Positions 1 through 64,000 of a DNA stretch of 64,000 nt are shown here, piece by piece (positions within the stretch are counted from its first letter, which is position 1; each line of letters starts with the position of its first letter). The position numbers were made by a program, and so were the translations under genes. Location of the stretch: the NCBI GenBank assembly GCA_019429005.1, contig JAHYJR010000001.1:168663-232662 (forward strand), in the 5' to 3' direction. The notes beneath the pieces were generated by a model. The model was not told where the DNA came from and made no database searches. It saw nothing but the letters and a program-made list of their open reading frames with translations. This DNA comes from Nanobdellati archaeon (lineage in GTDB: Archaea > EX4484-52 > GLR71).

Positions 1-1200
1 TTTTCCAATAAGATCTTTAACTTTAGTTGGCATATCAAATAATTTAGCATATTTGAGATTCATCTTATAATTCTCATAACCCCCAAAAACCTCATCACCC
101 CCTTCCCCCGCAAGTATAACTGTTACATCTTTTTTTGCAATCTTTGCAAGAAAATGATTAGGTATTACAGCTGCATCACCAACAGGCTCATCATAATAGT
201 TTATGATGTTTTTCCATTCTTTTTCAAGATTCTTTTCATTTATTTGTATCTCATGATGAATTGTTCCTACATGTTCACTTACAATTTTTGCATAAGGTAA
301 TTCAGAATTTTGATTATCAAAACCCATAGAATATGTATGAAAATCATATTCTATATGTTTTTTTGCGAGCGCAACCACGGAACTCGAATCTAACCCCCCC
401 GATAAAAAAGCACCAACGGGCACATCACTCAAAATCTGTTTTTCTGCAGAATCTTCAAGAAGTTTTCGAGCAGTATCAATATAATATTGTTCCGGATGCT
501 CTGTTTTATTTTCAACAATATTCCAATATTCGTTAATTTTTATATTATTTTTTGAATATATAATATATGTGCCGGGACTTAATTTTTTAATGTTTTTAAA
601 CATTGTTTCAGTTCCTGGGACGTAACCATAATTAAAATAAGAACTCATTACATCTATATTTAATTCTGGTTTAATATCTTGATATTTATTTATCGCTTTT
701 ATTTCCGAAGCAAAAATAAAGAGACCATCCACAAAATAATAATATAATGGTTTTATCCCTATATTATCTCTCGCTAGAATCAATTCTTTCTTTTTTGAAT
801 CCCAGATTGCAAATGCAAAAATACCATTTAACGAATTTAAAAAGGTTTTAATATTTTTTTCAGAATTTAAATTAGTTTTTGTGAATTCTTCATAAAGATG
901 AATTATCACTTCTGTATCAGAATTTGATTTAAATTTATGTCCTTTTTTTACCAGTTTATGTCTCAATTCTTTATAATTATAAATTTCTCCATTAAATGTA
1001 ATCCATATCGTTTCATCTTCATTAGACATTGGTTGTTTTCCATTTGTGCTTAAATCAATTATCGATAGACGTCTATGACCTAAAGAAATATTTTTATTGA
1101 TATATCTGCCATAACCATCAGGTCCTCTTTTTTGAAGTGTTTTACACATTTCTTTTAGTAATGTTTTATCTTCAAAATTAAAACCGCAAATACCACACAT
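1..1200 (-). CDS. asnB: Asparagine synthase (glutamine-hydrolysing)-family amidotransferase, 3' end beyond window start
   Basis: Not in ORF track. Reverse strand from ATG at 1200 reads MCGICGF...RGPD...LGHRRLSIIDL...NGEIYNY...FLSGGLDSS...GEGGDEVFGGY; Ntn Cys2 and synthetase motifs. Confidence 0.92.
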   Translation of the reverse strand, partial: MCGICGFNFEDKTLLKEMCKTLQKRGPDGYGRYINKNISLGHRRLSIIDLSTNGKQPMSNEDETIWITFNGEIYNYKELRHKLVKKGHKFKSNSDTEVIIHLYEEFTKTNLNSEKNIKTFLNSLNGIFAFAIWDSKKKELILARDNIGIKPLYYYFVDGLFIFASEIKAINKYQDIKPELNIDVMSSYFNYGYVPGTETMFKNIKKLSPGTYIIYSKNNIKINEYWNIVENKTEHPEQYYIDTARKLLEDSAEKQILSDVPVGAFLSGGLDSSSVVALAKKHIEYDFHTYSMGFDNQNSELPYAKIVSEHVGTIHHEIQINEKNLEKEWKNIINYYDEPVGDAAVIPNHFLAKIAKKDVTVILAGEGGDEVFGGYENYKMNLKYAKLFDMPTKVKDLIGK

Positions 1201-1249
1201 AATTAGTAATTATGTGCATCATTTATTTAAATAAATTGAGTATTAAGCT

Positions 1250-2296
1250 TTATTCAACAATTTTTAGAATCTTATTACCCCAATCAAACTCAAATTCTTT
1301 TTTCCGCACCAAACAAAGTTTTTGTATTTTTGAATAATTTTTAAATACAGCTTCAAGCCGTAATGTAATTGATCGAGCCGAATTAACCTCAAAAAGCAAT
1401 TCATCATAGTTTAATACTTCACGAATCCCTCCAACACCAGACCCGATACAAGGTGTATCACAACCAAGAGCTTCAAGTATGACGTTAGGACAACCTTCAG
1501 ATTGCGATGGTAATATCAATAGTTCAAATGAGTTAATATGATTTATTGCATCTTTACGCCAACCTAAAAATTCAACTTTGTTTTCAATATTTAATGTTTT
1601 TACTAATTTTTTAAGTTTTTCTTCTTCAGGACCAACACCAATTATAGTTAATTTTTTATGAATATTTGCTTTTGAAAATCCGCGAATTAACAAATCAACA
1701 TTTTTTAATTTATCTAATGTACCAACATAACCAATGTGATTATTAAGTATCTTTTGACCCACATGAATCTCAGGTATATTATTATATACAACATCAATTT
1801 TTTCGGAATCAATATTATATCGTGTAATTATTTTGTTTTTAAGATCTTCAGAGTTTGTAATGATCTTGTCTGCAGAATTAAATGTTATTTTTTGTATGAG
1901 TTTAGTAATAGCTATATTTCGTTTTTTAATCTGAGATTCAAGTAACCAGTCACCCCTAATTAATACAACTAAAGGCACATCAAATATTTTTTTGAGAATC
2001 GCACCTAAAAAACCATATACATCTCCAAAGACAATTATTTTATCAATATCTTCTTTTTTTATAACTAGGCTAGATTTAATTAGCATAGAAGAAAACAGAG
2101 TAAAATATCGTAGGTATGTGAATTTATGAAATAGTTTATTCTCGTTTAATTTATAGAATTGTCCTTTAATATTTAATTTTGTCGTTGAAACATAATATAT
2201 TTGATTTGCTGATTTCTCTAATGTGTCTAATAATGTAATTAATCGTTTTTTAAACCCCCCTTCAACATCAATCTGAAAAAATGTAAGCATTTTCAT
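1250..2296 (-). CDS. Glycosyltransferase family 4 (GT-B)
   Basis: YVGTLDKLKNVD, GVGPEEE, PSQSEGCPNVILEALG (EX7E) motifs. Confidence 0.9.
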   Translation of the reverse strand: MKMLTFFQIDVEGGFKKRLITLLDTLEKSANQIYYVSTTKLNIKGQFYKLNENKLFHKFTYLRYFTLFSSMLIKSSLVIKKEDIDKIIVFGDVYGFLGAILKKIFDVPLVVLIRGDWLLESQIKKRNIAITKLIQKITFNSADKIITNSEDLKNKIITRYNIDSEKIDVVYNNIPEIHVGQKILNNHIGYVGTLDKLKNVDLLIRGFSKANIHKKLTIIGVGPEEEKLKKLVKTLNIENKVEFLGWRKDAINHINSFELLILPSQSEGCPNVILEALGCDTPCIGSGVGGIREVLNYDELLFEVNSARSITLRLEAVFKNYSKIQKLCLVRKKEFEFDWGNKILKIVE

Positions 2297-2369
2297 ATTA
2301 ATTAAAGTATTTATAAATTATTTAACATTATCTAAAACAATTTAAAAACCGTTTTCTATAATATTACCT

Positions 2370-3200
2370 ATGAAAACCAGAATCTCTATGACAATATCAA
2401 AAGATCTTCTTAAAAAACTAGATTCTGTTGTAGATGGGGTTCAAGCAAGATCACGTTCCGAAGCAATTGAGAATATCTTAAACCTGTATCTTGATTCAAA
2501 TAAGGTTGCTGTTTTTCTTGCGGGTGGAAATAAAGATAACTTGAAGATTGATGGTGTTTATAAACCCTTAATTAAAATAGATGGACACTATTTAATTGAT
2601 TTTGCAATAGATAATCTCAAGAAAGCTGGATTTAGAAAAATATTTTGTATTGGGTCTGATGAAATCCTAAAAAAGATCTTCAAAGTTCTTGGAAATGGCG
2701 AAAACAACAACCTAAATATCACATATATTGAAGAAAATAAAGTACAAGGTAATGCGAAAACACTCCAGCTTGCAGAACAATACATAACCTCACCTTTTTT
2801 AGTAATACCAATAGACAATTATTTTGATTTTGATTTGAATAGTCTTTTTAGAAAACATATGCTTCATGATAGTCTTGCAACCGTTGCAGTTCAGGCGACA
2901 AGAGAAAATCTTTCAGACCTTGGTGTTGTTGAGATGTTGGGTGACAAGATTACAGGGTATGAAGAGTGTCCAAAAAATCCAAAAACGTTTATTGCATCAA
3001 CATCAATTGCAATTTATAATCCAAAAATTTTCAGTTATATTCCTAAAGGTGACATTAAGTGGGTCTTGCAGAAAGATGTTTTTCCAAAAATTGTAGCTGA
3101 ACATAAAATGTACGGTTGTATGGTTGGCGGTCCTAGATTAAATATACATACAAAAGACGACATAACAAGACTTAAAAAGATTATTTCTCATAAAAAGTAA
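2370..3200 (+). CDS. Ribbon-helix-helix (NikR/CopG-like) domain fused to a sugar-phosphate nucleotidyltransferase-like domain
   Basis: N-term RISMTISKDLLKKLD...SRSEAIENIL; then AVFLAGG...KPLIKI, EECP, GT-A-like remainder. Confidence 0.8.
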   Translation: MKTRISMTISKDLLKKLDSVVDGVQARSRSEAIENILNLYLDSNKVAVFLAGGNKDNLKIDGVYKPLIKIDGHYLIDFAIDNLKKAGFRKIFCIGSDEILKKIFKVLGNGENNNLNITYIEENKVQGNAKTLQLAEQYITSPFLVIPIDNYFDFDLNSLFRKHMLHDSLATVAVQATRENLSDLGVVEMLGDKITGYEECPKNPKTFIASTSIAIYNPKIFSYIPKGDIKWVLQKDVFPKIVAEHKMYGCMVGGPRLNIHTKDDITRLKKIISHKK

Positions 3201-3223
3201 TACTAAAGTATTACTTAGTATTA
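3196..3223. promoter_or_regulatory. Palindromic candidate operator upstream of the sugar operon
   Basis: AGTAATACT-AA-AGTATTACT perfect inverted repeat (3196-3215), with overlapping TAATACTAA/TTAGTATTA pair to 3223. Confidence 0.35.
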
Positions 3224-3269
3224 AACCGGTTTATATACTTAATACCAAATATTAAAATAAGTGATTTTT

Positions 3270-4199
3270 ATGGCAAAATATCTTGTAACAGGTGGCGCAG
3301 GTTTTATTGGTTCTAACATTGTTCGTGAACTTGTAAAACAAAAAGAGGAAGTTATTGTTATTGATAATCTTTTGACAGGGTATATTGAAAATATTTCAGA
3401 TATAATGGATAATATCAATTTTATTGAAGAGGATATAAGAGATTTTGATAAGATCAGACCACATTTTAACGGTGTTGATTATGTTCTTCATCAGGCAGCT
3501 TTACCTTCTGTACCAAAATCTTTATTAGACCCCATAAAATCAAACGATATAAATATTAATGGGACTTTGAATGTTCTTGAAGCATCAAAACAAGCGGGCG
3601 TAAAAAGATTAGTTTATGCTGCATCATCTTCAGCATATGGCGATACACCAACACTTCCAAAACGTGAGGATATGAAAATCAGTCCATTATCACCATACGC
3701 AGTATCTAAAGTTACAGGTGAACTTTATTCAAAAGTATATTCAAATGTTTTTGGTCTTGATACAGTCTCAATAAGATATTTCAACGTTTTTGGACCTAGA
3801 CAGGACCCAAATTCAGCATATGCAGCAGTAATTCCGAAATTCATAAAAAGCATGCTGAAAGGTGTTTCACCAACAGTATATGGTGATGGCACACAAACTA
3901 GGGATTTCACATTCATAAAAAATGTTGTGAATGCGAATATCTTAGCGACAAAAGTAAAAGAAAACCTGAATGGCGAGACTATAAATGTTGCATGTAATGA
4001 AAGAATAACATTAAATGAATTGGTCAATCTATTAAATAAACATCTTAATACGAATATAGAACCAGAATATGTTGATGAAAAAGCTGGAGATATCAAACAT
4101 TCTCTTGCAGATATCTCAAAAGCAAAACAATTGATTGGATATAGTCCAATCACATTTCTTGAAGAAGGTCTTAAAGAGACTATTAAATGGTATAATTAA
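3270..4199 (+). CDS. NAD-dependent UDP-GlcNAc(A) 4-epimerase (WbpP/TviC-like SDR)
   Basis: VTGGAGFIGS, HQAALPSVP, YAVSK (YxxxK), RYFNVFGPRQDPNSAYAAVIP; ATG 3270 after GTGA SD-like motif. Confidence 0.88.
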   Translation: MAKYLVTGGAGFIGSNIVRELVKQKEEVIVIDNLLTGYIENISDIMDNINFIEEDIRDFDKIRPHFNGVDYVLHQAALPSVPKSLLDPIKSNDININGTLNVLEASKQAGVKRLVYAASSSAYGDTPTLPKREDMKISPLSPYAVSKVTGELYSKVYSNVFGLDTVSIRYFNVFGPRQDPNSAYAAVIPKFIKSMLKGVSPTVYGDGTQTRDFTFIKNVVNANILATKVKENLNGETINVACNERITLNELVNLLNKHLNTNIEPEYVDEKAGDIKHSLADISKAKQLIGYSPITFLEEGLKETIKWYN

Positions 4200-4208
4200 G
4201 TGATAAGT

Positions 4209-5498
4209 ATGAATCAAAAAGTCTGTGTCTGCGGTCTAGGTTATGTCGGTCTTCCTCTTGCAATAGAATTTGCAAAAAATAATCAATATACAATTGGTTT
4301 TGATGTTGATTCTAAAAAGATAAATTTACTCAAATCAGGAAAAGATCCAATTGGTGAAATTGGAGATACTATTATAAGTGCTCTTGTAAAAAACAAAGTA
4401 ATAAATTTTACACAAAACCCCTCTGACATAAAAGAAGCCGATTTCGTGATAATGGCAGTACCAACACCAATCACAAAAAACAGAAAACCCGATTTATCTT
4501 ATGTTGAAGGTGTAGCAAAAACGGTCGGTCAGAACTTAAAAATGGGTGCAATTATAATTCTTGAATCAACAGTATATCCAGGTGTTACCGAAGATATCTT
4601 AGGACCAATTCTTGAAAAAGAGTCAGGAATGACTTGCGGCACAGATTTCAAAATTGGTTACTCTCCAGAACGTATAAACCCCGGAGATACAGAGCATACG
4701 ATTGATAAAGTGATAAAAGTCGTAAGCGGTATGGACGAAGATTCAACAGATAAGATTGCAACGTTATATAGGACTGTTGCAAAAGCAGGCGTGTTCAGAG
4801 CAAAAGACATAAAGACTGCTGAAGCCGCAAAAGTTATAGAAAACATTCAACGTGATTTGAATATCGCACTTACAAACGAATTATCAATTATTTTTGATAA
4901 AATGGGAATTGACACAAAATCCGTAATTGATGCAGCCGCAACAAAATGGAATTTTCATAGGTATACACCCGGTCTTGTAGGTGGTCATTGCATACCTGTT
5001 GATCCTTATTATCTTGTCCATAAGGCAGAAGAGTTAGGATATAATCCAAAAGTAATACTTGCAGGTAGGACTATAAATGATTACATGCCAAAACATGTTG
5101 CAGAACAAGCAATTAAATGCCTTAATTCCGCAGAAAAAATAATCAAAGGTTCAAAAGTGCTTATCGCAGGACTGACTTTCAAGGAAAATGTTAAAGATAC
5201 AAGAACATCTCCCGCAAAAGACATTATAAAATATCTTAATGAATTTGAGATTGATATCTATGGATATGATCCTCTTTTAACTGATGAAGAAATAAACTCA
5301 TTCGGAATCACGTCAGCAAATACACCTTTTGGTCAGTATGATGGAATAATCATTATGAGTCCTCATGAAGAAATCAAATCGATAAATCTTAAAGATCTTA
5401 AAAACAGCATGTCTGAAAACCCTGTCATAATTGATGTCAAAGGCAGTTTAAATTTTAATGATGTTAAGTCAAACGGGTTTATATATAAAAAATTATGA
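4209..5498 (+). CDS. UDP-N-acetylhexosamine 6-dehydrogenase (WbpO/TviB-like)
   Basis: GLGYVGLP, ESTVYPG, YSPERINPG, PGLVGGHCIPVDPYYL, GLTFKEN. Confidence 0.92.
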   Translation: MNQKVCVCGLGYVGLPLAIEFAKNNQYTIGFDVDSKKINLLKSGKDPIGEIGDTIISALVKNKVINFTQNPSDIKEADFVIMAVPTPITKNRKPDLSYVEGVAKTVGQNLKMGAIIILESTVYPGVTEDILGPILEKESGMTCGTDFKIGYSPERINPGDTEHTIDKVIKVVSGMDEDSTDKIATLYRTVAKAGVFRAKDIKTAEAAKVIENIQRDLNIALTNELSIIFDKMGIDTKSVIDAAATKWNFHRYTPGLVGGHCIPVDPYYLVHKAEELGYNPKVILAGRTINDYMPKHVAEQAIKCLNSAEKIIKGSKVLIAGLTFKENVKDTRTSPAKDIIKYLNEFEIDIYGYDPLLTDEEINSFGITSANTPFGQYDGIIIMSPHEEIKSINLKDLKNSMSENPVIIDVKGSLNFNDVKSNGFIYKKL

Positions 5499-5594
5499 TA
5501 AACATATCACAAAATCATAATAAATTCATAATATTTATTTAACAAGATTATAACATATTAAAAGATTGCAATAGACTATATTTATTAGATTTGG

Positions 5595-6746
5595 ATGAAA
5601 AAGACAATTTTGTTAACAGGTTCAAAAGAATATCCTTTTGGCACAAATCAAGGTGACGATTCAATCCCTTCAGGAGGTATTGAAGTATACACTACTCGTT
5701 TTGTGAAAGAGTTTTCAAAATATAAAAATATAAATCTAAAGATAATCACAAGAAAATTCAAAGGAACAAAATCTTATGAAAAAAAAGACAACATTGAAAT
5801 CTATCGTGTCAGTTGGATAAGGGGTTTTTTCTTAAGGAATATTTCGTTTAATTTTTTCTCATTTTTAAAATATTTAACTTTAGACTTTGATATCCTCTTT
5901 GCGACAGGACCCTTTGCAGTTCTTTTTGCTAAATTAACAAAATTACTAAAAAACAAGAAACTCGTCGCAAGACCTGCAGGAATCAGTTGCAGCCAACCAC
6001 AATACAATTCAATCTTAAGATTTGTTTTAAAACAAATTGAAATCTTAGCTTACAGAAATACGGATTGTATAGTATTTTTATCAAACGAAGAAAAAATCCA
6101 GTTCACAAAAAAGCTAGGTATCAAACCCCAAAAAGATACGATTATCCCAACTGGAATAAACATTACAGATTATGAGAATATAATTTCTGCTAAGATAAAA
6201 GATGAATTTAATCTGAAAGGAAAAACCGTTATAACTTTTATTGGACGATTGATTGAAGTTAAAGGTTTAAAATATTTGATTGATGCTGTAAAAGAAATCA
6301 AAAACAAAGACATTATAATACTTCTTGTGGGAGACGGTCCAGAAAGAATTAAATTAGAATCTTATGTTAAAAAGCAAGATTTAAAAGATAAAATAATTTT
6401 CACAGGCCAGAGATCTGATATTCCCGAGTTACTCGCATCAACAGATATTTTCATAATGCCAAGTTTGTCAGAAGGTTTACCTGCATCACTTCTTGAAGCA
6501 ATGGCGTCAGAAATACCCTCCGTTGTAACCGATATTGGACTTCCTGTTGAAAACAGAAAGACTGCTTTAGTTGTGCCATCTAAAGATTCAAAAGTTTTAG
6601 CAGATGCAATAGATGAATTGATTAAAGATCCTAAATTAGCAAGTGTTATTGGTAAAAATGCAAAAGTGCATATAAAAAACAATTTTTCATGGGATTACGC
6701 AGTTTTAAGATATAAGAAATTATTTGATAAATTATATGATAGATAA
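5595..6746 (+). CDS. Glycosyltransferase family 4
   Basis: GGIE, FIGRLIEVKG, PSLSEGLPASLLEAMA. Confidence 0.9.
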   Translation: MKKTILLTGSKEYPFGTNQGDDSIPSGGIEVYTTRFVKEFSKYKNINLKIITRKFKGTKSYEKKDNIEIYRVSWIRGFFLRNISFNFFSFLKYLTLDFDILFATGPFAVLFAKLTKLLKNKKLVARPAGISCSQPQYNSILRFVLKQIEILAYRNTDCIVFLSNEEKIQFTKKLGIKPQKDTIIPTGINITDYENIISAKIKDEFNLKGKTVITFIGRLIEVKGLKYLIDAVKEIKNKDIIILLVGDGPERIKLESYVKKQDLKDKIIFTGQRSDIPELLASTDIFIMPSLSEGLPASLLEAMASEIPSVVTDIGLPVENRKTALVVPSKDSKVLADAIDELIKDPKLASVIGKNAKVHIKNNFSWDYAVLRYKKLFDKLYDR

Positions 6747-6757
6747 AGGGATTTGTT

Positions 6758-8641
6758 ATGTGTGGTATATGCGGTTTTTATGGTCTTGAAGATAAACCAC
6801 TAATCAAAAAAATGACAAATATTTTATCGCACCGAGGTCCCGACGATTCTGGTTATTTTATAGACAAAAACATCACTCTTGCACACAGACGTCTTAGCAT
6901 AATTGATATTAAAGGTGGTCATCAACCTATACATAACGAGGATGAGACTGTTTGGGTTGTTTTTAATGGTGAAATTTATAATTATAAAGAATTGAGGGAA
7001 CGGTTAGAAAATAAAAATCACAAGTTTTATACAAATACAGATACTGAAACAATAATCCATGCATATGAAGAATTCGGCCTTGGTTTTGTAAAACATCTTG
7101 ACGGTGATTTTGCTTTTGCTCTTTATGATAAAAATAAGAAAAGACTGATTCTTGCACGAGATAAATTAGGTGTAAAACCAATATATTATTCGAATATAGA
7201 TGACAAATTGTTATTTGCATCAGAGATAAAATCGATTCTACAATATCCTGGTTTCAAAAGAACGTTAAATATGGATGCTGTAAACGAATTTTTCACATTC
7301 ACATATCCTATTGCACCAAACACAATGTTTCAGAATATACAAATGTTACCGCCCGCAACAATCCTTATTTATGAAAACAATAAAATCCTAACTAAAAAAT
7401 ATTGGACTTTTTCAATGAAAGATGAAATATTAACCGAAAACGAAATCATAAAAAAAATCAAAAGATATCTTAATGATGCAGTTGAGAAACGTATGTTCTC
7501 CGATGTGCCTATAGGTGCATTTCTTTCAGGTGGTCTTGATTCAAGTTATGTTGTAGCTCTTATGAGCAAATTTTCAGATAATCCTGTAAATACCTTTTCA
7601 GTGTCTTTTGGTGAATCTAGCGACGAGACTAAATTTGCAAAAATCATAGCAGACAAATTTGACACAAATCATAGAGAACTTAAAGTGGATTCTTCAAAAC
7701 CAAAATTATTGCCTGAAGTCACATGGCATCTTGATACGCCTGCAGCAGATGTTGCTGCAATACCAACATACCTTATGTCTGAAGTGACATCAAAATATGT
7801 TAAAGTTGTTTTAACCGGTGACGGTGGTGATGAGGTTTTTGGTGGTTATAAAAAATATGCTATACTTTCAAACTTAAACACATTGAAAAACAAGATTCCT
7901 ACTAATTTAAAGTCAAAGATAATATCTCTTGGTGCAATGAGTGGAAAGACAACTGTTCTAAGGAGATTATTTGATAACATATCATCCCTTTCAACTGAAG
8001 ATGAATATCTTTCATATATTTCAGCGTTTACAAATGATGAAAAATTGCAAGCATTACAACCAAGTATAACTGATCAATTTAATTTAGATTCAGCTAAAAA
8101 GGTAATTCAAAAACATTTCAACGAAAATATATCTTTTACAAATAACATGATGTTTTTTGATTTAAAGACATTGCTTCCAGATGATTATCTTATGAAGGTT
8201 GATAAGATGACAATGGCAAACTCTCTTGAAGCACGAGTACCTTTTCTTGACTCAAAATTAGTTGAATTTATGGCATCCCTCAATCCAAAATATAAAGTAA
8301 ACAATTTTTCAACAAAATACATATTCAAAAAAGTTCTCAAAGAGGAAGGAATACCAAGAACAATACTGAACCGTAAAAAACACGGATTTAATGTACCAAC
8401 ATCCTCATGGCTTGATGGCGAGTTGGGTGAGATTGTATCACAATTATTCTCATCAAGACATCGCAATCCATACATTAATTCGAGATACGCACGAAAAGTT
8501 ATTCAAGATTTTAACAAATCTAAGCGATATTACAGCAAGAAATTCTGGACACTTTTCACATTTGAAATTTGGCGCAGGATGTATTTTGAACAAGAAGATA
8601 TCAAAAAACCGTTATCTTTTGATAAGTTATTATCTTTGTAA
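6758..8641 (+). CDS. asnB: Asparagine synthase (glutamine-hydrolysing)-family amidotransferase
   Basis: MCGICG, HRGPD, HRRLSIID, FNGEIYN, LSGGLDSS, LEARVPFLD. Confidence 0.93.
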   Translation: MCGICGFYGLEDKPLIKKMTNILSHRGPDDSGYFIDKNITLAHRRLSIIDIKGGHQPIHNEDETVWVVFNGEIYNYKELRERLENKNHKFYTNTDTETIIHAYEEFGLGFVKHLDGDFAFALYDKNKKRLILARDKLGVKPIYYSNIDDKLLFASEIKSILQYPGFKRTLNMDAVNEFFTFTYPIAPNTMFQNIQMLPPATILIYENNKILTKKYWTFSMKDEILTENEIIKKIKRYLNDAVEKRMFSDVPIGAFLSGGLDSSYVVALMSKFSDNPVNTFSVSFGESSDETKFAKIIADKFDTNHRELKVDSSKPKLLPEVTWHLDTPAADVAAIPTYLMSEVTSKYVKVVLTGDGGDEVFGGYKKYAILSNLNTLKNKIPTNLKSKIISLGAMSGKTTVLRRLFDNISSLSTEDEYLSYISAFTNDEKLQALQPSITDQFNLDSAKKVIQKHFNENISFTNNMMFFDLKTLLPDDYLMKVDKMTMANSLEARVPFLDSKLVEFMASLNPKYKVNNFSTKYIFKKVLKEEGIPRTILNRKKHGFNVPTSSWLDGELGEIVSQLFSSRHRNPYINSRYARKVIQDFNKSKRYYSKKFWTLFTFEIWRRMYFEQEDIKKPLSFDKLLSL

Positions 8642-8917
8642 TCTGTATTTATCACTAAGATAATTTAATTATGTGTCTGAAAAACGTATAGTATATTACA
8701 TTTTAAGACTTATAGTACCTTTTTGTTTAATTAAACCATAATTATAAACAACAACAAGACCTTATGTAGTATACTATATAACAAACACCATAAACTTAGG
8801 TATTATATTACATAACTTTACAAACAAAAACAAATTAAGCCTTATAGAATGATATTTAGTTAACTTAAAAAATAACTAATTCCAATCTTTTTAATTCTCT
8901 ACATACAAATTAATACT

Positions 8918-11362
8918 ATGCATATAGATTTTTTCCTGACAGATGCAGATTATATCGTAATAGATAATAAACCAGTTATACGGCTGTTTGGAAAAACCGA
9001 AAAAGGTGAATCTGTTATTGTTAAGGATGATTTATTTAAACCCTATTTGTATGTGATACCAATAATTAGCGTAAAAGAAGCAAAAAAAACTATAAGCGAC
9101 CTTGAATTATTTGATAAGAATAACGTACAAGTCATTATTGATTCTATTGAAATCGTGAAAAAAGAGGTTGACGGAAAAAGTCAAGAGATTTTAAAAATAT
9201 TCACACAAACTCCAAATGACATTCAAAGACTTAAGGACATTATAAAAGGTCTTGATTTTATAACGTCAATACGTGAGTTTGATATAGCGTTTCATAAACA
9301 GTATCTTTTTGATAACGGTTTTTCACCCATGACGTGGTTTTCAGTTGATGGTCATATTTTAGGAGAAGATTCTTATGCAGATTTTGTGGTTATTGCATCT
9401 AATATAAAACCTAAAATATCAAAATCAATTCCAAAATTAAAGATTATGGCATTTGACATCGAGACAATGCAAACTAAAGAGGATATAAAAGAAATCCTTA
9501 TGCTTTCTGTCGCAACAAATACAGGTCTTAAGAAAGTATTTTCTCACGGAAAATCAACTTTTGAACATTCAGAACCTGTAAAAGATGAAAAAGCGATTAT
9601 AGAACGTTTCAAAGAATGTATAATTACAGAAAAACCCGATTTCATTGTAGGCTATAATAGCGATTCTTTTGATTTCACAATAATAAAAGAACGTGCTGAC
9701 AAATACAGAATAAGATTAGATATTGGTATGGCTGGCCAACTTTTAACCATCCAGAAACGTGGCATGACATCCGCCGCCATAACAAAAGGTTTTGTGCATA
9801 TTGACTTGTATCAGTTTGTATTTAGGATAATGCGAACAACATTAAAATCCGAGACCTTAACTCTTGATAATGTCGCATCAGAACTAATTGGAGAAAAAAA
9901 GCTTGATGTTGATTTTGACAAGATGTATGATGACTGGAAAAATAAGAGAGATATGAAAGATTCTGCAAGATATAATCTTCATGACTCTGTTATAACTTTA
10001 AAGCTTGCAGAAAAGATATTAACAAACATTTCAGCATTGTCAAAGCTTACTGGTCTTGTACCCTTTGATTCTTCAAGGTCTACATATGGTCAATTTGTAG
10101 AATCTTTTGCGATGAAAAAGGCAGCACAACTTGACGTTGTTATACCTAACAGACCTCTTTCAGACGAAATTTCAAATAGGATGGAACAAGCACCAATCGA
10201 AGGTGCCTTTGTCGCAACACCTAGGGCCGGTCTTCACAAAAACATTGCAGTCTTTGATTTCCGGTCACTATATCCTTCAATCATCGTATCACATAACATA
10301 GATCCCTTCACATTCAATTGTTCATGTTGCAAAGGCAACCCTAAAAACAAAGTCCATGGTTTCTCATATAGTTTTTGCACAAAAAAGCATGGTTTTGTAC
10401 CAACTATTGTTGAAGAACTTGTTATGGGGCGATACGATATTAAAAAACGTATGAAATCTCTTGATATCCTATCTGAAGAATATTCACGTCTTGATATGGA
10501 TCAGTATGCAATGAAAACAGTATCAAATGCATTTTACGGTTATCTTGGTTTTGCTGGATCTCGTTGGTACAAGCGCGAATCTGCAGAGTCTGTCACAGCT
10601 TTTGGTAGGGATTATATACATAAAACTATAGCTATAGCCGAAAATTTAGGTTTTGATGTTTTATATGGTGATACAGATTCCTTATTTTTGAGGACTGATA
10701 AAAATATTGATGACATTTTAAACACCTTTTTACGTGATGTAAATAAAATTCTTCCGGGCATAATGGAACTTGAGTATGAAGGTCATTTTAAGTCAGGTCT
10801 TTTTGTGTCTAAAAAGACAGGTACTGGCGGCGCAAAAAAGAAATATGCTCTTTTAGATGATAAGGGAAATATGAAGATACGCGGTTTTGAGAAAGTTCGG
10901 CGCGACTGGTCACATCTTGCAAGAAATACGCAAGAGGTTGTTCTTCAGCTGGTATTATCTGATAAAAAGGATGAGGCTGTATCTCTTGTAAAAAAGACAA
11001 TATTAAATTTAAAGGGTGGCAAAGTTGATTTAGAATCTCTTATTATTTTCAATCAACTTACACGTGCAATTGAGAAATATACTCAAAAAGGACCTCATGT
11101 ATCTGCAGCAATCCGTGCACGTGTCGCCGGAATTGATATTGTACCGGGTATGGTTATTCCATATATTATCACAAAAGGTTCGGGGTCTATAAGTTCAAGA
11201 GCTGTATATGCACCTTTCGCGAAAAATTATGATCCCGATTATTACATAAATAAACAGATTATGCCTACAACACTTAGAATCCTTGAAGCTGTTGGTGTTT
11301 CAGAAGATGAGCTTTTAGGTAAATCAAAGCAGAGCGGACTTTTTTCTTTTTCAAAAAAATAA
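8918..11362 (+). CDS. polB: Family B DNA polymerase with 3'-5' exonuclease domain
   Basis: AFDIET, YNSDSFD, DFRSLYPSII, KTVSNAFYGY, YGDTDS, KKKYA; CSCC insert. Confidence 0.96.
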   Translation: MHIDFFLTDADYIVIDNKPVIRLFGKTEKGESVIVKDDLFKPYLYVIPIISVKEAKKTISDLELFDKNNVQVIIDSIEIVKKEVDGKSQEILKIFTQTPNDIQRLKDIIKGLDFITSIREFDIAFHKQYLFDNGFSPMTWFSVDGHILGEDSYADFVVIASNIKPKISKSIPKLKIMAFDIETMQTKEDIKEILMLSVATNTGLKKVFSHGKSTFEHSEPVKDEKAIIERFKECIITEKPDFIVGYNSDSFDFTIIKERADKYRIRLDIGMAGQLLTIQKRGMTSAAITKGFVHIDLYQFVFRIMRTTLKSETLTLDNVASELIGEKKLDVDFDKMYDDWKNKRDMKDSARYNLHDSVITLKLAEKILTNISALSKLTGLVPFDSSRSTYGQFVESFAMKKAAQLDVVIPNRPLSDEISNRMEQAPIEGAFVATPRAGLHKNIAVFDFRSLYPSIIVSHNIDPFTFNCSCCKGNPKNKVHGFSYSFCTKKHGFVPTIVEELVMGRYDIKKRMKSLDILSEEYSRLDMDQYAMKTVSNAFYGYLGFAGSRWYKRESAESVTAFGRDYIHKTIAIAENLGFDVLYGDTDSLFLRTDKNIDDILNTFLRDVNKILPGIMELEYEGHFKSGLFVSKKTGTGGAKKKYALLDDKGNMKIRGFEKVRRDWSHLARNTQEVVLQLVLSDKKDEAVSLVKKTILNLKGGKVDLESLIIFNQLTRAIEKYTQKGPHVSAAIRARVAGIDIVPGMVIPYIITKGSGSISSRAVYAPFAKNYDPDYYINKQIMPTTLRILEAVGVSEDELLGKSKQSGLFSFSKK

Positions 11363-11372
11363 TATATTATAT

Positions 11373-11540
11373 TTACCTTTTCCCTGCCACAATTTTTGAT
11401 ATTGTCGCAAATGGAACAACATCAACACCAGGTATACTGCTTTCAACAACACCAATTATTGAAAGCCATTTATTTCCCGTATAATAATATATTATTGCAC
11501 CTTCGACAATTGCAACAGCAGGTATACCTATTAACATCAT
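11373..11540 (-). CDS. Small membrane protein (55 aa), possibly truncated by an in-frame TGA upstream
   Basis: Not in track. MMLIGIPAVAIVEGAIIYYYTGNKWLSIIGVVESSIPGVDVVPFATISKIVAGKR; frame continues upstream to ATG 11600 through one TGA. Confidence 0.5.
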   Translation of the reverse strand: MMLIGIPAVAIVEGAIIYYYTGNKWLSIIGVVESSIPGVDVVPFATISKIVAGKR

Positions 11541-11650
11541 TTCTTCAAAAGGCGAAGCATCAATTAAGTAAATTAAGATTGGTAATCAGTAGCTCAACAT
11601 AAATTATATTTAAATCTGCTTGATTATATATCTTATTGGTGTAATTTCAA

Positions 11651-11950
11651 ATGTCTGAAAAAGAAATATCTGAAAAAAAAAAGACAGTCTCAAGCAAAGA
11701 ATTTAAAAATCTATTAATTGTGTTTAATGTTTTGAAACAACATCCTGGAGGCTTGTGGATTCGTGAGATCTCAAGACGTGGCAAACTCCATATGGAAGTT
11801 GTACGTCGAATAATCGCAAAGCATGCAACTCTGTTTGAAAATTATGCAGACTTTACAGGGTATAATATAAACTTGAAAATATTCAAATTACGAAATCCTA
11901 ATATGACACATACTGCAATTGAGAATTACCTCAAGCTTAAAGCCCAATAA
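11651..11950 (+). CDS. Small winged-helix DNA-binding protein
   Basis: VLKQHPGGLWIREISRRGKLHMEVVRRII HTH-like pattern. Confidence 0.6.
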   Translation: MSEKEISEKKKTVSSKEFKNLLIVFNVLKQHPGGLWIREISRRGKLHMEVVRRIIAKHATLFENYADFTGYNINLKIFKLRNPNMTHTAIENYLKLKAQ

Positions 11951-13651
11951 TCATCTTATCCAAGACATTATTTTTGTAAATAGACTTCTCTTGTTTTGTA
12001 TATTTTGTGCGTTAATGTTTCCCGTAATAAGATTTTCTGTAATCAAATCCGTTTTAACGCTTTTTTCTTTCTCATATTTACAACTACTATAGATCTCATC
12101 AGAATACGCAATTAATATATTAGTGCCATATACAGTTTTCCAAGTTATTGTGTTATTTTTTTTAGATTTGATTATAATTTTTTTTTCATCAATCTCATTG
12201 TCTTGTATCAGTATTATACTTACATTTTTGTCATTAATATCTGAATTATACATTTTTAACATAATTTCGTCATCATCAAAAGAACAATTAATTATGATGT
12301 TTTGTGGTGTCGTATCATAAATCACAGTTATTTCTTTTTCAATGACATCCAATAGTGCACCATCCGAATAAATCTTGATTTTTAGTTTCGCATCTGTCAA
12401 GTTTTCTGTAATCTTATTCCATAATGATATCGGTTGCGTTTCATTTGCCTCAAGTTTAAAATCAATAACATTTCCGGTCCAAGTTTTTGTCCAGATATTA
12501 TCACCAAATCCAAGACTTTTCAGTGTGCCATCATAATAGGCATAAGAATATACAGAATAATTTGAAGTGCTATCACCTTGATTTGTGATTTTAAGTACGA
12601 TCTCAAACGGTTTATTAACATACAAAATATTATCCAATTTAGAAATATCAAATGTTTTAGGTTCTATCATCTCTTGGGTGCAGTTTTTTTCTAAATATAC
12701 AGTTTTACTTGGATATCTGATATATATTGTATTTTTCTTGCATATTTCAGACATTTTGTCAGTATGTTTGACAAATATTGTATCTTTAAACATGACATCT
12801 GTATATGCAAATGTCTCATTTTCTTTGTTACATAATCTGACCGTCAGATGATATGTACCGTCAGTATATTGTTTTTTGCAGTCGTCTTTCAGGATCAGTG
12901 GGATAAATAATCGTGTATCAGTCGCATTTAACATTTCAATTGCAGTATCGGTGTCACAATATTTTTGGTATAATGTAGTCTCATCAAGGTCCCTACTGAT
13001 TTTTTTTGGACCCGATATATAACCAATAATCCGTAAATCTAGGCCTTTATATTGACCTACAAAAACATCTGTATCAATAAGTATTGTTTCGCCAAAATAT
13101 GCTTCTTTATTGAATTTGGCGAATATGCTTGCATCTTTTCCACCCAAATCTTCTTCAATTATAGTTTCATTATCCTCTGTTATATTTTCAGTTATGTCAT
13201 CTGCCACATTTTCAACATCTTGCTCATATATGTTGAACAGTGCATACGCTGTTGTATATGATTCGTTATAATAGAACTTTGCATATGCCTTATACTCACC
13301 TGCTGTAATGTTCATTGTTTCAAATTGTGCGGTTATAATTTTTACAGTTCCGTTTTCAACAACAACACCAATAATATCAACAATAAGCCAATCTTTGGGA
13401 TATTCAAACAGAGTACCAATCTTTTTTCCAATTTTCATGGTCAGATTACCTGCTGCGAAATAATCATTGTCATTACTTATCAGAATGTTGATGTCTTGTA
13501 ATGTACCGATTGTTATATTTGAATTTGGTATATTGATGTTGAGTTCTGGTTTTATGTCCCAGAAGAAGGTTTGGTTTATGGCATATGCAGGTGTGAGCGA
13601 AATTGAAAAGAAAAAGGGTATTAGAATGCATAATATTATCTTTTGCGTCAT
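11951..13651 (-). CDS. Secreted beta-rich surface protein, hypothetical
   Basis: Signal peptide ending PAYA; many N-x-S/T sequons; Ig/CARDB-like strands. Confidence 0.6.
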   Translation of the reverse strand: MTQKIILCILIPFFFSISLTPAYAINQTFFWDIKPELNINIPNSNITIGTLQDINILISNDNDYFAAGNLTMKIGKKIGTLFEYPKDWLIVDIIGVVVENGTVKIITAQFETMNITAGEYKAYAKFYYNESYTTAYALFNIYEQDVENVADDITENITEDNETIIEEDLGGKDASIFAKFNKEAYFGETILIDTDVFVGQYKGLDLRIIGYISGPKKISRDLDETTLYQKYCDTDTAIEMLNATDTRLFIPLILKDDCKKQYTDGTYHLTVRLCNKENETFAYTDVMFKDTIFVKHTDKMSEICKKNTIYIRYPSKTVYLEKNCTQEMIEPKTFDISKLDNILYVNKPFEIVLKITNQGDSTSNYSVYSYAYYDGTLKSLGFGDNIWTKTWTGNVIDFKLEANETQPISLWNKITENLTDAKLKIKIYSDGALLDVIEKEITVIYDTTPQNIIINCSFDDDEIMLKMYNSDINDKNVSIILIQDNEIDEKKIIIKSKKNNTITWKTVYGTNILIAYSDEIYSSCKYEKEKSVKTDLITENLITGNINAQNIQNKRSLFTKIMSWIR

Positions 13652-13735
13652 AATCAGTTCACCCCTAAATTAACCATTGACGACACCAGATATTTCTAGC
13701 ATCGCAACAACTTTTAGGGGTGATGTGTTTAAGAT

Positions 13736-14311
13736 TTACTCGTTTGTTATGGTTACTTTATTCATCTTGTCTCCAACAACAAGCGATGAAACAACATCCA
13801 TACCTTCTGTGACTAGACCAAAGACTGCATAATTATCATCTAGGAAATGTGCAGCTTCAAGTGTGAAATAGAATTGTGAACTCGCACTGTTTAGATCCTG
13901 ACTTCTTGCCATACCAAGAGCACCTTTAACATGTCTAAGTTCGGGGTTTATTTCTAACTGTATATTCTCAGAAGAGCCACCTTGACCATTACCTTTAGGG
14001 TCACCGCCTTGAACTACAAAACCTTTTTCAACTCTATGGAATGTAAGTCCATCATAAAATCCGCTTTCTGCAAGTTTTATGAAATTAGCGGTTGTGATTG
14101 GTGCACCGTCTTCGAAAAGTTCGAATTTAATTGTGCCTTTATCTGTTTCTATTACTGCGAATCTATTTGTTTTTTCAGTATTCATTGTATCACCTAAATC
14201 AGAAGTATCAATATCTGATACATCTGTATCTATGTTTCCTGAATCAGTTACACATCCAGATGCAAAAATGACAAGAAATATCATAGCTATTGTAAAAATT
14301 TTGTTTTTCAT
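13736..14311 (-). CDS. Cyclophilin-type peptidyl-prolyl isomerase, lipoprotein
   Basis: Lipobox ASGC; [34 protein letters not shown]. Confidence 0.92.
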
Positions 14312-14397
14312 ATTAATTGTTTACGTTATTAAATTTTATATATTTTTGAGACATTTTCTATCAAAAACATTTAAATCTATCATAATAATTGTAATCT

Positions 14398-15291
14398 ATG
14401 CTTTCAAAAGATATTGAGGATAAATACATTTTAGCTGGAAAGATTGCAGCTTATGCAAGGGATAAAGGCAAAACCTTAATCGTGCCAGGTGCATTGGCTT
14501 TTGATATTGTTGAAGCTGTTGAGGCTATGATTATTGATAAAGGTGGTCTATTTGCCTGTCCGACAACGTTATCAATTAATAATATTGCTGCACATTATAC
14601 ACCCGAATATGGTGATAAGACAATAATTGGTGAAAATGATGTAGTAAAACTTGATATGGGCGTTCATGTTGATGGATTCATTGCAGATACAGCAACAACT
14701 GTATGTCTAGATAAAGATAAAGAACCTATGAACGAATGCGTTAAAAAAGCACTTGATGAAGCTATAAAAGCAATAACGCCTGGTGTGAACGTCGGTTACC
14801 TTGGTGAAATAATACAATCTGTAATTTTTGATGCGGGTTTCAAACCGGTTTCAAACTTGACAGGTCATGTTCTTGAACAATATGAATTGCATACCGGAAT
14901 CGGTGTTCCAAATATAAAAATGAAATCATCAAAAACTCTTGAAGATGGTATGGTTGTAGCTATTGAACCCTTTGCAACAGATGGATCTGGTTTTGTTAAA
15001 GAATCAGGACATGCTCAAATTTTTATGTTTGAGGTTGATAAATCAATACGTCTTGATGCTGCAAGAAAAATAATGACGCTCTCAAAAACAAAGTTCAATA
15101 AAATGCCTTTTGCATCACGATGGATAAAAGGTGTTAGCCCACAAATGATAAATCTTGCTTTAAAACAATTGACAGCAATTAAAGCAATGGCATCATATCC
15201 TACACTTCAAGAAGCTAAAGGTGTTACAGTAACACATGCAGAACATACAATTATTGTGAAAGACAAACCTATTGTTACAACAAAAATATAA
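14398..15291 (+). CDS. map: Type II methionine aminopeptidase
   Basis: AAHYTP, KLDMGVHVDGFIADTA, NLTGH, AIEPF, EHT. Confidence 0.95.
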   Translation: MLSKDIEDKYILAGKIAAYARDKGKTLIVPGALAFDIVEAVEAMIIDKGGLFACPTTLSINNIAAHYTPEYGDKTIIGENDVVKLDMGVHVDGFIADTATTVCLDKDKEPMNECVKKALDEAIKAITPGVNVGYLGEIIQSVIFDAGFKPVSNLTGHVLEQYELHTGIGVPNIKMKSSKTLEDGMVVAIEPFATDGSGFVKESGHAQIFMFEVDKSIRLDAARKIMTLSKTKFNKMPFASRWIKGVSPQMINLALKQLTAIKAMASYPTLQEAKGVTVTHAEHTIIVKDKPIVTTKI

Positions 15292-15323
15292 TCAAATACT
15301 TTATTAAAATTGCTTTCTAAAAT

Positions 15324-16391
15324 ATGTCTATGACAAGAACAGATAATATCCTTGTTCTCTGTGTTGATAGGGATAATGATATCGGTAATAAGGCAAACAT
15401 AAAAGGCCCTATAATCGGAAGATCAAAAAATATTGATACAGCTGTAAAGCTTGCTTTAGCAGATCCGTCAGAATCTGATGTCAATGCCATATTTCATGCA
15501 GTAAAATCGTATGATCAACTCAAAAAAGATCTTGGTTCTACCGTTAATGTTGATATTGTAACAGTCACCGGTGGATATCCTGTTGGTATTATTTCTGATA
15601 AAATTATTGAAAAACAGCTTGATGAATTAACAAAAAAAATAAAATATAACAAAGTTGTTTTTGTTTCTGATGGTCAGGCTGATGAGCATATAATGCCAAT
15701 TATTAAACATAAATTAGGCACATTTAATATTTATACAGAACGTGTTATAATAAAACAAAATAGGTATCTTGAAGGTGCTTATTATATAATTTATGATTTT
15801 ATTTCAGCCGTTGCATCAAATAAGGATCTTTCAAAGATATTTTTTGGTATACCTGCAATAATGCTTATACTTTATGCAATTTTTGGATTTGCAGGTGGCC
15901 GTTTAATACTTGGTGTTGTTGGTATTTATTTACTTGTACGAGGTTTCCATCTAGATCCGTATGTTATGGGATTTATAAGTGAATTTAGTAATTCTGCAAA
16001 ACTTAGGAAAGCTAGTTTTTTTGTATATATTGCATCAATAACATTTCTTATTATGGGTGTTATAGAAGGGTATTCATCTTCAAGAGGCATTATTGCAGAA
16101 GATATGCTTTTAGCAATTTCACTTTTCTTACACGCCTCAATATTCTTATTATTTTTTAGTGCTATATTATTAGGTATTGGTGTCCTTTTACGAGATATTA
16201 AAGCTAAGACTAATTATTTAAAATATTTATCTTATTTTGTTTTAATTTTTGCAATAAGTTGGATAATCTATGCTTTGACGTCATATGTAATTAATGCGTT
16301 CACTGGTATTGGCAATGTACTTTATACACTGCTTATAAGTGGCGGTTTGACTTTTATTGTATTGTCTTTAGAGCGAACTGAGGAAGATTAA
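15324..16391 (+). CDS. DUF373 family membrane protein
   Basis: LVLCVDRDNDIG...DPSESDVNAIF, VSDGQADE, C-terminal TM helices. Confidence 0.85.
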   Translation: MSMTRTDNILVLCVDRDNDIGNKANIKGPIIGRSKNIDTAVKLALADPSESDVNAIFHAVKSYDQLKKDLGSTVNVDIVTVTGGYPVGIISDKIIEKQLDELTKKIKYNKVVFVSDGQADEHIMPIIKHKLGTFNIYTERVIIKQNRYLEGAYYIIYDFISAVASNKDLSKIFFGIPAIMLILYAIFGFAGGRLILGVVGIYLLVRGFHLDPYVMGFISEFSNSAKLRKASFFVYIASITFLIMGVIEGYSSSRGIIAEDMLLAISLFLHASIFLLFFSAILLGIGVLLRDIKAKTNYLKYLSYFVLIFAISWIIYALTSYVINAFTGIGNVLYTLLISGGLTFIVLSLERTEED

Positions 16392-16504
16392 TAAAACTTA
16401 GATAAAAACAGATAACATAAAACATAACAATTAAAAAACTTTGTACTTAAATATTGTAAATACTTGGTGATATTAAATGTGTATAAAATTTAGATGTGAT
16501 ACAA

Positions 16505-16804
16505 ATGCCAGTTAGTAAAGCTCCTTACAAACGTGGTCATAAATCAACAGCTGCTCGTGGTAGTCAGTCTAGTGTTTCATGTTCTTTTTGTGGAGCTATG
16601 ACCCCTAGGCATAAATGTATTATTCAGCATAGGGGTTTTAGAATAACAGATCCTGGCCTAAAACGTGAATTAGACCTTCAAAGTGTCAGTACTCGTTCAG
16701 AAAAGCAATATGCTTGTCCTCGTTGTGCACGAAGTCGTGGTATTGTAGAACATAAAACGGGTCAACAAAATGTAAAACGACCTCCAAGAAGGAGCGTTTT
16801 TTAA
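16505..16804 (+). CDS. rps26e: Ribosomal protein eS26 (S26e)-like zinc-binding protein
   Basis: Basic N-term, RG...V-CSFC-GAMTPRHK, YACPRCARSRGIV, basic tail; matches eS26 layout. Confidence 0.72.
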   Translation: MPVSKAPYKRGHKSTAARGSQSSVSCSFCGAMTPRHKCIIQHRGFRITDPGLKRELDLQSVSTRSEKQYACPRCARSRGIVEHKTGQQNVKRPPRRSVF

Positions 16805-16889
16805 GAGTATTTTGTTGATATTCTGTGTCTTTTTATAATTTAAAACAGAATATCATCTTATATTCTTATTTAAATTTTAAGGTGTTTTT

Positions 16890-18740
16890 TTGATTCGCGG
16901 TTGGTTACGGAAAAAATATTTTGACGTCAAAAAAACGTTTTCTAAAGATTATAAAGTCTATAATTTTGAAGATGAGATAGCTAAATTTAAAATTATACCT
17001 GAAAAATTAGGTAGTCATATGACTGTTTTTCCAGATAGCGACGTTTCAAAAAATATAGATATAACATATCCTTTAATTCCTCCGTTTGCTTATGCAAATA
17101 TATCATATGATGCTGTTTTAGGTTCTTTATTGTATTCTGTTAAGGAACCCGTACTTACAAACCGCGAAACTGCAATATATAAGGTTCTTGAAAAACATCT
17201 TGAAACATCACTTGATATTAAATTTGATAAAGAAAGTTCAGAAAAAGATCTTGTTCAATATCTTATCGATTCTACAGTAAAAATAATTCATACACAATCA
17301 ATATCTCTTAGGTCTGGCGAGATAACAAAGATTATGTATTATATTTATAGAAATTTTCTAGGTTTAAATCAACTTGAACCCCTATTAAATGATATTAATA
17401 TTGAAGATGTCGGTTGTGATGGATATAATGTACCTTTTTATATTGTACATAAAAAATATGGTGCTTTGAAGACTGATGTAATTTTTAATGATTCAAAAAA
17501 ACTTTCAAATTTTATAGTAAAACTTGCAGAACGTTGTAATAGGTATGTGAGTTATGCTGAACCCTTATTAGATGGTACACTTCCAGATGGTTCAAGGATA
17601 CAGGCAACCTATACTGCAGATATTACAACAAGAGGACCTACATTTTCTATAAGGAAATTTCAATCAACACCTTTTAGTATAATTGATCTTATCAAATTGG
17701 GTACTGGTTCCGTTGATTTGTTTGCATATTTATGGTATCTTGTTGAACATGGTAAAAATATTCTTATTATTGGAACAACTTCTGCTGGAAAAACCTCATT
17801 TTTAAATTCACTTGTGTCTTTCATGCCACCCGAAAGTAAAATCGTGTCAATTGAAGATACAAGAGAACTTAACATACCTCATGACAATTGGATACCTTCA
17901 GTTGTACGGCATGGTTTTGGTCCATCTTCAAAGAAGTATGGTACTGTTACAATGTTTGATTTGCTTAAAGAGTCTTTTAGACAGAATCCTGATTATGTTA
18001 TCGTGGGTGAAGTTAGGGGTGAAGAAGCAAATGTTCTTTTTCAAGGTATGGCTTCAGGGCATTCATCTTTTAGTACATTCCATGCTGGAACTGTGGATGA
18101 GATTATACAGCGTCTTGAGACACCACCTATAAGTCTGCAACCGTCTCTTATTAATTCACTTGATGCTGTTATTACCATTCAACATGCAAAAGAAGTAAAA
18201 AGTGATGCACGGCGTATAAAATGTATTGATGAAATTAGTGATGTTGACCCAAAATCTGGTGCAGCACGAACTATTAGAAGTTTTGAATGGATACCATCTG
18301 CTGATTATTATGTTGAAAAAAATAGTCTTCTTATGGAGCAGATGGGTATTGAGTTAGGAATACCTATAAAATCAATAGTTTCAGAAATTGAGCTTCGCAA
18401 AAAACTTCTTAACTGGCTTTTAGAAAATAATATTTCATCTTTTGATGATGTTTCATCATATATTGCAAGATATTATAACGATAAAGAGAATCTTTTAAGT
18501 CGACTTGGGAAAAAAGTATATATGACTGAACACGGCATATTTACAAATAAGGCACATAGTATTATTAACGAAAACAATTCTAAACAATCTATAACAAACA
18601 GTAATTATGCAAAATGGCTTGATTCTATTGATAATAGGGATGAACTTAAAATCAAATCAAAAATCAAAACAAAAAAAGTTGTATCTAAAAATAAAGATTC
18701 TCAAAAGATAAGTGACCGTGTATTGTCCTTCAAGACATGA
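16890..18740 (+). CDS. Type IV pilus / T2SS assembly ATPase (ArlI/TadA-like)
   Basis: Walker A GTTSAGKT, SIEDTRE, RQNPDYVIVGEVRG, GH...STFHA. Confidence 0.93.
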   Translation: MIRGWLRKKYFDVKKTFSKDYKVYNFEDEIAKFKIIPEKLGSHMTVFPDSDVSKNIDITYPLIPPFAYANISYDAVLGSLLYSVKEPVLTNRETAIYKVLEKHLETSLDIKFDKESSEKDLVQYLIDSTVKIIHTQSISLRSGEITKIMYYIYRNFLGLNQLEPLLNDINIEDVGCDGYNVPFYIVHKKYGALKTDVIFNDSKKLSNFIVKLAERCNRYVSYAEPLLDGTLPDGSRIQATYTADITTRGPTFSIRKFQSTPFSIIDLIKLGTGSVDLFAYLWYLVEHGKNILIIGTTSAGKTSFLNSLVSFMPPESKIVSIEDTRELNIPHDNWIPSVVRHGFGPSSKKYGTVTMFDLLKESFRQNPDYVIVGEVRGEEANVLFQGMASGHSSFSTFHAGTVDEIIQRLETPPISLQPSLINSLDAVITIQHAKEVKSDARRIKCIDEISDVDPKSGAARTIRSFEWIPSADYYVEKNSLLMEQMGIELGIPIKSIVSEIELRKKLLNWLLENNISSFDDVSSYIARYYNDKENLLSRLGKKVYMTEHGIFTNKAHSIINENNSKQSITNSNYAKWLDSIDNRDELKIKSKIKTKKVVSKNKDSQKISDRVLSFKT

Positions 18741-18831
18741 TTTTTCAGGTTAAATCATTTATTAACAACTCAAAAACAAATATATTAACCCTCGACATAC
18801 AATAGTTAATATATGTCTTTTTTAAATTGGG

Positions 18832-19911
18832 GTGTCAAGATTGCCGAATAATCATATGAATCATAATAAACGTTTAAAAAATAAAAATTCTTTAAATACA
18901 CCTATTTTAAAAACTGAAAAAACACATAAAACAGACATGCAGGAAGAATTAAAACAGATGACTTCAGAATATGAAAATCTGGGACTTTCAAACAAACAAG
19001 TGTCTATCAAATCCGAAGAAGATATATTTATAAATTGTTTAGAGATAAGGTCAGTCACTCAATTGTTTTCAATTATTGGAATATATATAACTAAAAAATA
19101 TCCAAACCTGTTCAAAAATATTGATATTACCTTACAATCCTTAGACCAAGATACTTATTTTGAAGGTTATGTCGGAAAAATGTTAATATTACCTTTTATT
19201 TCATCTTTTATAGCTTTAATTTTTATTTTGTTTAATATTGTTTATGGTGTGTTTTATTTAGGATTTTTATCTTATGTATTATTACCCATAATTTTTATTA
19301 CGACTTTTTCATTTTTATATTATAATCCATTCAGGTTACGTGCAGCAAAAAGACTAAATATAAATTCAAATTTACCCTTTGCATTAAATCATCTTGCTGC
19401 AATTGCATCAAGTGGCGCACCGCCTGAAAAAGCATTTGAAATTTTATCAATATTTACCGAATTTGGTGCAATTTCTAAAGAATCGTCAAAAATTATTGAT
19501 AGAATACATTTTGGTGAAGATATAACAACTGCAATAAAACATGTTATGCGTATTACACCCTCTGAAAAATTTAAAGGCCTTCTTGCAGGGATACTGACTG
19601 TTATAGAAACTGGGGGGGATCTTGAGGAGTATCTTAAGCAGGCTGCAGAAACAGCTATGCATAATTATAAGTTAGCACAAAATCAATATACCGATTCCTT
19701 GTCAACGTATGCTGATATATATACAGCTATACTTATTGCAGCACCGCTTTTTATGGTATCTATACTAGCTGTCATGAATATTATACCAAGCACAAAACTT
19801 GTTGGTGGTATTTCGATACCCTTCGCACTAACAGTAGGTGTCTATATCGTGATGCCTGTTTTAAATATACTATTTATATTACTAATTGATATGATGCAAC
19901 CGGAGATTTGA
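18832..19911 (+). CDS. Type II secretion system F (TadC/ArlJ-like) platform protein
   Basis: NLPFALNHLAAIASSG, GEDITTA, TPSEKF, GGDLEEYL; TM helices. Confidence 0.88.
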   Translation: MSRLPNNHMNHNKRLKNKNSLNTPILKTEKTHKTDMQEELKQMTSEYENLGLSNKQVSIKSEEDIFINCLEIRSVTQLFSIIGIYITKKYPNLFKNIDITLQSLDQDTYFEGYVGKMLILPFISSFIALIFILFNIVYGVFYLGFLSYVLLPIIFITTFSFLYYNPFRLRAAKRLNINSNLPFALNHLAAIASSGAPPEKAFEILSIFTEFGAISKESSKIIDRIHFGEDITTAIKHVMRITPSEKFKGLLAGILTVIETGGDLEEYLKQAAETAMHNYKLAQNQYTDSLSTYADIYTAILIAAPLFMVSILAVMNIIPSTKLVGGISIPFALTVGVYIVMPVLNILFILLIDMMQPEI

Positions 19912-20783
19912 TTATGGGCAATTTTAACAATTTGTTCCGCTTTTATGAAGGAGAAGAAAAACAAGCAGTTATTCTTACCTTTGGTGTTGGTTTAATTATT
20001 TTTATTTTAAATCTATTTCTCTTTTATGGGAAAACTACTTTTGTGATTTATAATACTATCTTTGGTTTTGTTGCAGTTATTATTGCTCTAGGGCCCTTTG
20101 CTTATTTTCAATATAAGAGTTATAGGATTTCAAAAGAGATTGAATCAAATTTTTCATATTTTTTGATAGGTGTTTCAGAAGGTCTTGAAAGTAACATGTC
20201 TCTTCCAAATGCGTTAAAATACTCAGCTAAAAACGATTACGGTGTATTGGATCCTTATATAAATAAGATAATTTCGCAAATATCTTGGGGTGTGACCTTA
20301 GATAAGATTTTAATTGATTTTGCAGATCGTGTCAACAATCCAGTAATTAAACGTTCTGTTTCAACAATAATTGAAACGTATAATTCTGGAGGTAATCTTG
20401 CATCATCACTTTCAGCAGTTGCAAGTTATGTTACTGAAATTGAAAAAGTGCGTAATGAACGTTTGTCAAGACTTTCAAATAATATGCTTCAGAATTATGT
20501 GATTTATTTTGTATTTCTTGTAATCCTTGTGGGAATACAACAGATATTGCTTCCTATTTTCATGAAAAGTGGTTTTGGTGTAGTGTCATCAGCATCTTAT
20601 GGTATATCACTTTCACAGCTTTATTCAGTGCGGTTTAGAGATCTTGCAGTTATGCAGGGATTATTTTCAGGCCTTATAATTGGAAAATTATCATCGGGCA
20701 CACTTGCATCTGGTTTAAAACATTCAGCCATAATGGTATTTATTGGTTATGTTGTACTTACGATATCCTCCGCATTAATCTGA
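19908..20783 (+). CDS. Type II secretion system F (TadB/C-like) platform protein
   Basis: SQISWG, SGGNL, QGLFSGLIIGKL...GLKHS. Confidence 0.88.
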   Translation: MIMGNFNNLFRFYEGEEKQAVILTFGVGLIIFILNLFLFYGKTTFVIYNTIFGFVAVIIALGPFAYFQYKSYRISKEIESNFSYFLIGVSEGLESNMSLPNALKYSAKNDYGVLDPYINKIISQISWGVTLDKILIDFADRVNNPVIKRSVSTIIETYNSGGNLASSLSAVASYVTEIEKVRNERLSRLSNNMLQNYVIYFVFLVILVGIQQILLPIFMKSGFGVVSSASYGISLSQLYSVRFRDLAVMQGLFSGLIIGKLSSGTLASGLKHSAIMVFIGYVVLTISSALI

Positions 20784-20802
20784 TTATGAATATATTTATA
20801 GT

Positions 20803-21029
20803 GTCTCTGTTAAGTATATGTATTAAGTGTATCTGTGATACAGATAGCATAATATCAGACGTAGAAAGTCTCTGTTAAGTATATGTATTAAGTGTATCTG
20901 TGATACAGATAGCATAATATCAGACGTAGAAAGTCTCTGTTAAGTATATGTATTAAGTGTATCTGTGATACAGATAGCATAATATCAGACGTAGAAAGTC
21001 TCTGTTAAGTATATGTATTAAGTGTATCT
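20803..21029. repeat. Perfect 65-bp tandem repeat, 3.5 copies
   Basis: Unit starts at 20803, 20868, 20933, 20998; 32-nt GTCTCTGTTAAGTATATGTATTAAGTGTATCT x4 separated by an identical 33-nt segment x3. Confidence 0.97.
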
Positions 21030-21090
21030 CTAATCAATAATTCAATCAATTAAAAAGAGTAAAATACTAAAATCTCAAAAGGTTAATTTT

Positions 21091-21591
21091 ATGGTTTACA
21101 GACGTAAAGGTGCATCAACAATTGTCGCAACAGTTATTCTTGTTGTTTTTGTGATGGGTCTTTCTGCAATGGTGCTTACTTGGATACAGGAATCTACTAA
21201 AGAATCTATGTTGCAAGCAGATGACCAACGTGCAGACATTCTTGATTGTTCTGGTGGTAATGTTAAAATTGATTCTGTGTATATTTCTAATAATAGTGGT
21301 GTTTATAATTCAACAATTGTTGTTATAATTGATAATAATGGACGTGCACCATTTAAACTTGAAGAAGTGACTTTATGGAATACGACTGGTAGTTATTGTA
21401 CACTAGATACATCTCAAACGAGTTTATCTTCTGGTGACACCATTTCATTATTAAATAATTCTTGTTCTGTATTGGATGCTATCAATTGTTCTGGTTTCTA
21501 TAAAATTAAAGTCACGACAAATTGTGTTGGTGTTTCAAGCGAATTAACAAATTTAAATGATGTTATTTGTAATGGTGTTGTATTAGGGTAG
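21091..21591 (+). CDS. Archaeal type IV pilin
   Basis: Class III signal RRKG/ASTIVATVILV, hydrophobic helix, paired Cys. Confidence 0.85.
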   Translation: MVYRRKGASTIVATVILVVFVMGLSAMVLTWIQESTKESMLQADDQRADILDCSGGNVKIDSVYISNNSGVYNSTIVVIIDNNGRAPFKLEEVTLWNTTGSYCTLDTSQTSLSSGDTISLLNNSCSVLDAINCSGFYKIKVTTNCVGVSSELTNLNDVICNGVVLG

Positions 21592-21600
21592 TGGTTTTTT

Positions 21601-22086
21601 ATGGTCTGTTCAAGAAAAGCGATATCACCACTAATTGCATCTGTATTTTTAGTTGTATTTACTATAGGTCTTTCTGCTATGCTTGTTGATTGGATGAATA
21701 CTTATAATCGGGAATTGACTCAAGATGTGCAGATTTCAAGTAAAAGTGTTATGGATTGTATAAAAGTGAATCTCAATATAGATAAGATTTATCTTAATGT
21801 GAGTAACAATGGTAACGATTCTATAAAAGCACTTATCATGAATAATGGTCCTAGTGTCAATATTGTTTCAGCTTATGCTTATAGTGTAGATGGTTCAAGA
21901 TGTGTGCTTTCAAATCCAATAAAAACAATTAATCAGGGTATGTCACAGTTTTTAATAAATGATACTGGTTGTGATATTTACAATAATAATGTATCTTGTT
22001 CAGACTTTTATTTTGTAAAACTCATGACTGATTGCGGTGCAACAGCTGTATTCGAAGCACCAAGAACACCTGATTGTGTAAATTGA
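21601..22086 (+). CDS. Archaeal type IV pilin
   Basis: RKA/ISPLIASVFLV class III signal. Confidence 0.87.
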   Translation: MVCSRKAISPLIASVFLVVFTIGLSAMLVDWMNTYNRELTQDVQISSKSVMDCIKVNLNIDKIYLNVSNNGNDSIKALIMNNGPSVNIVSAYAYSVDGSRCVLSNPIKTINQGMSQFLINDTGCDIYNNNVSCSDFYFVKLMTDCGATAVFEAPRTPDCVN

Positions 22087-22258
22087 AATGCTTTGTATAA
22101 CACTGCTAAATAATATTTATTCAATTATGACCTTAACTAATGATTATAAAAATTAACTAACTATTATAAGTACCATTACCGAATAAACAGTAAATCATAT
22201 ATATCAAGCTCATACAAAATACTTAATACCTATTAGATATTTTTTTCAGGTTATCGTC

Positions 22259-22774
22259 GTGTCCCAGTTTCATAAATCATCAAGAAAAGGTCTTTCGCCA
22301 CTTGTAGCAGCAACACTCCTTATAGCTTTTACGTTATCTAGTGCAGCAATACTTACTGTGTGGGTTACAGATATTACAAATCAACAAAAAGCAGAATCAA
22401 CACGGTTTGAAGAAAAGATTGCATGTGCGGGATCAAATATCCAAGCAAATCTGGATTTTGCTAAATGGGATGCCGACAATACAACTTTTTCAATTTATAT
22501 TAGAAATAAAGGTGTTAATACTATTTTGATTGATGAATATTTAGTCTGGTATGAGTTCCGTTCAACCCCGGTTTATATTGATGCATCTGATCTGAAAATC
22601 GAAAAAGATAAGGCTATAATGTTAGACATTAATGTTTCAAAGGGTGTCTCTGATTTTGGTTATATAAATATTAGTGAAGCAGGAGAACCAATAAAAATTA
22701 AATATCTGACGACTTGTGATGGTGTTTTCTCTCAAGTTCAAAGACCCATGTTGGGTTGGAACACTGTTAGTTAA
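22259..22774 (+). CDS. Archaeal type IV pilin
   Basis: RKG/LSPLVAATLLIAF class III signal. Confidence 0.87.
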   Translation: MSQFHKSSRKGLSPLVAATLLIAFTLSSAAILTVWVTDITNQQKAESTRFEEKIACAGSNIQANLDFAKWDADNTTFSIYIRNKGVNTILIDEYLVWYEFRSTPVYIDASDLKIEKDKAIMLDINVSKGVSDFGYINISEAGEPIKIKYLTTCDGVFSQVQRPMLGWNTVS

Positions 22775-22817
22775 AACTTAATATGACTCAATTATTTATA
22801 TTCTTAAGACCTAAAGT

Positions 22818-23261
22818 ATGTTTATGTCTGGAATTCAAAAAAGGAAAGCCATATCTCCATTTATTGCGGCTGTATTTCTTATTGCAACAACTATATTTAT
22901 AGGTGGGTTTACGGCAACGTGGATTAAAGACTTTTCAAAAACACAAACAGAAACCGTTCTTAGTAACACAAATACGGAATGTAATTATGTATATCTTAAC
23001 CCTATAAATCCTAGTTTACTGAATGGTACCTTTTCACTTATAGTTCAAAATACTGGAACTGGTTCAACAACCTTAAGTGATATTCAGATAATCTATGATA
23101 ATAATACACAACTTCAAAAATCGTTATCCTCTATTGAATTACGAGGTTTAGAAATGGCACCAATATCAATTTATAACGTTAGCAGTAACATCTATATGAT
23201 AAATATAATATCTGATTGTAAAACTCTAAGTATTTATTCTTATGATATCTCGTTCATATGA
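22818..23261 (+). CDS. Archaeal type IV pilin
   Basis: RKA/ISPFIAAVFLIA class III signal. Confidence 0.87.
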   Translation: MFMSGIQKRKAISPFIAAVFLIATTIFIGGFTATWIKDFSKTQTETVLSNTNTECNYVYLNPINPSLLNGTFSLIVQNTGTGSTTLSDIQIIYDNNTQLQKSLSSIELRGLEMAPISIYNVSSNIYMINIISDCKTLSIYSYDISFI

Positions 23262-23326
23262 TATTTCCGTCATATGATTTTTAGTTTCTTATGTAATTAT
23301 TTAAGCAATATTGTATAACTATATTT

Positions 23327-23728
23327 ATGCAATCTTATCCGGTGCGTAGTCGTAAAGCTTTTGTAAAAATATTAGAAGTATCAATTGCATCTTTTATCTT
23401 ATTTATATTTATTGCTCTTTTTTCGGTTGTGGATGATATGGCCTATGATTTGATTGATCTTGAAATGACTGTGTACGAATCTTTTGAATACTTATACTTA
23501 TCTGGAACTCTCGGCCAATTCGCAGTATCTAGCAATCTTACAGGTTTTAACGACTCGTTTAGAGCTGTTGTATCTCCGATATATAACTTTGATGTTGGAC
23601 TAAAAAATAGCACAGCCTATATTGTACCACAATTACCAGATAAGTCAGATATCTATGTGTACCAATATCTTGTTTCAGGGTCCGATACAACATTTTCTCC
23701 GACTGTATTTAGTCTATATGTATGGTGA
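23327..23728 (+). CDS. Minor pilin-like protein
   Basis: RKA/FVKILEVSIA followed by hydrophobic helix. Confidence 0.65.
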   Translation: MQSYPVRSRKAFVKILEVSIASFILFIFIALFSVVDDMAYDLIDLEMTVYESFEYLYLSGTLGQFAVSSNLTGFNDSFRAVVSPIYNFDVGLKNSTAYIVPQLPDKSDIYVYQYLVSGSDTTFSPTVFSLYVW

Positions 23729-23732
23729 TGTT

Positions 23733-24314
23733 ATGGGTAAAAAGGGTCAATATTATATAGTTGGAGCAGCAATCCTAGTGTTTGTATTAGCATCTTTAAT
23801 AGCTTCAAAAGGTTATGACGCACAGTCTCTTGCAAGTGACACCAATCAATATGTTTTTGACAACCTATATATAGATCTAGCACACCTATCTAATGTGATT
23901 ATCGCTGAAAATAGAACAACGGAATCTATGGAACACTCTCTTGGGTCTTATTTTAATCTCACAAAAGATTTTGTAAAAAATAAGAATCTGTTTATTGAAG
24001 GTTATATGTTTGTAGGAGTTCCTTATGAAAATAGTTTAAATGTAACTATTGTTAATTTGTATAATGCTTCTTTTTCTGATATGAATTTGAATATTTCTTC
24101 AATATCTAGTTTAACAACAATTCCTGCAGAATCTATAAAAACAGTTTCATTTGTTGATGTATTTAATACAACATCAGAAATTGAAGTATCTTATCGTATT
24201 GTTGAACTTGATGAGGGTTTAAGTTTTAATGTAACACAAAAAACGTTTTCAGTATTCCGTTTGACACTTATTGGTCCTGGAACAAAGATAACTTCCCTTG
24301 AAAAACGTCTATAA
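23733..24314 (+). CDS. Minor pilin-like protein
   Basis: Likely start 23733 after GGTGA: MGKKG/QYYIVGAAILV class III signal. Confidence 0.7.
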   Translation: MGKKGQYYIVGAAILVFVLASLIASKGYDAQSLASDTNQYVFDNLYIDLAHLSNVIIAENRTTESMEHSLGSYFNLTKDFVKNKNLFIEGYMFVGVPYENSLNVTIVNLYNASFSDMNLNISSISSLTTIPAESIKTVSFVDVFNTTSEIEVSYRIVELDEGLSFNVTQKTFSVFRLTLIGPGTKITSLEKRL

Positions 24315-24363
24315 TCAGAGAGTTTATGTTAAAAATCTTAACTTTAATATATTGCCTTGAATA

Positions 24364-25521
24364 ATGTTATATATGCGAAAAGCAATATCACCTTTAATTT
24401 CTGGAGTGTTGTATACTGGAATATTAATAATGGCAATATCTTTTGTTTTATCTATGGTAGTTCCAGCTATTGATAATCTCGCAGATACTCTTAAAGTTGA
24501 TACTTCAAAAGACATGATGTACTCAATAGATCTTTATGTGAATAAGGTTGCGTCATCAGGTAAAGGCTCAAAAAGGACAATCCCTATTAGTTTTGAAATA
24601 GGAACCTTAAATGTTGATACTGAAAAAAACAGGATTTTATTTTTAGCCGATGTAGATACGAGGGATATTGCACCTAGAACCTCTTTATATCAAGGGAATG
24701 TTAAGATTAGTTCAAATGCAAACACAAATTTAAGTTATTTTAATAATTCCTATGTTCTTGAAAACGAGCATCTTAAGGTCACACTTTTTGGGAATGGCAC
24801 TATTTTACAACCTCAATATATAGATTTTAATAACATTATAGAATCAATCTATATGAAGGAAGTTGAAGAAAATCTAACAGGTATTGGATTAAATGTTGAT
24901 GGCCTTAATGATGCGTATTGTTGGTCTGAAGCTGTAACTGGAATAAATTTAGGTCGTGCTCGTGTAATCCAGCATTGTAATTCGTCAAATCTCTTATTTG
25001 ATGTATATATAGTTCTTGAATCTAGTGCAGATTATTTATCAGTCTCTATAAAAAATCCAAGCACAGAATATACTAATGTTTCATTGGTTATTGATTCTAC
25101 ACATATAAGTTCGTCTGTTTTAGATTCTGGAAAAATATTTATCACCTCTGAAAAATCAGATTATGTTATCGCACTTGTATCTGATTCTTATGCTGTTACT
25201 TCAAGCACTGCGTCCTCAATATCAATGACACAGGAATTTGATAGCAATGAGTTTTATGTTGTGTTCACTCAAGGTAGCAATCAAATAGTGCGGTCTAGAT
25301 TGGATTTAGTTGCATCTGGGAAATTTGATTTGTATTATGATCCTAGTTTTGCTTTTAAGATGTCTGATAAAAATCATATTGAATTTTCTTTAGATTATAC
25401 TAATGATAATATTAATCTTAGCGGAACTTCACTACTTCTTAGGCCTGGAAATTATATGTTATCTATTGAAAATAATGGTAGTTTGGGTAATTATATTACT
25501 ATTCTATTAAAAACGGTTTAG
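24364..25521 (+). CDS. Large pilin-like/adhesin protein
   Basis: RKA/ISPLISGVLY class III signal plus long beta-rich domain. Confidence 0.75.
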   Translation: MLYMRKAISPLISGVLYTGILIMAISFVLSMVVPAIDNLADTLKVDTSKDMMYSIDLYVNKVASSGKGSKRTIPISFEIGTLNVDTEKNRILFLADVDTRDIAPRTSLYQGNVKISSNANTNLSYFNNSYVLENEHLKVTLFGNGTILQPQYIDFNNIIESIYMKEVEENLTGIGLNVDGLNDAYCWSEAVTGINLGRARVIQHCNSSNLLFDVYIVLESSADYLSVSIKNPSTEYTNVSLVIDSTHISSSVLDSGKIFITSEKSDYVIALVSDSYAVTSSTASSISMTQEFDSNEFYVVFTQGSNQIVRSRLDLVASGKFDLYYDPSFAFKMSDKNHIEFSLDYTNDNINLSGTSLLLRPGNYMLSIENNGSLGNYITILLKTV

Positions 25522-25528
25522 TGATTTT

Positions 25529-26638
25529 ATGGGACGATACGGTACTACATCAATTGATAATGTGATTAGTTTTGTGCTTTTCTTGGGTATTGTAACAATT
25601 ATAATGTTTTATGCAGTTGAGTTATCCGATTCAAATCATATTGGTCTTTCAGATGATTACGTTTCTCTATGGGGTCGTTATATGGAACCACAAGATTCTT
25701 TTAATCTGTATATTGTACCTGTGTATGTAACATCAATTAAAACAATAGCTAATTACGCCATAAATATTACTAGTAATTATAATACTGATTTTAATCCAGA
25801 TTCAATAACTGTTTTTGATTCAAATTGGGTTGAAGTGCCAAGCATTTATAATACGTCTTTATTTTTTTCAAGTAATTTAACGAGTGGTAATAACCTATTT
25901 TATATTGGTTATTCAACTGATTTTAGATTCACTGAACTATCAATGTTGACAGATATAACTTTTTCCGAAAGTTGGATTAACAATTCTAAAATCAGTCTTA
26001 ATTTTACTCAAAGTGGTATGTCTAGTATGATTTTTAATGGTAGCGAATTTTTAACAACTGGCATTTATTTTGACAATACTTCTTCATTTTATATGGAAAA
26101 TCTTTCAGTATTACATTCTGTATTTTTTGAAAATTTGACTGTACGTATGTATCCTAACACGTCAAGAATATTTGTAGAAACGAACATCCCTAAAACAATT
26201 ATTTTTAATATAACGGATGTGTTCGACAGGTTTTATAATGGTTCAGTGAATCAATTTAATGAATCATTATATGAATTATTTACTTTCAATACAGGGTTCC
26301 TTGATATGTATTCGACAACAAATTCAAACGGAATTGCTTTAATGGGGGATAATATGTCTATAATTATAGAAAATCATATATCTCCTGCACAAAAGACTAT
26401 TTATTTATCAGGAGTATCTTTTTTTGAAGTCTATTTACACAATTCAGATTATCTGCAAGCACTTGACGAACTTGATATATTTTTCACACCGCCAACTATT
26501 ATGCTTGGTTCTACTGAACTATTAAAAGATATAACGAACAATTTATTCATAGATTATAGATATAATGATACTAACAATAATACTCTTTTTGGTATACCTA
26601 AGATTGATTCATTTATGGCACGAATAGATCTTGAGTAA
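25529..26638 (+). CDS. Large minor pilin-like protein
   Basis: RYG/TTSIDNVISFVLF atypical class III-like N-term; many N-glycosylation sequons. Confidence 0.55.
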   Translation: MGRYGTTSIDNVISFVLFLGIVTIIMFYAVELSDSNHIGLSDDYVSLWGRYMEPQDSFNLYIVPVYVTSIKTIANYAINITSNYNTDFNPDSITVFDSNWVEVPSIYNTSLFFSSNLTSGNNLFYIGYSTDFRFTELSMLTDITFSESWINNSKISLNFTQSGMSSMIFNGSEFLTTGIYFDNTSSFYMENLSVLHSVFFENLTVRMYPNTSRIFVETNIPKTIIFNITDVFDRFYNGSVNQFNESLYELFTFNTGFLDMYSTTNSNGIALMGDNMSIIIENHISPAQKTIYLSGVSFFEVYLHNSDYLQALDELDIFFTPPTIMLGSTELLKDITNNLFIDYRYNDTNNNTLFGIPKIDSFMARIDLE

Positions 26639-26858
26639 TTGTGTGTTATAGATTACATTTTGCATTTTGATTTAGGATTTATAATTCTGTGTATGTTATG
26701 TACAAACGAATATTTCAATTATTTCTAAGTTATATTAATTCTTAAAAATAAAATTAACAGTTAGATTAATACTTAAATTAATAATTTATCGTTAAATTAA
26801 TAGTAACTATTTAACATTTTAATGTGAATATAGGTATTATACGATGTGTGTGATTATT

Positions 26859-28181
26859 ATGTCTTCTCAACAATTAAAAAAAATTCTTGATGATTTGAAA
26901 ATAGTTATCGGTTCAAAAATCGTTGTTAAAACAAAAGATACTATTTATGAAGGTATTCTTATGCCTCGTTCTGAGCTTTCAGATCAAAACACAATTGTTA
27001 TGAAACTTGATAATGGATATAATGTAGGGATTCTGTATACTAAAGATGTTTCAATACAAGCCTCTAAAACCAAAGCTATTGTGAGAACTTTAGGTAAACA
27101 GAAACAAGTAAATCAGAAATTCGATCCCAAAAAACCAAAGATTTCTCTTGTATCAACAGGGGGCACAATATCTGCGCGTGTTGATTATAAGACGGGTGGT
27201 GTTTATTTCCTGATGGACCCTGAAGAAATTCTTTCAGGTGTACCCGAACTTAAAGATATAATTAATCTTGACAGTATAAAAAGTCCTTTTAAGGTAGGTA
27301 GTGAAGATATGTCACCAAAGGATTATATAGTTCTTGCAAAAACCATAGCAAAAGAGCTAAATTCTGGTGCAGATGGTGTTATTGTAACACATGGTACTGA
27401 TACACTTCATTATACGAGTGCTGCATTATCTTTTATGCTTAGGGATCTTTCAAAACCCGTCGCTCTTGTTGGTGCTCAAAAATCCTCAGATCGAAGTAGT
27501 TTTGATGGTGCAATTAATCTAATCTGTGCTGCACGGTATGTTGCAAGTGATATGGCTGGTGTTGCTGTTGTTATGCATGGTAGTCTTAATGATGATTATT
27601 GTCTTGTAACGCCCGGTACTAAAGTTCGTAAGATGCATACTTCAAGACGTGATGCATTTAGGCCTATAAATGCATTGCCTATTGCAAAAATTTGGCATGA
27701 TGGTAAATGTGAGATAATTGATAAGGCTTATAAGAAAAAGTCAGATTCAAAAGTTACGCTTGATGCAAAGTTTGAGGATAAAGTTGCGATTGTGCATACC
27801 TATCCTGGTGCGAAAACGGACATTTTAGATTTTTATGTTGCTAATAGGTATAAAGGTATTGTGATTGGTGCAACTGCTTTAGGTCATGTGCCTTCATCAT
27901 GGCTATCTTCATTAAAAAAAATGATTGATGCTGGTATTTCTGTTGTTATTGCGTCTCAGACTTTATATGGTAGTACACATCCTCATGTATATAGACAGCT
28001 TATTGAATTGGATAATATTGGTGTTATTTTTGTTAAGGATATGCTTCCAGAAGTTGCTTATATAAAATTAGGATGGGTTCTTGCACATGTTACAAAATCT
28101 GATGATGTTAAAAAGATGATGCTTGAAAATTATGCAGGTGAATTTACAACGTGTTTAACGCTTAATATGTTCCTTTATTAA
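26859..28181 (+). CDS. gatD: Glu-tRNA(Gln) amidotransferase subunit D
   Basis: KLDNGYNVG, STGGTISARVDY, HGTDT, RKMHTSRRDAF. Confidence 0.96.
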   Translation: MSSQQLKKILDDLKIVIGSKIVVKTKDTIYEGILMPRSELSDQNTIVMKLDNGYNVGILYTKDVSIQASKTKAIVRTLGKQKQVNQKFDPKKPKISLVSTGGTISARVDYKTGGVYFLMDPEEILSGVPELKDIINLDSIKSPFKVGSEDMSPKDYIVLAKTIAKELNSGADGVIVTHGTDTLHYTSAALSFMLRDLSKPVALVGAQKSSDRSSFDGAINLICAARYVASDMAGVAVVMHGSLNDDYCLVTPGTKVRKMHTSRRDAFRPINALPIAKIWHDGKCEIIDKAYKKKSDSKVTLDAKFEDKVAIVHTYPGAKTDILDFYVANRYKGIVIGATALGHVPSSWLSSLKKMIDAGISVVIASQTLYGSTHPHVYRQLIELDNIGVIFVKDMLPEVAYIKLGWVLAHVTKSDDVKKMMLENYAGEFTTCLTLNMFLY

Positions 28182-28231
28182 GATTTATGTTAATATTATA
28201 ACAATGTGTCATATGACACAAAGGTGATTAT

Positions 28232-28819
28232 ATGATTGATAATGCAATAGAAAATACGCAAATATTTGTGTCTAAAAAGATGGGTCAAGACCCACTTTTT
28301 GGGTATCTTCATGCTGAGCGGGTTCGTATGAATGCACTTAAGCTTGCTGAAACGTTAGGTGGTAATAAACAAATTGTTCAGATTGCAGCACTTTTTGATG
28401 ATATATCTTTTAATAAAAATAATGTTGAGACTCATGCTATTGAAAGTGCCAATATCGCTAAGACATTTCTTGAACACGAACTTAAATTTCCAACCGTTAA
28501 AATTAATGCAATCTTGAATATAATAAAAAAACATGAGCGACGTGTGTGGTCTGAGGATTTTAAACCTGAAACTCTTGAAGAAAAAATTGTATTTGATGCT
28601 GAAGTGATGGAACGTGTGTCTGCACTTGGTTTTGTCAAATTTATACATACTGCTGGTACTCTTAATTTTAATAGTCGGGAATTGATAAATCTGCTTAATG
28701 ATTTTATTGAAAATAATTATTCAGCTATATTTTTTGACGAGACTAAGAAACATCTTGAATGGGATTATAGGCTTGTTGGTACAATGCTTAAGAATATTAA
28801 GACTGAATGTGAATTTTAA
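28232..28819 (+). CDS. HD-domain-fold protein with degenerate metal site
   Basis: HAERV...AALFDDI...HAIESA...KKHE...PETLEEKIVFDAE. Confidence 0.7.
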   Translation: MIDNAIENTQIFVSKKMGQDPLFGYLHAERVRMNALKLAETLGGNKQIVQIAALFDDISFNKNNVETHAIESANIAKTFLEHELKFPTVKINAILNIIKKHERRVWSEDFKPETLEEKIVFDAEVMERVSALGFVKFIHTAGTLNFNSRELINLLNDFIENNYSAIFFDETKKHLEWDYRLVGTMLKNIKTECEF

Positions 28820-28834
28820 GTTATTGGTGTATAT

Positions 28835-30709
28835 ATGGTATCTCACGATTATAAAAAACTAAATTTCAAATGTGGTTTGGAATTTCATCAAGCTCTTGAT
28901 ACTGGAAAATTATTTTGTTCTTGTTCAAGTAAACTTTCTGAAGAATTGTTTGTTACTTCAGTTGAGCGTCGTCTTAGGCCTGTTGCTGGTGAAACAGGAA
29001 ATGTGGATCCTGCAGTTCTTTTTGAATCCTTTAGGGACCGATCTTTTGTTTATAATATATATGCAGGTGAATCTTGTCTTGTTGAGTTGGATTGTGAACC
29101 TCCGCACCCCGTAAACGCATTGGCTTTCGATGTTTCACTTAAGATTGCTTTGATGCTTAATCTTGATATACCTCATGAAATATTTTTTATGCGTAAGACT
29201 GTTAATGATGGTTCAGCAACATCTGGATTTCAAAGAACTGCTTTAATAGGTACTGGTAATATGAATTCAATAATAAAAAGTTCATTTGGTGATGTGCATA
29301 TAGAAAATATGAGTCTTGAAGAGGATGCTTCAAAAATAGAAAAACGTGAAGGTGCTAAGGTTTATTATTCTTTAAGTCGTTTGGGTATACCTCTTGTTGA
29401 AATAGGTACTGCACCTGAGATAAAAACACCTGAACATGCTTTAGATATTGCAAAAATTATAGGTACTTTTTTGAGATCTTTTAATGAAATTAAACGTGGT
29501 ATTGGGACTATACGTCAAGATGTGAATATCTCAATCGCTGGTGGTGAACGGATTGAAGTTAAAGGTTGGCAAGATTTAAATAAATTACCGCGTTTGATTG
29601 AGAATGAAGTTTCAAGACAAATTTTTTTAATTGAATTTAAGAATTATTTGGTCGAGAAAAACTTCACTGAACTAAAAACGAATTCAGTGTGTGATGTGAC
29701 TGATATATTCAAGACTTCAAAATCTAAATTAGTATCTCGGATGTTATCTGGTGATTCTGTTGTTCTCTCTCTTAAACTTGAAAACTTCAGTGAACAATTA
29801 AAACGTGATGTCTGTGTTGGTAAGACTTTTGGTAAGGAATTAGCTGAGTATGCTATGGCTTATGGTGTTAAGGGTATGATCCACAGTGATGAAGATCTTT
29901 CAAAATATGGTCTTGAAACTGAATTCAAAACACTTTCAAAATATCTTGACGCGAAAAAGAATGATCTTGTTTTAATTATAATTGAATCTGAATCTGTTGC
30001 AAAAAAAGCGATAAATTCTGTAATAGATCGTATTAATTATTGTCTTGTTGGTGTTCCTAAAGAGACTAGGGTACCAAATCATGTGCTTGCAACGACTAGT
30101 TATGCAAGACCCTTACCTGGTTCAGATCGTATGTATCCTGAAACTGATGTCGCATCTATTGTTATTGATTCAATTACACTTAACAAAATTTCAAAAATGC
30201 TTCCCGAAACTCTTGATGCTAAACGGCAGCGTTTTGAGGCTAATTTAGGTATTAATGTAGAATTAGTGAATGCGTTAATATCTTCTAAATATTTGTATCT
30301 TTTTGACATTTTATCTTCAAAATATGCACCTGTTGCAAAAGAAATTGCAAACTGTTTTGTGAATACTCTTTTTGATTTAAAATCTCGTGAAAATCTTGAT
30401 ATTGCTTTATTGGATGATATCTTTTTTGATGAGCTTTTTAGTCTTTTGATAAAACAAAAAATTAAAAAAGCAATAATTCCTTATATCTTGTCTGAAAAGA
30501 TAAAAACACCTAATAAAACCATTTTAGATATATTAAGTGGTGTCGAAACAGTCTCTGATGTGGAAGTACTATCTGTAATCAAAAAGTTGATTTCAGAAAA
30601 CAAAGATGTATCAAAAAATGCGATAATGGGTATGGTTATGGCTAAGCTTCGTGGCAAAGTTGATGGAAAAGTTGTTTCTGATTTGGTTTTGAAACAATTT
30701 CAAAACTAA
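28835..30709 (+). CDS. gatE: Glu-tRNA(Gln) amidotransferase subunit E
   Basis: GLEFHQ, KLFC, DGSATSGFQRT, RGIGTIRQDVNISI, RPLPGSDRMYPETD. Confidence 0.96.
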   Translation: MVSHDYKKLNFKCGLEFHQALDTGKLFCSCSSKLSEELFVTSVERRLRPVAGETGNVDPAVLFESFRDRSFVYNIYAGESCLVELDCEPPHPVNALAFDVSLKIALMLNLDIPHEIFFMRKTVNDGSATSGFQRTALIGTGNMNSIIKSSFGDVHIENMSLEEDASKIEKREGAKVYYSLSRLGIPLVEIGTAPEIKTPEHALDIAKIIGTFLRSFNEIKRGIGTIRQDVNISIAGGERIEVKGWQDLNKLPRLIENEVSRQIFLIEFKNYLVEKNFTELKTNSVCDVTDIFKTSKSKLVSRMLSGDSVVLSLKLENFSEQLKRDVCVGKTFGKELAEYAMAYGVKGMIHSDEDLSKYGLETEFKTLSKYLDAKKNDLVLIIIESESVAKKAINSVIDRINYCLVGVPKETRVPNHVLATTSYARPLPGSDRMYPETDVASIVIDSITLNKISKMLPETLDAKRQRFEANLGINVELVNALISSKYLYLFDILSSKYAPVAKEIANCFVNTLFDLKSRENLDIALLDDIFFDELFSLLIKQKIKKAIIPYILSEKIKTPNKTILDILSGVETVSDVEVLSVIKKLISENKDVSKNAIMGMVMAKLRGKVDGKVVSDLVLKQFQN

Positions 30710-30769
30710 TTTAATTTTATATTGATATTTTTTAAAATAAGAACTATACTATAAAAAGGATAATTTAAC

Positions 30770-31942
30770 TTAGAAATTTAAACAGTTAAATTCTGTTTTC
30801 AAATCTTTTATTTTTTGATTTAATACTGTGTCTGTTATGTCTTGACTGTACTTGATTATTTCCGTAATCTTTTTATTGAATTCTTTAATAATCTGGGTTA
30901 TTGGATGTTCTGCATATGTTTCTGTTTTGGTTGTTTTTGGTTCTAAATATGTGGGTTTTTGTGTTTCTTGTTCTTCTTCATCTTCGTTTGTATTTTTGAT
31001 TGTATATAGTTCTTCGTCATCGATTCGGTTAGTACCTATTCTATGTGCATTTTGTGTATTTGATGTTTTTGGGTCCTTATAGTGTATTTTTGGATGTGTG
31101 TCTGTTGTTGTAGTATTTATGTCTGTTATATATTCTGTATTTATATTTGTTTCTGGATTTTTAATCGCATTATATAGGTCTTCAGCATAAGTGTTTGTAA
31201 ATTTATTTTTATATTTTGTAATTGTAGTTTTAAAATCTTTTACAGATCTGATTGTGTCATTAAAACGTTTTCGTCCAAGGTTTATATTACCCTCTCCGAT
31301 TATATCATATAGGCTTTTTACAACCGTTTCATATTTTTCATAAAGTGTATTTGTTATGTTGTGTTTATTGTTTGCTTTTTGCACTATTGTTGCATCACCT
31401 TCTGCAATAAGTTTATTGAATTTTTTATCTATGTATGGGAGTATGTCTGCTTGTTGAGCATGTACTAATTCGTGTGTTTTTACAGAGTCTTTATATTTTG
31501 TATCTGTTATTGAGGGGTCTAAGTATATTGAGATATGATCTGGTTTTATTTCAGTACCATTTAGTTTATATTTAATCTCTGTAAGACCTACTGTATTTGA
31601 TGGCAATCTTGCAATTGTGTAATCTAATTCTGTAACGTCATATTTATGTTCTTTTGGTGTGTGTTTTAATGTTTTTAGGTATCTTTCAGCTAAGTCAAAT
31701 ATATTATAATCTGGTTTGTTTGTTGTTGTATATTGTTTTAATATCTCTGTATTGTATTCGGGTTGTGTGTCTGTAATATATTTAGGTTGTATGTCTGTGA
31801 TGTATTTTGGTTTTGTGTCTATTAAATATGGTGCTTGTTTGTTTGATATACCTAAATCTATTGTGTGTGTATCTGTTTTGTATTGTATTTGGGGAGCTAC
31901 TATATATGCTGATTTCAAATCACTTAAATACATAAATAACAC
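30770..31942 (-). CDS. Hypothetical protein with zincin HExxH motif
   Basis: THELVHAQQ then IAEGDAT; Thr/Lys/Asn-rich, degenerate 8-aa repeats near N-term. Confidence 0.55.
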   Translation of the reverse strand: MLFMYLSDLKSAYIVAPQIQYKTDTHTIDLGISNKQAPYLIDTKPKYITDIQPKYITDTQPEYNTEILKQYTTTNKPDYNIFDLAERYLKTLKHTPKEHKYDVTELDYTIARLPSNTVGLTEIKYKLNGTEIKPDHISIYLDPSITDTKYKDSVKTHELVHAQQADILPYIDKKFNKLIAEGDATIVQKANNKHNITNTLYEKYETVVKSLYDIIGEGNINLGRKRFNDTIRSVKDFKTTITKYKNKFTNTYAEDLYNAIKNPETNINTEYITDINTTTTDTHPKIHYKDPKTSNTQNAHRIGTNRIDDEELYTIKNTNEDEEEQETQKPTYLEPKTTKTETYAEHPITQIIKEFNKKITEIIKYSQDITDTVLNQKIKDLKTEFNCLNF

Positions 31943-32181
31943 CTGATTTTTGTTAAAGTTAAAATTAGTTATATATATTTCATATTTATTTAATTTTATA
32001 AATATTTGTTAAATATTTGTGCTAACTCTCACAAAAATATGCTAGTTTTTAGGGTATTTTTTAACAGATTAGCACGCTTGCTAACGTTTTATATCTAATA
32101 CTGTATTTTTATTATTTTTTTGTCTGTTTTTTTATTTGTGTGAGACCAAACCTTTATTTAAACTGCGTTCTAAGATTATGT

Positions 32182-33192
32182 ATGGTATTTAAGCATCTTG
32201 TCTTTTGGATTTCAGGAATTTTTGGAACTTCAAGGCCTGTGGTATACAAGGATGAGCTTGATGCTATTGTTGAAACTGTTGTGGGTGGGTTTTCAAAGAT
32301 TAATTTACGTATTTCTCAAAGTGATAATGAACTTAGTCTTTTGAGACAATCTGTGCTTCAGACACAACAAATACCAATTAGTGTGAATCTTCCTCAATTA
32401 GATAGCCTTATTATGGGTTATTCTACGATTTCAGAACGTGTTCATGTTGTTGAGTCTAATAAAGATGTTATTAGTAATAAATTATTTATTTTAGAATCGA
32501 CGCTCTCGTCTCGTATTGATTCTATTGTGTCTCAAAAACTAGAATCTATGGGCTCTAGTACCATTTCCGGTTCTTTAACAACACCTCAAATACTTGAATC
32601 TTTGCGTGCTCTAGAATCTTCTGTAAATCATATTAAATCTGAGTTAGTTACACGTTCAACTGTTGAATCTAACAACGTTACAACACCTAACAACAACGTT
32701 ACAACAGCAAATAACAATGTTACAACACCTAACAACAACGTTACAACACCTAATAACAACGTTACAACACCTAATAACAATGTTACAACACCTAATAAGA
32801 ACGTTACAACAGCAAATATGTCGTTTGATGATGATTTGACTGCACAAGACGATGTTTATGGGGGTTCCGTTGACTTTGGTCAGGGTGTACAAAACGTGTC
32901 TGGGCCAAAAGCTTTTGGTTTTAAACCTACTCGTACGGTTGTCACTTCGCGTAATATGAATAAAGTACTTGTTTCATCCTTAATACCTGTTTTTAATGAG
33001 CTTTTAAATGCTGAGAAATTTTTATCTTACTCTGAATTGTCTAAACGTCTAAATAAAAAAGAAGCAACGGCAAGAGCTTATGTTAATGCTTTGAAAACTT
33101 ATGGTGTTTCTATTGATGAACAGACTGTTTCTAACGGGCGTAAGCTTGTAAGGCTTGCAAAGGATGTTGTGCGTAAATATCTTATTCCTTAA
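32182..33192 (+). CDS. Coiled-coil + (VTTPNNN)7 repeat + C-terminal winged-helix protein; candidate initiator/origin-binding protein
   Basis: C-term LSYSELSKRLNKKEATARAYVNALKTYGVSIDEQ...RKLVRL is wHTH-like; ATG 32182 preferred to GTG 32140. Confidence 0.7.
   Translation: MVFKHLVFWISGIFGTSRPVVYKDELDAIVETVVGGFSKINLRISQSDNELSLLRQSVLQTQQIPISVNLPQLDSLIMGYSTISERVHVVESNKDVISNKLFILESTLSSRIDSIVSQKLESMGSSTISGSLTTPQILESLRALESSVNHIKSELVTRSTVESNNVTTPNNNVTTANNNVTTPNNNVTTPNNNVTTPNNNVTTPNKNVTTANMSFDDDLTAQDDVYGGSVDFGQGVQNVSGPKAFGFKPTRTVVTSRNMNKVLVSSLIPVFNELLNAEKFLSYSELSKRLNKKEATARAYVNALKTYGVSIDEQTVSNGRKLVRLAKDVVRKYLIP
32671..32817 (+). repeat. Intragenic 21-bp tandem repeat x7 with invariant GTTACAACA core
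   Basis: GTTACAACA at 32677, 32698, 32719, 32740, 32761, 32782, 32803. Confidence 0.97.
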
Positions 33193-35054
33193 GATGTAAT
33201 TCTTTATAGTTCCTGCTGTTATAACAGCAGGTTGTTATTCAATAACATTGTTATAACATTGTTATAACACTATTTAATCAATATCTATAGTCTTATTTAA
33301 TTATCTATACTGTTATAACACAGAATAACATTGTTATAACAGCTATAGAGACTACTGTTTTATATATCTTTCAACGTGTTTTTCATTAGTTAGGGGTTTA
33401 TTAGTCACTGAAGCTTCATTGAACTTTTTTTTGAATTCACTGAAACTTCACTGCACTATAAAACTAAAATATGTTTTTTGTGTGTGGGTGTTTTTATCGT
33501 TTTATAATCTTTTTGTTTTGCGTTTCCCTCTATTTCTATTGTTTTTTTCTGTTTTTTTGATCTGTTAGAATCTTTGGGTTTGTGTATGTGTGTGTGTGTA
33601 TGTGTTTGGATTTTGTTATTTGTGTTATTTTGGGTGGTGTCTATTAGTCTATGTTCTGTTATAATTTTCTACAAAAATAACCACTTTTTGTGAGGGTTAA
33701 ACTTTTGTTTATTTATGTTGTTTGAATTTAGCTTTCTTATGGTCTTTATTGGCTCTTTTAGGTCTCCGTTTGTCTCGATTGTGGCATTTATTTTGTTTAA
33801 CTCTATATTATTTAGTATTTCTTTGTCTTTTGCCCCCCCCCTTTAGTATTCTCATTTGATTTCGTTTATTTTTCATTTAGATTTCAGGATCTTTTGTTTT
33901 CATTTTTTTTTGTCTATTTTTTTCAATTACTATCAATTTTCAGAATATTTGTTTTTATCTCTATTTTTGGCTTTTTTTTGTTATAACTCTCACATTTATA
34001 TCTTATTTTATCCTAATTTGGGTTTATTTCCTGTTTTTATCTAATTTAAGCCTTTATCTGTAATCTAAATCTATCTCTATTGTTGTATTTTCGTTGTGTT
34101 TAAGTCTTTTTAGAAAAAAATAGTTACTTTTGTTCCTTAGTTATCCTTTAGTCTGACACATCTTAACGTTTATCATGTATATCTTAGCGTTTAGTACTTT
34201 GTTTTTGTATTCCTGGTATCTGTCTCTTATTGTTCTGCGTTTCTATTATATCTCTTGAATTCTGCTCTATATAGTACGTATTTTTTAATCGTATTATATT
34301 GCTATATTTACTGTATTTACTCTATATTGCTAGTGGTTTTTATGCTCTTTTTATTGTTTATTTTTGTATCCTTATTTAATCTTGCTAGCACACTCTTTGG
34401 GGGTATATTTGTTTAACACAGATTTTTTATTTTACTATTTTTTTATTTTGCAGACTTTATTCACACATTTCACATTTTATTTAAATAGCTTCTGAATCTC
34501 TTTCAAATTAGACCTTAACTCTCACATTTAGTGGCTCATTTTATTTGTCTTTCTTTTTGAATTTGGGGTTTTTAAGTGTTTATTGTGCTGTTTTAACGCA
34601 CTTTATACTATTTAGATTTTATTGTATTCTGCTGGTTTTTTAAAATGCTTTATATCTTTATAACACACCCGTTTTTAGGTTTTTTCCTTTCAAATGTGTA
34701 TATGCCTACTGTTAAGCTCTATTTCTGTTAAATTAGATCTTGTCCTATTATATTTAGATTGTCTTATAGTTTCATAGTTTTGATATATCTTTTAAATACT
34801 ACATATTATAAAACTCAATTTATACCAATAGACAAGCATATCTTTATATTGCTATATCACTAAATAAATGGTTGTTTTATTGTCTATTGTGCTTAATAAT
34901 ACAGCTTATTTGGAGACAATAGCCCAAAATATGCAATCTTAGGCAAGAACTTAGTTATTTTGGCCTTTTCACGGCACAAAAATTCACAATTTTTTCATAT
35001 TAGGTTTCTTTTAACTCTCTCTTTTTTTATTTTTTAAAATTCAGAACTTAGGCA
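33193..35054. other. ~1.9-kb non-coding, T-rich skewed region; candidate replication origin/terminus or partition locus
   Basis: No credible ORF; several motif families; flanked by convergent wHTH genes. Confidence 0.5.
33212..33341. repeat. Cluster of palindromic TGTTATAACA boxes
   Basis: Perfect copies at 33217, 33249, 33260, 33311, 33332; the first lies within 20-bp palindrome CCTGCTGTTATAACAGCAGG (33212-33231). Confidence 0.92.
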
Positions 35055-35462
35055 CTAGGGTGTATCAGATTCTGTATTATAGTTATATTTCTTTGCGCTA
35101 AACGCTTTTACTGCAAGCACTATGCTTTCAAAGAAACGTTCACATCTGTTTGATAGTTTATAATAATCACGTTCTTTTGTTTCTATTAGACCTATGCCAA
35201 TAAGTTTGTTTATCATGCTGTAATATGTTGTTTTGGATATATTGTGTTCCTTACAATATATATCCCAATTGGACCTATCAAAAACACCATTATTACCTTT
35301 TTGTCTTAGTTCTTTTAGGAATGTATAGGCATGATCTGGCAGCATTACATTTTTTGAACCTCTATATAACAGGCTCATAAGGCTTTCAAAATCAGGGGTT
35401 TCAAGCGGTTTTACAGATATTGTCGTGTGGTATCTTCTAGGTTTTTTTGTATCCATAATCAA
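35055..35462 (-). CDS. Winged-helix protein, hypothetical
   Basis: YCKEHNISKTTYYSMINKLIGIGLIETKERDYYKLS wHTH pattern. Confidence 0.7.
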   Translation of the reverse strand: MIMDTKKPRRYHTTISVKPLETPDFESLMSLLYRGSKNVMLPDHAYTFLKELRQKGNNGVFDRSNWDIYCKEHNISKTTYYSMINKLIGIGLIETKERDYYKLSNRCERFFESIVLAVKAFSAKKYNYNTESDTP

Positions 35463-35791
35463 TCACATTGATTTTTTGTTTTTTCTTGTTTTTATGTATT
35501 CCTATATTATGTAGAATGGATTGGTTTTATTTTTGTCTAGAAAAAATACACCATTCTGATATGTATCTGAATACACAACACTCGTACAAAACCCCCTTGA
35601 TTACTAGCCTAAACATGGCAAAAATAGCGAAGCTAGTATGTTTAGTTTAGTTATATTAGAATAATGTAGTGTTACTAAGGTATATACAAATAAAAGTATA
35701 ATGATATAGTAAGATATTTTATATCTTATATATTAGACTATCTAAATACATATATATCTATATTACAATGTATATACTGTACAATGTATAA

Positions 35792-35960
35792 GTTAGGCAC
35801 CAATATTGTTTTTGTTAGGCACTAAAAAGTAGGGTTGTTAGGCACTATTTTTGTTTTTTTAGGTTATAAAATTCATTTAGATAATACGTATTTTTGTATG
35901 CTATCTGTAATTTAATGTGTATTGTTTATGTATGTTTGAATAATATGTAGTTAGGCACTA
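35792..35960. repeat. Direct repeats GTTAGGCAC(TA)
   Basis: Copies at 35792, 35814, 35837, 35950; also TTAGGCACTA at 35048 and GTTAGGCACTA at 42834. Confidence 0.85.
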
Positions 35961-36041
35961 GACAGGTTCTTATTTAGCCCTTTTAATCAAAATTTAAGAA
36001 AAAACAGACTTTTTAGGCTAAAAATAAACAAAAAAACGATA

Positions 36042-36326
36042 TCACTTAAGCTTTTTCATCACTTTTTCAAAATCTTTAGCATATTCAGAACCTTTTTCAG
36101 TCAGTTTTATGTATTTTATACGACCTACTTTTTCAAAAGAAACAATACCTTTTTTCATGAAAAGCTCAAGTATCTTTACTGTATGTGAATATGTGCAATC
36201 TGTTATTTTTGCAAGTGTTGATGCATATACACTTTCATTCTTAATACGTAATGCTAATAGTATTTGAACGGGTTTTGCGTGTAAAAAGAGATCACATAAT
36301 TCTTCATTTTCTTTAACCATATTCAA
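36042..36326 (-). CDS. Small winged-helix (MarR/ArsR-like) protein
   Basis: YASTLAKITDCTYSHTVKILELFMKKGIVSFEKVGRIKYIKLTEKG. Confidence 0.85.
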   Translation of the reverse strand: MNMVKENEELCDLFLHAKPVQILLALRIKNESVYASTLAKITDCTYSHTVKILELFMKKGIVSFEKVGRIKYIKLTEKGSEYAKDFEKVMKKLK

Positions 36327-36436
36327 ACCACCATTAGATAATTGTTAGTATTCTTACTATAAATATCTTTTTGATTTGATGTATATATACCTGCTGTTAA
36401 ATATATATTGTTGTACAGTTGTTCGGCAATTGACTT

Positions 36437-36877
36437 TTAATCAATATAATGCGAATCCAATTCCTTTGTTTTAACATTTGGTAGTTGGAATGGTGGTGGA
36501 AGATTAATCTGTGTTGCATTTATAAGTGCTGTTACAGATGCTTTTGCAAGAATGTTATTAAGTATAGGGATTATTATTTTTTTATCGATTTTTTTATCTG
36601 TTGTCCAGGTTTTAATAATATCTTCTGTTCCTTTTTCATATATAACACGTCCTCTTATTTTAATACCTGCAATTTCGCTATCATCTAATATATATGTTGT
36701 TATATGTTCAAAAAAGACAATAGCATTATATTCATTTATTGTGCTTTTAGAATTAGTATCTTTCTTTATAATTGGTTTGACATCAACAATATTAGCATGA
36801 CTATTAATTTTTATGTTGCCTTTGATATCTCTTTTTTTCCCACAATTTATGCTATCTATGAATGTTTTTAGGATCAT
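36437..36877 (-). CDS. Hypothetical protein, possible SecB-like fold
   Basis: Four beta strands, helix ILNNIL, then NLPPPFQLP, as in SecB-like proteins. Confidence 0.5.
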   Translation of the reverse strand: MILKTFIDSINCGKKRDIKGNIKINSHANIVDVKPIIKKDTNSKSTINEYNAIVFFEHITTYILDDSEIAGIKIRGRVIYEKGTEDIIKTWTTDKKIDKKIIIPILNNILAKASVTALINATQINLPPPFQLPNVKTKELDSHYID

Positions 36878-37056
36878 TGTGTATCTACCTTTGATTTTTT
36901 ATTTTTTTCAATCTCTTGAACAACCTTTGCCATATCAAAGCTGCCACGTTTTCCAAGGTATCTAATGACTTTCTGTTTGGATGTTTTGTTTTCCCACGTG
37001 TTCTCTACAAGATACCAATACTCATGACCTTTTATAATTTTTTTTCTAATAAACAT
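36874..37056 (-). CDS. Small basic beta-sheet putative nucleic-acid-binding protein
   Basis: MFIRKKIIKGHEYWYLVEN...KQKVIRYLGK resembles the N-terminal module of some IS transposases; ATGA overlap with next gene. Confidence 0.6.
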   Translation of the reverse strand: MFIRKKIIKGHEYWYLVENTWENKTSKQKVIRYLGKRGSFDMAKVVQEIEKNKKSKVDTQ

Positions 37057-37105
37057 TGGGGGTCTATATCTCCAATATACTTTATATTTTAGATTATTGC
37101 CTATT

Positions 37106-37333
37106 TTAGATAATTGCGTGGTATTTCAGTATGACAAATGCGATATATATTATCAATGTGAACATAAACACAAGTTCAATAATTTCTGAAATATTAAGTT
37201 CATTTAGACTTTTTTGAATCTTATTTTGCGTTTTTTCAACTTTTTTAACACTTTTGATTATTTCTACAGCCTTTGGCTTAGTTGTTTTTACAACGTTATT
37301 TTTTGTAGTTTTTGCAGTTTTTTTAACAGCCAT
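37106..37333 (-). CDS. Small basic tail-anchored membrane protein
   Basis: Lys-rich N-term, single C-terminal TM; GGTG upstream. Confidence 0.55.
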   Translation of the reverse strand: MAVKKTAKTTKNNVVKTTKPKAVEIIKSVKKVEKTQNKIQKSLNELNISEIIELVFMFTLIIYIAFVILKYHAII

Positions 37334-37437
37334 GTAAACACCAATTCTATTTAGATTTTATCTGTATTTAAGTTTATCTCTATTATTGTTTTTTAGAAAA
37401 AAAGGATTATGGAACTATTAAACTAAAAATAGTTCCT

Positions 37438-38106
37438 TTATTTTTTAAGTGATTCTTTTATCATACTAATTAATGTTTTATCTAGTTTTTGAGGTTTACC
37501 AAGTACAGAACCATATATTTTGTCAAGTTCTTTATATTTTTCATCACAAATGTCTATAATTGTGGTAAGTGTTTCAACATAAGTCTTTAACGTTCTCCCA
37601 TTATGTTTGTTATTTATATTTTTTTGAAATTCTGTTGTGTTTGCGAGTATACCCATAAGCATATTTTTTGCAATGAATTTACGTGATTCTAAAAGGTATA
37701 CGGTTTTATCAACGTATTCATCAATATTTTTTATAACAACATCTTTATCTTCATAATGCTCGTTTAGAGTTTCTACAACGTGTGTTTTTATGTTATTTAC
37801 TGAATCATATATTTGATCTAAAGTCCATAATGTTTTATATTTGTTAGATTCTTGTTTTCCTGTCGCATTTAAACAACTATAATCAATTACACTATCACTC
37901 GCATCAAGACCTTCCTTTTGATATGCTTTTGCGACATTATTACTATATGTAGAACTTTCTTGTGGTCTATTATCAAGATATGTTTCAACACTTTTATCAG
38001 TAATTTTTTTGATGGCTCGCTCTTTATGCCCTTCAATGTAACCAACTGACATTAATACTGCTGAAACAACTGTCAATATAGAGATAGTTAATGTAATAAT
38101 TTCCAT
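37438..38106 (-). CDS. Membrane-anchored hypothetical protein
   Basis: N-terminal TM, helical remainder, 222 aa. Confidence 0.55.
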   Translation of the reverse strand: MEIITLTISILTVVSAVLMSVGYIEGHKERAIKKITDKSVETYLDNRPQESSTYSNNVAKAYQKEGLDASDSVIDYSCLNATGKQESNKYKTLWTLDQIYDSVNNIKTHVVETLNEHYEDKDVVIKNIDEYVDKTVYLLESRKFIAKNMLMGILANTTEFQKNINNKHNGRTLKTYVETLTTIIDICDEKYKELDKIYGSVLGKPQKLDKTLISMIKESLKK

Positions 38107-38209
38107 TTAATCCACAGTATAAAATTAGTATTTAGTAGTTTATATATTTTATAGGTGATTTGAACTTGAAATATCATATATTTATCTTTAAATCTTTTAG
38201 AAAAAGGAA

Positions 38210-38282
38210 TAGTCCCGCCAGGATTCGAACCTGGGTCTAGAGATCCAGAGTCTCTTATGCTTGGCCTCTACATTACGGGACT
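38210..38282 (-). tRNA. tRNA-Gln (anticodon CUG), intronless, CCA not encoded
   Basis: AGTCCCG...AGAGA-CT(CTG)GA-TCTCT...GGTTCGAATCC...CGGGACT-A cloverleaf; A1-U72 pair. Confidence 0.95.
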
Positions 38283-38325
38283 TTAGTACGGTAGTTTTAT
38301 TTACTATAAAAAGTATTAAATAAGT

Positions 38326-39159
38326 ATGGTTATGATTCAAAAATCTGATGGCGTTGTTGAAGCTCTTGATATTAAAAAAACAAGACATAGTTGTATTCGC
38401 GCAGGTGCAACAGAACAGATGGCTGATGAGATTATGAAGGTTGTTTTATCAAAAATAAATGATGGTGATAGTACAAAAAAAATAAGGACTATAATATATG
38501 ATGAATTACATAAGCGTGAAGATACTTTAGCGCATAGGTATGATCTTAAATATGCACTTTCTAGGCTTGACCCTACAACAAGTCAATTTGAGAAATACAT
38601 AACTAGACTTTTTTCTTATTTCGGTTATGAGACAAAGCATAGTCCCGTACCCAAACCTATGGGTCATTGCACAGATCACGAAATTGATGTATTTATGAAA
38701 AATTCTGAAGGTATAAAATTCATAGAATGTAAGCATCATTTTCATTATTATCGTGATACCGGTCTTGATGTGCCAATGCGTGTCTGGGCTAGACTTCAAG
38801 ATCTTCAAGATGGTTTTAAAAGCGGTCGTAAAAATTCATTTAATTTTAAAGGCGCATGGGTCATCACAAACACAAAATTATCAGGGTATGCAATAAGGTA
38901 TGCAACTTGTAAGAAAATAGAATATCTGGCCTGGAATCAACCTAAAGGTAATGGTTTGAATGATTACATTGAAAAAGTGAAGGCCTATCCGTTAACCATA
39001 GTACCTTTGAATGATTATGATCGTGTGAAACTTGCTGCTGAAAACATAATAGATATTAAGGATTTTGTTGCAGCCGACCCTGATAAATTATTAAAATCGG
39101 GTATATCAAACGCGAAATCAGAGAAAGTACGTCGTTTTATATATAAATTGACAGAGTGA
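38326..39159 (+). CDS. ATP-cone domain + Mrr-like PD-(D/E)xK nuclease-fold protein
   Basis: IQKSDGVVEALDIKK ATP cone; FEKYI, HEIDV, IECKHH, WVITNTKLS. Confidence 0.82.
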   Translation: MVMIQKSDGVVEALDIKKTRHSCIRAGATEQMADEIMKVVLSKINDGDSTKKIRTIIYDELHKREDTLAHRYDLKYALSRLDPTTSQFEKYITRLFSYFGYETKHSPVPKPMGHCTDHEIDVFMKNSEGIKFIECKHHFHYYRDTGLDVPMRVWARLQDLQDGFKSGRKNSFNFKGAWVITNTKLSGYAIRYATCKKIEYLAWNQPKGNGLNDYIEKVKAYPLTIVPLNDYDRVKLAAENIIDIKDFVAADPDKLLKSGISNAKSEKVRRFIYKLTE

Positions 39160-39164
39160 TGTAA

Positions 39165-39193
39165 AAGGGTCTGGTTTTTAATTTTAGACCCTT
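39165..39193. terminator. Hairpin between convergent genes
   Basis: AAGGGTCT...AGACCCTT inverted repeat. Confidence 0.4.
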
Positions 39194-39211
39194 GCACATA
39201 CTCAATTAAAA

Positions 39212-39535
39212 TTATTTATATTTATGCCGAGTGGAATGATTTTCCATATACTCCATTAGTTGTGATATAACAGTTTTATTTGGCTTTTTTAAAAGTAATT
39301 CTTGTGTTTTTGCTGTTTTTCCAATGTATTTATTAATGTCTTCAATGGTTATGTTTGTATCTGCCATGGCTTCTGATATTTCTGTAAGTTTATCACGAAG
39401 ATCATCTGTTCTAGTTATTTTTGTTAGGTCTAGGGAATTTAATGCTAGATAGGTTTCTGCAAACAGCTCAGGTCTCGTGTATACCGTACCTTTAGAACTT
39501 GTAACATTCTCAGGCAAGTCCTGTACAAAATCCAT
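39212..39535 (-). CDS. Hypothetical protein
   Basis: 107-aa ORF filling the gap; no motif recognised. Confidence 0.5.
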   Translation of the reverse strand: MDFVQDLPENVTSSKGTVYTRPELFAETYLALNSLDLTKITRTDDLRDKLTEISEAMADTNITIEDINKYIGKTAKTQELLLKKPNKTVISQLMEYMENHSTRHKYK

Positions 39536-39695
39536 GATGTTCTTTATAATCTTGTGTTTTTGTGTATCTATATCTAAAACTCTTTAATCAAAAATATCTA
39601 CCGTATATAACCTATTGATAACACCGTTTAAATAAATACTGATGTTTAGCTGCAGAATCCCAAAACTTTAAAAAATCCCCTTGTGAATTATATAT

Positions 39696-40169
39696 ATGGC
39701 TAAACATAAGAAAAAATCTGAAAGTTCAAATGGTAAATTTACATTGATTGTTATTGCTATATTCATATTATCTACTGTTGGCTCAATTATGCTATCCTCA
39801 CCAGCAAATACAGGGACTGAAATCGCGTATCCCGAATCTGCTGTTATCGACAGGCAGTTTACACAAGGCGAATTTACAGCAATAAGACAAAGTGGTCTTG
39901 TAGCAATCATTTTTTCATCAGATATTTGTATTGAAAACTGTGATCTTATGCTTATGGACCTTGAGCGTACTGTACAGAAATATTCTCCATATGTGTTTAT
40001 GTCAAGAACCTATAATGCATCTGCACCAATAACGCTTATAAGTTATTCTGCTATAGAAGAATTTGAGACTTTTAATCAAACTGTTATTGATGAAGTAATA
40101 TGTCAATCGCTATATATTGACCCTGCAGAAAAATCAAAATATTGTCTTCCTTTAGCATTTAAGCAATAG
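39696..40169 (+). CDS. Membrane-anchored hypothetical protein
   Basis: Basic N-term + TM; CIENC and two further Cys, possibly thioredoxin-like fold. Confidence 0.6.
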   Translation: MAKHKKKSESSNGKFTLIVIAIFILSTVGSIMLSSPANTGTEIAYPESAVIDRQFTQGEFTAIRQSGLVAIIFSSDICIENCDLMLMDLERTVQKYSPYVFMSRTYNASAPITLISYSAIEEFETFNQTVIDEVICQSLYIDPAEKSKYCLPLAFKQ

Positions 40170-42776
40170 GTTTTCAGTATCTTTAATTTCTTTTTTGAAT
40201 CGTTTTATAGTATTTATCAGAACGTCTTTTTGAACTTTTATAAGGGTGCATATTGTAGATATCATTTCATCATCAGATAAATCTGTTTTTTGATTTTCTG
40301 TTGATTCATATTCTCTTTTTGCTTTATCTATTTGGATTTTTATTGTCGCTCTAAGCTGTACTGCTTTATCTTTATCAGTTGTTTCAATGTGACTGGCATA
40401 GCCAAGAATGTTCTTTACTTTATTTACAGATTTCCAGTAATTAAAAAGGTGTTTTGTTGCATCTAATGTTTCCATTTTGTCTTTAACACCAATCTCTTTT
40501 ACATATTCTTCAAGCATATTACTTGTGTCTGTTATGTTATCTTCAACACTATTTCCCGCCACAAATTCAATTCTTACGATACCATCTTGTATCTTTTTTG
40601 TGCCTAAAATCTTGATCTTTCCAATATCCTTTGTATTTGTGCAGTGTATACCGCCACAAGCTTCAGCATCATATTTTCCGACTTCAACAATTCGAATGAT
40701 TTTTCCAGGTGGTGCACCGCCTTGATATATTCTAAAACCATGTTTTTCTTCAGCATCCTGTCGTGACATAAACTGTGTTTTAATTGGTATTGCCTCATAA
40801 ATTATTTTATTTGCTGTATCTTCAATCTGTTTTAGCTCTTCAGCACTGATTTTTTTATAATGCGTAATATCTAGACGTGATTTTTTAATACCTTTATTCG
40901 CACCACCCTGCCAGACGTGGTCACCAAGAACTAGTTTTGCACTTGCACCTAGAATATGTGTTGCTGAGTGCATCTGTGCTAAAGTCTTACGTCGCACAGC
41001 ATTAATAACACCTACAACTTGTGCGTTTAAGCTAAAGCTTTTAATGTCCTCAACTTCATGCAAAACAACATCTTGTACTTTTTCAACATTTATGACTTTT
41101 TTATCATTTAATGTTCCGCTATCGTATGGCTGACCACCACCTGTCGGATAAAACAATGTTTTATCTAAAACAAGCCACTTGTTATCTATTATATCTATGA
41201 TTTTTCCACTAAATTCCATTTTTTCAGGTGATTCGTAATAAAGCATATCTGTTTTATCAATACCTTTGACATCAACTGTAACTTTTTTAGTTCTAAGTGG
41301 TGCTTTCTGATGTTTTTCAGACAATTTTGAATAGAATTCTCCAGGGATTTTGATTTCAAGATGTTTAGTTCTTGCAACATTTTCAATAAGTTCTGGTGTA
41401 ATTCCTTGAGATTCGTAAAGTGTCATAAGTGTATTTTTATCAAATTTATTTTTTTTGTCAATCATCGTATTGATGATTCTTTTTGCGTTTGTCAATGTTT
41501 TTGTATACTTGCTTTTTTCACTTTCAACAATCTTTTTCATGTTTTCAATATTATCTTCAAGCTCAGGGAACATAGGTTTTAAGTATTTAGCATGACCTTG
41601 TGCAATATCCATAAGTTCAAAATCCCATGCATTCCTGTTTATGAAATCAAGAGATCTTCGCAATAATACCCGTAAATTATAACCACCACCAACATTAGAT
41701 GGTATGCCACCATCCGTTGTTGCAAAAAGAAGTGTTCTTGCATGGTCTGCTACCGCATAAAGGTTTTGTAATGGCTCAAAATCATCTTTCATTTCTTTGA
41801 CAGTCACACCAACATGTTTTGCAGCATTTGCCATTGCTTTGTTTATGTCTTGAACCTCGTCTAGGTTAAGGGATCCTGCAATTTTTGAATATTTAGCAAA
41901 TTTTTCTTCATTGACTTTAATCCCTGTCGATTTTTTCATTTTGTTTGTAACGGGACCAAAAAGAGAATCATATGATGCTGAAGTTCCATTTGAGAACCAT
42001 ACTAATCTTTCAAGCCCCCATCCGACATCTACAACCTTTGTATCAAGTTGTTCATAACCAGCACCATTATTATTTTTTTGGAACTGCATAAATACCGAAT
42101 TGACAAGTTCAAGGCCTCTTGAGAATGTTTCAATACAAGGTCCGAATGCAGAAAAATCAGGCATTGCCCAGATATCTTCAATGTATACAAGTTCTTTTTC
42201 AGGTATACCCATTGCCTTTGTTAAGAAATTAAAATTAAGGTCTATGCATCTGTCTTTAAAATATCCAGTTTCAGGATATCCAAAAGCATGTTGTCCTGCC
42301 ATAACAAAAGAAGTTAAATGTCGTCCTGTTACACCAACATTGGGTATGTCTGGGAATCTTAAGCATACTTGCGGTACAACTAGTGGATTTGCAGGGTATT
42401 CAAAGCTCATCTTTCCATTATCAAGTCTTTGAAAATCTTGTATTGATGCAATTGTAAAATATAAGTCAGGTCTCCATCTGTCTACAACAGGATACCGTGG
42501 TATTGATGTATGTCCATTTTTTTTGAAGAATTTCTCAAAAAGTTTCCATGTTTCAATATAATCCCATTTTTGTTTTGTTATGGTGTCTCCAATAAAATCA
42601 TAATCTTGACATGGTGTATCTGCACAATATTTTCTTTCAGTATCAAGTGTCCAAAATACTTTACTACATTTTGAGCATGTTTTTCGCACAAAACCTCTCT
42701 CTTTGAATAGTTCAATCTGGTAATGTTTTTTCCAGTCTTTTGAAAATTCATTTTTAAGGTCTTTTTTGGTAAGCAT
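40152..42776 (-). CDS. alaS: Alanine--tRNA ligase (archaeal type)
   Basis: RYPVVDRWRPDLYFTIASI, DVGWGLERL, ADHART, HSATH, ACGGIH editing motifs. Confidence 0.96.
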   Translation of the reverse strand: MLTKKDLKNEFSKDWKKHYQIELFKERGFVRKTCSKCSKVFWTLDTERKYCADTPCQDYDFIGDTITKQKWDYIETWKLFEKFFKKNGHTSIPRYPVVDRWRPDLYFTIASIQDFQRLDNGKMSFEYPANPLVVPQVCLRFPDIPNVGVTGRHLTSFVMAGQHAFGYPETGYFKDRCIDLNFNFLTKAMGIPEKELVYIEDIWAMPDFSAFGPCIETFSRGLELVNSVFMQFQKNNNGAGYEQLDTKVVDVGWGLERLVWFSNGTSASYDSLFGPVTNKMKKSTGIKVNEEKFAKYSKIAGSLNLDEVQDINKAMANAAKHVGVTVKEMKDDFEPLQNLYAVADHARTLLFATTDGGIPSNVGGGYNLRVLLRRSLDFINRNAWDFELMDIAQGHAKYLKPMFPELEDNIENMKKIVESEKSKYTKTLTNAKRIINTMIDKKNKFDKNTLMTLYESQGITPELIENVARTKHLEIKIPGEFYSKLSEKHQKAPLRTKKVTVDVKGIDKTDMLYYESPEKMEFSGKIIDIIDNKWLVLDKTLFYPTGGGQPYDSGTLNDKKVINVEKVQDVVLHEVEDIKSFSLNAQVVGVINAVRRKTLAQMHSATHILGASAKLVLGDHVWQGGANKGIKKSRLDITHYKKISAEELKQIEDTANKIIYEAIPIKTQFMSRQDAEEKHGFRIYQGGAPPGKIIRIVEVGKYDAEACGGIHCTNTKDIGKIKILGTKKIQDGIVRIEFVAGNSVEDNITDTSNMLEEYVKEIGVKDKMETLDATKHLFNYWKSVNKVKNILGYASHIETTDKDKAVQLRATIKIQIDKAKREYESTENQKTDLSDDEMISTICTLIKVQKDVLINTIKRFKKEIKDTENLLLKC

Positions 42777-42867
42777 AAGATAACACCAATTCAATATTTA
42801 GATTTCGGTATTAAGTTATTTAACTTTATCTAAGTTAGGCACTAATAAATTTTTAAGGTTTATCAAA

Positions 42868-43410
42868 CTAATTTTTAACAAATTTTTCAAAGATATCTTT
42901 ATTTTTAACTTCAGGATGGAACATAAGGCCATAGATATCTTTTGTTTTATGTTTTATAGCATGGACACAATTCTTTGATTCCGCTAAAATATCAAAGTTT
43001 GTTGAGGGTATTACTGAATAACTATGAAGGCTGTATGCATTAAATTTTCCAGAAAACAAAGAATTTTTCTTTTTTGTATTAACTTCAACAAGACCAATTT
43101 CTGTGCAAGGCTTAAGGGTTGAGCCAAATACGAGCGCGATAATTTCCATACCTGCACAGATTCCAAGCATAGGTTTATCGTAATTGGTTATCCAACTGAA
43201 TTTATCAATATCATCAATAAATCTGTTATCTTTAAGATTTGCTCCAGATAGAATTATTTTATCTGTTTTATCTATATCTTTGTCCTTTATTTCAGAATAC
43301 TGTAGGACCCTAAAATCCGTTTTATCTTTTATTACAGACACAATAGGCTGAATAAATTCATAAGCTTCTAAAGAATCTTTTTTATGGTTCATATCAACAA
43401 TCAATATCAT
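42868..43410 (-). CDS. Class I glutamine amidotransferase (stand-alone glutaminase subunit)
   Basis: IILSG, LGICAG (nucleophile Cys), FHPE. Confidence 0.88.
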   Translation of the reverse strand: MILIVDMNHKKDSLEAYEFIQPIVSVIKDKTDFRVLQYSEIKDKDIDKTDKIILSGANLKDNRFIDDIDKFSWITNYDKPMLGICAGMEIIALVFGSTLKPCTEIGLVEVNTKKKNSLFSGKFNAYSLHSYSVIPSTNFDILAESKNCVHAIKHKTKDIYGLMFHPEVKNKDIFEKFVKN

Positions 43411-44087
43411 TTATCAACCAGCTCCACAGATTTGATTATGAATATGCCCGAATTGTCTTTTGCGTTTTTTTCAAAGTCTGTAAGTACTATTCGTTTCTTG
43501 AAGAACGGTGCATCAAGAACGGTGGTCTCAAGTTCACCACCTTCACCTGCAGGATTTATTTCATATTTGGCTTGTAATACAACAAGCTTTGCTATAATAT
43601 TTTTATCTATTTTTTGCCCTAGCCAACTTTCGTCTAGAGGATATGCAAAGATACCAGAAATAATTATATTGTATTTATTTTCAACAAGTTCATTTAGAAG
43701 TTCTACCTGATCTTTCATCCAGAGCGGATTTATGCATTTCAAGTTTAACTTATCACATATAATCTCTATCCTTTTTGATTGATAAACAGATTGTATTGTG
43801 CCAGTTACGATTCCATTTAACTTGTATATTTTTTTTGCTTTTTTTATCGCATTCTCAAGATCTTCTAGTTCTTTTTCTTTTATACCTTCAGTTTCGACTT
43901 TTAAAAGTGGGATACCTATTGCTTCAGCTTGAAGGTCTGTAATATGGATGTTTGGCGTATGAAACATATAGCTTTCCTTATTTTTTGAGACAATTGCTAT
44001 AAGACATACTACTGTTTCTTTTTTCATAGCTATATCTAACGCATATGTTGAATCCTTGCCACCTGAAAACAGAACACCGAGTTTCAT
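43407..44087 (-). CDS. dph6: Diphthine--ammonia ligase
   Basis: LFSGGKDS, SYMFH, NPLW, NPAGEGGELET. Confidence 0.9.
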   Translation of the reverse strand: MKLGVLFSGGKDSTYALDIAMKKETVVCLIAIVSKNKESYMFHTPNIHITDLQAEAIGIPLLKVETEGIKEKELEDLENAIKKAKKIYKLNGIVTGTIQSVYQSKRIEIICDKLNLKCINPLWMKDQVELLNELVENKYNIIISGIFAYPLDESWLGQKIDKNIIAKLVVLQAKYEINPAGEGGELETTVLDAPFFKKRIVLTDFEKNAKDNSGIFIIKSVELVDK

Positions 44088-44192
44088 AAGATAATAATTG
44101 ATAGGCAATCATTTAATCTTTTTTGTTAATGTTGCTCAGTTTGGTTTAGAAATGAACTCTTAGAAAAAAATTGTTAAAAAAAAATAAAATAA

Positions 44193-44216
44193 AGATGACA
44201 AACAAAGTTGTCATCT
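44193..44216 (-). terminator. Hairpin plus T-tract downstream of rpl12
   Basis: AGATGACAA-N6-TTGTCATCT followed by a T-rich run on the minus strand. Confidence 0.55.
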
Positions 44217-44228
44217 AAAGTGATGTAT

Positions 44229-44519
44229 TTAACCGAAAAGTGCTCCAAGTCCAGCTGCTGCTTCTTCAGGTTTCTTTTCTTCTACTTTAGCTTCTACTTT
44301 AGCTTCAGCCACAGGTGCTGCTGCTGTAGGTGCTGCTGTAGCGACTGCTGAAGTTTTAATAGCATCTTCTATATCAACACTTTCAAGTGCTGCTACAAGA
44401 GCTTTAATTCTAGAATCGTCTGCTTTTACACCAGCTGCGTCAAGAACTTTCTTAACTGCTGCTTCATCAACTTTATTTCCAGATGCATGTAATAACATTG
44501 CTGCGTATATATATTCCAT
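44229..44519 (-). CDS. rpl12: 50S ribosomal stalk protein P1 (L12)
   Basis: [11 protein letters not shown]...GLGALFG; GGAGG SD upstream. Confidence 0.97.
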
Positions 44520-44575
44520 TTATTTCTCCTCCTTTTTTAAATTATCTTATAATTATTCTTTGGTTGAATATGTTT

Positions 44576-45544
44576 TTAACCGAAAAGTGCTCCAAGACCT
44601 ACTGTTACATCTTCAGGTTTATCTTCTTCGTGTTTTTCTTCTTTTTTCTCTTCAATTTTTGCTTCTTCAATTGGTGCTGCCGTTGCAATTTGTATACCAC
44701 CCCTTGCATCATCAGGCAATCTTGACGATACAGACATCATCTGTGCATATGCTTTCGGTATAATTGATTTGATTGTTTCTTTATTTAAAACACCTGAATT
44801 TATAGCAAGATTTAATGTATCTGTGTGTGCTTTTCCAATCAGAAGTGCTATTACATCTTTAGTTGGGTATGCTGCATTAAATGCAAGATTAAATGACCAT
44901 TTGTAAGCATTTTGTATGTTTGTTCTATATTCAGCTTGATTAATATCGAGCGTATCTTTCATGAATATGATTCCATCTTCATAAGCTGCAACAAGGTTAA
45001 GGCTAATCATAACTGGTTTGATTCCAAGTTGCATTAATATGCTAGCAAGTGATGATGAAATCTCGTCTCCTTCGCTTGCGACTTTTGAATCTTCAGTTAT
45101 TGTTATTATAGGCCCTTGTATTCTTGCTTTAATTTTTGCCTTTTGAAGTTCACCTATTATAGGACCTGGTGTCAGTTTTGTATCTCCTTTTGGAATCACT
45201 AATTCTTTAGGTGCTTTTTCTCCAGCTTTTAAGTATGTTGCGACTTTACTTTTATTTATTTTTTGAAATAATTTGAAAGGGTTTTCATTACTTAATATTA
45301 TACCTGGATTTTCTATGTTTAGTTTGTTTAATTCAGCTATATTATCTTTTTTAACACCCCCAATAGATCTTGTAAGTATACATTTTTTTGCGATTTTTAT
45401 ATCTGCTGTACCTCGAAGTTCTTGTCGTATCATGTGTAACTGTGCAGCTGGTAATTTATGCAGATCAACCATACCAATAATCTTATGATTAGATATAGCT
45501 TTCTTAATCTTTTCAGTTTCTTTGATTTTCCATTCTTGTACCAT
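44576..45544 (-). CDS. rpl10: 50S ribosomal protein uL10 (P0)
   Basis: VQEWK, NPFKL, PGPIIGEL, C-term GLGALFG. Confidence 0.95.
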   Translation of the reverse strand: MVQEWKIKETEKIKKAISNHKIIGMVDLHKLPAAQLHMIRQELRGTADIKIAKKCILTRSIGGVKKDNIAELNKLNIENPGIILSNENPFKLFQKINKSKVATYLKAGEKAPKELVIPKGDTKLTPGPIIGELQKAKIKARIQGPIITITEDSKVASEGDEISSSLASILMQLGIKPVMISLNLVAAYEDGIIFMKDTLDINQAEYRTNIQNAYKWSFNLAFNAAYPTKDVIALLIGKAHTDTLNLAINSGVLNKETIKSIIPKAYAQMMSVSSRLPDDARGGIQIATAAPIEEAKIEEKKEEKHEEDKPEDVTVGLGALFG

Positions 45545-45558
45545 TTAGCTCAATCCCT

Positions 45559-46203
45559 TTAATATTTAGATACGTCTATTTTTGCCGCATTGCTCATAGT
45601 TAATTTTAAATAAATTGATTTTATGTTATGTTCTTGCGACGGTAATTTATTTTTAACTACATTTATAACAGCTTTTGCATTTTCTTCAAGATCTTTGTTG
45701 TCCATGCTTTCACTTCCAATTTGGCAGTGTATTACAGGTGCTTTATCTGTTACATTTACGACTATTGTATTTTTTAATTTATTAATCATAGCTGCTGGAT
45801 CTGCTTGTGGTGGCATTGGTCTAGGCATTTTACCCATTGGACTCATGTATTTACCAAAGCTTTTACCTATATTTGCCATAAGCTGTGGTTCTGCGATAAA
45901 GAAATCAATTTCTCTTACAAGTTTCTTAATTGCTGTTTTATCTTTTTTATATTTATCAAGACTTTTTTCATCAATTGTTATATCAGCGATACCTTTTGCT
46001 TTTGAAATTAGTTCAGTTCCTATAACACAGATTTTTGCAGGTTTACTTCTTCCTTTTGGAAGTAAGACATCTTCTCTAAATCTGTTTTCAACTTTTTTAA
46101 AGTCCATGCCTTTAAGATTTATTGCAAGGTCTACAGATTGTATGAAATTTCTTTCTTTTTTATTCTTTTTCAAGTTTTCAATAATCTTGTTTATTTCACT
46201 CAT
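45559..46203 (-). CDS. rpl1: 50S ribosomal protein uL1
   Basis: RNFIQSVDLAINLK, GKMPRP, YLKLTM. Confidence 0.95.
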   Translation of the reverse strand: MSEINKIIENLKKNKKERNFIQSVDLAINLKGMDFKKVENRFREDVLLPKGRSKPAKICVIGTELISKAKGIADITIDEKSLDKYKKDKTAIKKLVREIDFFIAEPQLMANIGKSFGKYMSPMGKMPRPMPPQADPAAMINKLKNTIVVNVTDKAPVIHCQIGSESMDNKDLEENAKAVINVVKNKLPSQEHNIKSIYLKLTMSNAAKIDVSKY

Positions 46204-46219
46204 ATTTATGACCTATCAA

Positions 46220-46939
46220 TTATTTTTTTGCTTCTTTCCTTGAACCTTCTTTTGGAACCATTCTATCTATTACAGTTTTAGATATCCCTGCTTCTTTAAG
46301 TTTATGTTTTATATCTGATGCGGATTTATTTTTCATTTTTTCAAGGATTTCAACAACTTTAATTTCTTCATCAGCATGTTGTTTTTTAATCGTTTCAGCA
46401 AATGTTTTTCGTTCTCCTTCTATTATTTTAAGTTCATCTTCAGAAAGTTCAGTCTTTCCAGATTCAATCTTTTGATCATATAAACCTTCATTGATTTCTT
46501 TTGTGATTACTTGTGGTGTTTTATCTTCAATTAAAATACCCATTGTAACACAAGTTCCAATAACTGTTTTTACTGCAGATTTGAGTGTTTTTGCACCCAT
46601 TGATTCTTGTTTCATCTTTGCGATTTTTATTGCTTGTTCAATCTTCATATCTGCTACATTTTCAGTTCCAGCCATACCTGATGCTTTTTCAAGGTTAAGT
46701 TCTTTTTTGATTAATTCAGATACTGATGGTGCACCAACTTCGATTTTAAACTCTTTTGTTTCTGTATCAATTTTGACAAGGACAGGTACTTTCATACCCT
46801 TAAAAGCTTCTGTTTTTTCATTTATTGTATCAATAACAGCTTTTATATTTACACCCATTGGTCCTAATGCAGGGCCTAATGGTGGTCCTGCAGATGCTTT
46901 TCCGCCATCAACTATTGTTTCGATTATTTCTTCACTCAT
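46220..46939 (-). CDS. rpl11: 50S ribosomal protein uL11 with C-terminal extension
   Basis: GGKASAGPPLGPALGPMG, FKGMKVPV, GTCVTMG. Confidence 0.95.
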   Translation of the reverse strand: MSEEIIETIVDGGKASAGPPLGPALGPMGVNIKAVIDTINEKTEAFKGMKVPVLVKIDTETKEFKIEVGAPSVSELIKKELNLEKASGMAGTENVADMKIEQAIKIAKMKQESMGAKTLKSAVKTVIGTCVTMGILIEDKTPQVITKEINEGLYDQKIESGKTELSEDELKIIEGERKTFAETIKKQHADEEIKVVEILEKMKNKSASDIKHKLKEAGISKTVIDRMVPKEGSRKEAKK

Positions 46940-46962
46940 TATGTTACACCATGAAATATGTT

Positions 46963-47394
46963 TTAATTGCTAATCTTCTTTAGAAGATCAATTTTAATTG
47001 TAATTGGTATTGGAACGACAGCTTCAATCAGTTCAATTTTTGCTTCTCTTTTTTGTTCATTTATTCTTGTGATTTTCGCTTTTTCTCTTTTAAATGGACC
47101 ACCCATAACTTCAACAAAGTCTCCTTCTTTTATAGTGATTTCAACAGTTCTCTCTTCGAAATATGTGTTTAATGTCTCAACTGACACTTCTTTACTGATA
47201 ACACCCCTTATGTGTGGTATTGTTTTTATAAATGCTTCCATCTCTTCTTGGTTTTCGCCTTCAACAAAAAAATATCCTTTAATTTCTGCGGGACTAATTA
47301 TAGCTTGTATTATACCCTCATCAGTTTTTTTAAGGTCTATTGAATCTATTGCAGTCTTTTCACGCCCTACTGTAGTTCGTACTGTTAATATCAT
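46963..47394 (-). CDS. spt5: Transcription elongation factor Spt5 (NusG)
   Basis: VRTTVGRE, KGYFFVE, KOW GDFVEVMGGPFK. Confidence 0.93.
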   Translation of the reverse strand: MILTVRTTVGREKTAIDSIDLKKTDEGIIQAIISPAEIKGYFFVEGENQEEMEAFIKTIPHIRGVISKEVSVETLNTYFEERTVEITIKEGDFVEVMGGPFKREKAKITRINEQKREAKIELIEAVVPIPITIKIDLLKKISN

Positions 47395-47415
47395 GAGAGA
47401 TCACATTTTTATTTT

Positions 47416-47586
47416 TTAAAAGATGCCTGTTATCATTGCAAAAATATATATAACAAAACCAACAAGACCTATTAACAAAATACCAATGCCTGTGATTTTT
47501 ATAGACATAGACAATTCTGCTTTTGAAGGTTTTTTTGTAATATTTAATACTCTTTTAAAATCCTTGAGTTTGTTTTTTATGGACAT
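47416..47586 (-). CDS. secE: Protein translocase subunit SecE/Sec61-gamma (56 aa)
   Basis: Not in track. MSIKNKLKDFKRVLNITKKPSKAELSMSIKITGIGILLIGLVGFVIYIFAMITGIF; canonical ftsZ-secE-spt5 synteny. Confidence 0.93.
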   Translation of the reverse strand: MSIKNKLKDFKRVLNITKKPSKAELSMSIKITGIGILLIGLVGFVIYIFAMITGIF

Positions 47587-47710
47587 TGTTATCACAGAAT
47601 AAGCTCTCTTCTACCTAAGTAGTGATACGAGCTGACTTGTATATTTTTATAGACAATATATCTTTATATATTTTACTAATATTTTGATATTTTTGAAAAA
47701 TATATGGATT

Positions 47711-48835
47711 TTATATAAAATCTATACCTAATTCTTTTTCAATTTCTTTTTGTTCTTCTTTTCTAAATGAATGTTCTGAACCAAAAATCTGCGGACTTTT
47801 AACACCTGTTACGATTATCATAGCTCTTAAAGTATCTCCGAGATCTCTTTGTATTTGAGCACCCCATATAATTTTTGCATCTGGTGATAATCTTGTAGAG
47901 ACTGCATTTACTACAGATTGACTTTCTTTAAGTGTTAAATCAGGACCTCCTGTAATATTAATAAGTGCACCATCTGCACCATCTATATCAACATCAAGTA
48001 GTGGGTTTGCAAGAGCTTTTTGTACTGCTTCTTCTGCTCTGTTTTCGGTATCACTTTGACCCATACCAATCATAGCAAGACCACCTTCACTCATAACAGC
48101 TTTAATATCTGCAAAATCAAGGTTAATCAAACCGGGTTGTGTAACAAGTTCAGTTATTCCTTTTACTGCATTTACAAGAATCTCATCTGCGACCTTGAAT
48201 GCTGTATCAATTGATACATCAGGAACAATACTTAATAATTTATCATTTGGTATAACAATAAGTGTGTCTGCAACAGGTTCAAGTTTTCTTAAACCATCTT
48301 TAGCATTTATTTGTCTTTGTTTACCTTCCATTGAAAATGGTAATGTTACGATTGCGATTGTAAGTGCACCAACTTTCTTGGATATTTCTGCTATAACTGG
48401 TGCAGCACCAGTACCTGTACCGCCTCCAAGACCACAAGTTATAAAGACCATATCAGAGTGTTCAAGAAGTGCTTTAATTTCATCTCTACTTTCTTTTGCA
48501 GAAGCTTCACCTTTTTTTGGATCAGCACCAGCACCAAGACCTTCTGCGATTTCTTTACCTAAAAGTATTTTTTGATCTGCATCAGTATATAATAAATCTT
48601 GTGCGTCTGTATTAAGTGCTATAATCTCAGCACCCTTTATACCAATTTGTGACAATCTCTCAATTGTGTTATTTCCAGCACCACCGACACCCAAAACTTT
48701 TATTTCAGCAAGCCTATTGTCTAGGAGCTTTTTTAATTCAGAATCAATTGCATGAAGTTTTTTCGTATCTTTCTTCCTATCTTTATTTAAGATATCATCA
48801 TTTTCATTAATAATTTTTTCCATTAAATCCACCAT
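47711..48835 (-). CDS. ftsZ: Cell division protein FtsZ
   Basis: GVGGAGNN, GLGGGTGTG, NLDFAD. Confidence 0.97.
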   Translation of the reverse strand: MVDLMEKIINENDDILNKDRKKDTKKLHAIDSELKKLLDNRLAEIKVLGVGGAGNNTIERLSQIGIKGAEIIALNTDAQDLLYTDADQKILLGKEIAEGLGAGADPKKGEASAKESRDEIKALLEHSDMVFITCGLGGGTGTGAAPVIAEISKKVGALTIAIVTLPFSMEGKQRQINAKDGLRKLEPVADTLIVIPNDKLLSIVPDVSIDTAFKVADEILVNAVKGITELVTQPGLINLDFADIKAVMSEGGLAMIGMGQSDTENRAEEAVQKALANPLLDVDIDGADGALINITGGPDLTLKESQSVVNAVSTRLSPDAKIIWGAQIQRDLGDTLRAMIIVTGVKSPQIFGSEHSFRKEEQKEIEKELGIDFI

Positions 48836-48962
48836 TTGTTCCTATTCGTAAATTATGATAATTATATACCACTTAATGGTTTTTAAAACTATTTAAACAT
48901 TTCTTGTTTTATATCTAAATTGTTTATCTTGTGGTACTATTATTGTTTATTTTTTATATATC

Positions 48963-49628
48963 CTATACTGTTTTTTTATAAATTTCAACAAACTCAATCT
49001 TTTTGATATCTGATATATATTGTATAATCTTATTTGCAGTCATATTTTTTAGTTCAGGAGTTGTTTTGATTGTATTTGGTATTATGATTTTTGCACTTTT
49101 ATCTACGATTTCAACATCAACTTCTGCCGAAATATAATATGATACTATTGCTTTAATTTGTTCTTTTGTATCTTTAATTTGTTCGTTTATTTTGATGTCG
49201 TAGATTAATGTTTTTTCAGCAAGCGGGTGATTGAAATCAATTTTAACTCGTCCGCTATTTACACTCAAAATGTGACCACGTTGACCATTACCTAAATCTA
49301 AGTATTTTCCTGGAATGGGGTTTACGCCCTGTTTTTTGAAGTCTTTCATATTAAATACTTTTGTTAATTCTGGATTTCTTTGACCAAACGCATTTTCAGG
49401 CTTAAGTTCAATTGTCTTTTTATCTCCAATTTTCATATTTTTCATTTCTGCTTCAAGACCTTTGAGTATGAATCCACCGCCAATTATTATTGTTATTGGG
49501 CCATATTTCATAGTTGGATTATAAATTTCATTTTCTTTTGCGATTTTTTCGTCTGTAAGATCAAAAATTTTACCTGTTTCTTTGACAGTTCCAACATATT
49601 CGATGCTTATAAAATCGTTATCTTTCAT
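48963..49628 (-). CDS. FKBP-type peptidyl-prolyl isomerase (archaeal long SlyD type)
   Basis: IFDLT, PENAFG, IDFNHPLA. Confidence 0.92.
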   Translation of the reverse strand: MKDNDFISIEYVGTVKETGKIFDLTDEKIAKENEIYNPTMKYGPITIIIGGGFILKGLEAEMKNMKIGDKKTIELKPENAFGQRNPELTKVFNMKDFKKQGVNPIPGKYLDLGNGQRGHILSVNSGRVKIDFNHPLAEKTLIYDIKINEQIKDTKEQIKAIVSYYISAEVDVEIVDKSAKIIIPNTIKTTPELKNMTANKIIQYISDIKKIEFVEIYKKTV

Positions 49629-49769
49629 GTAAAATCACTTAATCATTTAGAATTTGTAGTTATTTAATGATATAATATTATTAAAAGTATCTAAAAATTT
49701 TATATATCTTCTTATATTCATTTAATTTCAGCAATATTTAAAAAGTTTAATTATATTATAATTGTTTTA

Positions 49770-50027
49770 ATGGGATCAAAAGCTGATGACTGGATATCTG
49801 GAATAGATGTTGTATCACAACAGAATATAAAGAATTTGTTGACACTTATTATACAGCATAGACCCCATTATGAGAATTCAAAAGATCCAGCAGTTTCTCA
49901 GTTATGGTTTGTTGCAATCGAATTGTTTTCACGTATCGAAATCTTAGAAAAACGTATAGAATCTCTTGAAAATTTGAAAAGCAGACCTTACGATCTGAGT
50001 TTACTTGATACTTTGGATAATTATTAA
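49770..50027 (+). CDS. Small hypothetical coiled-coil protein
   Basis: 85 aa; YENSKDPAVSQLW...IEILEKRIESLE. Confidence 0.6.
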   Translation: MGSKADDWISGIDVVSQQNIKNLLTLIIQHRPHYENSKDPAVSQLWFVAIELFSRIEILEKRIESLENLKSRPYDLSLLDTLDNY

Positions 50028-50083
50028 GTGTAGTTAGTATAAGTTTTTATAGTTATAGATTGAATATCTATTTAGTGATATGT

Positions 50084-51343
50084 ATGTTAAACAATACAAA
50101 TAATTCCCTTTGCAATGATGCTAAATCGCAGCTTGAAGCTGCATATACTTACATTAATGTAAAAGCTAATATAAAAAACATTTTGTCAGTACCAAAAGAA
50201 AGTCTTGAGGTATCAATACCTGTAAAGATGGATTCTGGTGATGTTAAAATCTTTAAAGGTTATCGTGTTCATTATGATAATTCACGTGGACCTTATAAAG
50301 GTGGAATTAGGTTTCATCCTGGTGTGTCTTTAGATGAAGTCACTGCACTTTCTTTTTGGATGACATTCAAATGTGCTGTTGTAAATATACCCTTTGGTGG
50401 CGGTAAAGGTGGCGTTATTGTTGATACTAAATCGCTTTCAAAAGGCGAAATTGAACGATTAAGTCGTGGCTATATTACTGCAGTTTCAGATTTTATTGGT
50501 CCCGATAAAGATATACCTGCACCTGATGTCTATACAAATCCGCAAATAATGGCATGGATGGCAGATCAATATGGTATACTTAAAGGTGTACCTACGCCTG
50601 CAATAATAACAGGTAAACCTATTGAATTTGGAGGTTCCATTGGTCGCTCTGACGCAACAAGTCAAGGTGGCCTTTATGTTATAGATAGTGCTGTTAAAGT
50701 TCTAGGTTTGGATAAGAATAAGCTTACTGTTGCGGTCCAAGGTTTTGGTAATGCAGGTTATAATATTGCAAAACTGATGTATAATTCAGGATATAATGTT
50801 GTTGCTGTGAGTGATTCAAATGGTGGTATTTATTCAGATAAATGGTTTAATCCAGAACAGATAATGGATATAAAAAATTTATCTGGAAGTGTTACTGCTG
50901 CTGCAATTGGCGATATTAAAAAGATAACGAATGAAGAACTTCTTGAACTTGATGTTGATATACTTATTCCTTCTGCCTTAGAGGCACAAATAACAAAAGA
51001 TAATGCAAATAATATCAAGGCAAAGATTATACTTGAGCTTGCAAATGGTCCAATAACGCATGAGGCTGATAAGATTCTTGATAAGAAAGGCATTTTTGTT
51101 ATACCTGATATTTTAGCAAATGCTGGTGGTGTGACTGTAAGTTATTTTGAATGGGTTCAGAATCGAACAGGTTATTATTGGGATATTGATACTGTGCATA
51201 AGAGGCTTGAAAAAATAATGGTTGCATCATTCAATGATATTTATTCTAATTGTAATAAACATGATATCAGTTTAAGGACTGCGGCGTATGTACTTGCTCT
51301 TGAGCGTATAACAAAAGCAATTGATGCTAGAATGCATGTTTAA
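50084..51343 (+). CDS. gdhA: Glutamate dehydrogenase
   Basis: RGPYKGGIRFHP, GGGKGG, DIPAPD, QGFGNAG, ANAGGVTVSYFEW. Confidence 0.95.
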   Translation: MLNNTNNSLCNDAKSQLEAAYTYINVKANIKNILSVPKESLEVSIPVKMDSGDVKIFKGYRVHYDNSRGPYKGGIRFHPGVSLDEVTALSFWMTFKCAVVNIPFGGGKGGVIVDTKSLSKGEIERLSRGYITAVSDFIGPDKDIPAPDVYTNPQIMAWMADQYGILKGVPTPAIITGKPIEFGGSIGRSDATSQGGLYVIDSAVKVLGLDKNKLTVAVQGFGNAGYNIAKLMYNSGYNVVAVSDSNGGIYSDKWFNPEQIMDIKNLSGSVTAAAIGDIKKITNEELLELDVDILIPSALEAQITKDNANNIKAKIILELANGPITHEADKILDKKGIFVIPDILANAGGVTVSYFEWVQNRTGYYWDIDTVHKRLEKIMVASFNDIYSNCNKHDISLRTAAYVLALERITKAIDARMHV

Positions 51344-51352
51344 GTCTTGTTT

Positions 51353-51375
51353 AGGGTTTTTAAAACCCTTTTTTT
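51353..51375 (+). terminator. Hairpin + poly-T terminator after gdh
   Basis: AGGGTTTT-T-AAAACCCT followed by a T run. Confidence 0.6.
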
Positions 51376-51425
51376 CTTTATTGTAAAATCTTATTATTTA
51401 TAAAATTGAAATACGAATATAACTT

Positions 51426-52031
51426 ATGATTAAAGCAATCATATTTGATTTTGATGGTGTTATCCATGACACTTTTGAGTTTCATAGGTCTAAGCTAAAA
51501 GCATTTACGGGCAATGATATCTCTGAAAAGAATTATAAGGATATTCATGATGGTAATTTTTATGATTCTAAATGTGATGTGCTTTTAGATACAGATTGGG
51601 CTGGTTATATAACGTTCATACATCCTGAACAGTCAACAATGAAGATAACAGATGAGATTCGTCAAGTCTTAATCGAATTAAACCAAAAATATGAATTGTT
51701 TATAATCTCATCTGGTTCTGCTAAAAATATTTCAGATTATCTAGGTAACAACGGTATCTCAAATATATTTACAGAGGTTCTAGGTTTTGAAAATCATAGA
51801 TCCAAAATCAACAAATTTAAAATGTTATTTGATACGCATGGGTTGTGTCATGATAACTGTATATTCATAACAGATACTTTAGGCGATATACTTGAAGCTA
51901 ACAAGGTTGGTGTTGAGACGGTTGCAGTTGATTTCGGGTTTCATAGTCGTGAACGGTTAGAGAAAGGCAATCCCTATAGGATAATTTCTAGATTTAGTGA
52001 ATTAGGACCTATTGTTGATGCTGGTTTTTGA
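51426..52031 (+). CDS. HAD-superfamily hydrolase
   Basis: FDFDGVIHDT, ISS, K, TDTLGD motifs. Confidence 0.9.
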   Translation: MIKAIIFDFDGVIHDTFEFHRSKLKAFTGNDISEKNYKDIHDGNFYDSKCDVLLDTDWAGYITFIHPEQSTMKITDEIRQVLIELNQKYELFIISSGSAKNISDYLGNNGISNIFTEVLGFENHRSKINKFKMLFDTHGLCHDNCIFITDTLGDILEANKVGVETVAVDFGFHSRERLEKGNPYRIISRFSELGPIVDAGF

Positions 52032-52146
52032 TGTTTGGATATTAATTAAATCCTATTTTTTAATAATAATATTAATTCTGTTTTCCCTTATAATATATAA
52101 TATCTTAAATCAAAATTAACTTATCAATTAAACTTTGTGATTAAAA

Positions 52147-52386
52147 ATGATTGAAATTATCGGTATCTTGGGCATGTTTCTTATACTTAGCGCATTTTTA
52201 TTAGATGAGCTTAACACAAAAATAGACAGGGATTCGGTCTTATATAATGTTATAAACTGTGTCGGTGCTGCGTTTTTGACATATTACGCATATAGTATAA
52301 ACAGTATACCTTTTATTGTGCTTAACGTTATCTGGTTTGCTGTAGCCTTAATAAAACTGATAGGGATTGAAAAAAAGAGATTATAA
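52147..52386 (+). CDS. Small 3-TM membrane protein (CBU_0592-like)
   Basis: IGILGMFLILSAF, YNVINCVGA, PFIVLNVIW. Confidence 0.75.
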   Translation: MIEIIGILGMFLILSAFLLDELNTKIDRDSVLYNVINCVGAAFLTYYAYSINSIPFIVLNVIWFAVALIKLIGIEKKRL

Positions 52387-55260
52387 AATCTCAATCCCTG
52401 GTTTTCCAGGTTCAGCTCGTTTTGCTTTGTCTGATTTGGATTTATCTGAATTTTCTATTTGTATATTGCATTTCAATTCAGCTTCTAAAACCTTTTTCGC
52501 TTCATTAAGTATGTTTATTTCATTTTCTTGAGTCAATTCATATTTTTGTAATGAATGTATCTCTTTTGTAAGGTTTGAGATATATTTGACTGTTAAATCT
52601 CCTTGTTTTCTAGCTTCAACATTTTTCATTACAATTGGTATTAATCCCTTTGCATTATTTTTATTGTCAAAGACTAAATCTCTAACCGTAAATTTCCATA
52701 ACGGGCTGATGTATATGTTTATTTGTTTAGTTTCAATTCTAACTTGTTTTTTTATATTATGAATATCTTCTATAACAGTATCAACAAAATCCATCATATC
52801 TATTGATTTTGTATCTATCTTTTTGTTTTTTGTTTTAGGCCATTCTGCTTTTGCTACAAAACCCTTATTTTGATAGATTTCAAAAAGTTCTTCACAAATA
52901 TGTGGTATTATAGGAGATAATGTTATAATCCATGTGTTAATGATTTCATTTAGTATTTGTTTTTCATCATCATTTGCACGTTTTTCAAATGCCGAAATTA
53001 GATTATATATATCAAAAATAATTATTTGTGCATATTTTTGTAAATCAAAAGATTCAATATTTGATTCTGCATCAATTATTTTTTGTGTAAACCGTGATAC
53101 TAACGCTTTCACATTTGTAGTTTGCTTAATTTTCACATTATTATTATTATTATTATAATATTTTTGTATCAGACTTGTAATTTTATCAATATGTTTTTGT
53201 GTTTTTTCAACTTCAATTTCTCTCCAATCAACAGAAGATGCAAATCCTGCTGATGTTAAAATATATAATCTGAAGACATCAGCACTATATTTCCTTATTG
53301 TTTTTATCAATGGAAGTACATTACCTTTTGATTTACCCATTTTTGAACCTTCAACAGTTACAGGTTCCAGTAATGTTATTGTTTTTGGCCATTTGTTTTT
53401 TGGGAAAATTGCAGTATGATGGAATATAAAAAAACTAAGATGGTTTGATATGTGCATAATTGCAGTATGTCTATGGTCTAGAGGATACCAATAATTGAAT
53501 TCATCTTGCATCTCTTTTAATATTGTTTCATTAATACCTGTTTTTTTAGAAACCTCTTTTATTGCACCTTTGTTAAGAAACACATAATCGAATAATTCAA
53601 TATTTAATTTATCTGAAGGTATCTTGTTCTCTTTAATTTTATTTATTATTGTATAAAATGCCATATATATTGTAGAATCACTTAAAGCTTCAATTATCCA
53701 GTTTGTATCAAACGGTAATTTTGTTCCAAGACCTCTTTTTCTAGCAGTAGGTCTTTTATCAAGCCAATTAAATACATTTTCAAAAAATGTCCGATATTTT
53801 GAAGGCGTAATATTCATATTATTCAAGCAGTCAAACGCATCTTTTTTCCAAGTACCTTGATTGAAATTTAAGAACCATTGATCATCAAGAATATGTACTA
53901 TGACATCACCACCGCATCTGCATTTAATAGTGGGTGTGATAGGTCTGTAAAATTTATCAATTTTATTAGTTTTATTGAGTTTTTCTATAACTTTCTCTTT
54001 TGCATCTGCGACTTTTAGACCTTTGAAATCTTCACATTTATCATTTAATATTCCTTTATAGAATTCGTCTTTGTATATTTTTTCAGTTGCAAGTTTTAAT
54101 TTATCAGAATTTTGATTTTTTATCTCAAATTGTTCAATCGCTTCTTTTGCAGGAAAATCTGTATATCCTTCAAGATTTATAATTTGTATAATTTTTATGT
54201 TATCAATATCTTCTTTTTTAAATCCATATTGTTTTTGTGTTTTAACATCTTTCTTAAAATCCATTAATGCAATATAATCAAATGGTGCATGAGCTGGTAC
54301 TGAATAGACAACTCCCGTTGCATTGTCATCATCAACAAATGTTGCTGGAAGTATTATGATATCTCGATTATTTATTGGCGTTTTGCATTTATCTCCAATA
54401 AGTTCTTTACCTTTGAATTCTTCAAGAATTTTAACGGTTTTATCTTGATATTCTAGTTTAGATGCTGCTTTTTTGCTTATGTACCAAATGTCATCATTTA
54501 TTTTGACTTTTACATAAGTAGCTTGCGGATTAATCCAGATATTTGTAACACCATAAACAGTTTCTGGTCTTAATGTTGATGCAACAAGATATCCGTCTTT
54601 GTAAGGGTACTTTATGCAAGTATATTCCTGAATCGCCAAATCAATCTCATCACCACTTAAGATATCATCTTCACCAACAGCATTTTGATCATTTAAACAG
54701 AATAATATTGGATATTTTCCTTTTTCTAAATAATTTTTATCTTTAAGTTTATTGAATTGCCACGTTACAAAAGCATTGTATTCTGTATCTCCTGTTGTGA
54801 AACTCCGTCTCCAGTCAATACTTGTTCCAAGTTCATCAAAACCCGTTTTAAATGTTTTTGCAAAATAATTTACAATATTCCATGGTTCTTTAAAGCTTTC
54901 AACAATTTTTTTGACGTCATCTTTATTTTTTGTATCTAATGCAACATATTCTGTAAAACGCGTTTTTATTATTTTATCATTATTTTGTATTCCTCTTGAT
55001 ATTGCAAGAACGGGTGTTCCTGTTATATGGAATGCCATCGGGAATAAAACATTATAACCTTTAAGTCTTTTGTATCTTGCAAAGGCGTCACCACATGTAA
55101 AGGTTCTTCCATGACCTATGTGTTGTGGTCCATTTGTGTATGGATATGGCACGGTTATGAAATATTTTTTCTGGTTGAAGATAGGGTTTGCTTCAAAAAC
55201 TTTTTCTTTTGCCCATTTATCTTGCCATTTTTTTTCAATTTTTTTAAAATCCATACTCAT
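52381..55260 (-). CDS. leuS: Leucine--tRNA ligase (archaeal type)
   Basis: PYPYTNGPQHIGH, TLRPET, VPAHAPFD, KMGKSKGN, AEPGKPGI. Confidence 0.96.
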   Translation of the reverse strand: MSMDFKKIEKKWQDKWAKEKVFEANPIFNQKKYFITVPYPYTNGPQHIGHGRTFTCGDAFARYKRLKGYNVLFPMAFHITGTPVLAISRGIQNNDKIIKTRFTEYVALDTKNKDDVKKIVESFKEPWNIVNYFAKTFKTGFDELGTSIDWRRSFTTGDTEYNAFVTWQFNKLKDKNYLEKGKYPILFCLNDQNAVGEDDILSGDEIDLAIQEYTCIKYPYKDGYLVASTLRPETVYGVTNIWINPQATYVKVKINDDIWYISKKAASKLEYQDKTVKILEEFKGKELIGDKCKTPINNRDIIILPATFVDDDNATGVVYSVPAHAPFDYIALMDFKKDVKTQKQYGFKKEDIDNIKIIQIINLEGYTDFPAKEAIEQFEIKNQNSDKLKLATEKIYKDEFYKGILNDKCEDFKGLKVADAKEKVIEKLNKTNKIDKFYRPITPTIKCRCGGDVIVHILDDQWFLNFNQGTWKKDAFDCLNNMNITPSKYRTFFENVFNWLDKRPTARKRGLGTKLPFDTNWIIEALSDSTIYMAFYTIINKIKENKIPSDKLNIELFDYVFLNKGAIKEVSKKTGINETILKEMQDEFNYWYPLDHRHTAIMHISNHLSFFIFHHTAIFPKNKWPKTITLLEPVTVEGSKMGKSKGNVLPLIKTIRKYSADVFRLYILTSAGFASSVDWREIEVEKTQKHIDKITSLIQKYYNNNNNNVKIKQTTNVKALVSRFTQKIIDAESNIESFDLQKYAQIIIFDIYNLISAFEKRANDDEKQILNEIINTWIITLSPIIPHICEELFEIYQNKGFVAKAEWPKTKNKKIDTKSIDMMDFVDTVIEDIHNIKKQVRIETKQINIYISPLWKFTVRDLVFDNKNNAKGLIPIVMKNVEARKQGDLTVKYISNLTKEIHSLQKYELTQENEINILNEAKKVLEAELKCNIQIENSDKSKSDKAKRAEPGKPGIEIL

Positions 55261-55368
55261 TTAAGACACCTTATGTTTGGTTTATCTATGGATATTTTTA
55301 AAATTATTGTTGTTGATGCTTAGAAATTGTTGAATATGTATTATTTAGGGCTAGGCGAGATTTTAGAT

Positions 55369-56211
55369 TTATAATCCGTATTTTTTATTGAATCTCGTAA
55401 TTTTTTGATTAAATCGTTCTGTTTCTTTATCATTTAACATTGTATGTATGGTTTCAAGCCTATCTTTTGCAGTTTCATATAATTTTAAATCTTGTTCCTG
55501 TTTTTTTTGCATATAGCCTAATTCCATTTCAAATCTACTTTTATCTACAGATTGTTTTAGTTCTTGTGAGGTTGGTGTGGTGTCGCCTATATAGTTATTT
55601 AAACTTGGTACTTTTTCAACTTGTTCAAGTTTATATTTAATAGCATTTATGTCATTTTTTTGTTTTTCAAGTGTATTTAATGTAATTTTTATTTCTCTTT
55701 CTACTCCATAGTGTGTGCTTTTTAATTGTTCTTCTTTTAGTTTTGGGTTATTTATGATTGTATCTAAATCACCAAGATAATTTTCTGCTGCTTTTTCTTT
55801 TTGTTCAAGTTCGGATTGATAAATCGCTTGCTTACTCTGTAGAGAATCTAGTCCGGCCTGAACTGCCTTTTTAGCGTAACAATCTACCGTTTTGTTTTTA
55901 TATTGTATACCCTGTTGATTTAGTTCTATATTATCTTGACGCTTCAATTTTTCATAACCTGATGTTGGCAGTTCTTGTTTTCCCGCATATTTTTCAGCTT
56001 TTTGAACTGTTTGATTGTATGAACTTTCAGCTTTTTGTAATTCAATAAGTGCACCATTAAAAGTTCTATTTGCTGTATTATTTTCTATAGATAACTCTTC
56101 AGCACGTTTTTTTTCATTATTAATTCCCAAAAAGCCTACCGAAACAATAATGGTTAAGGTTACAGAAACAATTTGCATAATTTCAACAAATACCAATTCA
56201 AGTGATGTCAT
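55369..56211 (-). CDS. Membrane-anchored coiled-coil hypothetical protein
   Basis: N-terminal TM, Q/E/K-rich heptads. Confidence 0.6.
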   Translation of the reverse strand: MTSLELVFVEIMQIVSVTLTIIVSVGFLGINNEKKRAEELSIENNTANRTFNGALIELQKAESSYNQTVQKAEKYAGKQELPTSGYEKLKRQDNIELNQQGIQYKNKTVDCYAKKAVQAGLDSLQSKQAIYQSELEQKEKAAENYLGDLDTIINNPKLKEEQLKSTHYGVEREIKITLNTLEKQKNDINAIKYKLEQVEKVPSLNNYIGDTTPTSQELKQSVDKSRFEMELGYMQKKQEQDLKLYETAKDRLETIHTMLNDKETERFNQKITRFNKKYGL

Positions 56212-56387
56212 AGAAAAATATTGTATTGTTTAGTATATATATTTTATTATAGTTTATCTAAAAGAATTCATCAGGTGCGGTTTAATCTTATATACTTTTA
56301 ATGTTAAATAATTTACATCAGTATTAGTTAAATATTTAAATCATAAGCGTACATTAATTTTATATTAATAAATCGGTGTTTTATTTT

Positions 56388-57161
56388 ATGGGTCGTGTAA
56401 TCTGTCTTGTATCGGGTAAAGGTGGTGTTGGAAAAACTACACTTGCGTCCAATATAGCTATGGCATTAAATAATTTTGGAAAAAATACAGTTGTCATTGA
56501 TACAAACCTTACAACACCAAATTTAGGTTTTCATCTTGGTGTACCACTTTATCCTAAAACCTTTCATGATGTTTTGAATGGTACAGCTACTTATGAAGAA
56601 GCAACTTATACACATCCTTCAGGTCTTAGAGTTATGCCTGCTGGAATATCTTTAAGAGATCTTAAAAATACAAATTTATCACAGATGGATAACGTTGTTC
56701 TCGATATTGCAGATAACCATGACATTGTAATTCTTGACGGTGCTGCAGGTCTTGGAAAAGAAGGTAAGGCGAGTTTAAGTGCAGCAGATGAAGCTCTTAT
56801 TGTAACAAATCCACAGCTTCCATCAGTTACAGATGCTCTTAAGACAATAAAAATCGCAGAAGAGCTTGGTACAAAAATACTTGGTGTGGCTTTAAATCGT
56901 TCAAAAAATCATCCTTCCGAATTATCACAAAATGAAGTTGAAGCACTTTTAGGTTATCCGGTTATTTCAATTATACCTGATGAGAATCATATTATAGACA
57001 GTCTTGCAGCAAAGACGCCTATTGTGGCATTCAAACCAAACACACGTTCAGCTCAAGAGATAAAGAAACTCGCTGCATGTTTAATCGGTATTGATTATGA
57101 CATCCCTGTTCAGAAAGAATATGGATTGTTTTCTAGAATTTTTGGTTTTCTTAAAGGTTAA
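56388..57161 (+). CDS. minD: Archaeal MinD/ParA-family ATPase
   Basis: SGKGGVGKTT, PNLGFHLG, DGAAGLG, SVTDALK. Confidence 0.9.
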   Translation: MGRVICLVSGKGGVGKTTLASNIAMALNNFGKNTVVIDTNLTTPNLGFHLGVPLYPKTFHDVLNGTATYEEATYTHPSGLRVMPAGISLRDLKNTNLSQMDNVVLDIADNHDIVILDGAAGLGKEGKASLSAADEALIVTNPQLPSVTDALKTIKIAEELGTKILGVALNRSKNHPSELSQNEVEALLGYPVISIIPDENHIIDSLAAKTPIVAFKPNTRSAQEIKKLAACLIGIDYDIPVQKEYGLFSRIFGFLKG

Positions 57162-57287
57162 GTTTTTAGTTTAACTTTTTTTTAAAACATTTTAGTTTTT
57201 GTATTATACTAAAACCTTATTTTCCTATGTTAGTTAATGCATTCAGTGCTAAAAATGCTGCAATAATTAATCCCGAAAACAATAATA

Positions 57288-57383
57288 GTAAAGAAACATT
57301 GCTAACTATATCAGTTTGTTATCACAAGTATTATAATAATGCCGATTAAGAGGTAAAGAAACATTGCTAAAGATATCAGTTTG
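57288..57383. repeat. 31-bp direct repeat pair (29/31 identical), period 65
   Basis: GTAAAGAAACATTGCTAA(CT/AG)ATATCAGTTTG at 57288 and 57353. Confidence 0.85.
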
Positions 57384-57549
57384 AGCGAAAAAATAACTAA
57401 GCACTAACATTATGCTTGACAAAGTTGTTAAAGACCAATTTTGAGATATAGACTCTTTAGACATAAGTTATAATGGTTTTTTTTTGTATAAATATTTGTT
57501 TATCAAAATTACACCCCACAAATTTAAACCTAAACAACCAATTTATCCT

Positions 57550-58566
57550 ATGCAAGACACAAATAAAGACCTTGAACGTTACACAAGACAGATGATACTT
57601 AAAGGCTTTTTTAAGAAAGATCAGCTAAAGCTTCAAGGATCAAAGGTTGTAATCATTGGTCTCGGTGCCTTAGGGTCTGTCGCGTCAGAACTTATACTGC
57701 GCGCAGGTGTGAAGAATCTAGTTCTTGTGGATAGGGATTTTGTCGAGCGTAGTAATCTGCAAAGACAACTATTATACGCAGAAAAGCATGTTGGTATGCC
57801 AAAGCCAAATGCTGCAAAAGAAGTCTTAAATCAAATTGATACATCTGCTAATATCTCCATATTCGTTACAGATATTAATTCCTCAAACATAGAATCCATC
57901 GTGAATAAATGTGATCTCATACTTGATTGTACAGATAATATGGAAACTCGTTTTTTGATAAATGATGTTAGCCTAAAACATAACATTCCATGGATTTATG
58001 CTGCAGCTGTGGGTTTTCAAGGAACAACATTTAATATTATACCAGGAAAAACAGCTTGTCTAAGATGTGTTTTCAGCAAAGTACCACAAGGTCTTGATAC
58101 ATGTGACACGGCAGGCATCCTTTCAACTGTATCTGTATCAATCTCAGCATTACAAGTCACAGAAGCACTAAAAATCCTCACACAAAAACAATTTTCAAAA
58201 GATATGATATATTACGATGTATGGAATCAAACATTTGAACATTCTAAACTATTGAAAAACAAATCCTGTCCAGCTTGTAATAATATTTATGAGTATCTTG
58301 ATAAAAAAGAACATTCAAAGACAATAACGTTATGTGGTCGTGGTGCTTACCAGATTATACCTAAGGATGCTATAAAATTAAATATAGAACTATTGGCTGA
58401 TAAGCTTTCAAGATTAGGTTCTGTAAAATCATTTAAACCACATCTGATACATTTTAAATTAGAAGATAAAGCCCTCTCTATTTTTTCAGATGGTCGTGCA
58501 ATAATAAAAGGTGCAAAAAGTATTTCAGATGCTCGAAGTCTTTATTCTAGGTTTGTTGGCAATTAA
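57550..58566 (+). CDS. ThiF/MoeB-family E1-like adenylyltransferase with C-terminal domain
   Basis: RYTRQ, GLGALGS, DRDFVERSNLQRQ, DCTDN, CLRC, TCDTAG, CPAC, LCGR. Confidence 0.92.
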   Translation: MQDTNKDLERYTRQMILKGFFKKDQLKLQGSKVVIIGLGALGSVASELILRAGVKNLVLVDRDFVERSNLQRQLLYAEKHVGMPKPNAAKEVLNQIDTSANISIFVTDINSSNIESIVNKCDLILDCTDNMETRFLINDVSLKHNIPWIYAAAVGFQGTTFNIIPGKTACLRCVFSKVPQGLDTCDTAGILSTVSVSISALQVTEALKILTQKQFSKDMIYYDVWNQTFEHSKLLKNKSCPACNNIYEYLDKKEHSKTITLCGRGAYQIIPKDAIKLNIELLADKLSRLGSVKSFKPHLIHFKLEDKALSIFSDGRAIIKGAKSISDARSLYSRFVGN

Positions 58567-58613
58567 AATCAATATAGCTATAATTTATAAAATTATAATC
58601 TTAATTCACTTCC

Positions 58614-59291
58614 ATGGCAAAAGAATTATCAAAAGTATCTAAAAATAAATCCGTTAAGTTAGTGTCATTAATATCGGGCGGTATTGATTCGCCGGTTGCA
58701 ACCCACCTTATGCTTAAAAAAGGTGTTGACTTAGTTTTTGTACATATGGATAACAGACCGTTTATAGATGATAGGCCTTTGAATAAAGTAATGTCTTTAC
58801 TTGAGCATCTTGCAAAATTACATAAAAAAGATTTGAAGTTATATGTTGTACCTCATGGTCCAAATCAGTCTTTGTTTGCATCTTCATGTGATCGAAAACT
58901 TACCTGTGTTCTTTGCAGGCGTATGATGTATCGTGTTGGAGAAAATGTTGCTAAATTAGAGAATGCTGATGCGATTTTAACAGGTGAAAGTTTAGGTCAA
59001 GTTGCAAGTCAAACGCTTGATAATCTATTTGTTGAGAAACAAAGTATCGCTACAAGGGTTTTAAGTCCATTAATTGGTTTTGATAAGGAAGAGACAATAA
59101 AAATCGCAAAAGAGATTGGCACATATGAAATATCTATACTTCCTGGAGAATGTTGTAGTCTTACACCGCTTTATCCTGAAACTCATGCAAATTTGAAATA
59201 TGTAGAATCTGAGGAATCTAATATTGATATAACATCTTTACTTGATGAATCTGTTAGTAACGCAAAGATTATTACAATCAAGTTTAAGTGA
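58614..59291 (+). CDS. thiI: ThiI-like tRNA sulfurtransferase, PP-loop domain only
   Basis: SGGIDSPVA, CVLCRR, TGESLGQVASQT, PLIGFDKEE, ECC; no THUMP domain. Confidence 0.85.
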   Translation: MAKELSKVSKNKSVKLVSLISGGIDSPVATHLMLKKGVDLVFVHMDNRPFIDDRPLNKVMSLLEHLAKLHKKDLKLYVVPHGPNQSLFASSCDRKLTCVLCRRMMYRVGENVAKLENADAILTGESLGQVASQTLDNLFVEKQSIATRVLSPLIGFDKEETIKIAKEIGTYEISILPGECCSLTPLYPETHANLKYVESEESNIDITSLLDESVSNAKIITIKFK

Positions 59292-59330
59292 TTGTTATAA
59301 TTATTATTTGATGAATGTGTGTTGGGTTAT

Positions 59331-60731
59331 ATGGGTTCTAAAACAAAAAATCAAAAATACCTTAAACCAAAATCAAACACATCCTTAAATCTAAACTGGA
59401 ATCATCTGAGTTATCTTATTTTTATCATATCAACACTATTTTTTATTATCCAACGGTATATGGGTCCTCAATGGGATTTTCTTGTATATGTTTCAAATGC
59501 AAAATACCTTTTTGATGGAGGAACTTATTTTGAATGGTGTCGTTCGCCAATGATCTCTGTGATTATGTATCTTTTAAGTTTCGTCGGTTGGACTTTATCA
59601 GAATATTTTTATCTTATATTTGTATCTATTTTATTTTTTGTTGCGACTGGAAAATTTGCAGAAAAATGGAATCTAGATAAAAACCTATTTTATCCTTTAT
59701 CAATGTCATTTTTTGTCTTATTTTTTGGTGCTTCAAACGGTACCGAAATATTATCTGTATCTTTTCTATTACTCTTTTTTGCATACATTGAAACAATTTT
59801 AGCAGGAGGTTTTATAGCATTAGCATTTTTATCCAGATACACTGTGATAACTTTAGTACCATTTTTGTTGTTGCAACGAAATATCAAAAAGATATTCTTA
59901 TCATCTCTGTTATTTTTATTGATTTTATCGCCATGGTTTTTGTATAATTTTTATATGACTGGAAATCCTTTAATGAGCGTTATTGATTCTTATTCTCTGA
60001 ATGTTAAGTATCGTCTTGAATACATGATGCATCCTCAAAACATCAATCATTTTGTGCAAGTTGTAGGTTTATTGGCGCCCCTTTTTATTATGGGTCTTTA
60101 TAAATCATTTAGATCTTTAATCTCAAAAGCATCATCTTTTAAAGATATTATTGTCTCTGGATTGAAAAATGTTTATTATAGGGATGCGGTTATGTTTATC
60201 TTCTTTATTATGACAGTATATTACTATCTTGGCACACCATTTAAAGTCGAAAGATATCTTTTTAATCTGATAATACCTGTGACTTATTTTTCAGTTAGGT
60301 ATTTATCTTCATTTGATTCAAATAAAATAAAATTATTTTTATACCCTATTGTTACATTAAATTTAATTGTAGCATTATTAATTCTGTTTGTTACAATACC
60401 TTACACAACTCAATTTTTATCAGACGATTATTTAGATATTAAGGATTGTCGTCTAATATCAAATGCATGGGCTCCTTTAAATTATCGTGATTTTGTGTCA
60501 GAACCTGCTCCAAACCCGACAAAACTTTTAGAAAATATTGATAACGGTTACATGTTCCTATATTTTAAATCAATTGGTGAACCGGAATATATGTTAGATT
60601 CAAATTATACAAAACAGTTACCTATAATACGCGAAGCTGACAAATATATAATATTTGGCACAGGTGTTTGTTTGAATCGGCTCGATAAATATGAACATTT
60701 GTATCTAAGGTCAATTGGTGTATTACCATGA
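59331..60731 (+). CDS. Polytopic membrane glycosyltransferase (GT-C/PMT-like)
   Basis: WDFLVY in first loop, FEWCRSP, AFLSRY, FKVERYL; about 10 TMs. Confidence 0.7.
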   Translation: MGSKTKNQKYLKPKSNTSLNLNWNHLSYLIFIISTLFFIIQRYMGPQWDFLVYVSNAKYLFDGGTYFEWCRSPMISVIMYLLSFVGWTLSEYFYLIFVSILFFVATGKFAEKWNLDKNLFYPLSMSFFVLFFGASNGTEILSVSFLLLFFAYIETILAGGFIALAFLSRYTVITLVPFLLLQRNIKKIFLSSLLFLLILSPWFLYNFYMTGNPLMSVIDSYSLNVKYRLEYMMHPQNINHFVQVVGLLAPLFIMGLYKSFRSLISKASSFKDIIVSGLKNVYYRDAVMFIFFIMTVYYYLGTPFKVERYLFNLIIPVTYFSVRYLSSFDSNKIKLFLYPIVTLNLIVALLILFVTIPYTTQFLSDDYLDIKDCRLISNAWAPLNYRDFVSEPAPNPTKLLENIDNGYMFLYFKSIGEPEYMLDSNYTKQLPIIREADKYIIFGTGVCLNRLDKYEHLYLRSIGVLP

Positions 60732-61360
60732 TACTTGAAGAATTTTATGCGTTAATGTCACATAAGGATTGTGGTGAGTGTGGATTTTCTAGTTGTAGGA
60801 CCTTTGCACGAAAACTAATACGGAAAACTTCAAAAATAGAGGGTTGTAAACATCTTAATATTGGTGCATCTAAGCAGATTAACGAAATTCTTAAATGTAA
60901 AAAAATAATTCTTACAAAAGTATCAATGACTGGTAAAGGTATGCTTGTATTGCAACCTTGTCATTCTAAAGGTAAGCGTATGGCTGAATTCCAGATTAAA
61001 CCATATAATGATCTATTTGGTGTATTTGATCTTGAAGCACTTAATACTTGTATCTCTAGTTGTAAGGATTTTACAGATATAAAAAAATCTATAAATCTTG
61101 GTGTAATAACATTTTCATATTTTGAAAAGAAAGTGTTTGTATTTTCAAGCGGTCTTGTTAGGGTAAAACAAGCAAAAAGTCAAGAAGATATATTAAATGC
61201 ATCTGGATTTATACTGGAAAAAATAATTGGTTCTCTGATACTTGATGATGATGAACTCCTTTTAGAACACAAAAGTTTTGATTCTGATTTATTTGAAAAT
61301 TCAGTCTGGTATCTTTTAAACCTCAAACGGGAAGGTACAAAAATAAAGGATTTAATTTAA
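60728..61360 (+). CDS. Fe-S-binding domain protein
   Basis: DCGECGFSSCRTFA...C (CxxCxxxxC...C, RnfB/CdhE-type Fe-S domain). Confidence 0.7.
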   Translation: MILEEFYALMSHKDCGECGFSSCRTFARKLIRKTSKIEGCKHLNIGASKQINEILKCKKIILTKVSMTGKGMLVLQPCHSKGKRMAEFQIKPYNDLFGVFDLEALNTCISSCKDFTDIKKSINLGVITFSYFEKKVFVFSSGLVRVKQAKSQEDILNASGFILEKIIGSLILDDDELLLEHKSFDSDLFENSVWYLLNLKREGTKIKDLI

Positions 61361-61362
61361 AC

Positions 61363-62571
61363 CTATTTGAAAAATTCAATAGCTTCAAGAACCTTTTCTG
61401 CAAATAATGTAATCTCATTTTTAGTATTATAATAATATGCAGATGCTCTTGCAGATCCCGCAATCTTATTTTTATTAAACCATGAATGTACGCAATGTGC
61501 ACCTGAACGTATCATTATATTTGCAGATTCATCAAGTATCATTGCAATATCGTGCGGACTTATTCCTTCTACATAGAAACTGAATATTCCACCTCTTTGT
61601 GTTGAATCAGATGGTCCTATTATATTGACTTTATCTCTAAGCAGTCTTGTTGCAATATTGTTAAGCATGATTTCATGATTTTGTATGTTTTCAATACCAA
61701 TTTTGGTAAGGTAATCTATTGCAGCACCTAAACCTATTATTCCAGGATAATTTTGTAATCCTGCCTCAAATTTCTCTGGAAGTGGACTTAATTTATATGA
61801 ATCATATGTGGTATCAATTACAGTGTCACCACCGACAATAAATGGATCCATCTTTTCAAGCAATTCCTGTTTCCCATATAATACACCAACTCCATTTGGT
61901 CCGCTCATCTTATGTGATGACATAGCAAAGAAATCAACATTAAGTTTAGTGACATCAATTCTTTGGTGTGGTGTGCTTTGTGCACCGTCAAGCATCACAA
62001 GAGCACCATAGTCATGTGCAATCTTTATGATTTCTTTTGCAGGTATAGTGTATCCATCAATATTTGATGTATGTACCATGCTTACAAGTTTGACCTCTTT
62101 TGACATTATGGATTCAAATGTGCTTAAGTTAAACGTATTATCTTTATTTGATTCTATAATTTTATAATTTATGTTAGCGTTTTCTTTTAATTTAAGCCAA
62201 GGCATAAGGTTTGAATTATGTTCTTTATCTGTTGTTATTACAATATCATTCCTTTTAAGACCTAATGAATTTGCCACAAGGTTTATGCTTTCAGTTGTGT
62301 TTTTTGTAAAGATTATTTCAGAATTATTTTTTGCTCCTAAAAAAGTTTTGGTCTTATCTCGTGCAGAATCAACTTGTTCTGTCACGATTCTTGCGAATTT
62401 ATGTGTTGACCTTCCAGAACATGCAGGATATTCATTATAATATTGATTCATAGCATCAATGACTTGTTTTGGTTTAAGTGTCATGCATGCATTATCGAGA
62501 TATACTATTGGTTTATTATTAATTTTTCTTTCAAGTACTGGGAAATCTTTACGAATTTGATTAATGTTCAT
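61363..62571 (-). CDS. sufS: Cysteine desulfurase, SufS type
   Basis: VYLDNA, EHNSN, DGAQ, SSHKMSGP, RSGAHC, RASAYYYN. Confidence 0.93.
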   Translation of the reverse strand: MNINQIRKDFPVLERKINNKPIVYLDNACMTLKPKQVIDAMNQYYNEYPACSGRSTHKFARIVTEQVDSARDKTKTFLGAKNNSEIIFTKNTTESINLVANSLGLKRNDIVITTDKEHNSNLMPWLKLKENANINYKIIESNKDNTFNLSTFESIMSKEVKLVSMVHTSNIDGYTIPAKEIIKIAHDYGALVMLDGAQSTPHQRIDVTKLNVDFFAMSSHKMSGPNGVGVLYGKQELLEKMDPFIVGGDTVIDTTYDSYKLSPLPEKFEAGLQNYPGIIGLGAAIDYLTKIGIENIQNHEIMLNNIATRLLRDKVNIIGPSDSTQRGGIFSFYVEGISPHDIAMILDESANIMIRSGAHCVHSWFNKNKIAGSARASAYYYNTKNEITLFAEKVLEAIEFFK

Positions 62572-62660
62572 AGCAATCACAAGTTATAACACTGTTATAT
62601 TTTATACGTTACTTTAAATAATTTTTTATTGATTCGCGTCCTAATACTCTTTGTGAGTGT

Positions 62661-63164
62661 ATGCAATCTGAAATCTTTTATAGTATCTTACCGTTAAGAA
62701 CAGCGTTTATGGACAGTTTTATGCATCTTTTAACTGAAAGTTATCTTATATTGATACCTCTATTAATTTTATATTTTGCATACAAAAAAGATAAGAGCGT
62801 CATACCGCTTATAGTTGCAATTCTTTTGACTGTATCTGTTGTAACAATTATTAAGACTGTAGTTGCAGAACCAAGACCTTGTGATGTGTTATTGGAATTA
62901 TATCCTGATGGTTGTACAGATACGGGATATTCATTCCCTAGCAGACATACAGCAATAGTCTTTAGTGTTTTACCCTTTTTTGTAGGAAATGTATTTTATT
63001 TTATAGTATATGGTTTGTATGCTTTATTTGTTGCTTTAACCAGAGTTTATTTTGGTCTTCATTATCCTACAGATATTATCGCCGGCATGATTTTTGGTTA
63101 TCTGATTGGATATTTTTGTATTAAACATAAAGAAAAGATTGATTCTATTTTTAATATATACTGA
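62661..63164 (+). CDS. PAP2-family phosphatase (lipid-carrier pyrophosphate phosphatase-like)
   Basis: KTVVAEPRP, SFPSRH, TRVYFGLHYPTD. Confidence 0.9.
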   Translation: MQSEIFYSILPLRTAFMDSFMHLLTESYLILIPLLILYFAYKKDKSVIPLIVAILLTVSVVTIIKTVVAEPRPCDVLLELYPDGCTDTGYSFPSRHTAIVFSVLPFFVGNVFYFIVYGLYALFVALTRVYFGLHYPTDIIAGMIFGYLIGYFCIKHKEKIDSIFNIY

Positions 63165-63249
63165 AGAGGGTCGTATTGAAATTACAAAAACTTATGACCT
63201 TGTAACTAAAAATTGTATAACAAATATTACACCTAAGGCGTAGGATAAT

Positions 63250-64000
63250 TTAATTTTTAATTATCCTAACACTTTTTATTCCTTGTTCTGTTACGCTATC
63301 GATTTCAATGGTAGCGTTTCTTAATTTAATTTTTTCGCCTTTTTTAGGAATCTTTTGAAGTTTATGTATTATGTATCCTGCAATTGTATCAAAATGATCA
63401 TCTTTTAATTTAAGATTTAGGTATCGATTTACTTTTGAAATTGGTGCTTTTGCGTCAACTTCACTAATTTTATTATTTATTTTTTTGATAAATATGCTTT
63501 CACCCTTACTTTTATCAAATACATCTCCTACAATTTCATTTAATATATTCTCAACTGTTACAAGACCCGAGACATAACTGTGTTCATCTACAATAATAAC
63601 TAATGGTTGTTTTTTATCTTCAAATTCTGTTAATAATGTATCAATCTTTTTAGATTCTGGTACAAAATATGCTGGTCTTATTATTTTTTTGATTAATATA
63701 TCTATATCTTTTTTTTCAATATATTTTAAAGTGTCATCAATATCTAATATACCGAGAATTACATTTGTATTTCCTGAATATACTGGATATTTTGAATGTT
63801 TTGATTTTACAATTATATGAATATTATCTTTTATTTTTGTTTCGCCATCAATGAAGGTTATATCTACTTTTGGTGTCATAATATCTACAACTTTAGTGCC
63901 TTTAAATTCAAGTATATTATGCATCATTTCAGCAGTTTCTCTATTTAAAATACCTTCATTTTTACCAATTGTTACAATTGTTTTTAGTTCATCTTCAGAC
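63250..64000 (-). CDS. CorB/CorC-HlyC (CNNM-family) CBS-domain protein, 5' end beyond window
   Basis: Frame open past 63927 (SEDELKTIVTIGKNEG); IMTP, HSKYPV, FVPESK, DTIAGYII. Confidence 0.9.
   Translation of the reverse strand, partial: SEDELKTIVTIGKNEGILNRETAEMMHNILEFKGTKVVDIMTPKVDITFIDGETKIKDNIHIIVKSKHSKYPVYSGNTNVILGILDIDDTLKYIEKKDIDILIKKIIRPAYFVPESKKIDTLLTEFEDKKQPLVIIVDEHSYVSGLVTVENILNEIVGDVFDKSKGESIFIKKINNKISEVDAKAPISKVNRYLNLKLKDDHFDTIAGYIIHKLQKIPKKGEKIKLRNATIEIDSVTEQGIKSVRIIKN

What the first reader, a model, noticed from the sequence alone, without database searches (positions are those of the whole stretch)
32182..33341. Winged-helix gene carrying its own putative binding sites in its coding sequence, echoed by a palindrome array just downstream
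Seen: the (VTTPNNN)7 linker holds GTTACAACA at an exact 21-bp period (about two helical turns). The core is invariant while neighbouring codons vary. Within 150 bp after the stop, the near-identical palindrome TGTTATAACA occurs five times, two of them 11 bp apart. Coding AATAACAATGTTACAACA matches non-coding AATAACATTGTTATAACA at 16/18. The protein has an N-terminal coiled coil and a C-terminal wHTH. Known: lambda O carries its ori iterons inside its own gene, and plasmid Rep and Sulfolobus WhiP initiators are wHTH proteins next to repeats. Inference: the repeat is selected as DNA, and this is an initiator/iteron (or ParB/parS-like) module independent of Orc1/Cdc6.
Basis: partly seen in the sequence, partly recalled or inferred. 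Interest (0 to 1): 0.9.

Follow-up and report, generated by a model that had tools for sequence, protein, structure and literature searches.

The report
Archaeal DNA-binder with private site array
A small archaeon carries an uncharacterised DNA-binding protein gene followed by a one-of-a-kind row of short palindromes, which very probably are that protein's docking sites and even run into the gene's own coding sequence, so the pair looks like a chromosome-anchoring (centromere-like) device and not a replication origin.

Summary
GTTACAACA occurs 7 times at an exact 21-bp period inside the gene, and TGTTATAACA 5 times within 150 bp after the stop. This is the only such cluster in the 1.08-Mb genome.

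The gene (336 aa) has a hydrophobic N-terminal motif, a coiled coil, a repeat linker and a C-terminal winged helix. It has no Pfam or NCBIfam family.

Homologues occur in four families of the same DPANN-type order. Each is followed by a genome-unique array, with a different box sequence in each family. In most loci examined the array lies between convergent gene ends, so it is not at a promoter.

In the window's family, the extended box AACAWTGTTNNAACA read in frame gives N-x-V-x-T. The invariant residues fall on the fixed box positions. The first Asn uses the minority codon AAC in 28 of 29 cases. This supports selection at the DNA level.

The initiator reading is not supported. The Orc1/Cdc6 gene, the GC-skew minimum and AT-rich tandem repeats lie 93 kb away.

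My best reading is a centromere-like or locus-anchoring protein/site module (SopB-sopC-like layout, no ParA). Two related genera have a Xer recombinase and a dif-like site inside the box zone; this genome has neither.

The scan has noted similar coiled-coil/wHTH-plus-array modules in other DPANN genomes. I did not test whether they are homologous.

The parts
32182..33192 (+). Gene for the 336-aa protein P0001 (stop TAA at 33190-33192). It has an N-terminal hydrophobic motif, a coiled coil, a repeat linker and a C-terminal wHTH.
   Evidence: ORF and translation. Homologues start at the same M-V-F. No Pfam, NCBIfam or PHROG family.
32182..32226 (+). Codons 1-15: conserved N-terminal hydrophobic/amphipathic motif. 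It reads MVFKHLVFWISGIFG here and MVFxWLVNKIAGIFKK in relatives. The corresponding motif in the distant families is MGLFDxLFGxKK.
   Evidence: Alignments A1, A2 and A6. Mean hydrophobicity 0.4-0.75 and helical moment 0.34-0.53 in most f1-type members. A membrane or partner-binding role is inferred, not shown.
32670..32818 (+). Seven 21-bp units encoding N-N-V-T-T-P/A-N. Each carries the box core GTTACAAC; 2 units have the full box TGTTACAACA and 5 have CGTTACAACA.
32944..33189 (+). C-terminal winged-helix DNA-binding domain (about residues 255-336). This is the most conserved part of the family and includes EATARAYVN and NGRKLVRLAK.
   Evidence: hhalign to the distant family: probability 97.3%, E 2.6e-11 over 97 columns.
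33212..33341 (.). Downstream array of five perfect TGTTATAACA palindromes (33217, 33249, 33260, 33311, 33332). It includes a 20-bp perfect palindrome at 33212-33231 and an 11-bp-phased doublet at 33249-33269.
33193..35054 (.). ORF-less stretch with 50% T on the + strand, between the convergent wHTH gene and the gene at 35055-35462 (-). In relatives the equivalent stretch (0.87-1.3 kb) carries further box doublets.
   Evidence: No Rfam match at the gathering threshold in this stretch; one chance-level match at E 0.16.
32024..32033 (+). Copy of the conserved motif (T)AACTCTCACA, 158 nt upstream of the ATG. Further copies are at 33985 and 34517, and an inverted, diverged copy at 33673-33699.
   Evidence: Its role is unknown.

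Best explanation
This is a chromosomal protein/cis-site module.

The protein binds through its C-terminal winged helix, probably as a dimer or higher oligomer held by the coiled coil. Its target is the 10-bp palindrome TGTTNNAACA (extended form AACAWTGTTNNAACA, often in doublets 11 bp apart).

These boxes form one array per genome. It begins in the 3' third of the protein's own coding sequence and continues after the stop codon. The linker between coiled coil and wHTH tolerates the boxes. Read in frame they give N-x-V-x-T, and in this genome they have expanded to seven 21-bp units.

The nucleoprotein complex most likely acts structurally. It marks and anchors this one locus, centromere-like, with the conserved N-terminal hydrophobic motif holding on to the membrane or to a partner. 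It does not act as a promoter operator or as the replication origin.

Shown: uniqueness of the array, its conservation next to the gene, co-variation of box and protein, and codon-level constraint.

Inferred: binding itself, oligomeric state, the role of the N-terminal motif, and the cellular function.

My odds: protein binds these boxes 0.8; coding repeat constrained as DNA 0.7; structural/centromere-like role as opposed to regulator or origin 0.5.
For: (1) Uniqueness: this is the only cluster of boxes in 1.08 Mb.

(2) Conservation in family f1:
- The gene is found in 7 of 9 other genomes of the family.
- Every locus with downstream DNA has TGTTNNAACA boxes in the 3' CDS and after the stop.
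- Box pairs within 30 bp occur genome-wide only at this locus in G025 (6 of 6), G023 (3 of 3) and G031 (6 of 6, one of them about 1.9 kb downstream). The reversed-pattern control gave 0.

(3) Co-variation: homologous proteins of three more families have other arrays directly after the gene.
- f2: GATAGTATCGGTTA. Hits at the gene in G001 3 of 3, G004 2 of 2, G006 3 of 5, G007 5 of 6.
- f8: TTCGACA / TGTCGAAATTTTCGACA. G039 5 of 5, G041 8 of 8.
- f7: TTAATCGATTAATCG. G037 4 of 4, G038 4 of 4.
- The recognition-helix region differs between the families.

(4) The array is not at a promoter. It lies between convergent gene ends in the window, g2, g3, f7 and f8.

(5) The module is chromosomal and old.
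- Its neighbours are housekeeping genes.
- GatE is upstream in g1 and g2.
- SerS is divergent upstream in both f2 and f8.
- There are no phage-family hits.

(6) DNA-level constraint in the CDS.
- The first Asn of N-x-V-x-[TAS] is AAC in 28 of 29 cases. The other Asn of the same genes are 31 AAC: 157 AAT, and AAC is 19% genome-wide.
- Only 6.4% of 808 V-x-T tripeptides in other long ORFs are full boxes. Yet G025 has three different full boxes (V-G-T, V-A-T, V-I-T) within 60 bp of its CDS, and G031 two full boxes plus one core.

(7) Layout as in classical centromeres. In G027 the array continues as 4.4 tandem 127-bp units, each with a box doublet.
Against: No binding, localisation or phenotype data exist; everything is comparative.

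No ParA-type partner is adjacent. The nearest ParA/Mrp-like gene is 23 kb away.

The N-terminal motif is only assumed to bind membrane. Its helical moment is modest, and low in some members.

The repeat units in this genome are recent tandem copies, so their identical cores are not seven independent observations.

L002 and L007 are identical in the 870 bp compared after the gene, and the g3 loci are close kin. The codon count therefore rests on about four lineages.

In g3 the commonest coding motif is GTTACCACA, one mismatch from the box.

The window's own R-T-V-V-T is not a box.

G026 has no box pair within 30 bp at its locus, and one elsewhere.

In one f2 genome the next gene (NUDIX) is co-directional, so a promoter role there is not excluded.

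The family was not detected in 19 of 42 genomes of the phylum, and the f6 matches are weak.
Confidence: 0.5

Rival explanations
1. Secondary replication origin. The wHTH protein is an Orc1-independent initiator, the boxes are its iterons, and the T-rich ORF-less DNA is the unwinding zone.
For: Iteron-like repeats lie in and next to the gene. An AT-rich 41-bp stretch lies between boxes 3 and 4 (33270-33310). A long ORF-less stretch follows. There is a small local maximum or turn of cumulative GC skew and a gene-strand switch near 33-35 kb.
Against: The Orc1/Cdc6 gene, the skew minimum and the AT-rich 24-bp x7 and 17-bp x10 tandem repeats lie together 93 kb away.

The local skew feature here is a weak maximum, not a minimum.

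The ORF-less DNA is 27% GC against 29-30% for the genome, so it is not notably AT-rich.

The protein has a coiled coil and an N-terminal hydrophobic motif. It has no helicase-loading, AAA+ or Rep domain.

In f7 and f8 the array fills a 270-400 bp gap between convergent genes, with no long AT-rich zone.
Confidence: 0.1
2. Ordinary transcription regulator. The boxes are operators through which the protein controls its own mRNA (a roadblock inside the 3' CDS) or an unannotated transcript in the ORF-less DNA.
For: The wHTH is of the Lrp/AsnC / HTH_11 type used by regulators. Sites inside the CDS could block elongation and give feedback. The conserved motif TAACTCTCACATTT-N8-10-ATTTT on the + strand in the ORF-less DNA could be a promoter-like element. 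Earlier notes of this scan read similar DPANN modules as autoregulators (untested here).
Against: There are no boxes in the 300 bp upstream of the gene in the window.

The arrays lie between convergent 3' ends in f1, f7 and f8, where no promoter is expected.

There is one locus per genome carrying 5 to more than 15 sites, and no dispersed regulon.

The coiled coil and conserved N-terminal motif are not needed for a simple repressor.

The ORF-less DNA has no Rfam match at the gathering threshold; the single match at E 0.16 is chance-level.
Confidence: 0.2
3. Organiser of the dimer-resolution (dif) zone, or an SMC boundary or loading site. The complex marks the region where Xer acts, or where SMC is stalled or loaded. 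MatP-matS and the TrmBL2/dif boundary of Thermococcus are the analogues.
For: In g2 and g3 a Xer-like recombinase gene lies convergent 0.9-1.3 kb after the wHTH gene.

In g3 a dif-like 11-6-11 site lies about 70 bp upstream of that recombinase gene (L001:9153, L002:6063, L003:3844). Another box cluster lies 60-90 bp beyond it.

In T. kodakarensis, dif lies in a ~1.9-kb intergenic region between convergent genes, and a wHTH protein plus Smc form a boundary there (PMC11840125, abstract and passages read).

G000 has an SMC gene.
Against: G000 has no tyrosine recombinase and no dif-like site in its 93.6%-complete assembly, yet keeps the gene and the array.

In the three f2 genomes searched for recombinases (G001, G006, G007), these lie on other contigs.

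The g3 genomes have two recombinases each, so which one is the chromosomal Xer is open.

The locus is only 93 kb from the likely origin on the same contig.
Confidence: 0.15
4. The coding repeat is selected only as a peptide (a linker motif N-N-V-T-T). Its likeness to the downstream palindromes is a by-product of AT-rich codon usage and recent slippage.
For: N, V and T are invariant in the protein alignment, including homologues with no DNA in hand. GTT and ACA are the commonest Val and Thr codons (50% and 59%). The seven units are tandem copies. In g3 the motif is GTTACCACA, not a perfect box.
Against: The rare AAC codon is held at the first Asn in 28 of 29 motif copies across about four lineages that are 29-38% identical in protein.

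The residue between V and T varies (T, A, V, I, G), exactly where the box has NN.

Coding and non-coding copies share the 15-nt extended form within each locus. L002 has coding AACATTGTTGCAACA and non-coding AACGTTGTTGCAACA. L001 has coding AACAATGTTA(C/T)CACA and non-coding AACAATGTTGTAACA.
Confidence: 0.12

Closest known systems
Plasmid partition centromeres placed right after the binding-protein gene (F SopB-sopC, P1 ParB-parS) and the parS inside the Bacillus subtilis spo0J coding sequence (recalled from the literature, not read here)
   Same: A cluster of short inverted repeats sits directly downstream of, or inside, the gene of the protein that binds it. There is one such locus per replicon. 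Tandem repeat units each carry a palindrome (127-bp units in G027).
   Different: The protein has no ParB/Sulfiredoxin domain. No ParA ATPase gene is adjacent. It has an N-terminal hydrophobic motif plus a coiled coil, and it is archaeal and chromosomal.
HTH-plus-coiled-coil DNA anchors: RacA-ram and Noc of B. subtilis, KfrA of IncP plasmids, StbA-stbS of R388. These are recalled; I saw the KfrA paper PMC7821693 only as a search listing. The StbA analogy came from an earlier scan note.
   Same: A site-specific DNA-binding domain is joined to a long coiled coil and/or an amphipathic membrane-binding end. Clustered cognate sites are present. The role is structural or positional and needs no dedicated motor encoded beside it.
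   Different: The domain order is reversed relative to KfrA and RacA (HTH at the C-terminus here). No sequence similarity was detected. There is a single compact array, not dispersed sites.
TrmBL2/dif boundary of Thermococcus kodakarensis (PMC11840125; abstract and passages read) and MatP-matS of E. coli (recalled)
   Same: A large ORF-less region lies between convergent genes. A wHTH protein is present. In genera g2 and g3 a Xer recombinase gene lies inside the box zone, and in g3 a dif-like site as well.
   Different: TrmBL2 binds with little sequence specificity at many loci; here the palindromes are specific and occur at one locus. The window's genome has no Xer or dif. There is no TrmB or MatP homology.
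Initiator/iteron modules: lambda O with ori inside its gene, plasmid Rep proteins, and Sulfolobus WhiP
   Same: Repeats bound by the gene product lie inside or next to its own gene. A winged-helix DNA-binding domain is present.
   Different: There is no Rep, O, Cdt1 or AAA+ similarity. The likely oriC is elsewhere. The coiled coil and N-terminal motif are unexplained by an initiator role.

Membership tests
ParB/parS partition systems | ParB/Sulfiredoxin (ParBc) N-terminal CTPase domain in the site-binding protein | tested here: not met
   Pfam scan of P0001 at E<=0.01 lists only HV_Gp350_C-term (low-complexity) and HTH_11. NCBIfam gives nothing.
ParB/parS partition systems | Cognate ParA-type ATPase encoded beside it | tested here: not met
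   The neighbours are GatD, an HD protein, GatE, an orphan gene and small wHTH genes. The only ParA/Mrp-like gene of the window is at 56376-57161.
ParB/parS partition systems | Cluster of inverted-repeat sites next to or inside the binder's gene, unique in the replicon | tested here: met
Plasmid Rep / lambda O initiators with iterons | Homology to a Rep or O initiator family | tested here: not met
   No Pfam, NCBIfam or PHROG match.
Plasmid Rep / lambda O initiators with iterons | Site of replication initiation (skew switch, AT-rich unwinding element, origin activity) | tested here: inconclusive
   The skew minimum and AT-rich tandem repeats lie beside Orc1, 93 kb away. At this locus there is only a weak skew maximum. 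Origin activity itself is not testable here.
Orc1/Cdc6 or WhiP (Cdt1-like) archaeal initiators | AAA+ domain plus C-terminal winged helix (Orc1), or tandem winged helices of Cdt1 type | tested here: not met
   TIGR02928 matches elsewhere in the genome (C11:107910-108995, C8:96396-97349), not this gene. P0001 has no AAA+ hit.
Lrp/AsnC (FFRP) regulators | N-terminal HTH_24/AsnC-type wHTH | tested here: inconclusive
   The family profile matches the HTH of two Lrp/AsnC-type chains at E 2e-4 over 37 residues. PF13412 is precomputed on two homologues. The domain is C-terminal here.
Lrp/AsnC (FFRP) regulators | C-terminal RAM / AsnC_trans_reg ligand-binding domain | tested here: not met
   It is absent from the Pfam result. 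A coiled coil precedes the HTH instead.
KfrA-type proteins | N-terminal KfrA DNA-binding head followed by a long coiled-coil tail | tested here: not met
   No KfrA_N hit, and the domain order is reversed.
MatP/matS or Xer/dif-zone organisers | Sites flanking a dif site, with a Xer recombinase in the genome | tested here: not met
   For the window's genome there is no PF00589 match, no tblastn match to the relatives' recombinase and no dif-like site. It is met in g3 relatives. In g2 only the recombinase is seen, because the contig ends inside that gene.

The most novel reading that the evidence does not exclude
This order of DPANN archaea uses a one-protein, ParA-independent centromere. A coiled-coil wHTH protein coats a private array next to its own gene. 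Through its N-terminal hydrophobic motif it ties that locus to the membrane, the division machinery or SMC, and so provides chromosome anchoring, segregation or SMC loading in cells that lack ParB. In one family the centromere has invaded the protein's own coding sequence and now dictates part of its amino-acid sequence.
Probability: 0.3. Interest if true: 0.85.

Novelty: new variant of a known kind. Interest (0 to 1): 0.7.

Why it matters
How archaea, and the tiny DPANN cells in particular, position and segregate their chromosomes, and how archaeal SMC is loaded or stopped, are open questions. This work gives a concrete, testable candidate.

The candidate is an unnamed protein family with about 14 sequence clusters for the window's type and 19 for the f2 type. 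Its predicted DNA target can be read directly from each genome and differs between families. That is a ready-made specificity panel for EMSA or DAP-seq.

It is also a clear natural case of a cis-acting DNA element overlapping a coding sequence and shaping the encoded peptide (N-x-V-x-T repeats). This bears on how one reads low-complexity peptide repeats in small genomes.

Tried and rejected
No fold and no fold search could be made.
- Complex prediction (self-association of the protein) was not available.

Searches that found nothing:
- Scans of viral contigs and two scans of metagenome contigs found no relative. DNA is therefore in hand for only part of the family.
- The look-up of sequencing runs listed no run and no RNA holder, so no read-depth or expression check was possible.
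- Rfam gave nothing in the ORF-less DNA except a chance-level mir-33 hit at E 0.16.
- A PDB profile search with the f2+f8 alignment found nothing below E 0.04. A recalled likeness of the N-terminal motif to the amphipathic N-termini of ESCRT-III/PspA-type proteins therefore has no support here.
- Two paper searches found no paper on this family.

Readings considered and dropped:
- A decayed recombinase gene in the ORF-less DNA: tblastn with four relatives' recombinases found nothing, and stop-to-stop frames are short on both strands.
- An integrated mobile element. No PHROG hits except two generic regulator families on the small wHTH genes. The neighbours are housekeeping genes and synteny is conserved across genera. 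No integrase in G000.
- The terminus reading from skew. The contig-wide profile is dominated by a change at about 110 kb, and the feature at the locus is weak.
Full report
**1.

- The 9-mer GTTACAACA starts at 32677 and recurs every 21 bp, seven times. The window has 9 copies against 0.87 expected, and none of 100 shuffles reaches 9.
- TRF reports 7.1 copies of a 21-bp unit at 32670-32818.
- The core never varies, while unit positions 3, 6, 16-18 and 21 do.
- After the stop codon (33190-33192) the perfect palindrome TGTTATAACA starts at 33217, 33249, 33260, 33311 and 33332. Expected 0.31; none of 100 shuffles reaches 5.
- Two copies are 11 bp apart. The first lies in a 20-bp perfect palindrome at 33212-33231.

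The window is G000:C11:168663-232662 of a 1.08-Mb, 29-30% GC genome in 15 contigs. Genome-wide counts:

| Motif | Genome-wide | At this locus |
|---|---|---|
| TGTTATAACA | 10 | 5 |
| TGTTNNAACA | 88 | the only cluster of 3 or more per 200 bp |
| GTTNNAAC core | 367 | coding repeat (7) and downstream array (5); the only other cluster is a trivial triplet on C2 |
| 11-bp doublet | 1 | 1 |

**2. The protein**

- The gene (32182-33192, +) encodes 336 residues. The ATG at 32182 is the right start, because all homologues begin M-V-F.
- Pfam gives only a sub-threshold HTH_11 hit at residues 273-312 and a low-complexity hit. NCBIfam and PHROGs give nothing.
- A profile of 22 family members matches the HTH of Lrp/AsnC-type chains in the PDB at E 2e-4. 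Otherwise it matches only coiled-coil proteins.
- The family is small. There were 15 proteins, including the query itself, in the 5.8-billion-protein search. In the exhaustive search there were 14 at E<=1e-10, plus a few weaker true members among low-complexity hits.
- All named members are 'hypothetical protein' from DPANN-type MAGs.
- Conserved parts: an N-terminal hydrophobic motif (MVFxWLVNKIAGIFKK), about 150 residues of heptad-rich sequence, two or three copies of N-x-V-T/A-T, and a strongly conserved C-terminal domain (EATARAYVN, NGRKLVRLAK).
- I could not obtain a predicted structure or a self-association test.

**3. The gene and the array belong together**

Within the phylum as held (42 genomes, all of one order), the gene is found in 7 of 9 other genomes of the window's family, f1. 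Contigs often break inside the repeat.

Every f1 locus with downstream DNA shows TGTTNNAACA boxes with central AT, GT/AC, TC, GC, CC or TT. They lie in the last third of the coding sequence, at +17 to +145 after the stop, and again at +300 to +650. They are often in doublets 11 bp apart. In G027 the array continues as 4.4 tandem 127-bp units, each carrying a doublet.

I searched four whole relatives for two boxes within 30 bp. The reversed-pattern control gave 0 in all four.

| Genome | Box pairs found | At the wHTH locus |
|---|---|---|
| G025 | 6 | 6 |
| G023 | 3 | 3 |
| G031 | 6 | 6 (one about 1.9 kb downstream) |
| G026 | 1 | 0 (the pair is elsewhere; its locus has boxes spaced further apart) |

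**4. Independent support from distant homologues**

A combined profile finds clear relatives of 207-244 residues in three further families. They have an N-terminal MGLFDxLFGxKK-type motif, a coiled coil and a C-terminal wHTH. hhalign between the f1 and f2 profiles gives probability 97.3% and E 2.6e-11 over 97 columns.

None of these proteins has the N-x-V-x-T motif, and none of their box hits lies in the coding sequence. Each has its own array directly after its stop codon. In the table, hits are counts of the search pattern in the whole genome.

| Family | Box sequence | Hits lying at the gene |
|---|---|---|
| f2 | GTAACCGATAGTATCGGTTAC-type palindromes | G001 3 of 3; G004 2 of 2; G006 3 of 5; G007 5 of 6 |
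| f8 | TTCGACA / TGTCGAAATTTTCGACA | G039 5 of 5; G041 8 of 8; G040 1 at the contig end after the gene, plus 3 on another contig (C9) |
| f7 | TTAATCGATTAATCG | G037 4 of 4; G038 4 of 4 |

The recognition-helix region differs between the families. So four families have four box sequences, and in each the array is essentially private to the gene's locus. I take this as strong comparative evidence that the protein binds the array (odds 0.8). No binding experiment exists.

**5. Is the coding repeat selected as DNA?**

The non-coding boxes have an extended form AACAWTGTTNNAACA. The window has AACATTGTTATAACA three times, and L001 has AACAATGTTGTAACA twice. Read in the gene's frame this is AAC-AWT-GTT-NNA-ACA, which translates to N-[N/I]-V-x-T.

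- The residues invariant in the alignment (N192, V194, T196) are the ones fixed by the box.
- Across the motif copies, the residue that varies (T, A, V, I, G) sits on the NN of the box.
- Synonymous-site test: the first Asn of the motif is AAC in 28 of 29 copies. By locus: window 6/6, L001 2/2, L002 4/4, L003 4/4, L004 3/4, L007 4/4, L011 4/4, L012 1/1.
- The other Asn codons of the same genes are 31 AAC against 157 AAT. AAC is 19% of Asn codons in 459 long ORFs of G000.
- In those ORFs only 6.4% of 808 V-x-T tripeptides are full boxes. Yet G025 carries three different full boxes (V-G-T, V-A-T, V-I-T) within 60 bp of coding sequence, and G031 two full boxes plus one core.

Caveats:
- L002 and L007 are identical in the 870 bp compared after the gene, and the g3 loci are close kin. 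About four lineages are independent.
- The seven units of the window are recent tandem copies.
- The commonest g3 motif, GTTACCACA, misses the box by one base.
- The window's R-T-V-V-T is not a box.

I put DNA-level constraint at 0.7.

**6. It is not the replication origin**

- The best Orc1/Cdc6 gene is at C11:107910-108995.
- The cumulative GC skew of the contig has its minimum at about 110 kb.
- The intergenic DNA beside that gene holds AT-rich tandem repeats of 24 bp x7 and 17 bp x10.
- The wHTH locus lies 93 kb from there and shows only a weak local skew maximum.
- Five relatives each have two Orc1 paralogues, none on the wHTH contig.
- The ORF-less DNA after the array is T-skewed (50% T) but not especially AT-rich (27% GC).

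**7. It is not a promoter operator in most loci**

The array lies between convergent gene ends in several settings:
- the window, where the next gene is 35055-35462 on the minus strand;
- g2 and g3, convergent with a recombinase gene;
- f7, convergent with a DUF373 gene;
- f8, convergent with a Trp/Tyr-tRNA synthetase gene.

In the window there is no box in the 300 bp upstream of the gene. In one f2 genome the next gene is co-directional, so a promoter role there cannot be excluded.

**8. It is chromosomal and old**

- GatE lies just upstream in g1 and g2.
- The L11-L1-L10-L12 operon is 2 kb away in g3 and 11 kb away in the window.
- SerS is the divergent upstream neighbour in both f2 and f8.
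- There are no phage-family hits. G000 has no integrase.

**9. The Xer/dif lead**

- In g2 and g3 a Xer-like tyrosine recombinase gene lies convergent 0.9-1.3 kb downstream.
- In g3 a dif-like 11-6-11 inverted repeat lies about 70 bp upstream of that gene. A further box cluster lies 60-90 bp beyond it.
- This recalls the T. kodakarensis dif, which lies in a ~1.9-kb intergenic region between convergent genes, where a wHTH protein and Smc form a domain boundary (PMC11840125; abstract and passages read).
- Against it: G000 has no recombinase and no dif-like site. In the three f2 genomes searched (G001, G006, G007) the recombinases are on other contigs, and g3 genomes have two recombinases each.
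- G000 does encode an SMC.

I keep this as a rival and a sub-variant of the structural reading.

**10. Mechanism proposed**

Coiled-coil dimers or oligomers bind the palindromes through the C-terminal wHTH. They coat one locus, which starts inside the gene's own 3' end. The conserved N-terminal hydrophobic motif connects this complex to the membrane or to a partner.

The layout is that of classical centromeres placed after the binder's gene (SopB-sopC, ParB-parS; the parS inside spo0J; all recalled). The protein is not a ParB, and no ParA is adjacent.

The role of the N-terminal motif, the oligomeric state and the cellular function are inferences.

**11. Earlier notes of this scan**

- One note describes the same ORF-free T-skewed stretch (e1-702626).
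- Three others describe coiled-coil/wHTH genes beside repeat arrays in other DPANN genomes, read there as autoregulators or origin-proximal regulators.
- I did not test whether those proteins are homologous. A sequence look-up with an f2 member found nothing.
- Two paper searches found no description of this family. Supplementary files were not consulted.

Noticed in passing
window 33193-35054: A 1.86-kb stretch with no credible ORF on either strand, 50% T on the + strand and 27% GC. Relatives have an equivalent stretch of 0.87-1.3 kb with 51-53% T after the same gene. There is no Rfam match at the gathering threshold.
   Followed up: partly
window 32024, 33985, 34517 (+); inverted diverged copy at 33673-33699; also G000:C8:115294, 116261, 116895, 117568: The motif (T)AACTCTCACATTT-N8-10-ATTTT occurs only 7 times in the genome, always on the + strand. 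It is conserved in 2-3 copies in the ORF-less DNA of every f1 relative examined (L001, L002, L003, L007, L012). One copy lies just past the 3' end of the recombinase gene. Its function is unknown (promoter-like or a factor site).
   Followed up: partly
window 35046-35960, with genes 35055-35462 (-) and 36042-36326 (-): This looks like a second protein/site pair. GTTAGGCAC occurs 5 times in the genome, 4 of them at 35792-35950 between two small wHTH genes (weak TrmB / HTH_27 hits). This block, up to tRNA-Gln (38210-38282), has no counterpart in the relatives' loci.
   Followed up: partly
L001:8233-9084 and 9153-9180; L002:5156-5995 and 6063-6090; L003:2937-3776 and 3844-3871; L012:3151-3639: A Xer-like tyrosine recombinase gene lies convergent to the wHTH gene in genera g2 and g3. 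In g3 a dif-like 11-6-11 site (TGTCGCATAA-N6-TTATGCGAC) lies about 70 bp upstream of that gene. G000 has no tyrosine recombinase at all in a 93.6%-complete assembly.
   Followed up: partly
G000:C11:105500-112500 (L020): Likely oriC. The Orc1/Cdc6 gene (L020:2342-3559, -) has an AT-rich upstream region holding 7 copies of a 24-bp tandem repeat (3958-4197) and 10 copies of a 17-bp repeat (6096-6321). It sits at the cumulative GC-skew minimum of the contig.
   Followed up: partly
window 30770-31942 (-): Orphan 390-aa ORF between GatE and the wHTH gene. It has K/T-rich tandem peptide repeats (QPKYITD-type) and an HExxH-like motif (HELVH). It has no family match and is absent at this position in g2.
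   Followed up: no
L002 (JAIVYO010000031.1): This contig is labelled as part of a Campylobacterales bacterium MAG. Over the 870 bp compared after the wHTH gene it is 100% identical to the archaeal locus L007 (G031), and its wHTH ORF has the same length. It carries archaeal ribosomal protein genes, so it is probably mis-binned.
   Followed up: no
G000:C8:10000-60000: About 50 kb is covered wall to wall by minus-strand ORFs of at least 120 aa (about 10,000 of 10,000 bases coding in five consecutive 10-kb bins). This suggests giant gene(s).
   Followed up: no
L019/L040 (G027:C214), L043 (G025:C15:9878-10381): Further weakly related coiled-coil proteins occur in the same genomes. The G027 one (304 aa) ends in a different wHTH. 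These genomes may hold paralogous modules; I did not look at their flanks.
   Followed up: no

Follow-up and report, generated by a model that had tools for sequence, protein, structure and literature searches.

What does a region of nearly 1.9 kb do when it carries no gene in a gene-dense archaeal genome and is strongly biased between its two strands? An earlier note, made from the letters of the DNA, had taken it for a chromosome-maintenance locus, either an origin or a terminus. We addressed the question in a 64 kb stretch of DNA (the window), in which the region (the gap) occupies positions 33193-35054, and in four related loci (L001-L004) from a scan of genome contigs. The four loci amount to about three independent lineages, L002 and L003 being close relatives.

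Composition of the gap and its counterparts in relatives

The gap measures 1862 bp and is the longest intergenic region of the window; the runner-up has 579 bp. On the plus strand its base fractions are A 0.234, C 0.138, G 0.129 and T 0.499, compared with A 0.316 and T 0.379 window-wide. The enrichment in AT content is small (73% vs. 69.5%), and A-tracts make up a fraction of 0.30, compared with 0.28 for the remaining intergenic DNA and 0.23 overall. The AT skew of the gap is -0.36. Of the 11 other long intergenic regions, ten have values from -0.10 to +0.07; the sole exception (-0.26) is a 239-bp spacer that immediately precedes this module. Runs of at least five T number 31 on the plus strand of the gap vs. 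3 on the minus strand (read as at least five A). The gap and the features peculiar to its sequence are as follows.

33193..35054, no strand: non-coding T-rich domain, the finding itself (composition, ORF, Pfam and cross-locus comparison)
33405..33457, plus strand: direct repeat TCACTGAAGCTTCATTGAACT / TCACTGAAACTTCACTGCACT, preceded by GGGG and specific to the window
33581..33605, plus strand: TG dinucleotide run, period 2, 12.5 copies
33833..33841, plus strand: C9 tract (sequence)
34711..34910, no strand: stretch between box copies b and c, AT-rich and unskewed, with the lowest duplex stability in the gap

The length of the gap, its T-richness and skew on the plus strand and the TG run had all been described in the earlier note, and each was borne out. 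The C tract was also there, although it has nine C rather than the eight given before (33834-33841).

The stop codons number 26, 28 and 40 in the plus-strand frames and 56, 69 and 51 in the minus-strand frames, and the composition of the gap predicts about 35 and about 56, respectively, per 620 codons. In none of the six frames does the count depart from chance. The longest open stretch has 79 codons, and none of the 11 stop-to-stop ORFs of the gap matched a Pfam family (best E 0.021). The region is non-coding, as had been claimed.

An equivalent gap of 861-1296 bp, free of ORFs, follows the homologue of the upstream gene in all four related loci. These gaps have a T fraction of 0.51-0.53, an AT skew of -0.38 to -0.44 and 16-30 runs of at least five T vs. 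0-1 runs of at least five A; over all five loci the ranges are 0.50-0.53, -0.36 to -0.44 and 16-31 vs. 0-3. The relatives' loci are flanked by genes for ribosomal proteins, RNase HII, a tRNA methyltransferase and UppS, and L004 is syntenic with the window (gatE ... HTH_45 ... ATP-cone ... alaS). The synteny check that the earlier note proposed was, in this respect, positive.

Beyond the gap, each of the four relatives has xerA and a canonical dif site of the 11-6-11 type. Their XerA proteins score 266-279 bits with the NCBIfam equivalog NF040815 (cutoff 220). Each locus has one dif of the form GTGTCGCATAA-N6-TTATGCGAC. In L001-L003 it lies about 68 bp upstream of xerA; in L004 it overlaps the annotated xerA start. 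The window yielded neither element. A tblastn search with the four XerA proteins gave a best E of 3.2 within the 64 kb, and the relatives' dif consensus had no match with up to three mismatches in the 64 kb (best 15 of 22 positions). No 11-6-11 inverted repeat matching at 8 or more of 11 positions occurs within 31943-36041. In place of xerA-dif there is a window-specific ORF, which has no homologue in L001-L004.

35055..35462, minus strand: 135-aa ORF with a weak TrmB-type wHTH match (E 0.0055)

Because the 64-kb window lacks both dif and xerA, the proposed link between the gap and dimer resolution comes from the relatives alone.

We considered whether the gap consists of decayed genes or neutral spacer, its T excess being the fading composition of former minus-strand genes such as a lost xerA. 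The skew of the gap is near that of minus-strand genes read on the plus strand (-0.18 to -0.22 in the window and -0.34 to -0.36 in the relatives), and the window's gap is both without xerA and 0.6-1.0 kb longer than those of the relatives. However, the stop counts, the Pfam result and the tblastn search with XerA all speak against decay. Moreover, the relatives that still have xerA show an equally ORF-free and equally skewed gap, and exact 14-nt boxes and iterons (see below) are kept between loci whose upstream proteins are only 28-35% identical. We rejected the decayed-gene reading as largely refuted and regard it as extremely unlikely.

The upstream gene and the motif classes of the module

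The gap directly follows the gene of a putative DNA-binding protein, and so does its equivalent in the relatives, making five of five loci.

32182..33192, plus strand: gene of a protein with a coiled coil, an NNVTT linker and a C-terminal winged helix (homology and AlphaFold model)

The ORF opens at GTG 32140, and the conserved Met at 32182 gives a product of 336 aa. AlphaFold gives the wHTH (residues 270-350) a pLDDT of 88-96 and models long helices and a disordered linker (173-262). The N-terminal peptide MVF..AGIF is conserved. The family comprises 16 homologues, all from DPANN or unnamed archaea, and HTH_24 was detected in 9 of 15 members. Among 1.84 billion representatives, only 13 clusters (50% identity) were found at E<=1e-30. 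Given that the family is this tiny, the module would be a clade-specific solution. None of the similarity searches named a function: the structure search returned generic MarR/ArsR/Fur winged helices only (best E 1.6e-3), the PDB sequence search returned coiled coils and Lrp-type HTH, and the ESM Atlas returned DPANN HTH proteins with scores below 0.9.

The first motif class is a palindromic iteron, TGTTRYAACA, found just 3' of the stop codon of the winged-helix gene, with further copies inside the gene, at all five loci. The cluster lies 14-141 nt 3' of the stop codon in every case. In the window it appears as follows.

32670..32818, plus strand: tandem repeat inside the gene, 7.1 copies of a 21-bp unit, which encodes the NNVTT repeats
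33212..33343, no strand: five exact TGTTATAACA palindromes (33217, 33249, 33260, 33311 and 33332)
33212..33231: hairpin CCTGCTGTTATAACAGCAGG, which holds the first TGTTATAACA palindrome

Each 21-bp unit contains GTTACAAC, which matches the iteron consensus GTTRYAAC, and the relatives have one or two intragenic copies each. The window holds 21 GTTRYAAC copies, with 5.05 +/- 2.42 expected and none of 100 shuffles reaching 21, and 13 of the 21 fall in 32677-33987. The iteron-like boxes that the earlier note had noticed are therefore real and non-random. The counts for gene, gap and elsewhere are 7/6/8 in the window and 1/6/2, 2/4/2, 2/7/2 and 1/5/1 in the relatives, where "elsewhere" covers 6.8-61 kb; the consensus is concentrated in the winged-helix gene and the gap at all five loci. 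With up to one mismatch allowed, the 10-mer occurs at 3.2-9.1 per kb in the gaps vs. 0.56-1.02 per kb outside. The iterons are often paired, 11 bp apart.

In sopC/parS-type partition sites, the gene of a DNA-binding protein is followed by its own repeat array. The gap might likewise be a plasmid-type centromere with a multimer-resolution module, fixed in the chromosome, in which the winged-helix protein would be the centromere binder, the iterons the centromere and xerA-dif the resolution system. The gene precedes its presumed array directly (by position, binding being putative), the resolution system adjoins in four of four relatives, and the N-terminal peptide and coiled coil might mediate contact with a partner or with the membrane. 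Nevertheless, no locus has an adjacent NTPase of the ParA, ParM or TubZ type, and the nearest such gene in the window is 23 kb away.

56376..57161: nearest ParA/MinD-like gene in the window

The winged-helix protein and the gap DNA had no match in 72,556 plasmid or 50,697 phage records, among which DPANN elements are few. The flanks are housekeeping genes, their synteny is kept between distant lineages, and we found no sign of an integrated mobile element in these flanks or records. We regard the centromere reading as unlikely.

The second motif class is an oriented box, TAACTCTCACA, whose copies surround an AT-rich core, probably an easily melted one, at all five loci. The 8-mer ACTCTCAC has 13 copies in the 114,582 bp of the window and the four loci together; all 13 lie in intergenic regions of the module, and 12 of them are on the plus strand. 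The copies in the window are listed below.

32025..32035, plus strand: additional TAACTCTCACA box, 157 bp before the start of the winged-helix gene
33979..33998, plus strand: iteron fused to a TAACTCTCACATTT box, copy a, TGTTATAACTCTCACATTT
34516..34529, plus strand: TAACTCTCACATTT box, copy b
35012..35025, plus strand: degenerate box, copy c, TAACTCTCTCTTTT, 2 mismatches

In the four relatives, the stop codon of xerA has a TAACTCTCACA box at a distance of 0-13 nt, and copy c of the window occupies the position of that box. In L001-L003, TATA-like CTATAT-N2-4-CTATAT boxes stand ahead of the boxes. We also considered TAACTCTCACA as dif and rejected it: the motif is asymmetric and present in 2-4 copies, and the real dif of the relatives is located elsewhere.

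Archaeal RNA polymerase stops at oligo-T. The one-sided T runs of all five loci, the terminator-like hairpin just 3' of the winged-helix stop codon, the box near the xerA stop codon and the TATA-like boxes would all suit a transcription element. It could be a one-way termination zone on the plus strand, a long A-rich 3' UTR or antisense RNA from the xerA side, or a set of small RNA genes, whose promoters or ends would be the conserved boxes. The covariance-model check that the earlier note called for found no known RNA in the gap. At gathering thresholds, Rfam reported tRNA-Gln only for the whole window and nothing for the gap; a permissive scan of 31900-36100 gave four sub-threshold matches (E<=5), which we took for chance. 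RNAalifold on the plus strand of the best conserved block of about 200 nt gave -4.74 kcal/mol and one small hairpin, which is not a persuasive fold. In addition, a terminator needs far less than one or two kb, and the palindromic iterons and the dedicated DNA-binding protein would be left unexplained. A scan for sigma-70 promoters and terminators was discarded; its counts were at shuffle level and the method is unsuited to archaea. We do not think a transcription element likely as the account of the gap, and it is compatible with the explanation that we prefer below.

The third motif class is TTAGGCACYA.

35048..35958, plus strand: five TTAGGCACYA copies (35048, 35793, 35815, 35838 and 35951) flanking the 135-aa ORF

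These copies correspond to the array beyond xerA-dif in the relatives, and TTAGGCAC arrays occur beyond xerA-dif or the 135-aa ORF at all five loci. In L001-L003, opposed arrays flank xerA-dif; the window and L004 lack the left one. The TTAGGCACYA copies share 7-8 of 11 positions with a dif arm, a weak likeness that places TTAGGCACYAT in the top 0.25-0.9% of 11-mers. The motif TTAGGCAC contains GTTAGGC, a sequence known from attC-type cores. The idea of an integron was dropped: the relatives' recombinases pass the XerA cutoff, and with the integron integrase model TIGR02249 they score 161-175 bits vs. a cutoff of 265.

Origin, terminus and strand skew

Archaeal origins typically have ORB or mini-ORB repeats around a duplex unwinding element beside orc1/cdc6, with WhiP acting at oriC3. 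Plasmid Rep proteins, lambda O and WhiP at Sulfolobus oriC3 are the initiator parallels for a winged-helix protein, and ori-lambda sits inside gene O. The gap could therefore be read as an iteron-type origin, independent of Orc1/Cdc6 or assisted by Orc, with the winged-helix protein as initiator or accessory and the AT-rich core between the TAACTCTCACA boxes as the unwinding element. The iterons, often paired one helical turn apart, adjoin the gene of their presumed binding protein, and the copies in its linker region recall the lambda arrangement. The least stable 100- and 200-bp windows of the whole locus lie between box copies, at the positional equivalent of the core, in four of four relatives. 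In the window, the segment 34711-34910 is within the top 1.3% of least stable 200-bp windows.

Other observations weigh against an origin. The window's least stable DNA falls outside the gap. No Cdc6/Orc AAA+ or Cdc6_C domain was found in the 61 ORFs of the window, as the earlier note had stated for orc1/cdc6, or in the 45 ORFs of L001-L004, and no whiP-like initiator was found at any of the five loci. The winged-helix protein has no ATPase, primase or helicase domain. The genes on both sides point toward the gap, in agreement with the converging transcription reported before, and do not diverge from it. In a weak test, the ORB-type patterns TCCAnTGGA and TCCAn(1-2)GGAAA occurred in none of the gaps. 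An ORB-like reading of the window's TCACTGAA repeats was dropped, TTCAnTGAA being absent from all four relatives. In the relatives, the locus is also joined directly to dif, and in archaea examined to date dif sits apart from the origins.

The skew tests, which cover 30 kb on either side of the gap, gave no support to either replication reading. By regression, the orientation of a gene affects its GC skew (0.090 +/- 0.013), whereas the side of the gap on which it lies does not (-0.004 +/- 0.013), and the orientation-corrected side effect on AT skew is -0.017 +/- 0.012. The plus-strand T excess is equal on both sides, and in L001 and L004 the plus strand is G-rich on both sides. The ASPS-type 4-mers (GTTG/GTTC/TGGT) have biases that track gene orientation, with no flip at the gap. 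The G/T bias that the earlier note saw building across gatE is instead an effect of gene orientation and protein composition.

A replication origin is unlikely on this evidence, and we give the iteron-type version slightly less credence than a centromere or a transcription element. A terminus is not demonstrated either: neither skew nor 4-mers have an inflection at the gap, and the window has neither dif nor xerA. Work on Sulfolobus (PMC3020120) indicates that archaeal dif need not coincide with fork-fusion zones. The earlier note had named three outcomes that would count against chromosome maintenance. One of them, the absence of a skew inflection, was observed; the other two were not, as the gap is present in relatives and no decayed gene was found. 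Chromosome maintenance is supported indirectly by the gap in four of four relatives, its housekeeping context and its junction with xerA and dif.

A candidate chromosome-organising element near dif

Our best reading takes the gap for the window's version of a cis-acting domain, conserved, non-coding and strand-polar, that belongs to a small DPANN clade. In the window, the winged-helix gene and each of the three motif classes are intact, yet xerA-dif is missing. We tentatively propose, with slightly less than even confidence, that the domain is bound by protein and, as an element of the dif neighbourhood, organises the chromosome. The roles that we give the motifs are putative and follow from their positions. 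Dimers of the winged-helix protein, joined via the coiled coil, would occupy the palindromic iterons, and other factors would occupy the two oriented motifs, TAACTCTCACA and TTAGGCACYA, the latter perhaps bound by XerA. On stiff, T-tract-rich DNA these proteins might build up into a large nucleoprotein complex that marks and organises the part of the chromosome where dimers are resolved. SMC-type complexes could meet a roadblock or domain boundary there, or the complex could tether the region at division.

The closest parallel is "boundary 1" of Thermococcus kodakarensis (Yamaura et al. 2025, PMC11840125). There, dif lies in an AT-rich, A-tract-rich intergenic region of ~1.9 kb between convergent genes, which is necessary and sufficient for an SMC boundary and requires the wHTH protein TrmBL2 but not XerA/dif. 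Our gap is likewise a very large intergenic region (1.86 kb) between convergent genes, slightly enriched in A/T tracts and, in the relatives only, associated with dif. The independence from XerA/dif fits a window that keeps the region without both. A winged-helix DNA-binding protein is required there; here one is encoded alongside, its binding being predicted. The differences are also clear. In T. kodakarensis dif is inside the region, whereas here it is beyond xerA, and TrmBL2 is a genome-wide nucleoid protein, whereas here a dedicated coiled-coil wHTH gene adjoins putative palindromic sites. The AT contrast is large there (>75% vs. 48%) and small here. The strand-polar T excess, TAACTCTCACA and TTAGGCACYA are not described for boundary 1. 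Among the window's genes we saw neither SMC nor ScpA/B, nor a clear TrmBL2.

XerS/difSL, XerH/difH and archaeal xerA-dif modules resemble the four relatives in having a recombinase gene beside an 11-6-11 site with a TAA-N6-TTA core (PMC5357621 and PMC2958812), and the haloarchaeal dif adjoins a xerA operon according to PMC11840125. Unlike these modules, the gap itself has no dif and the window has neither dif nor xerA, and the modules are not known to come with a motif-laden domain of 1-2 kb and a partner DNA-binding protein. Archaeal oriC shares with the locus the repeats around an AT-rich core, which at the locus probably melts easily, beside a winged-helix protein gene; the locus differs in its lack of orc1/cdc6, of the ORB-type dyads looked for and of a skew inflection, in its converging transcription and in the dif that adjoins it in the relatives.

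Bacterial terminus systems include the Tus-Ter and RTP-Ter fork traps and MatP-matS. With these the locus shares oriented short sites in opposed groups around dif (TTAGGCACYA, in L001-L003) and a small winged-helix or coiled-coil DNA-binding protein encoded beside its sites, which are putative here. It shows no sequence homology to Tus, RTP or MatP and no skew switch, and the left TTAGGCACYA array is absent in the window and L004. The XerD unloading sites (XDS), as cited in PMC11840125, are a further parallel, in that the TTAGGCACYA copies resemble a dif half-site.

The boundary reading gives no reason for the T excess being on one strand, and this conserved excess is a lead in its own right. 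By analogy with the bacterial systems, the parts could form a polar roadblock to replication forks or SMC-type translocases, confining events to the dif neighbourhood. It would be built from the oriented, dif-half-site-like TTAGGCACYA, the T-tract DNA and TAACTCTCACA boxes of one strand, and the winged-helix protein. We consider this very unlikely. If true, no barrier system that is direction-sensitive and organises the terminus would have been seen in archaea before, and this one would match Tus-Ter, RTP-Ter or XDS in function while being made from unrelated parts.

If the boundary or tether reading that we prefer is true, the Thermococcus principle, in which the DNA surrounding dif rather than Xer/dif does the organising, would extend to a distant archaeal group, and different lineages would have recruited different proteins for organising the dif region. 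Almost nothing is known of how the small chromosomes of DPANN archaea are replicated, resolved and segregated. The locus offers a testable handle on these processes: one uncharacterised DNA-binding protein, three short motifs kept exact across lineages with proteins of only about 30% identity, and a physical link to xerA-dif.

A gene-free, T-rich gap behind a winged-helix protein gene

The gap at 33193–35054 spans 1862 bp and is the longest intergenic region in the window, followed by one of 579 bp. As the earlier note had described, it is T-rich on the + strand (A 0.234, C 0.138, G 0.129, T 0.499), the genes on either side point toward it, and it contains a TG run at 33581–33605. The C tract was also present, as C9 at 33833–33841 rather than the C8 first reported. 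Runs of T≥5 numbered 31, versus 3 runs of A≥5. The gap has no coding signal. A decayed gene was rejected, as stop codons per frame (26/28/40 on the + strand, 56/69/51 on the − strand) were close to the counts expected from composition (~35 and ~56, respectively, per 620 codons) and none of the 11 gap ORFs had a Pfam match; the longest open stretch was 79 codons. A known RNA was likewise rejected, there being no match to any.

The gene preceding the gap was as follows.

Winged-helix protein gene
32182 (conserved start) to 33192, + strand, 336 aa

The family is small: a set of 5.8 billion contained 16 of its proteins, and of 1.84 billion representatives of clusters at 50% identity, 13 reached E≤1e-30. 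All members are built alike, with the N-terminal peptide MVF..AGIF followed by long helices and by a low-complexity linker carrying NNVTT repeats; the winged helix at the C-terminus is well conserved, and 9 of 15 members match HTH_24 there. With a mean pLDDT of 62.4, the AlphaFold model places helices at residues 3–179, disorder at 173–262, and a confident wHTH at 270–350 (pLDDT 88–96). Foldseek hits were confined to generic winged helices of the MarR/ArsR/Fur type (best E 1.6e-3). The nearest relatives are DPANN MAG proteins, which, together with archaeal GatD/GatE, archaeal AlaRS and a family B polymerase in the window, identifies the source as a DPANN-type archaeon. The window also holds a type IV pilus/archaellum-like cluster (16890–26638), in which a T2SSE ATPase and two T2SSF membrane proteins are followed by eight ORFs with no Pfam match, possibly pilins or accessory proteins.

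A scan of 185,579 species genomes yielded four loci with a homologue of the winged-helix gene.

Related loci
L001, labelled Nanobdellati
L002 (JAIVYO010000031.1), labelled Campylobacterales, clearly archaeal
L003, labelled 'archaeon'
L004, labelled Nanohaloarchaea

Since L002 and L003 are closely related, the four represent about three independent lineages. L002 carries archaeal ribosomal proteins L10/P1, an archaeal XerA and the DPANN module, is near-collinear with L003, and was probably misbinned in a Campylobacterales MAG. All four loci are chromosomal. Their flanks include ribosomal proteins L11/L1/L10/P1, RNase HII, a tRNA methyltransferase and UppS, and the L004 order, gatE – module – HTH_45 protein – ATP-cone protein – alaS, is identical in the window. 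This syntenic block also contains tRNA-Gln(CTG) (38210–38282, −), placed between the ATP-cone gene and small ORFs; neither an integrase nor an att duplication was seen beside it. The earlier note had proposed looking for an equivalent gap in relatives, and an ORF-free gap of 861–1296 bp directly follows the homologue in all four, with T at 0.51–0.53, AT skew of -0.38 to -0.44, and 16–30 runs of T≥5 versus 0–1 of A≥5.

Three classes of motif

The first class is palindromic. The window contains 21 copies of GTTRYAAC where 5.05 ± 2.42 would be expected, and 0 of 100 shuffles reached 21, which bears out the iteron-like boxes noticed at first. Copies in gene, gap and elsewhere were 7/6/8 in the window and 1/6/2, 2/4/2, 2/7/2 and 1/5/1 in the relatives. 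The first TGTTRYAACA cluster lies 14–141 nt past the stop codon in all five loci, and copies are frequently paired, 11 bp apart. Inside the window's winged-helix gene, the seven copies form a 21-bp tandem repeat encoding NNVTT. This DNA (32670–32818) fits the iteron consensus (GTTACAAC), and each relative's gene has 1–2 sites. The linker peptide of the relatives varies as V-[T/I/A/V]-T, exactly the range permitted by GTT-RY-AAC; therefore, the repeat may be conserved as DNA, providing putative binding sites inside the gene, and not as peptide. Within the gap, the iteron portion evolves through tandem duplication of 60–210-bp units: two of ~210 bp in L001 (10990–11400) and four of about 60–120 bp in L003 (2080–2400), each with a TGTTGYAACA/TGTTTTAACA pair.

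The second class is an oriented box, TAACTCTCACA(TTT). The 8-mer ACTCTCAC occurred 13 times in 114,582 bp, always within module intergenic regions and 12 times on the + strand; box matches with 3 mismatches were at chance level (15 vs 16.7 expected).

Box copies in the window
32025, upstream of the winged-helix gene
33984, exact
34516, exact
35012, degenerate

In the relatives, the last copy lies 0–13 nt from the xerA stop codon, and the last two enclose, in 4/4, the 100- and 200-bp segments with the lowest stability anywhere in the locus. The equivalent position here, 34711–34910, is only in the top ~1% for low stability.

The third class, TTAGGCACYA, forms arrays of 2–5 copies beyond xerA-dif in the relatives and of 5 copies in one orientation in the window (35048, 35793, 35815, 35838, 35951). 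L001–L003 have a further 4–5 copies, oppositely oriented, upstream of the winged-helix gene. The array consensus TTAGGCACYAT agrees with dif arms at 7–8 of 11 positions (top 0.25–0.9% of 11-mers), a likeness we regard as a weak lead. A lone copy of GTTAGGCACTA at 42835–42845, about 40 nt upstream of the alaS start, has the gene-relative orientation of the arrays upstream of xerA; another lies at 15714.

xerA-dif, strand skew and replication

The gene after the gap in all four relatives encodes a tyrosine recombinase of 280–304 aa that exceeds the NCBIfam XerA equivalog cutoff (266–279 bits vs 220); an integron integrase was rejected (161–175 bits vs 265). Every relative carries a single canonical 11-6-11 site, GTGTCGCATAA-N6-TTATGCGAC(A/G)(T/C), which in L001–L003 lies some 68 bp upstream of xerA and in L004 overlaps the annotated xerA start. 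In the 64-kb window, tblastn with the four XerA proteins did not find xerA (best E 3.2), and the dif pattern had no match at ≤3 mismatches (best 15/22). A 135-aa ORF without homologues in L001–L004 occupies the xerA-dif position (35055–36041 region). It has a weak TrmB-type wHTH match and lies between the TTAGGCACYA copy at 35048 and the other four; the 579-bp spacer past it contains the window's second least stable DNA (35633–35776). According to reviews, xerA-dif forms a single module in some archaea (PMC5357621); in Thermococcales, dif is not adjacent to xerA (PMC2958812).

Across 61 genes, a gene-level regression showed that GC skew followed gene orientation (0.090 ± 0.013) and did not depend on the side of the gap (-0.004 ± 0.013). 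The AT-skew intercept was -0.10 across 1–64000, the + strand being T-rich irrespective of gene orientation, and its offset did not change across the gap (-0.017 ± 0.012), as if the entire window lay on one replichore. Coding-strand AT skew was near 0 for plus-strand genes and about +0.2 for minus-strand genes. The polar 4-mers GTTG, GTTC and TGGT, used as markers around archaeal dif, also tracked gene orientation, with no flip in the window. Because skew and 4-mers track orientation and are unchanged at the gap, the bias once thought to build across gatE does not signal replication. The gap nonetheless stands out, with an AT skew of -0.36 where other intergenic regions range from -0.10 to +0.07, except the 239-bp spacer immediately upstream of the module (-0.26). 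Between gatE and the module, ORF 30770–31942 (−; 390 aa, low-complexity, Thr/Lys/Asn/Asp-rich, with internal repeats) has the same AT skew of -0.36 and is missing from the syntenic L004 locus.

A replication origin stands as a rival reading, since the iterons surround a meltable core, and the earlier note had supposed one from the boxes. However, an origin is unlikely because the loci carry no initiator gene (Orc1/Cdc6 domain in 0/61 scanned ORFs of the window, in line with the first reading), transcription converges on the gap, a skew inflection is absent, and dif adjoins in the relatives. Linkage to dif does not make the gap a terminus either, nor does the missing skew switch contradict that linkage, since Sulfolobus dif lies outside fork-fusion zones (PMC3020120).

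A putative protein-binding domain

The gap is a conserved non-coding domain, putatively protein-binding; we infer all motif-to-protein assignments from position. Our literature search found no description of this module and nothing treating DPANN together with XerA. The closest published case is the Thermococcus kodakarensis dif region (PMC11840125). There, dif sits within an intergenic region of ~1.9 kb that is rich in AT and in A-tracts and has convergent genes on its two sides. The region is both required for an SMC-dependent domain boundary and enough by itself to form one; the boundary requires the winged-helix nucleoid protein TrmBL2 and is independent of XerA and dif. The window retains the domain, the protein and all motifs without xerA-dif (within 64 kb), which fits this independence. 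The ancestor of the window may have lost xerA-dif and kept the domain with its protein and motifs.
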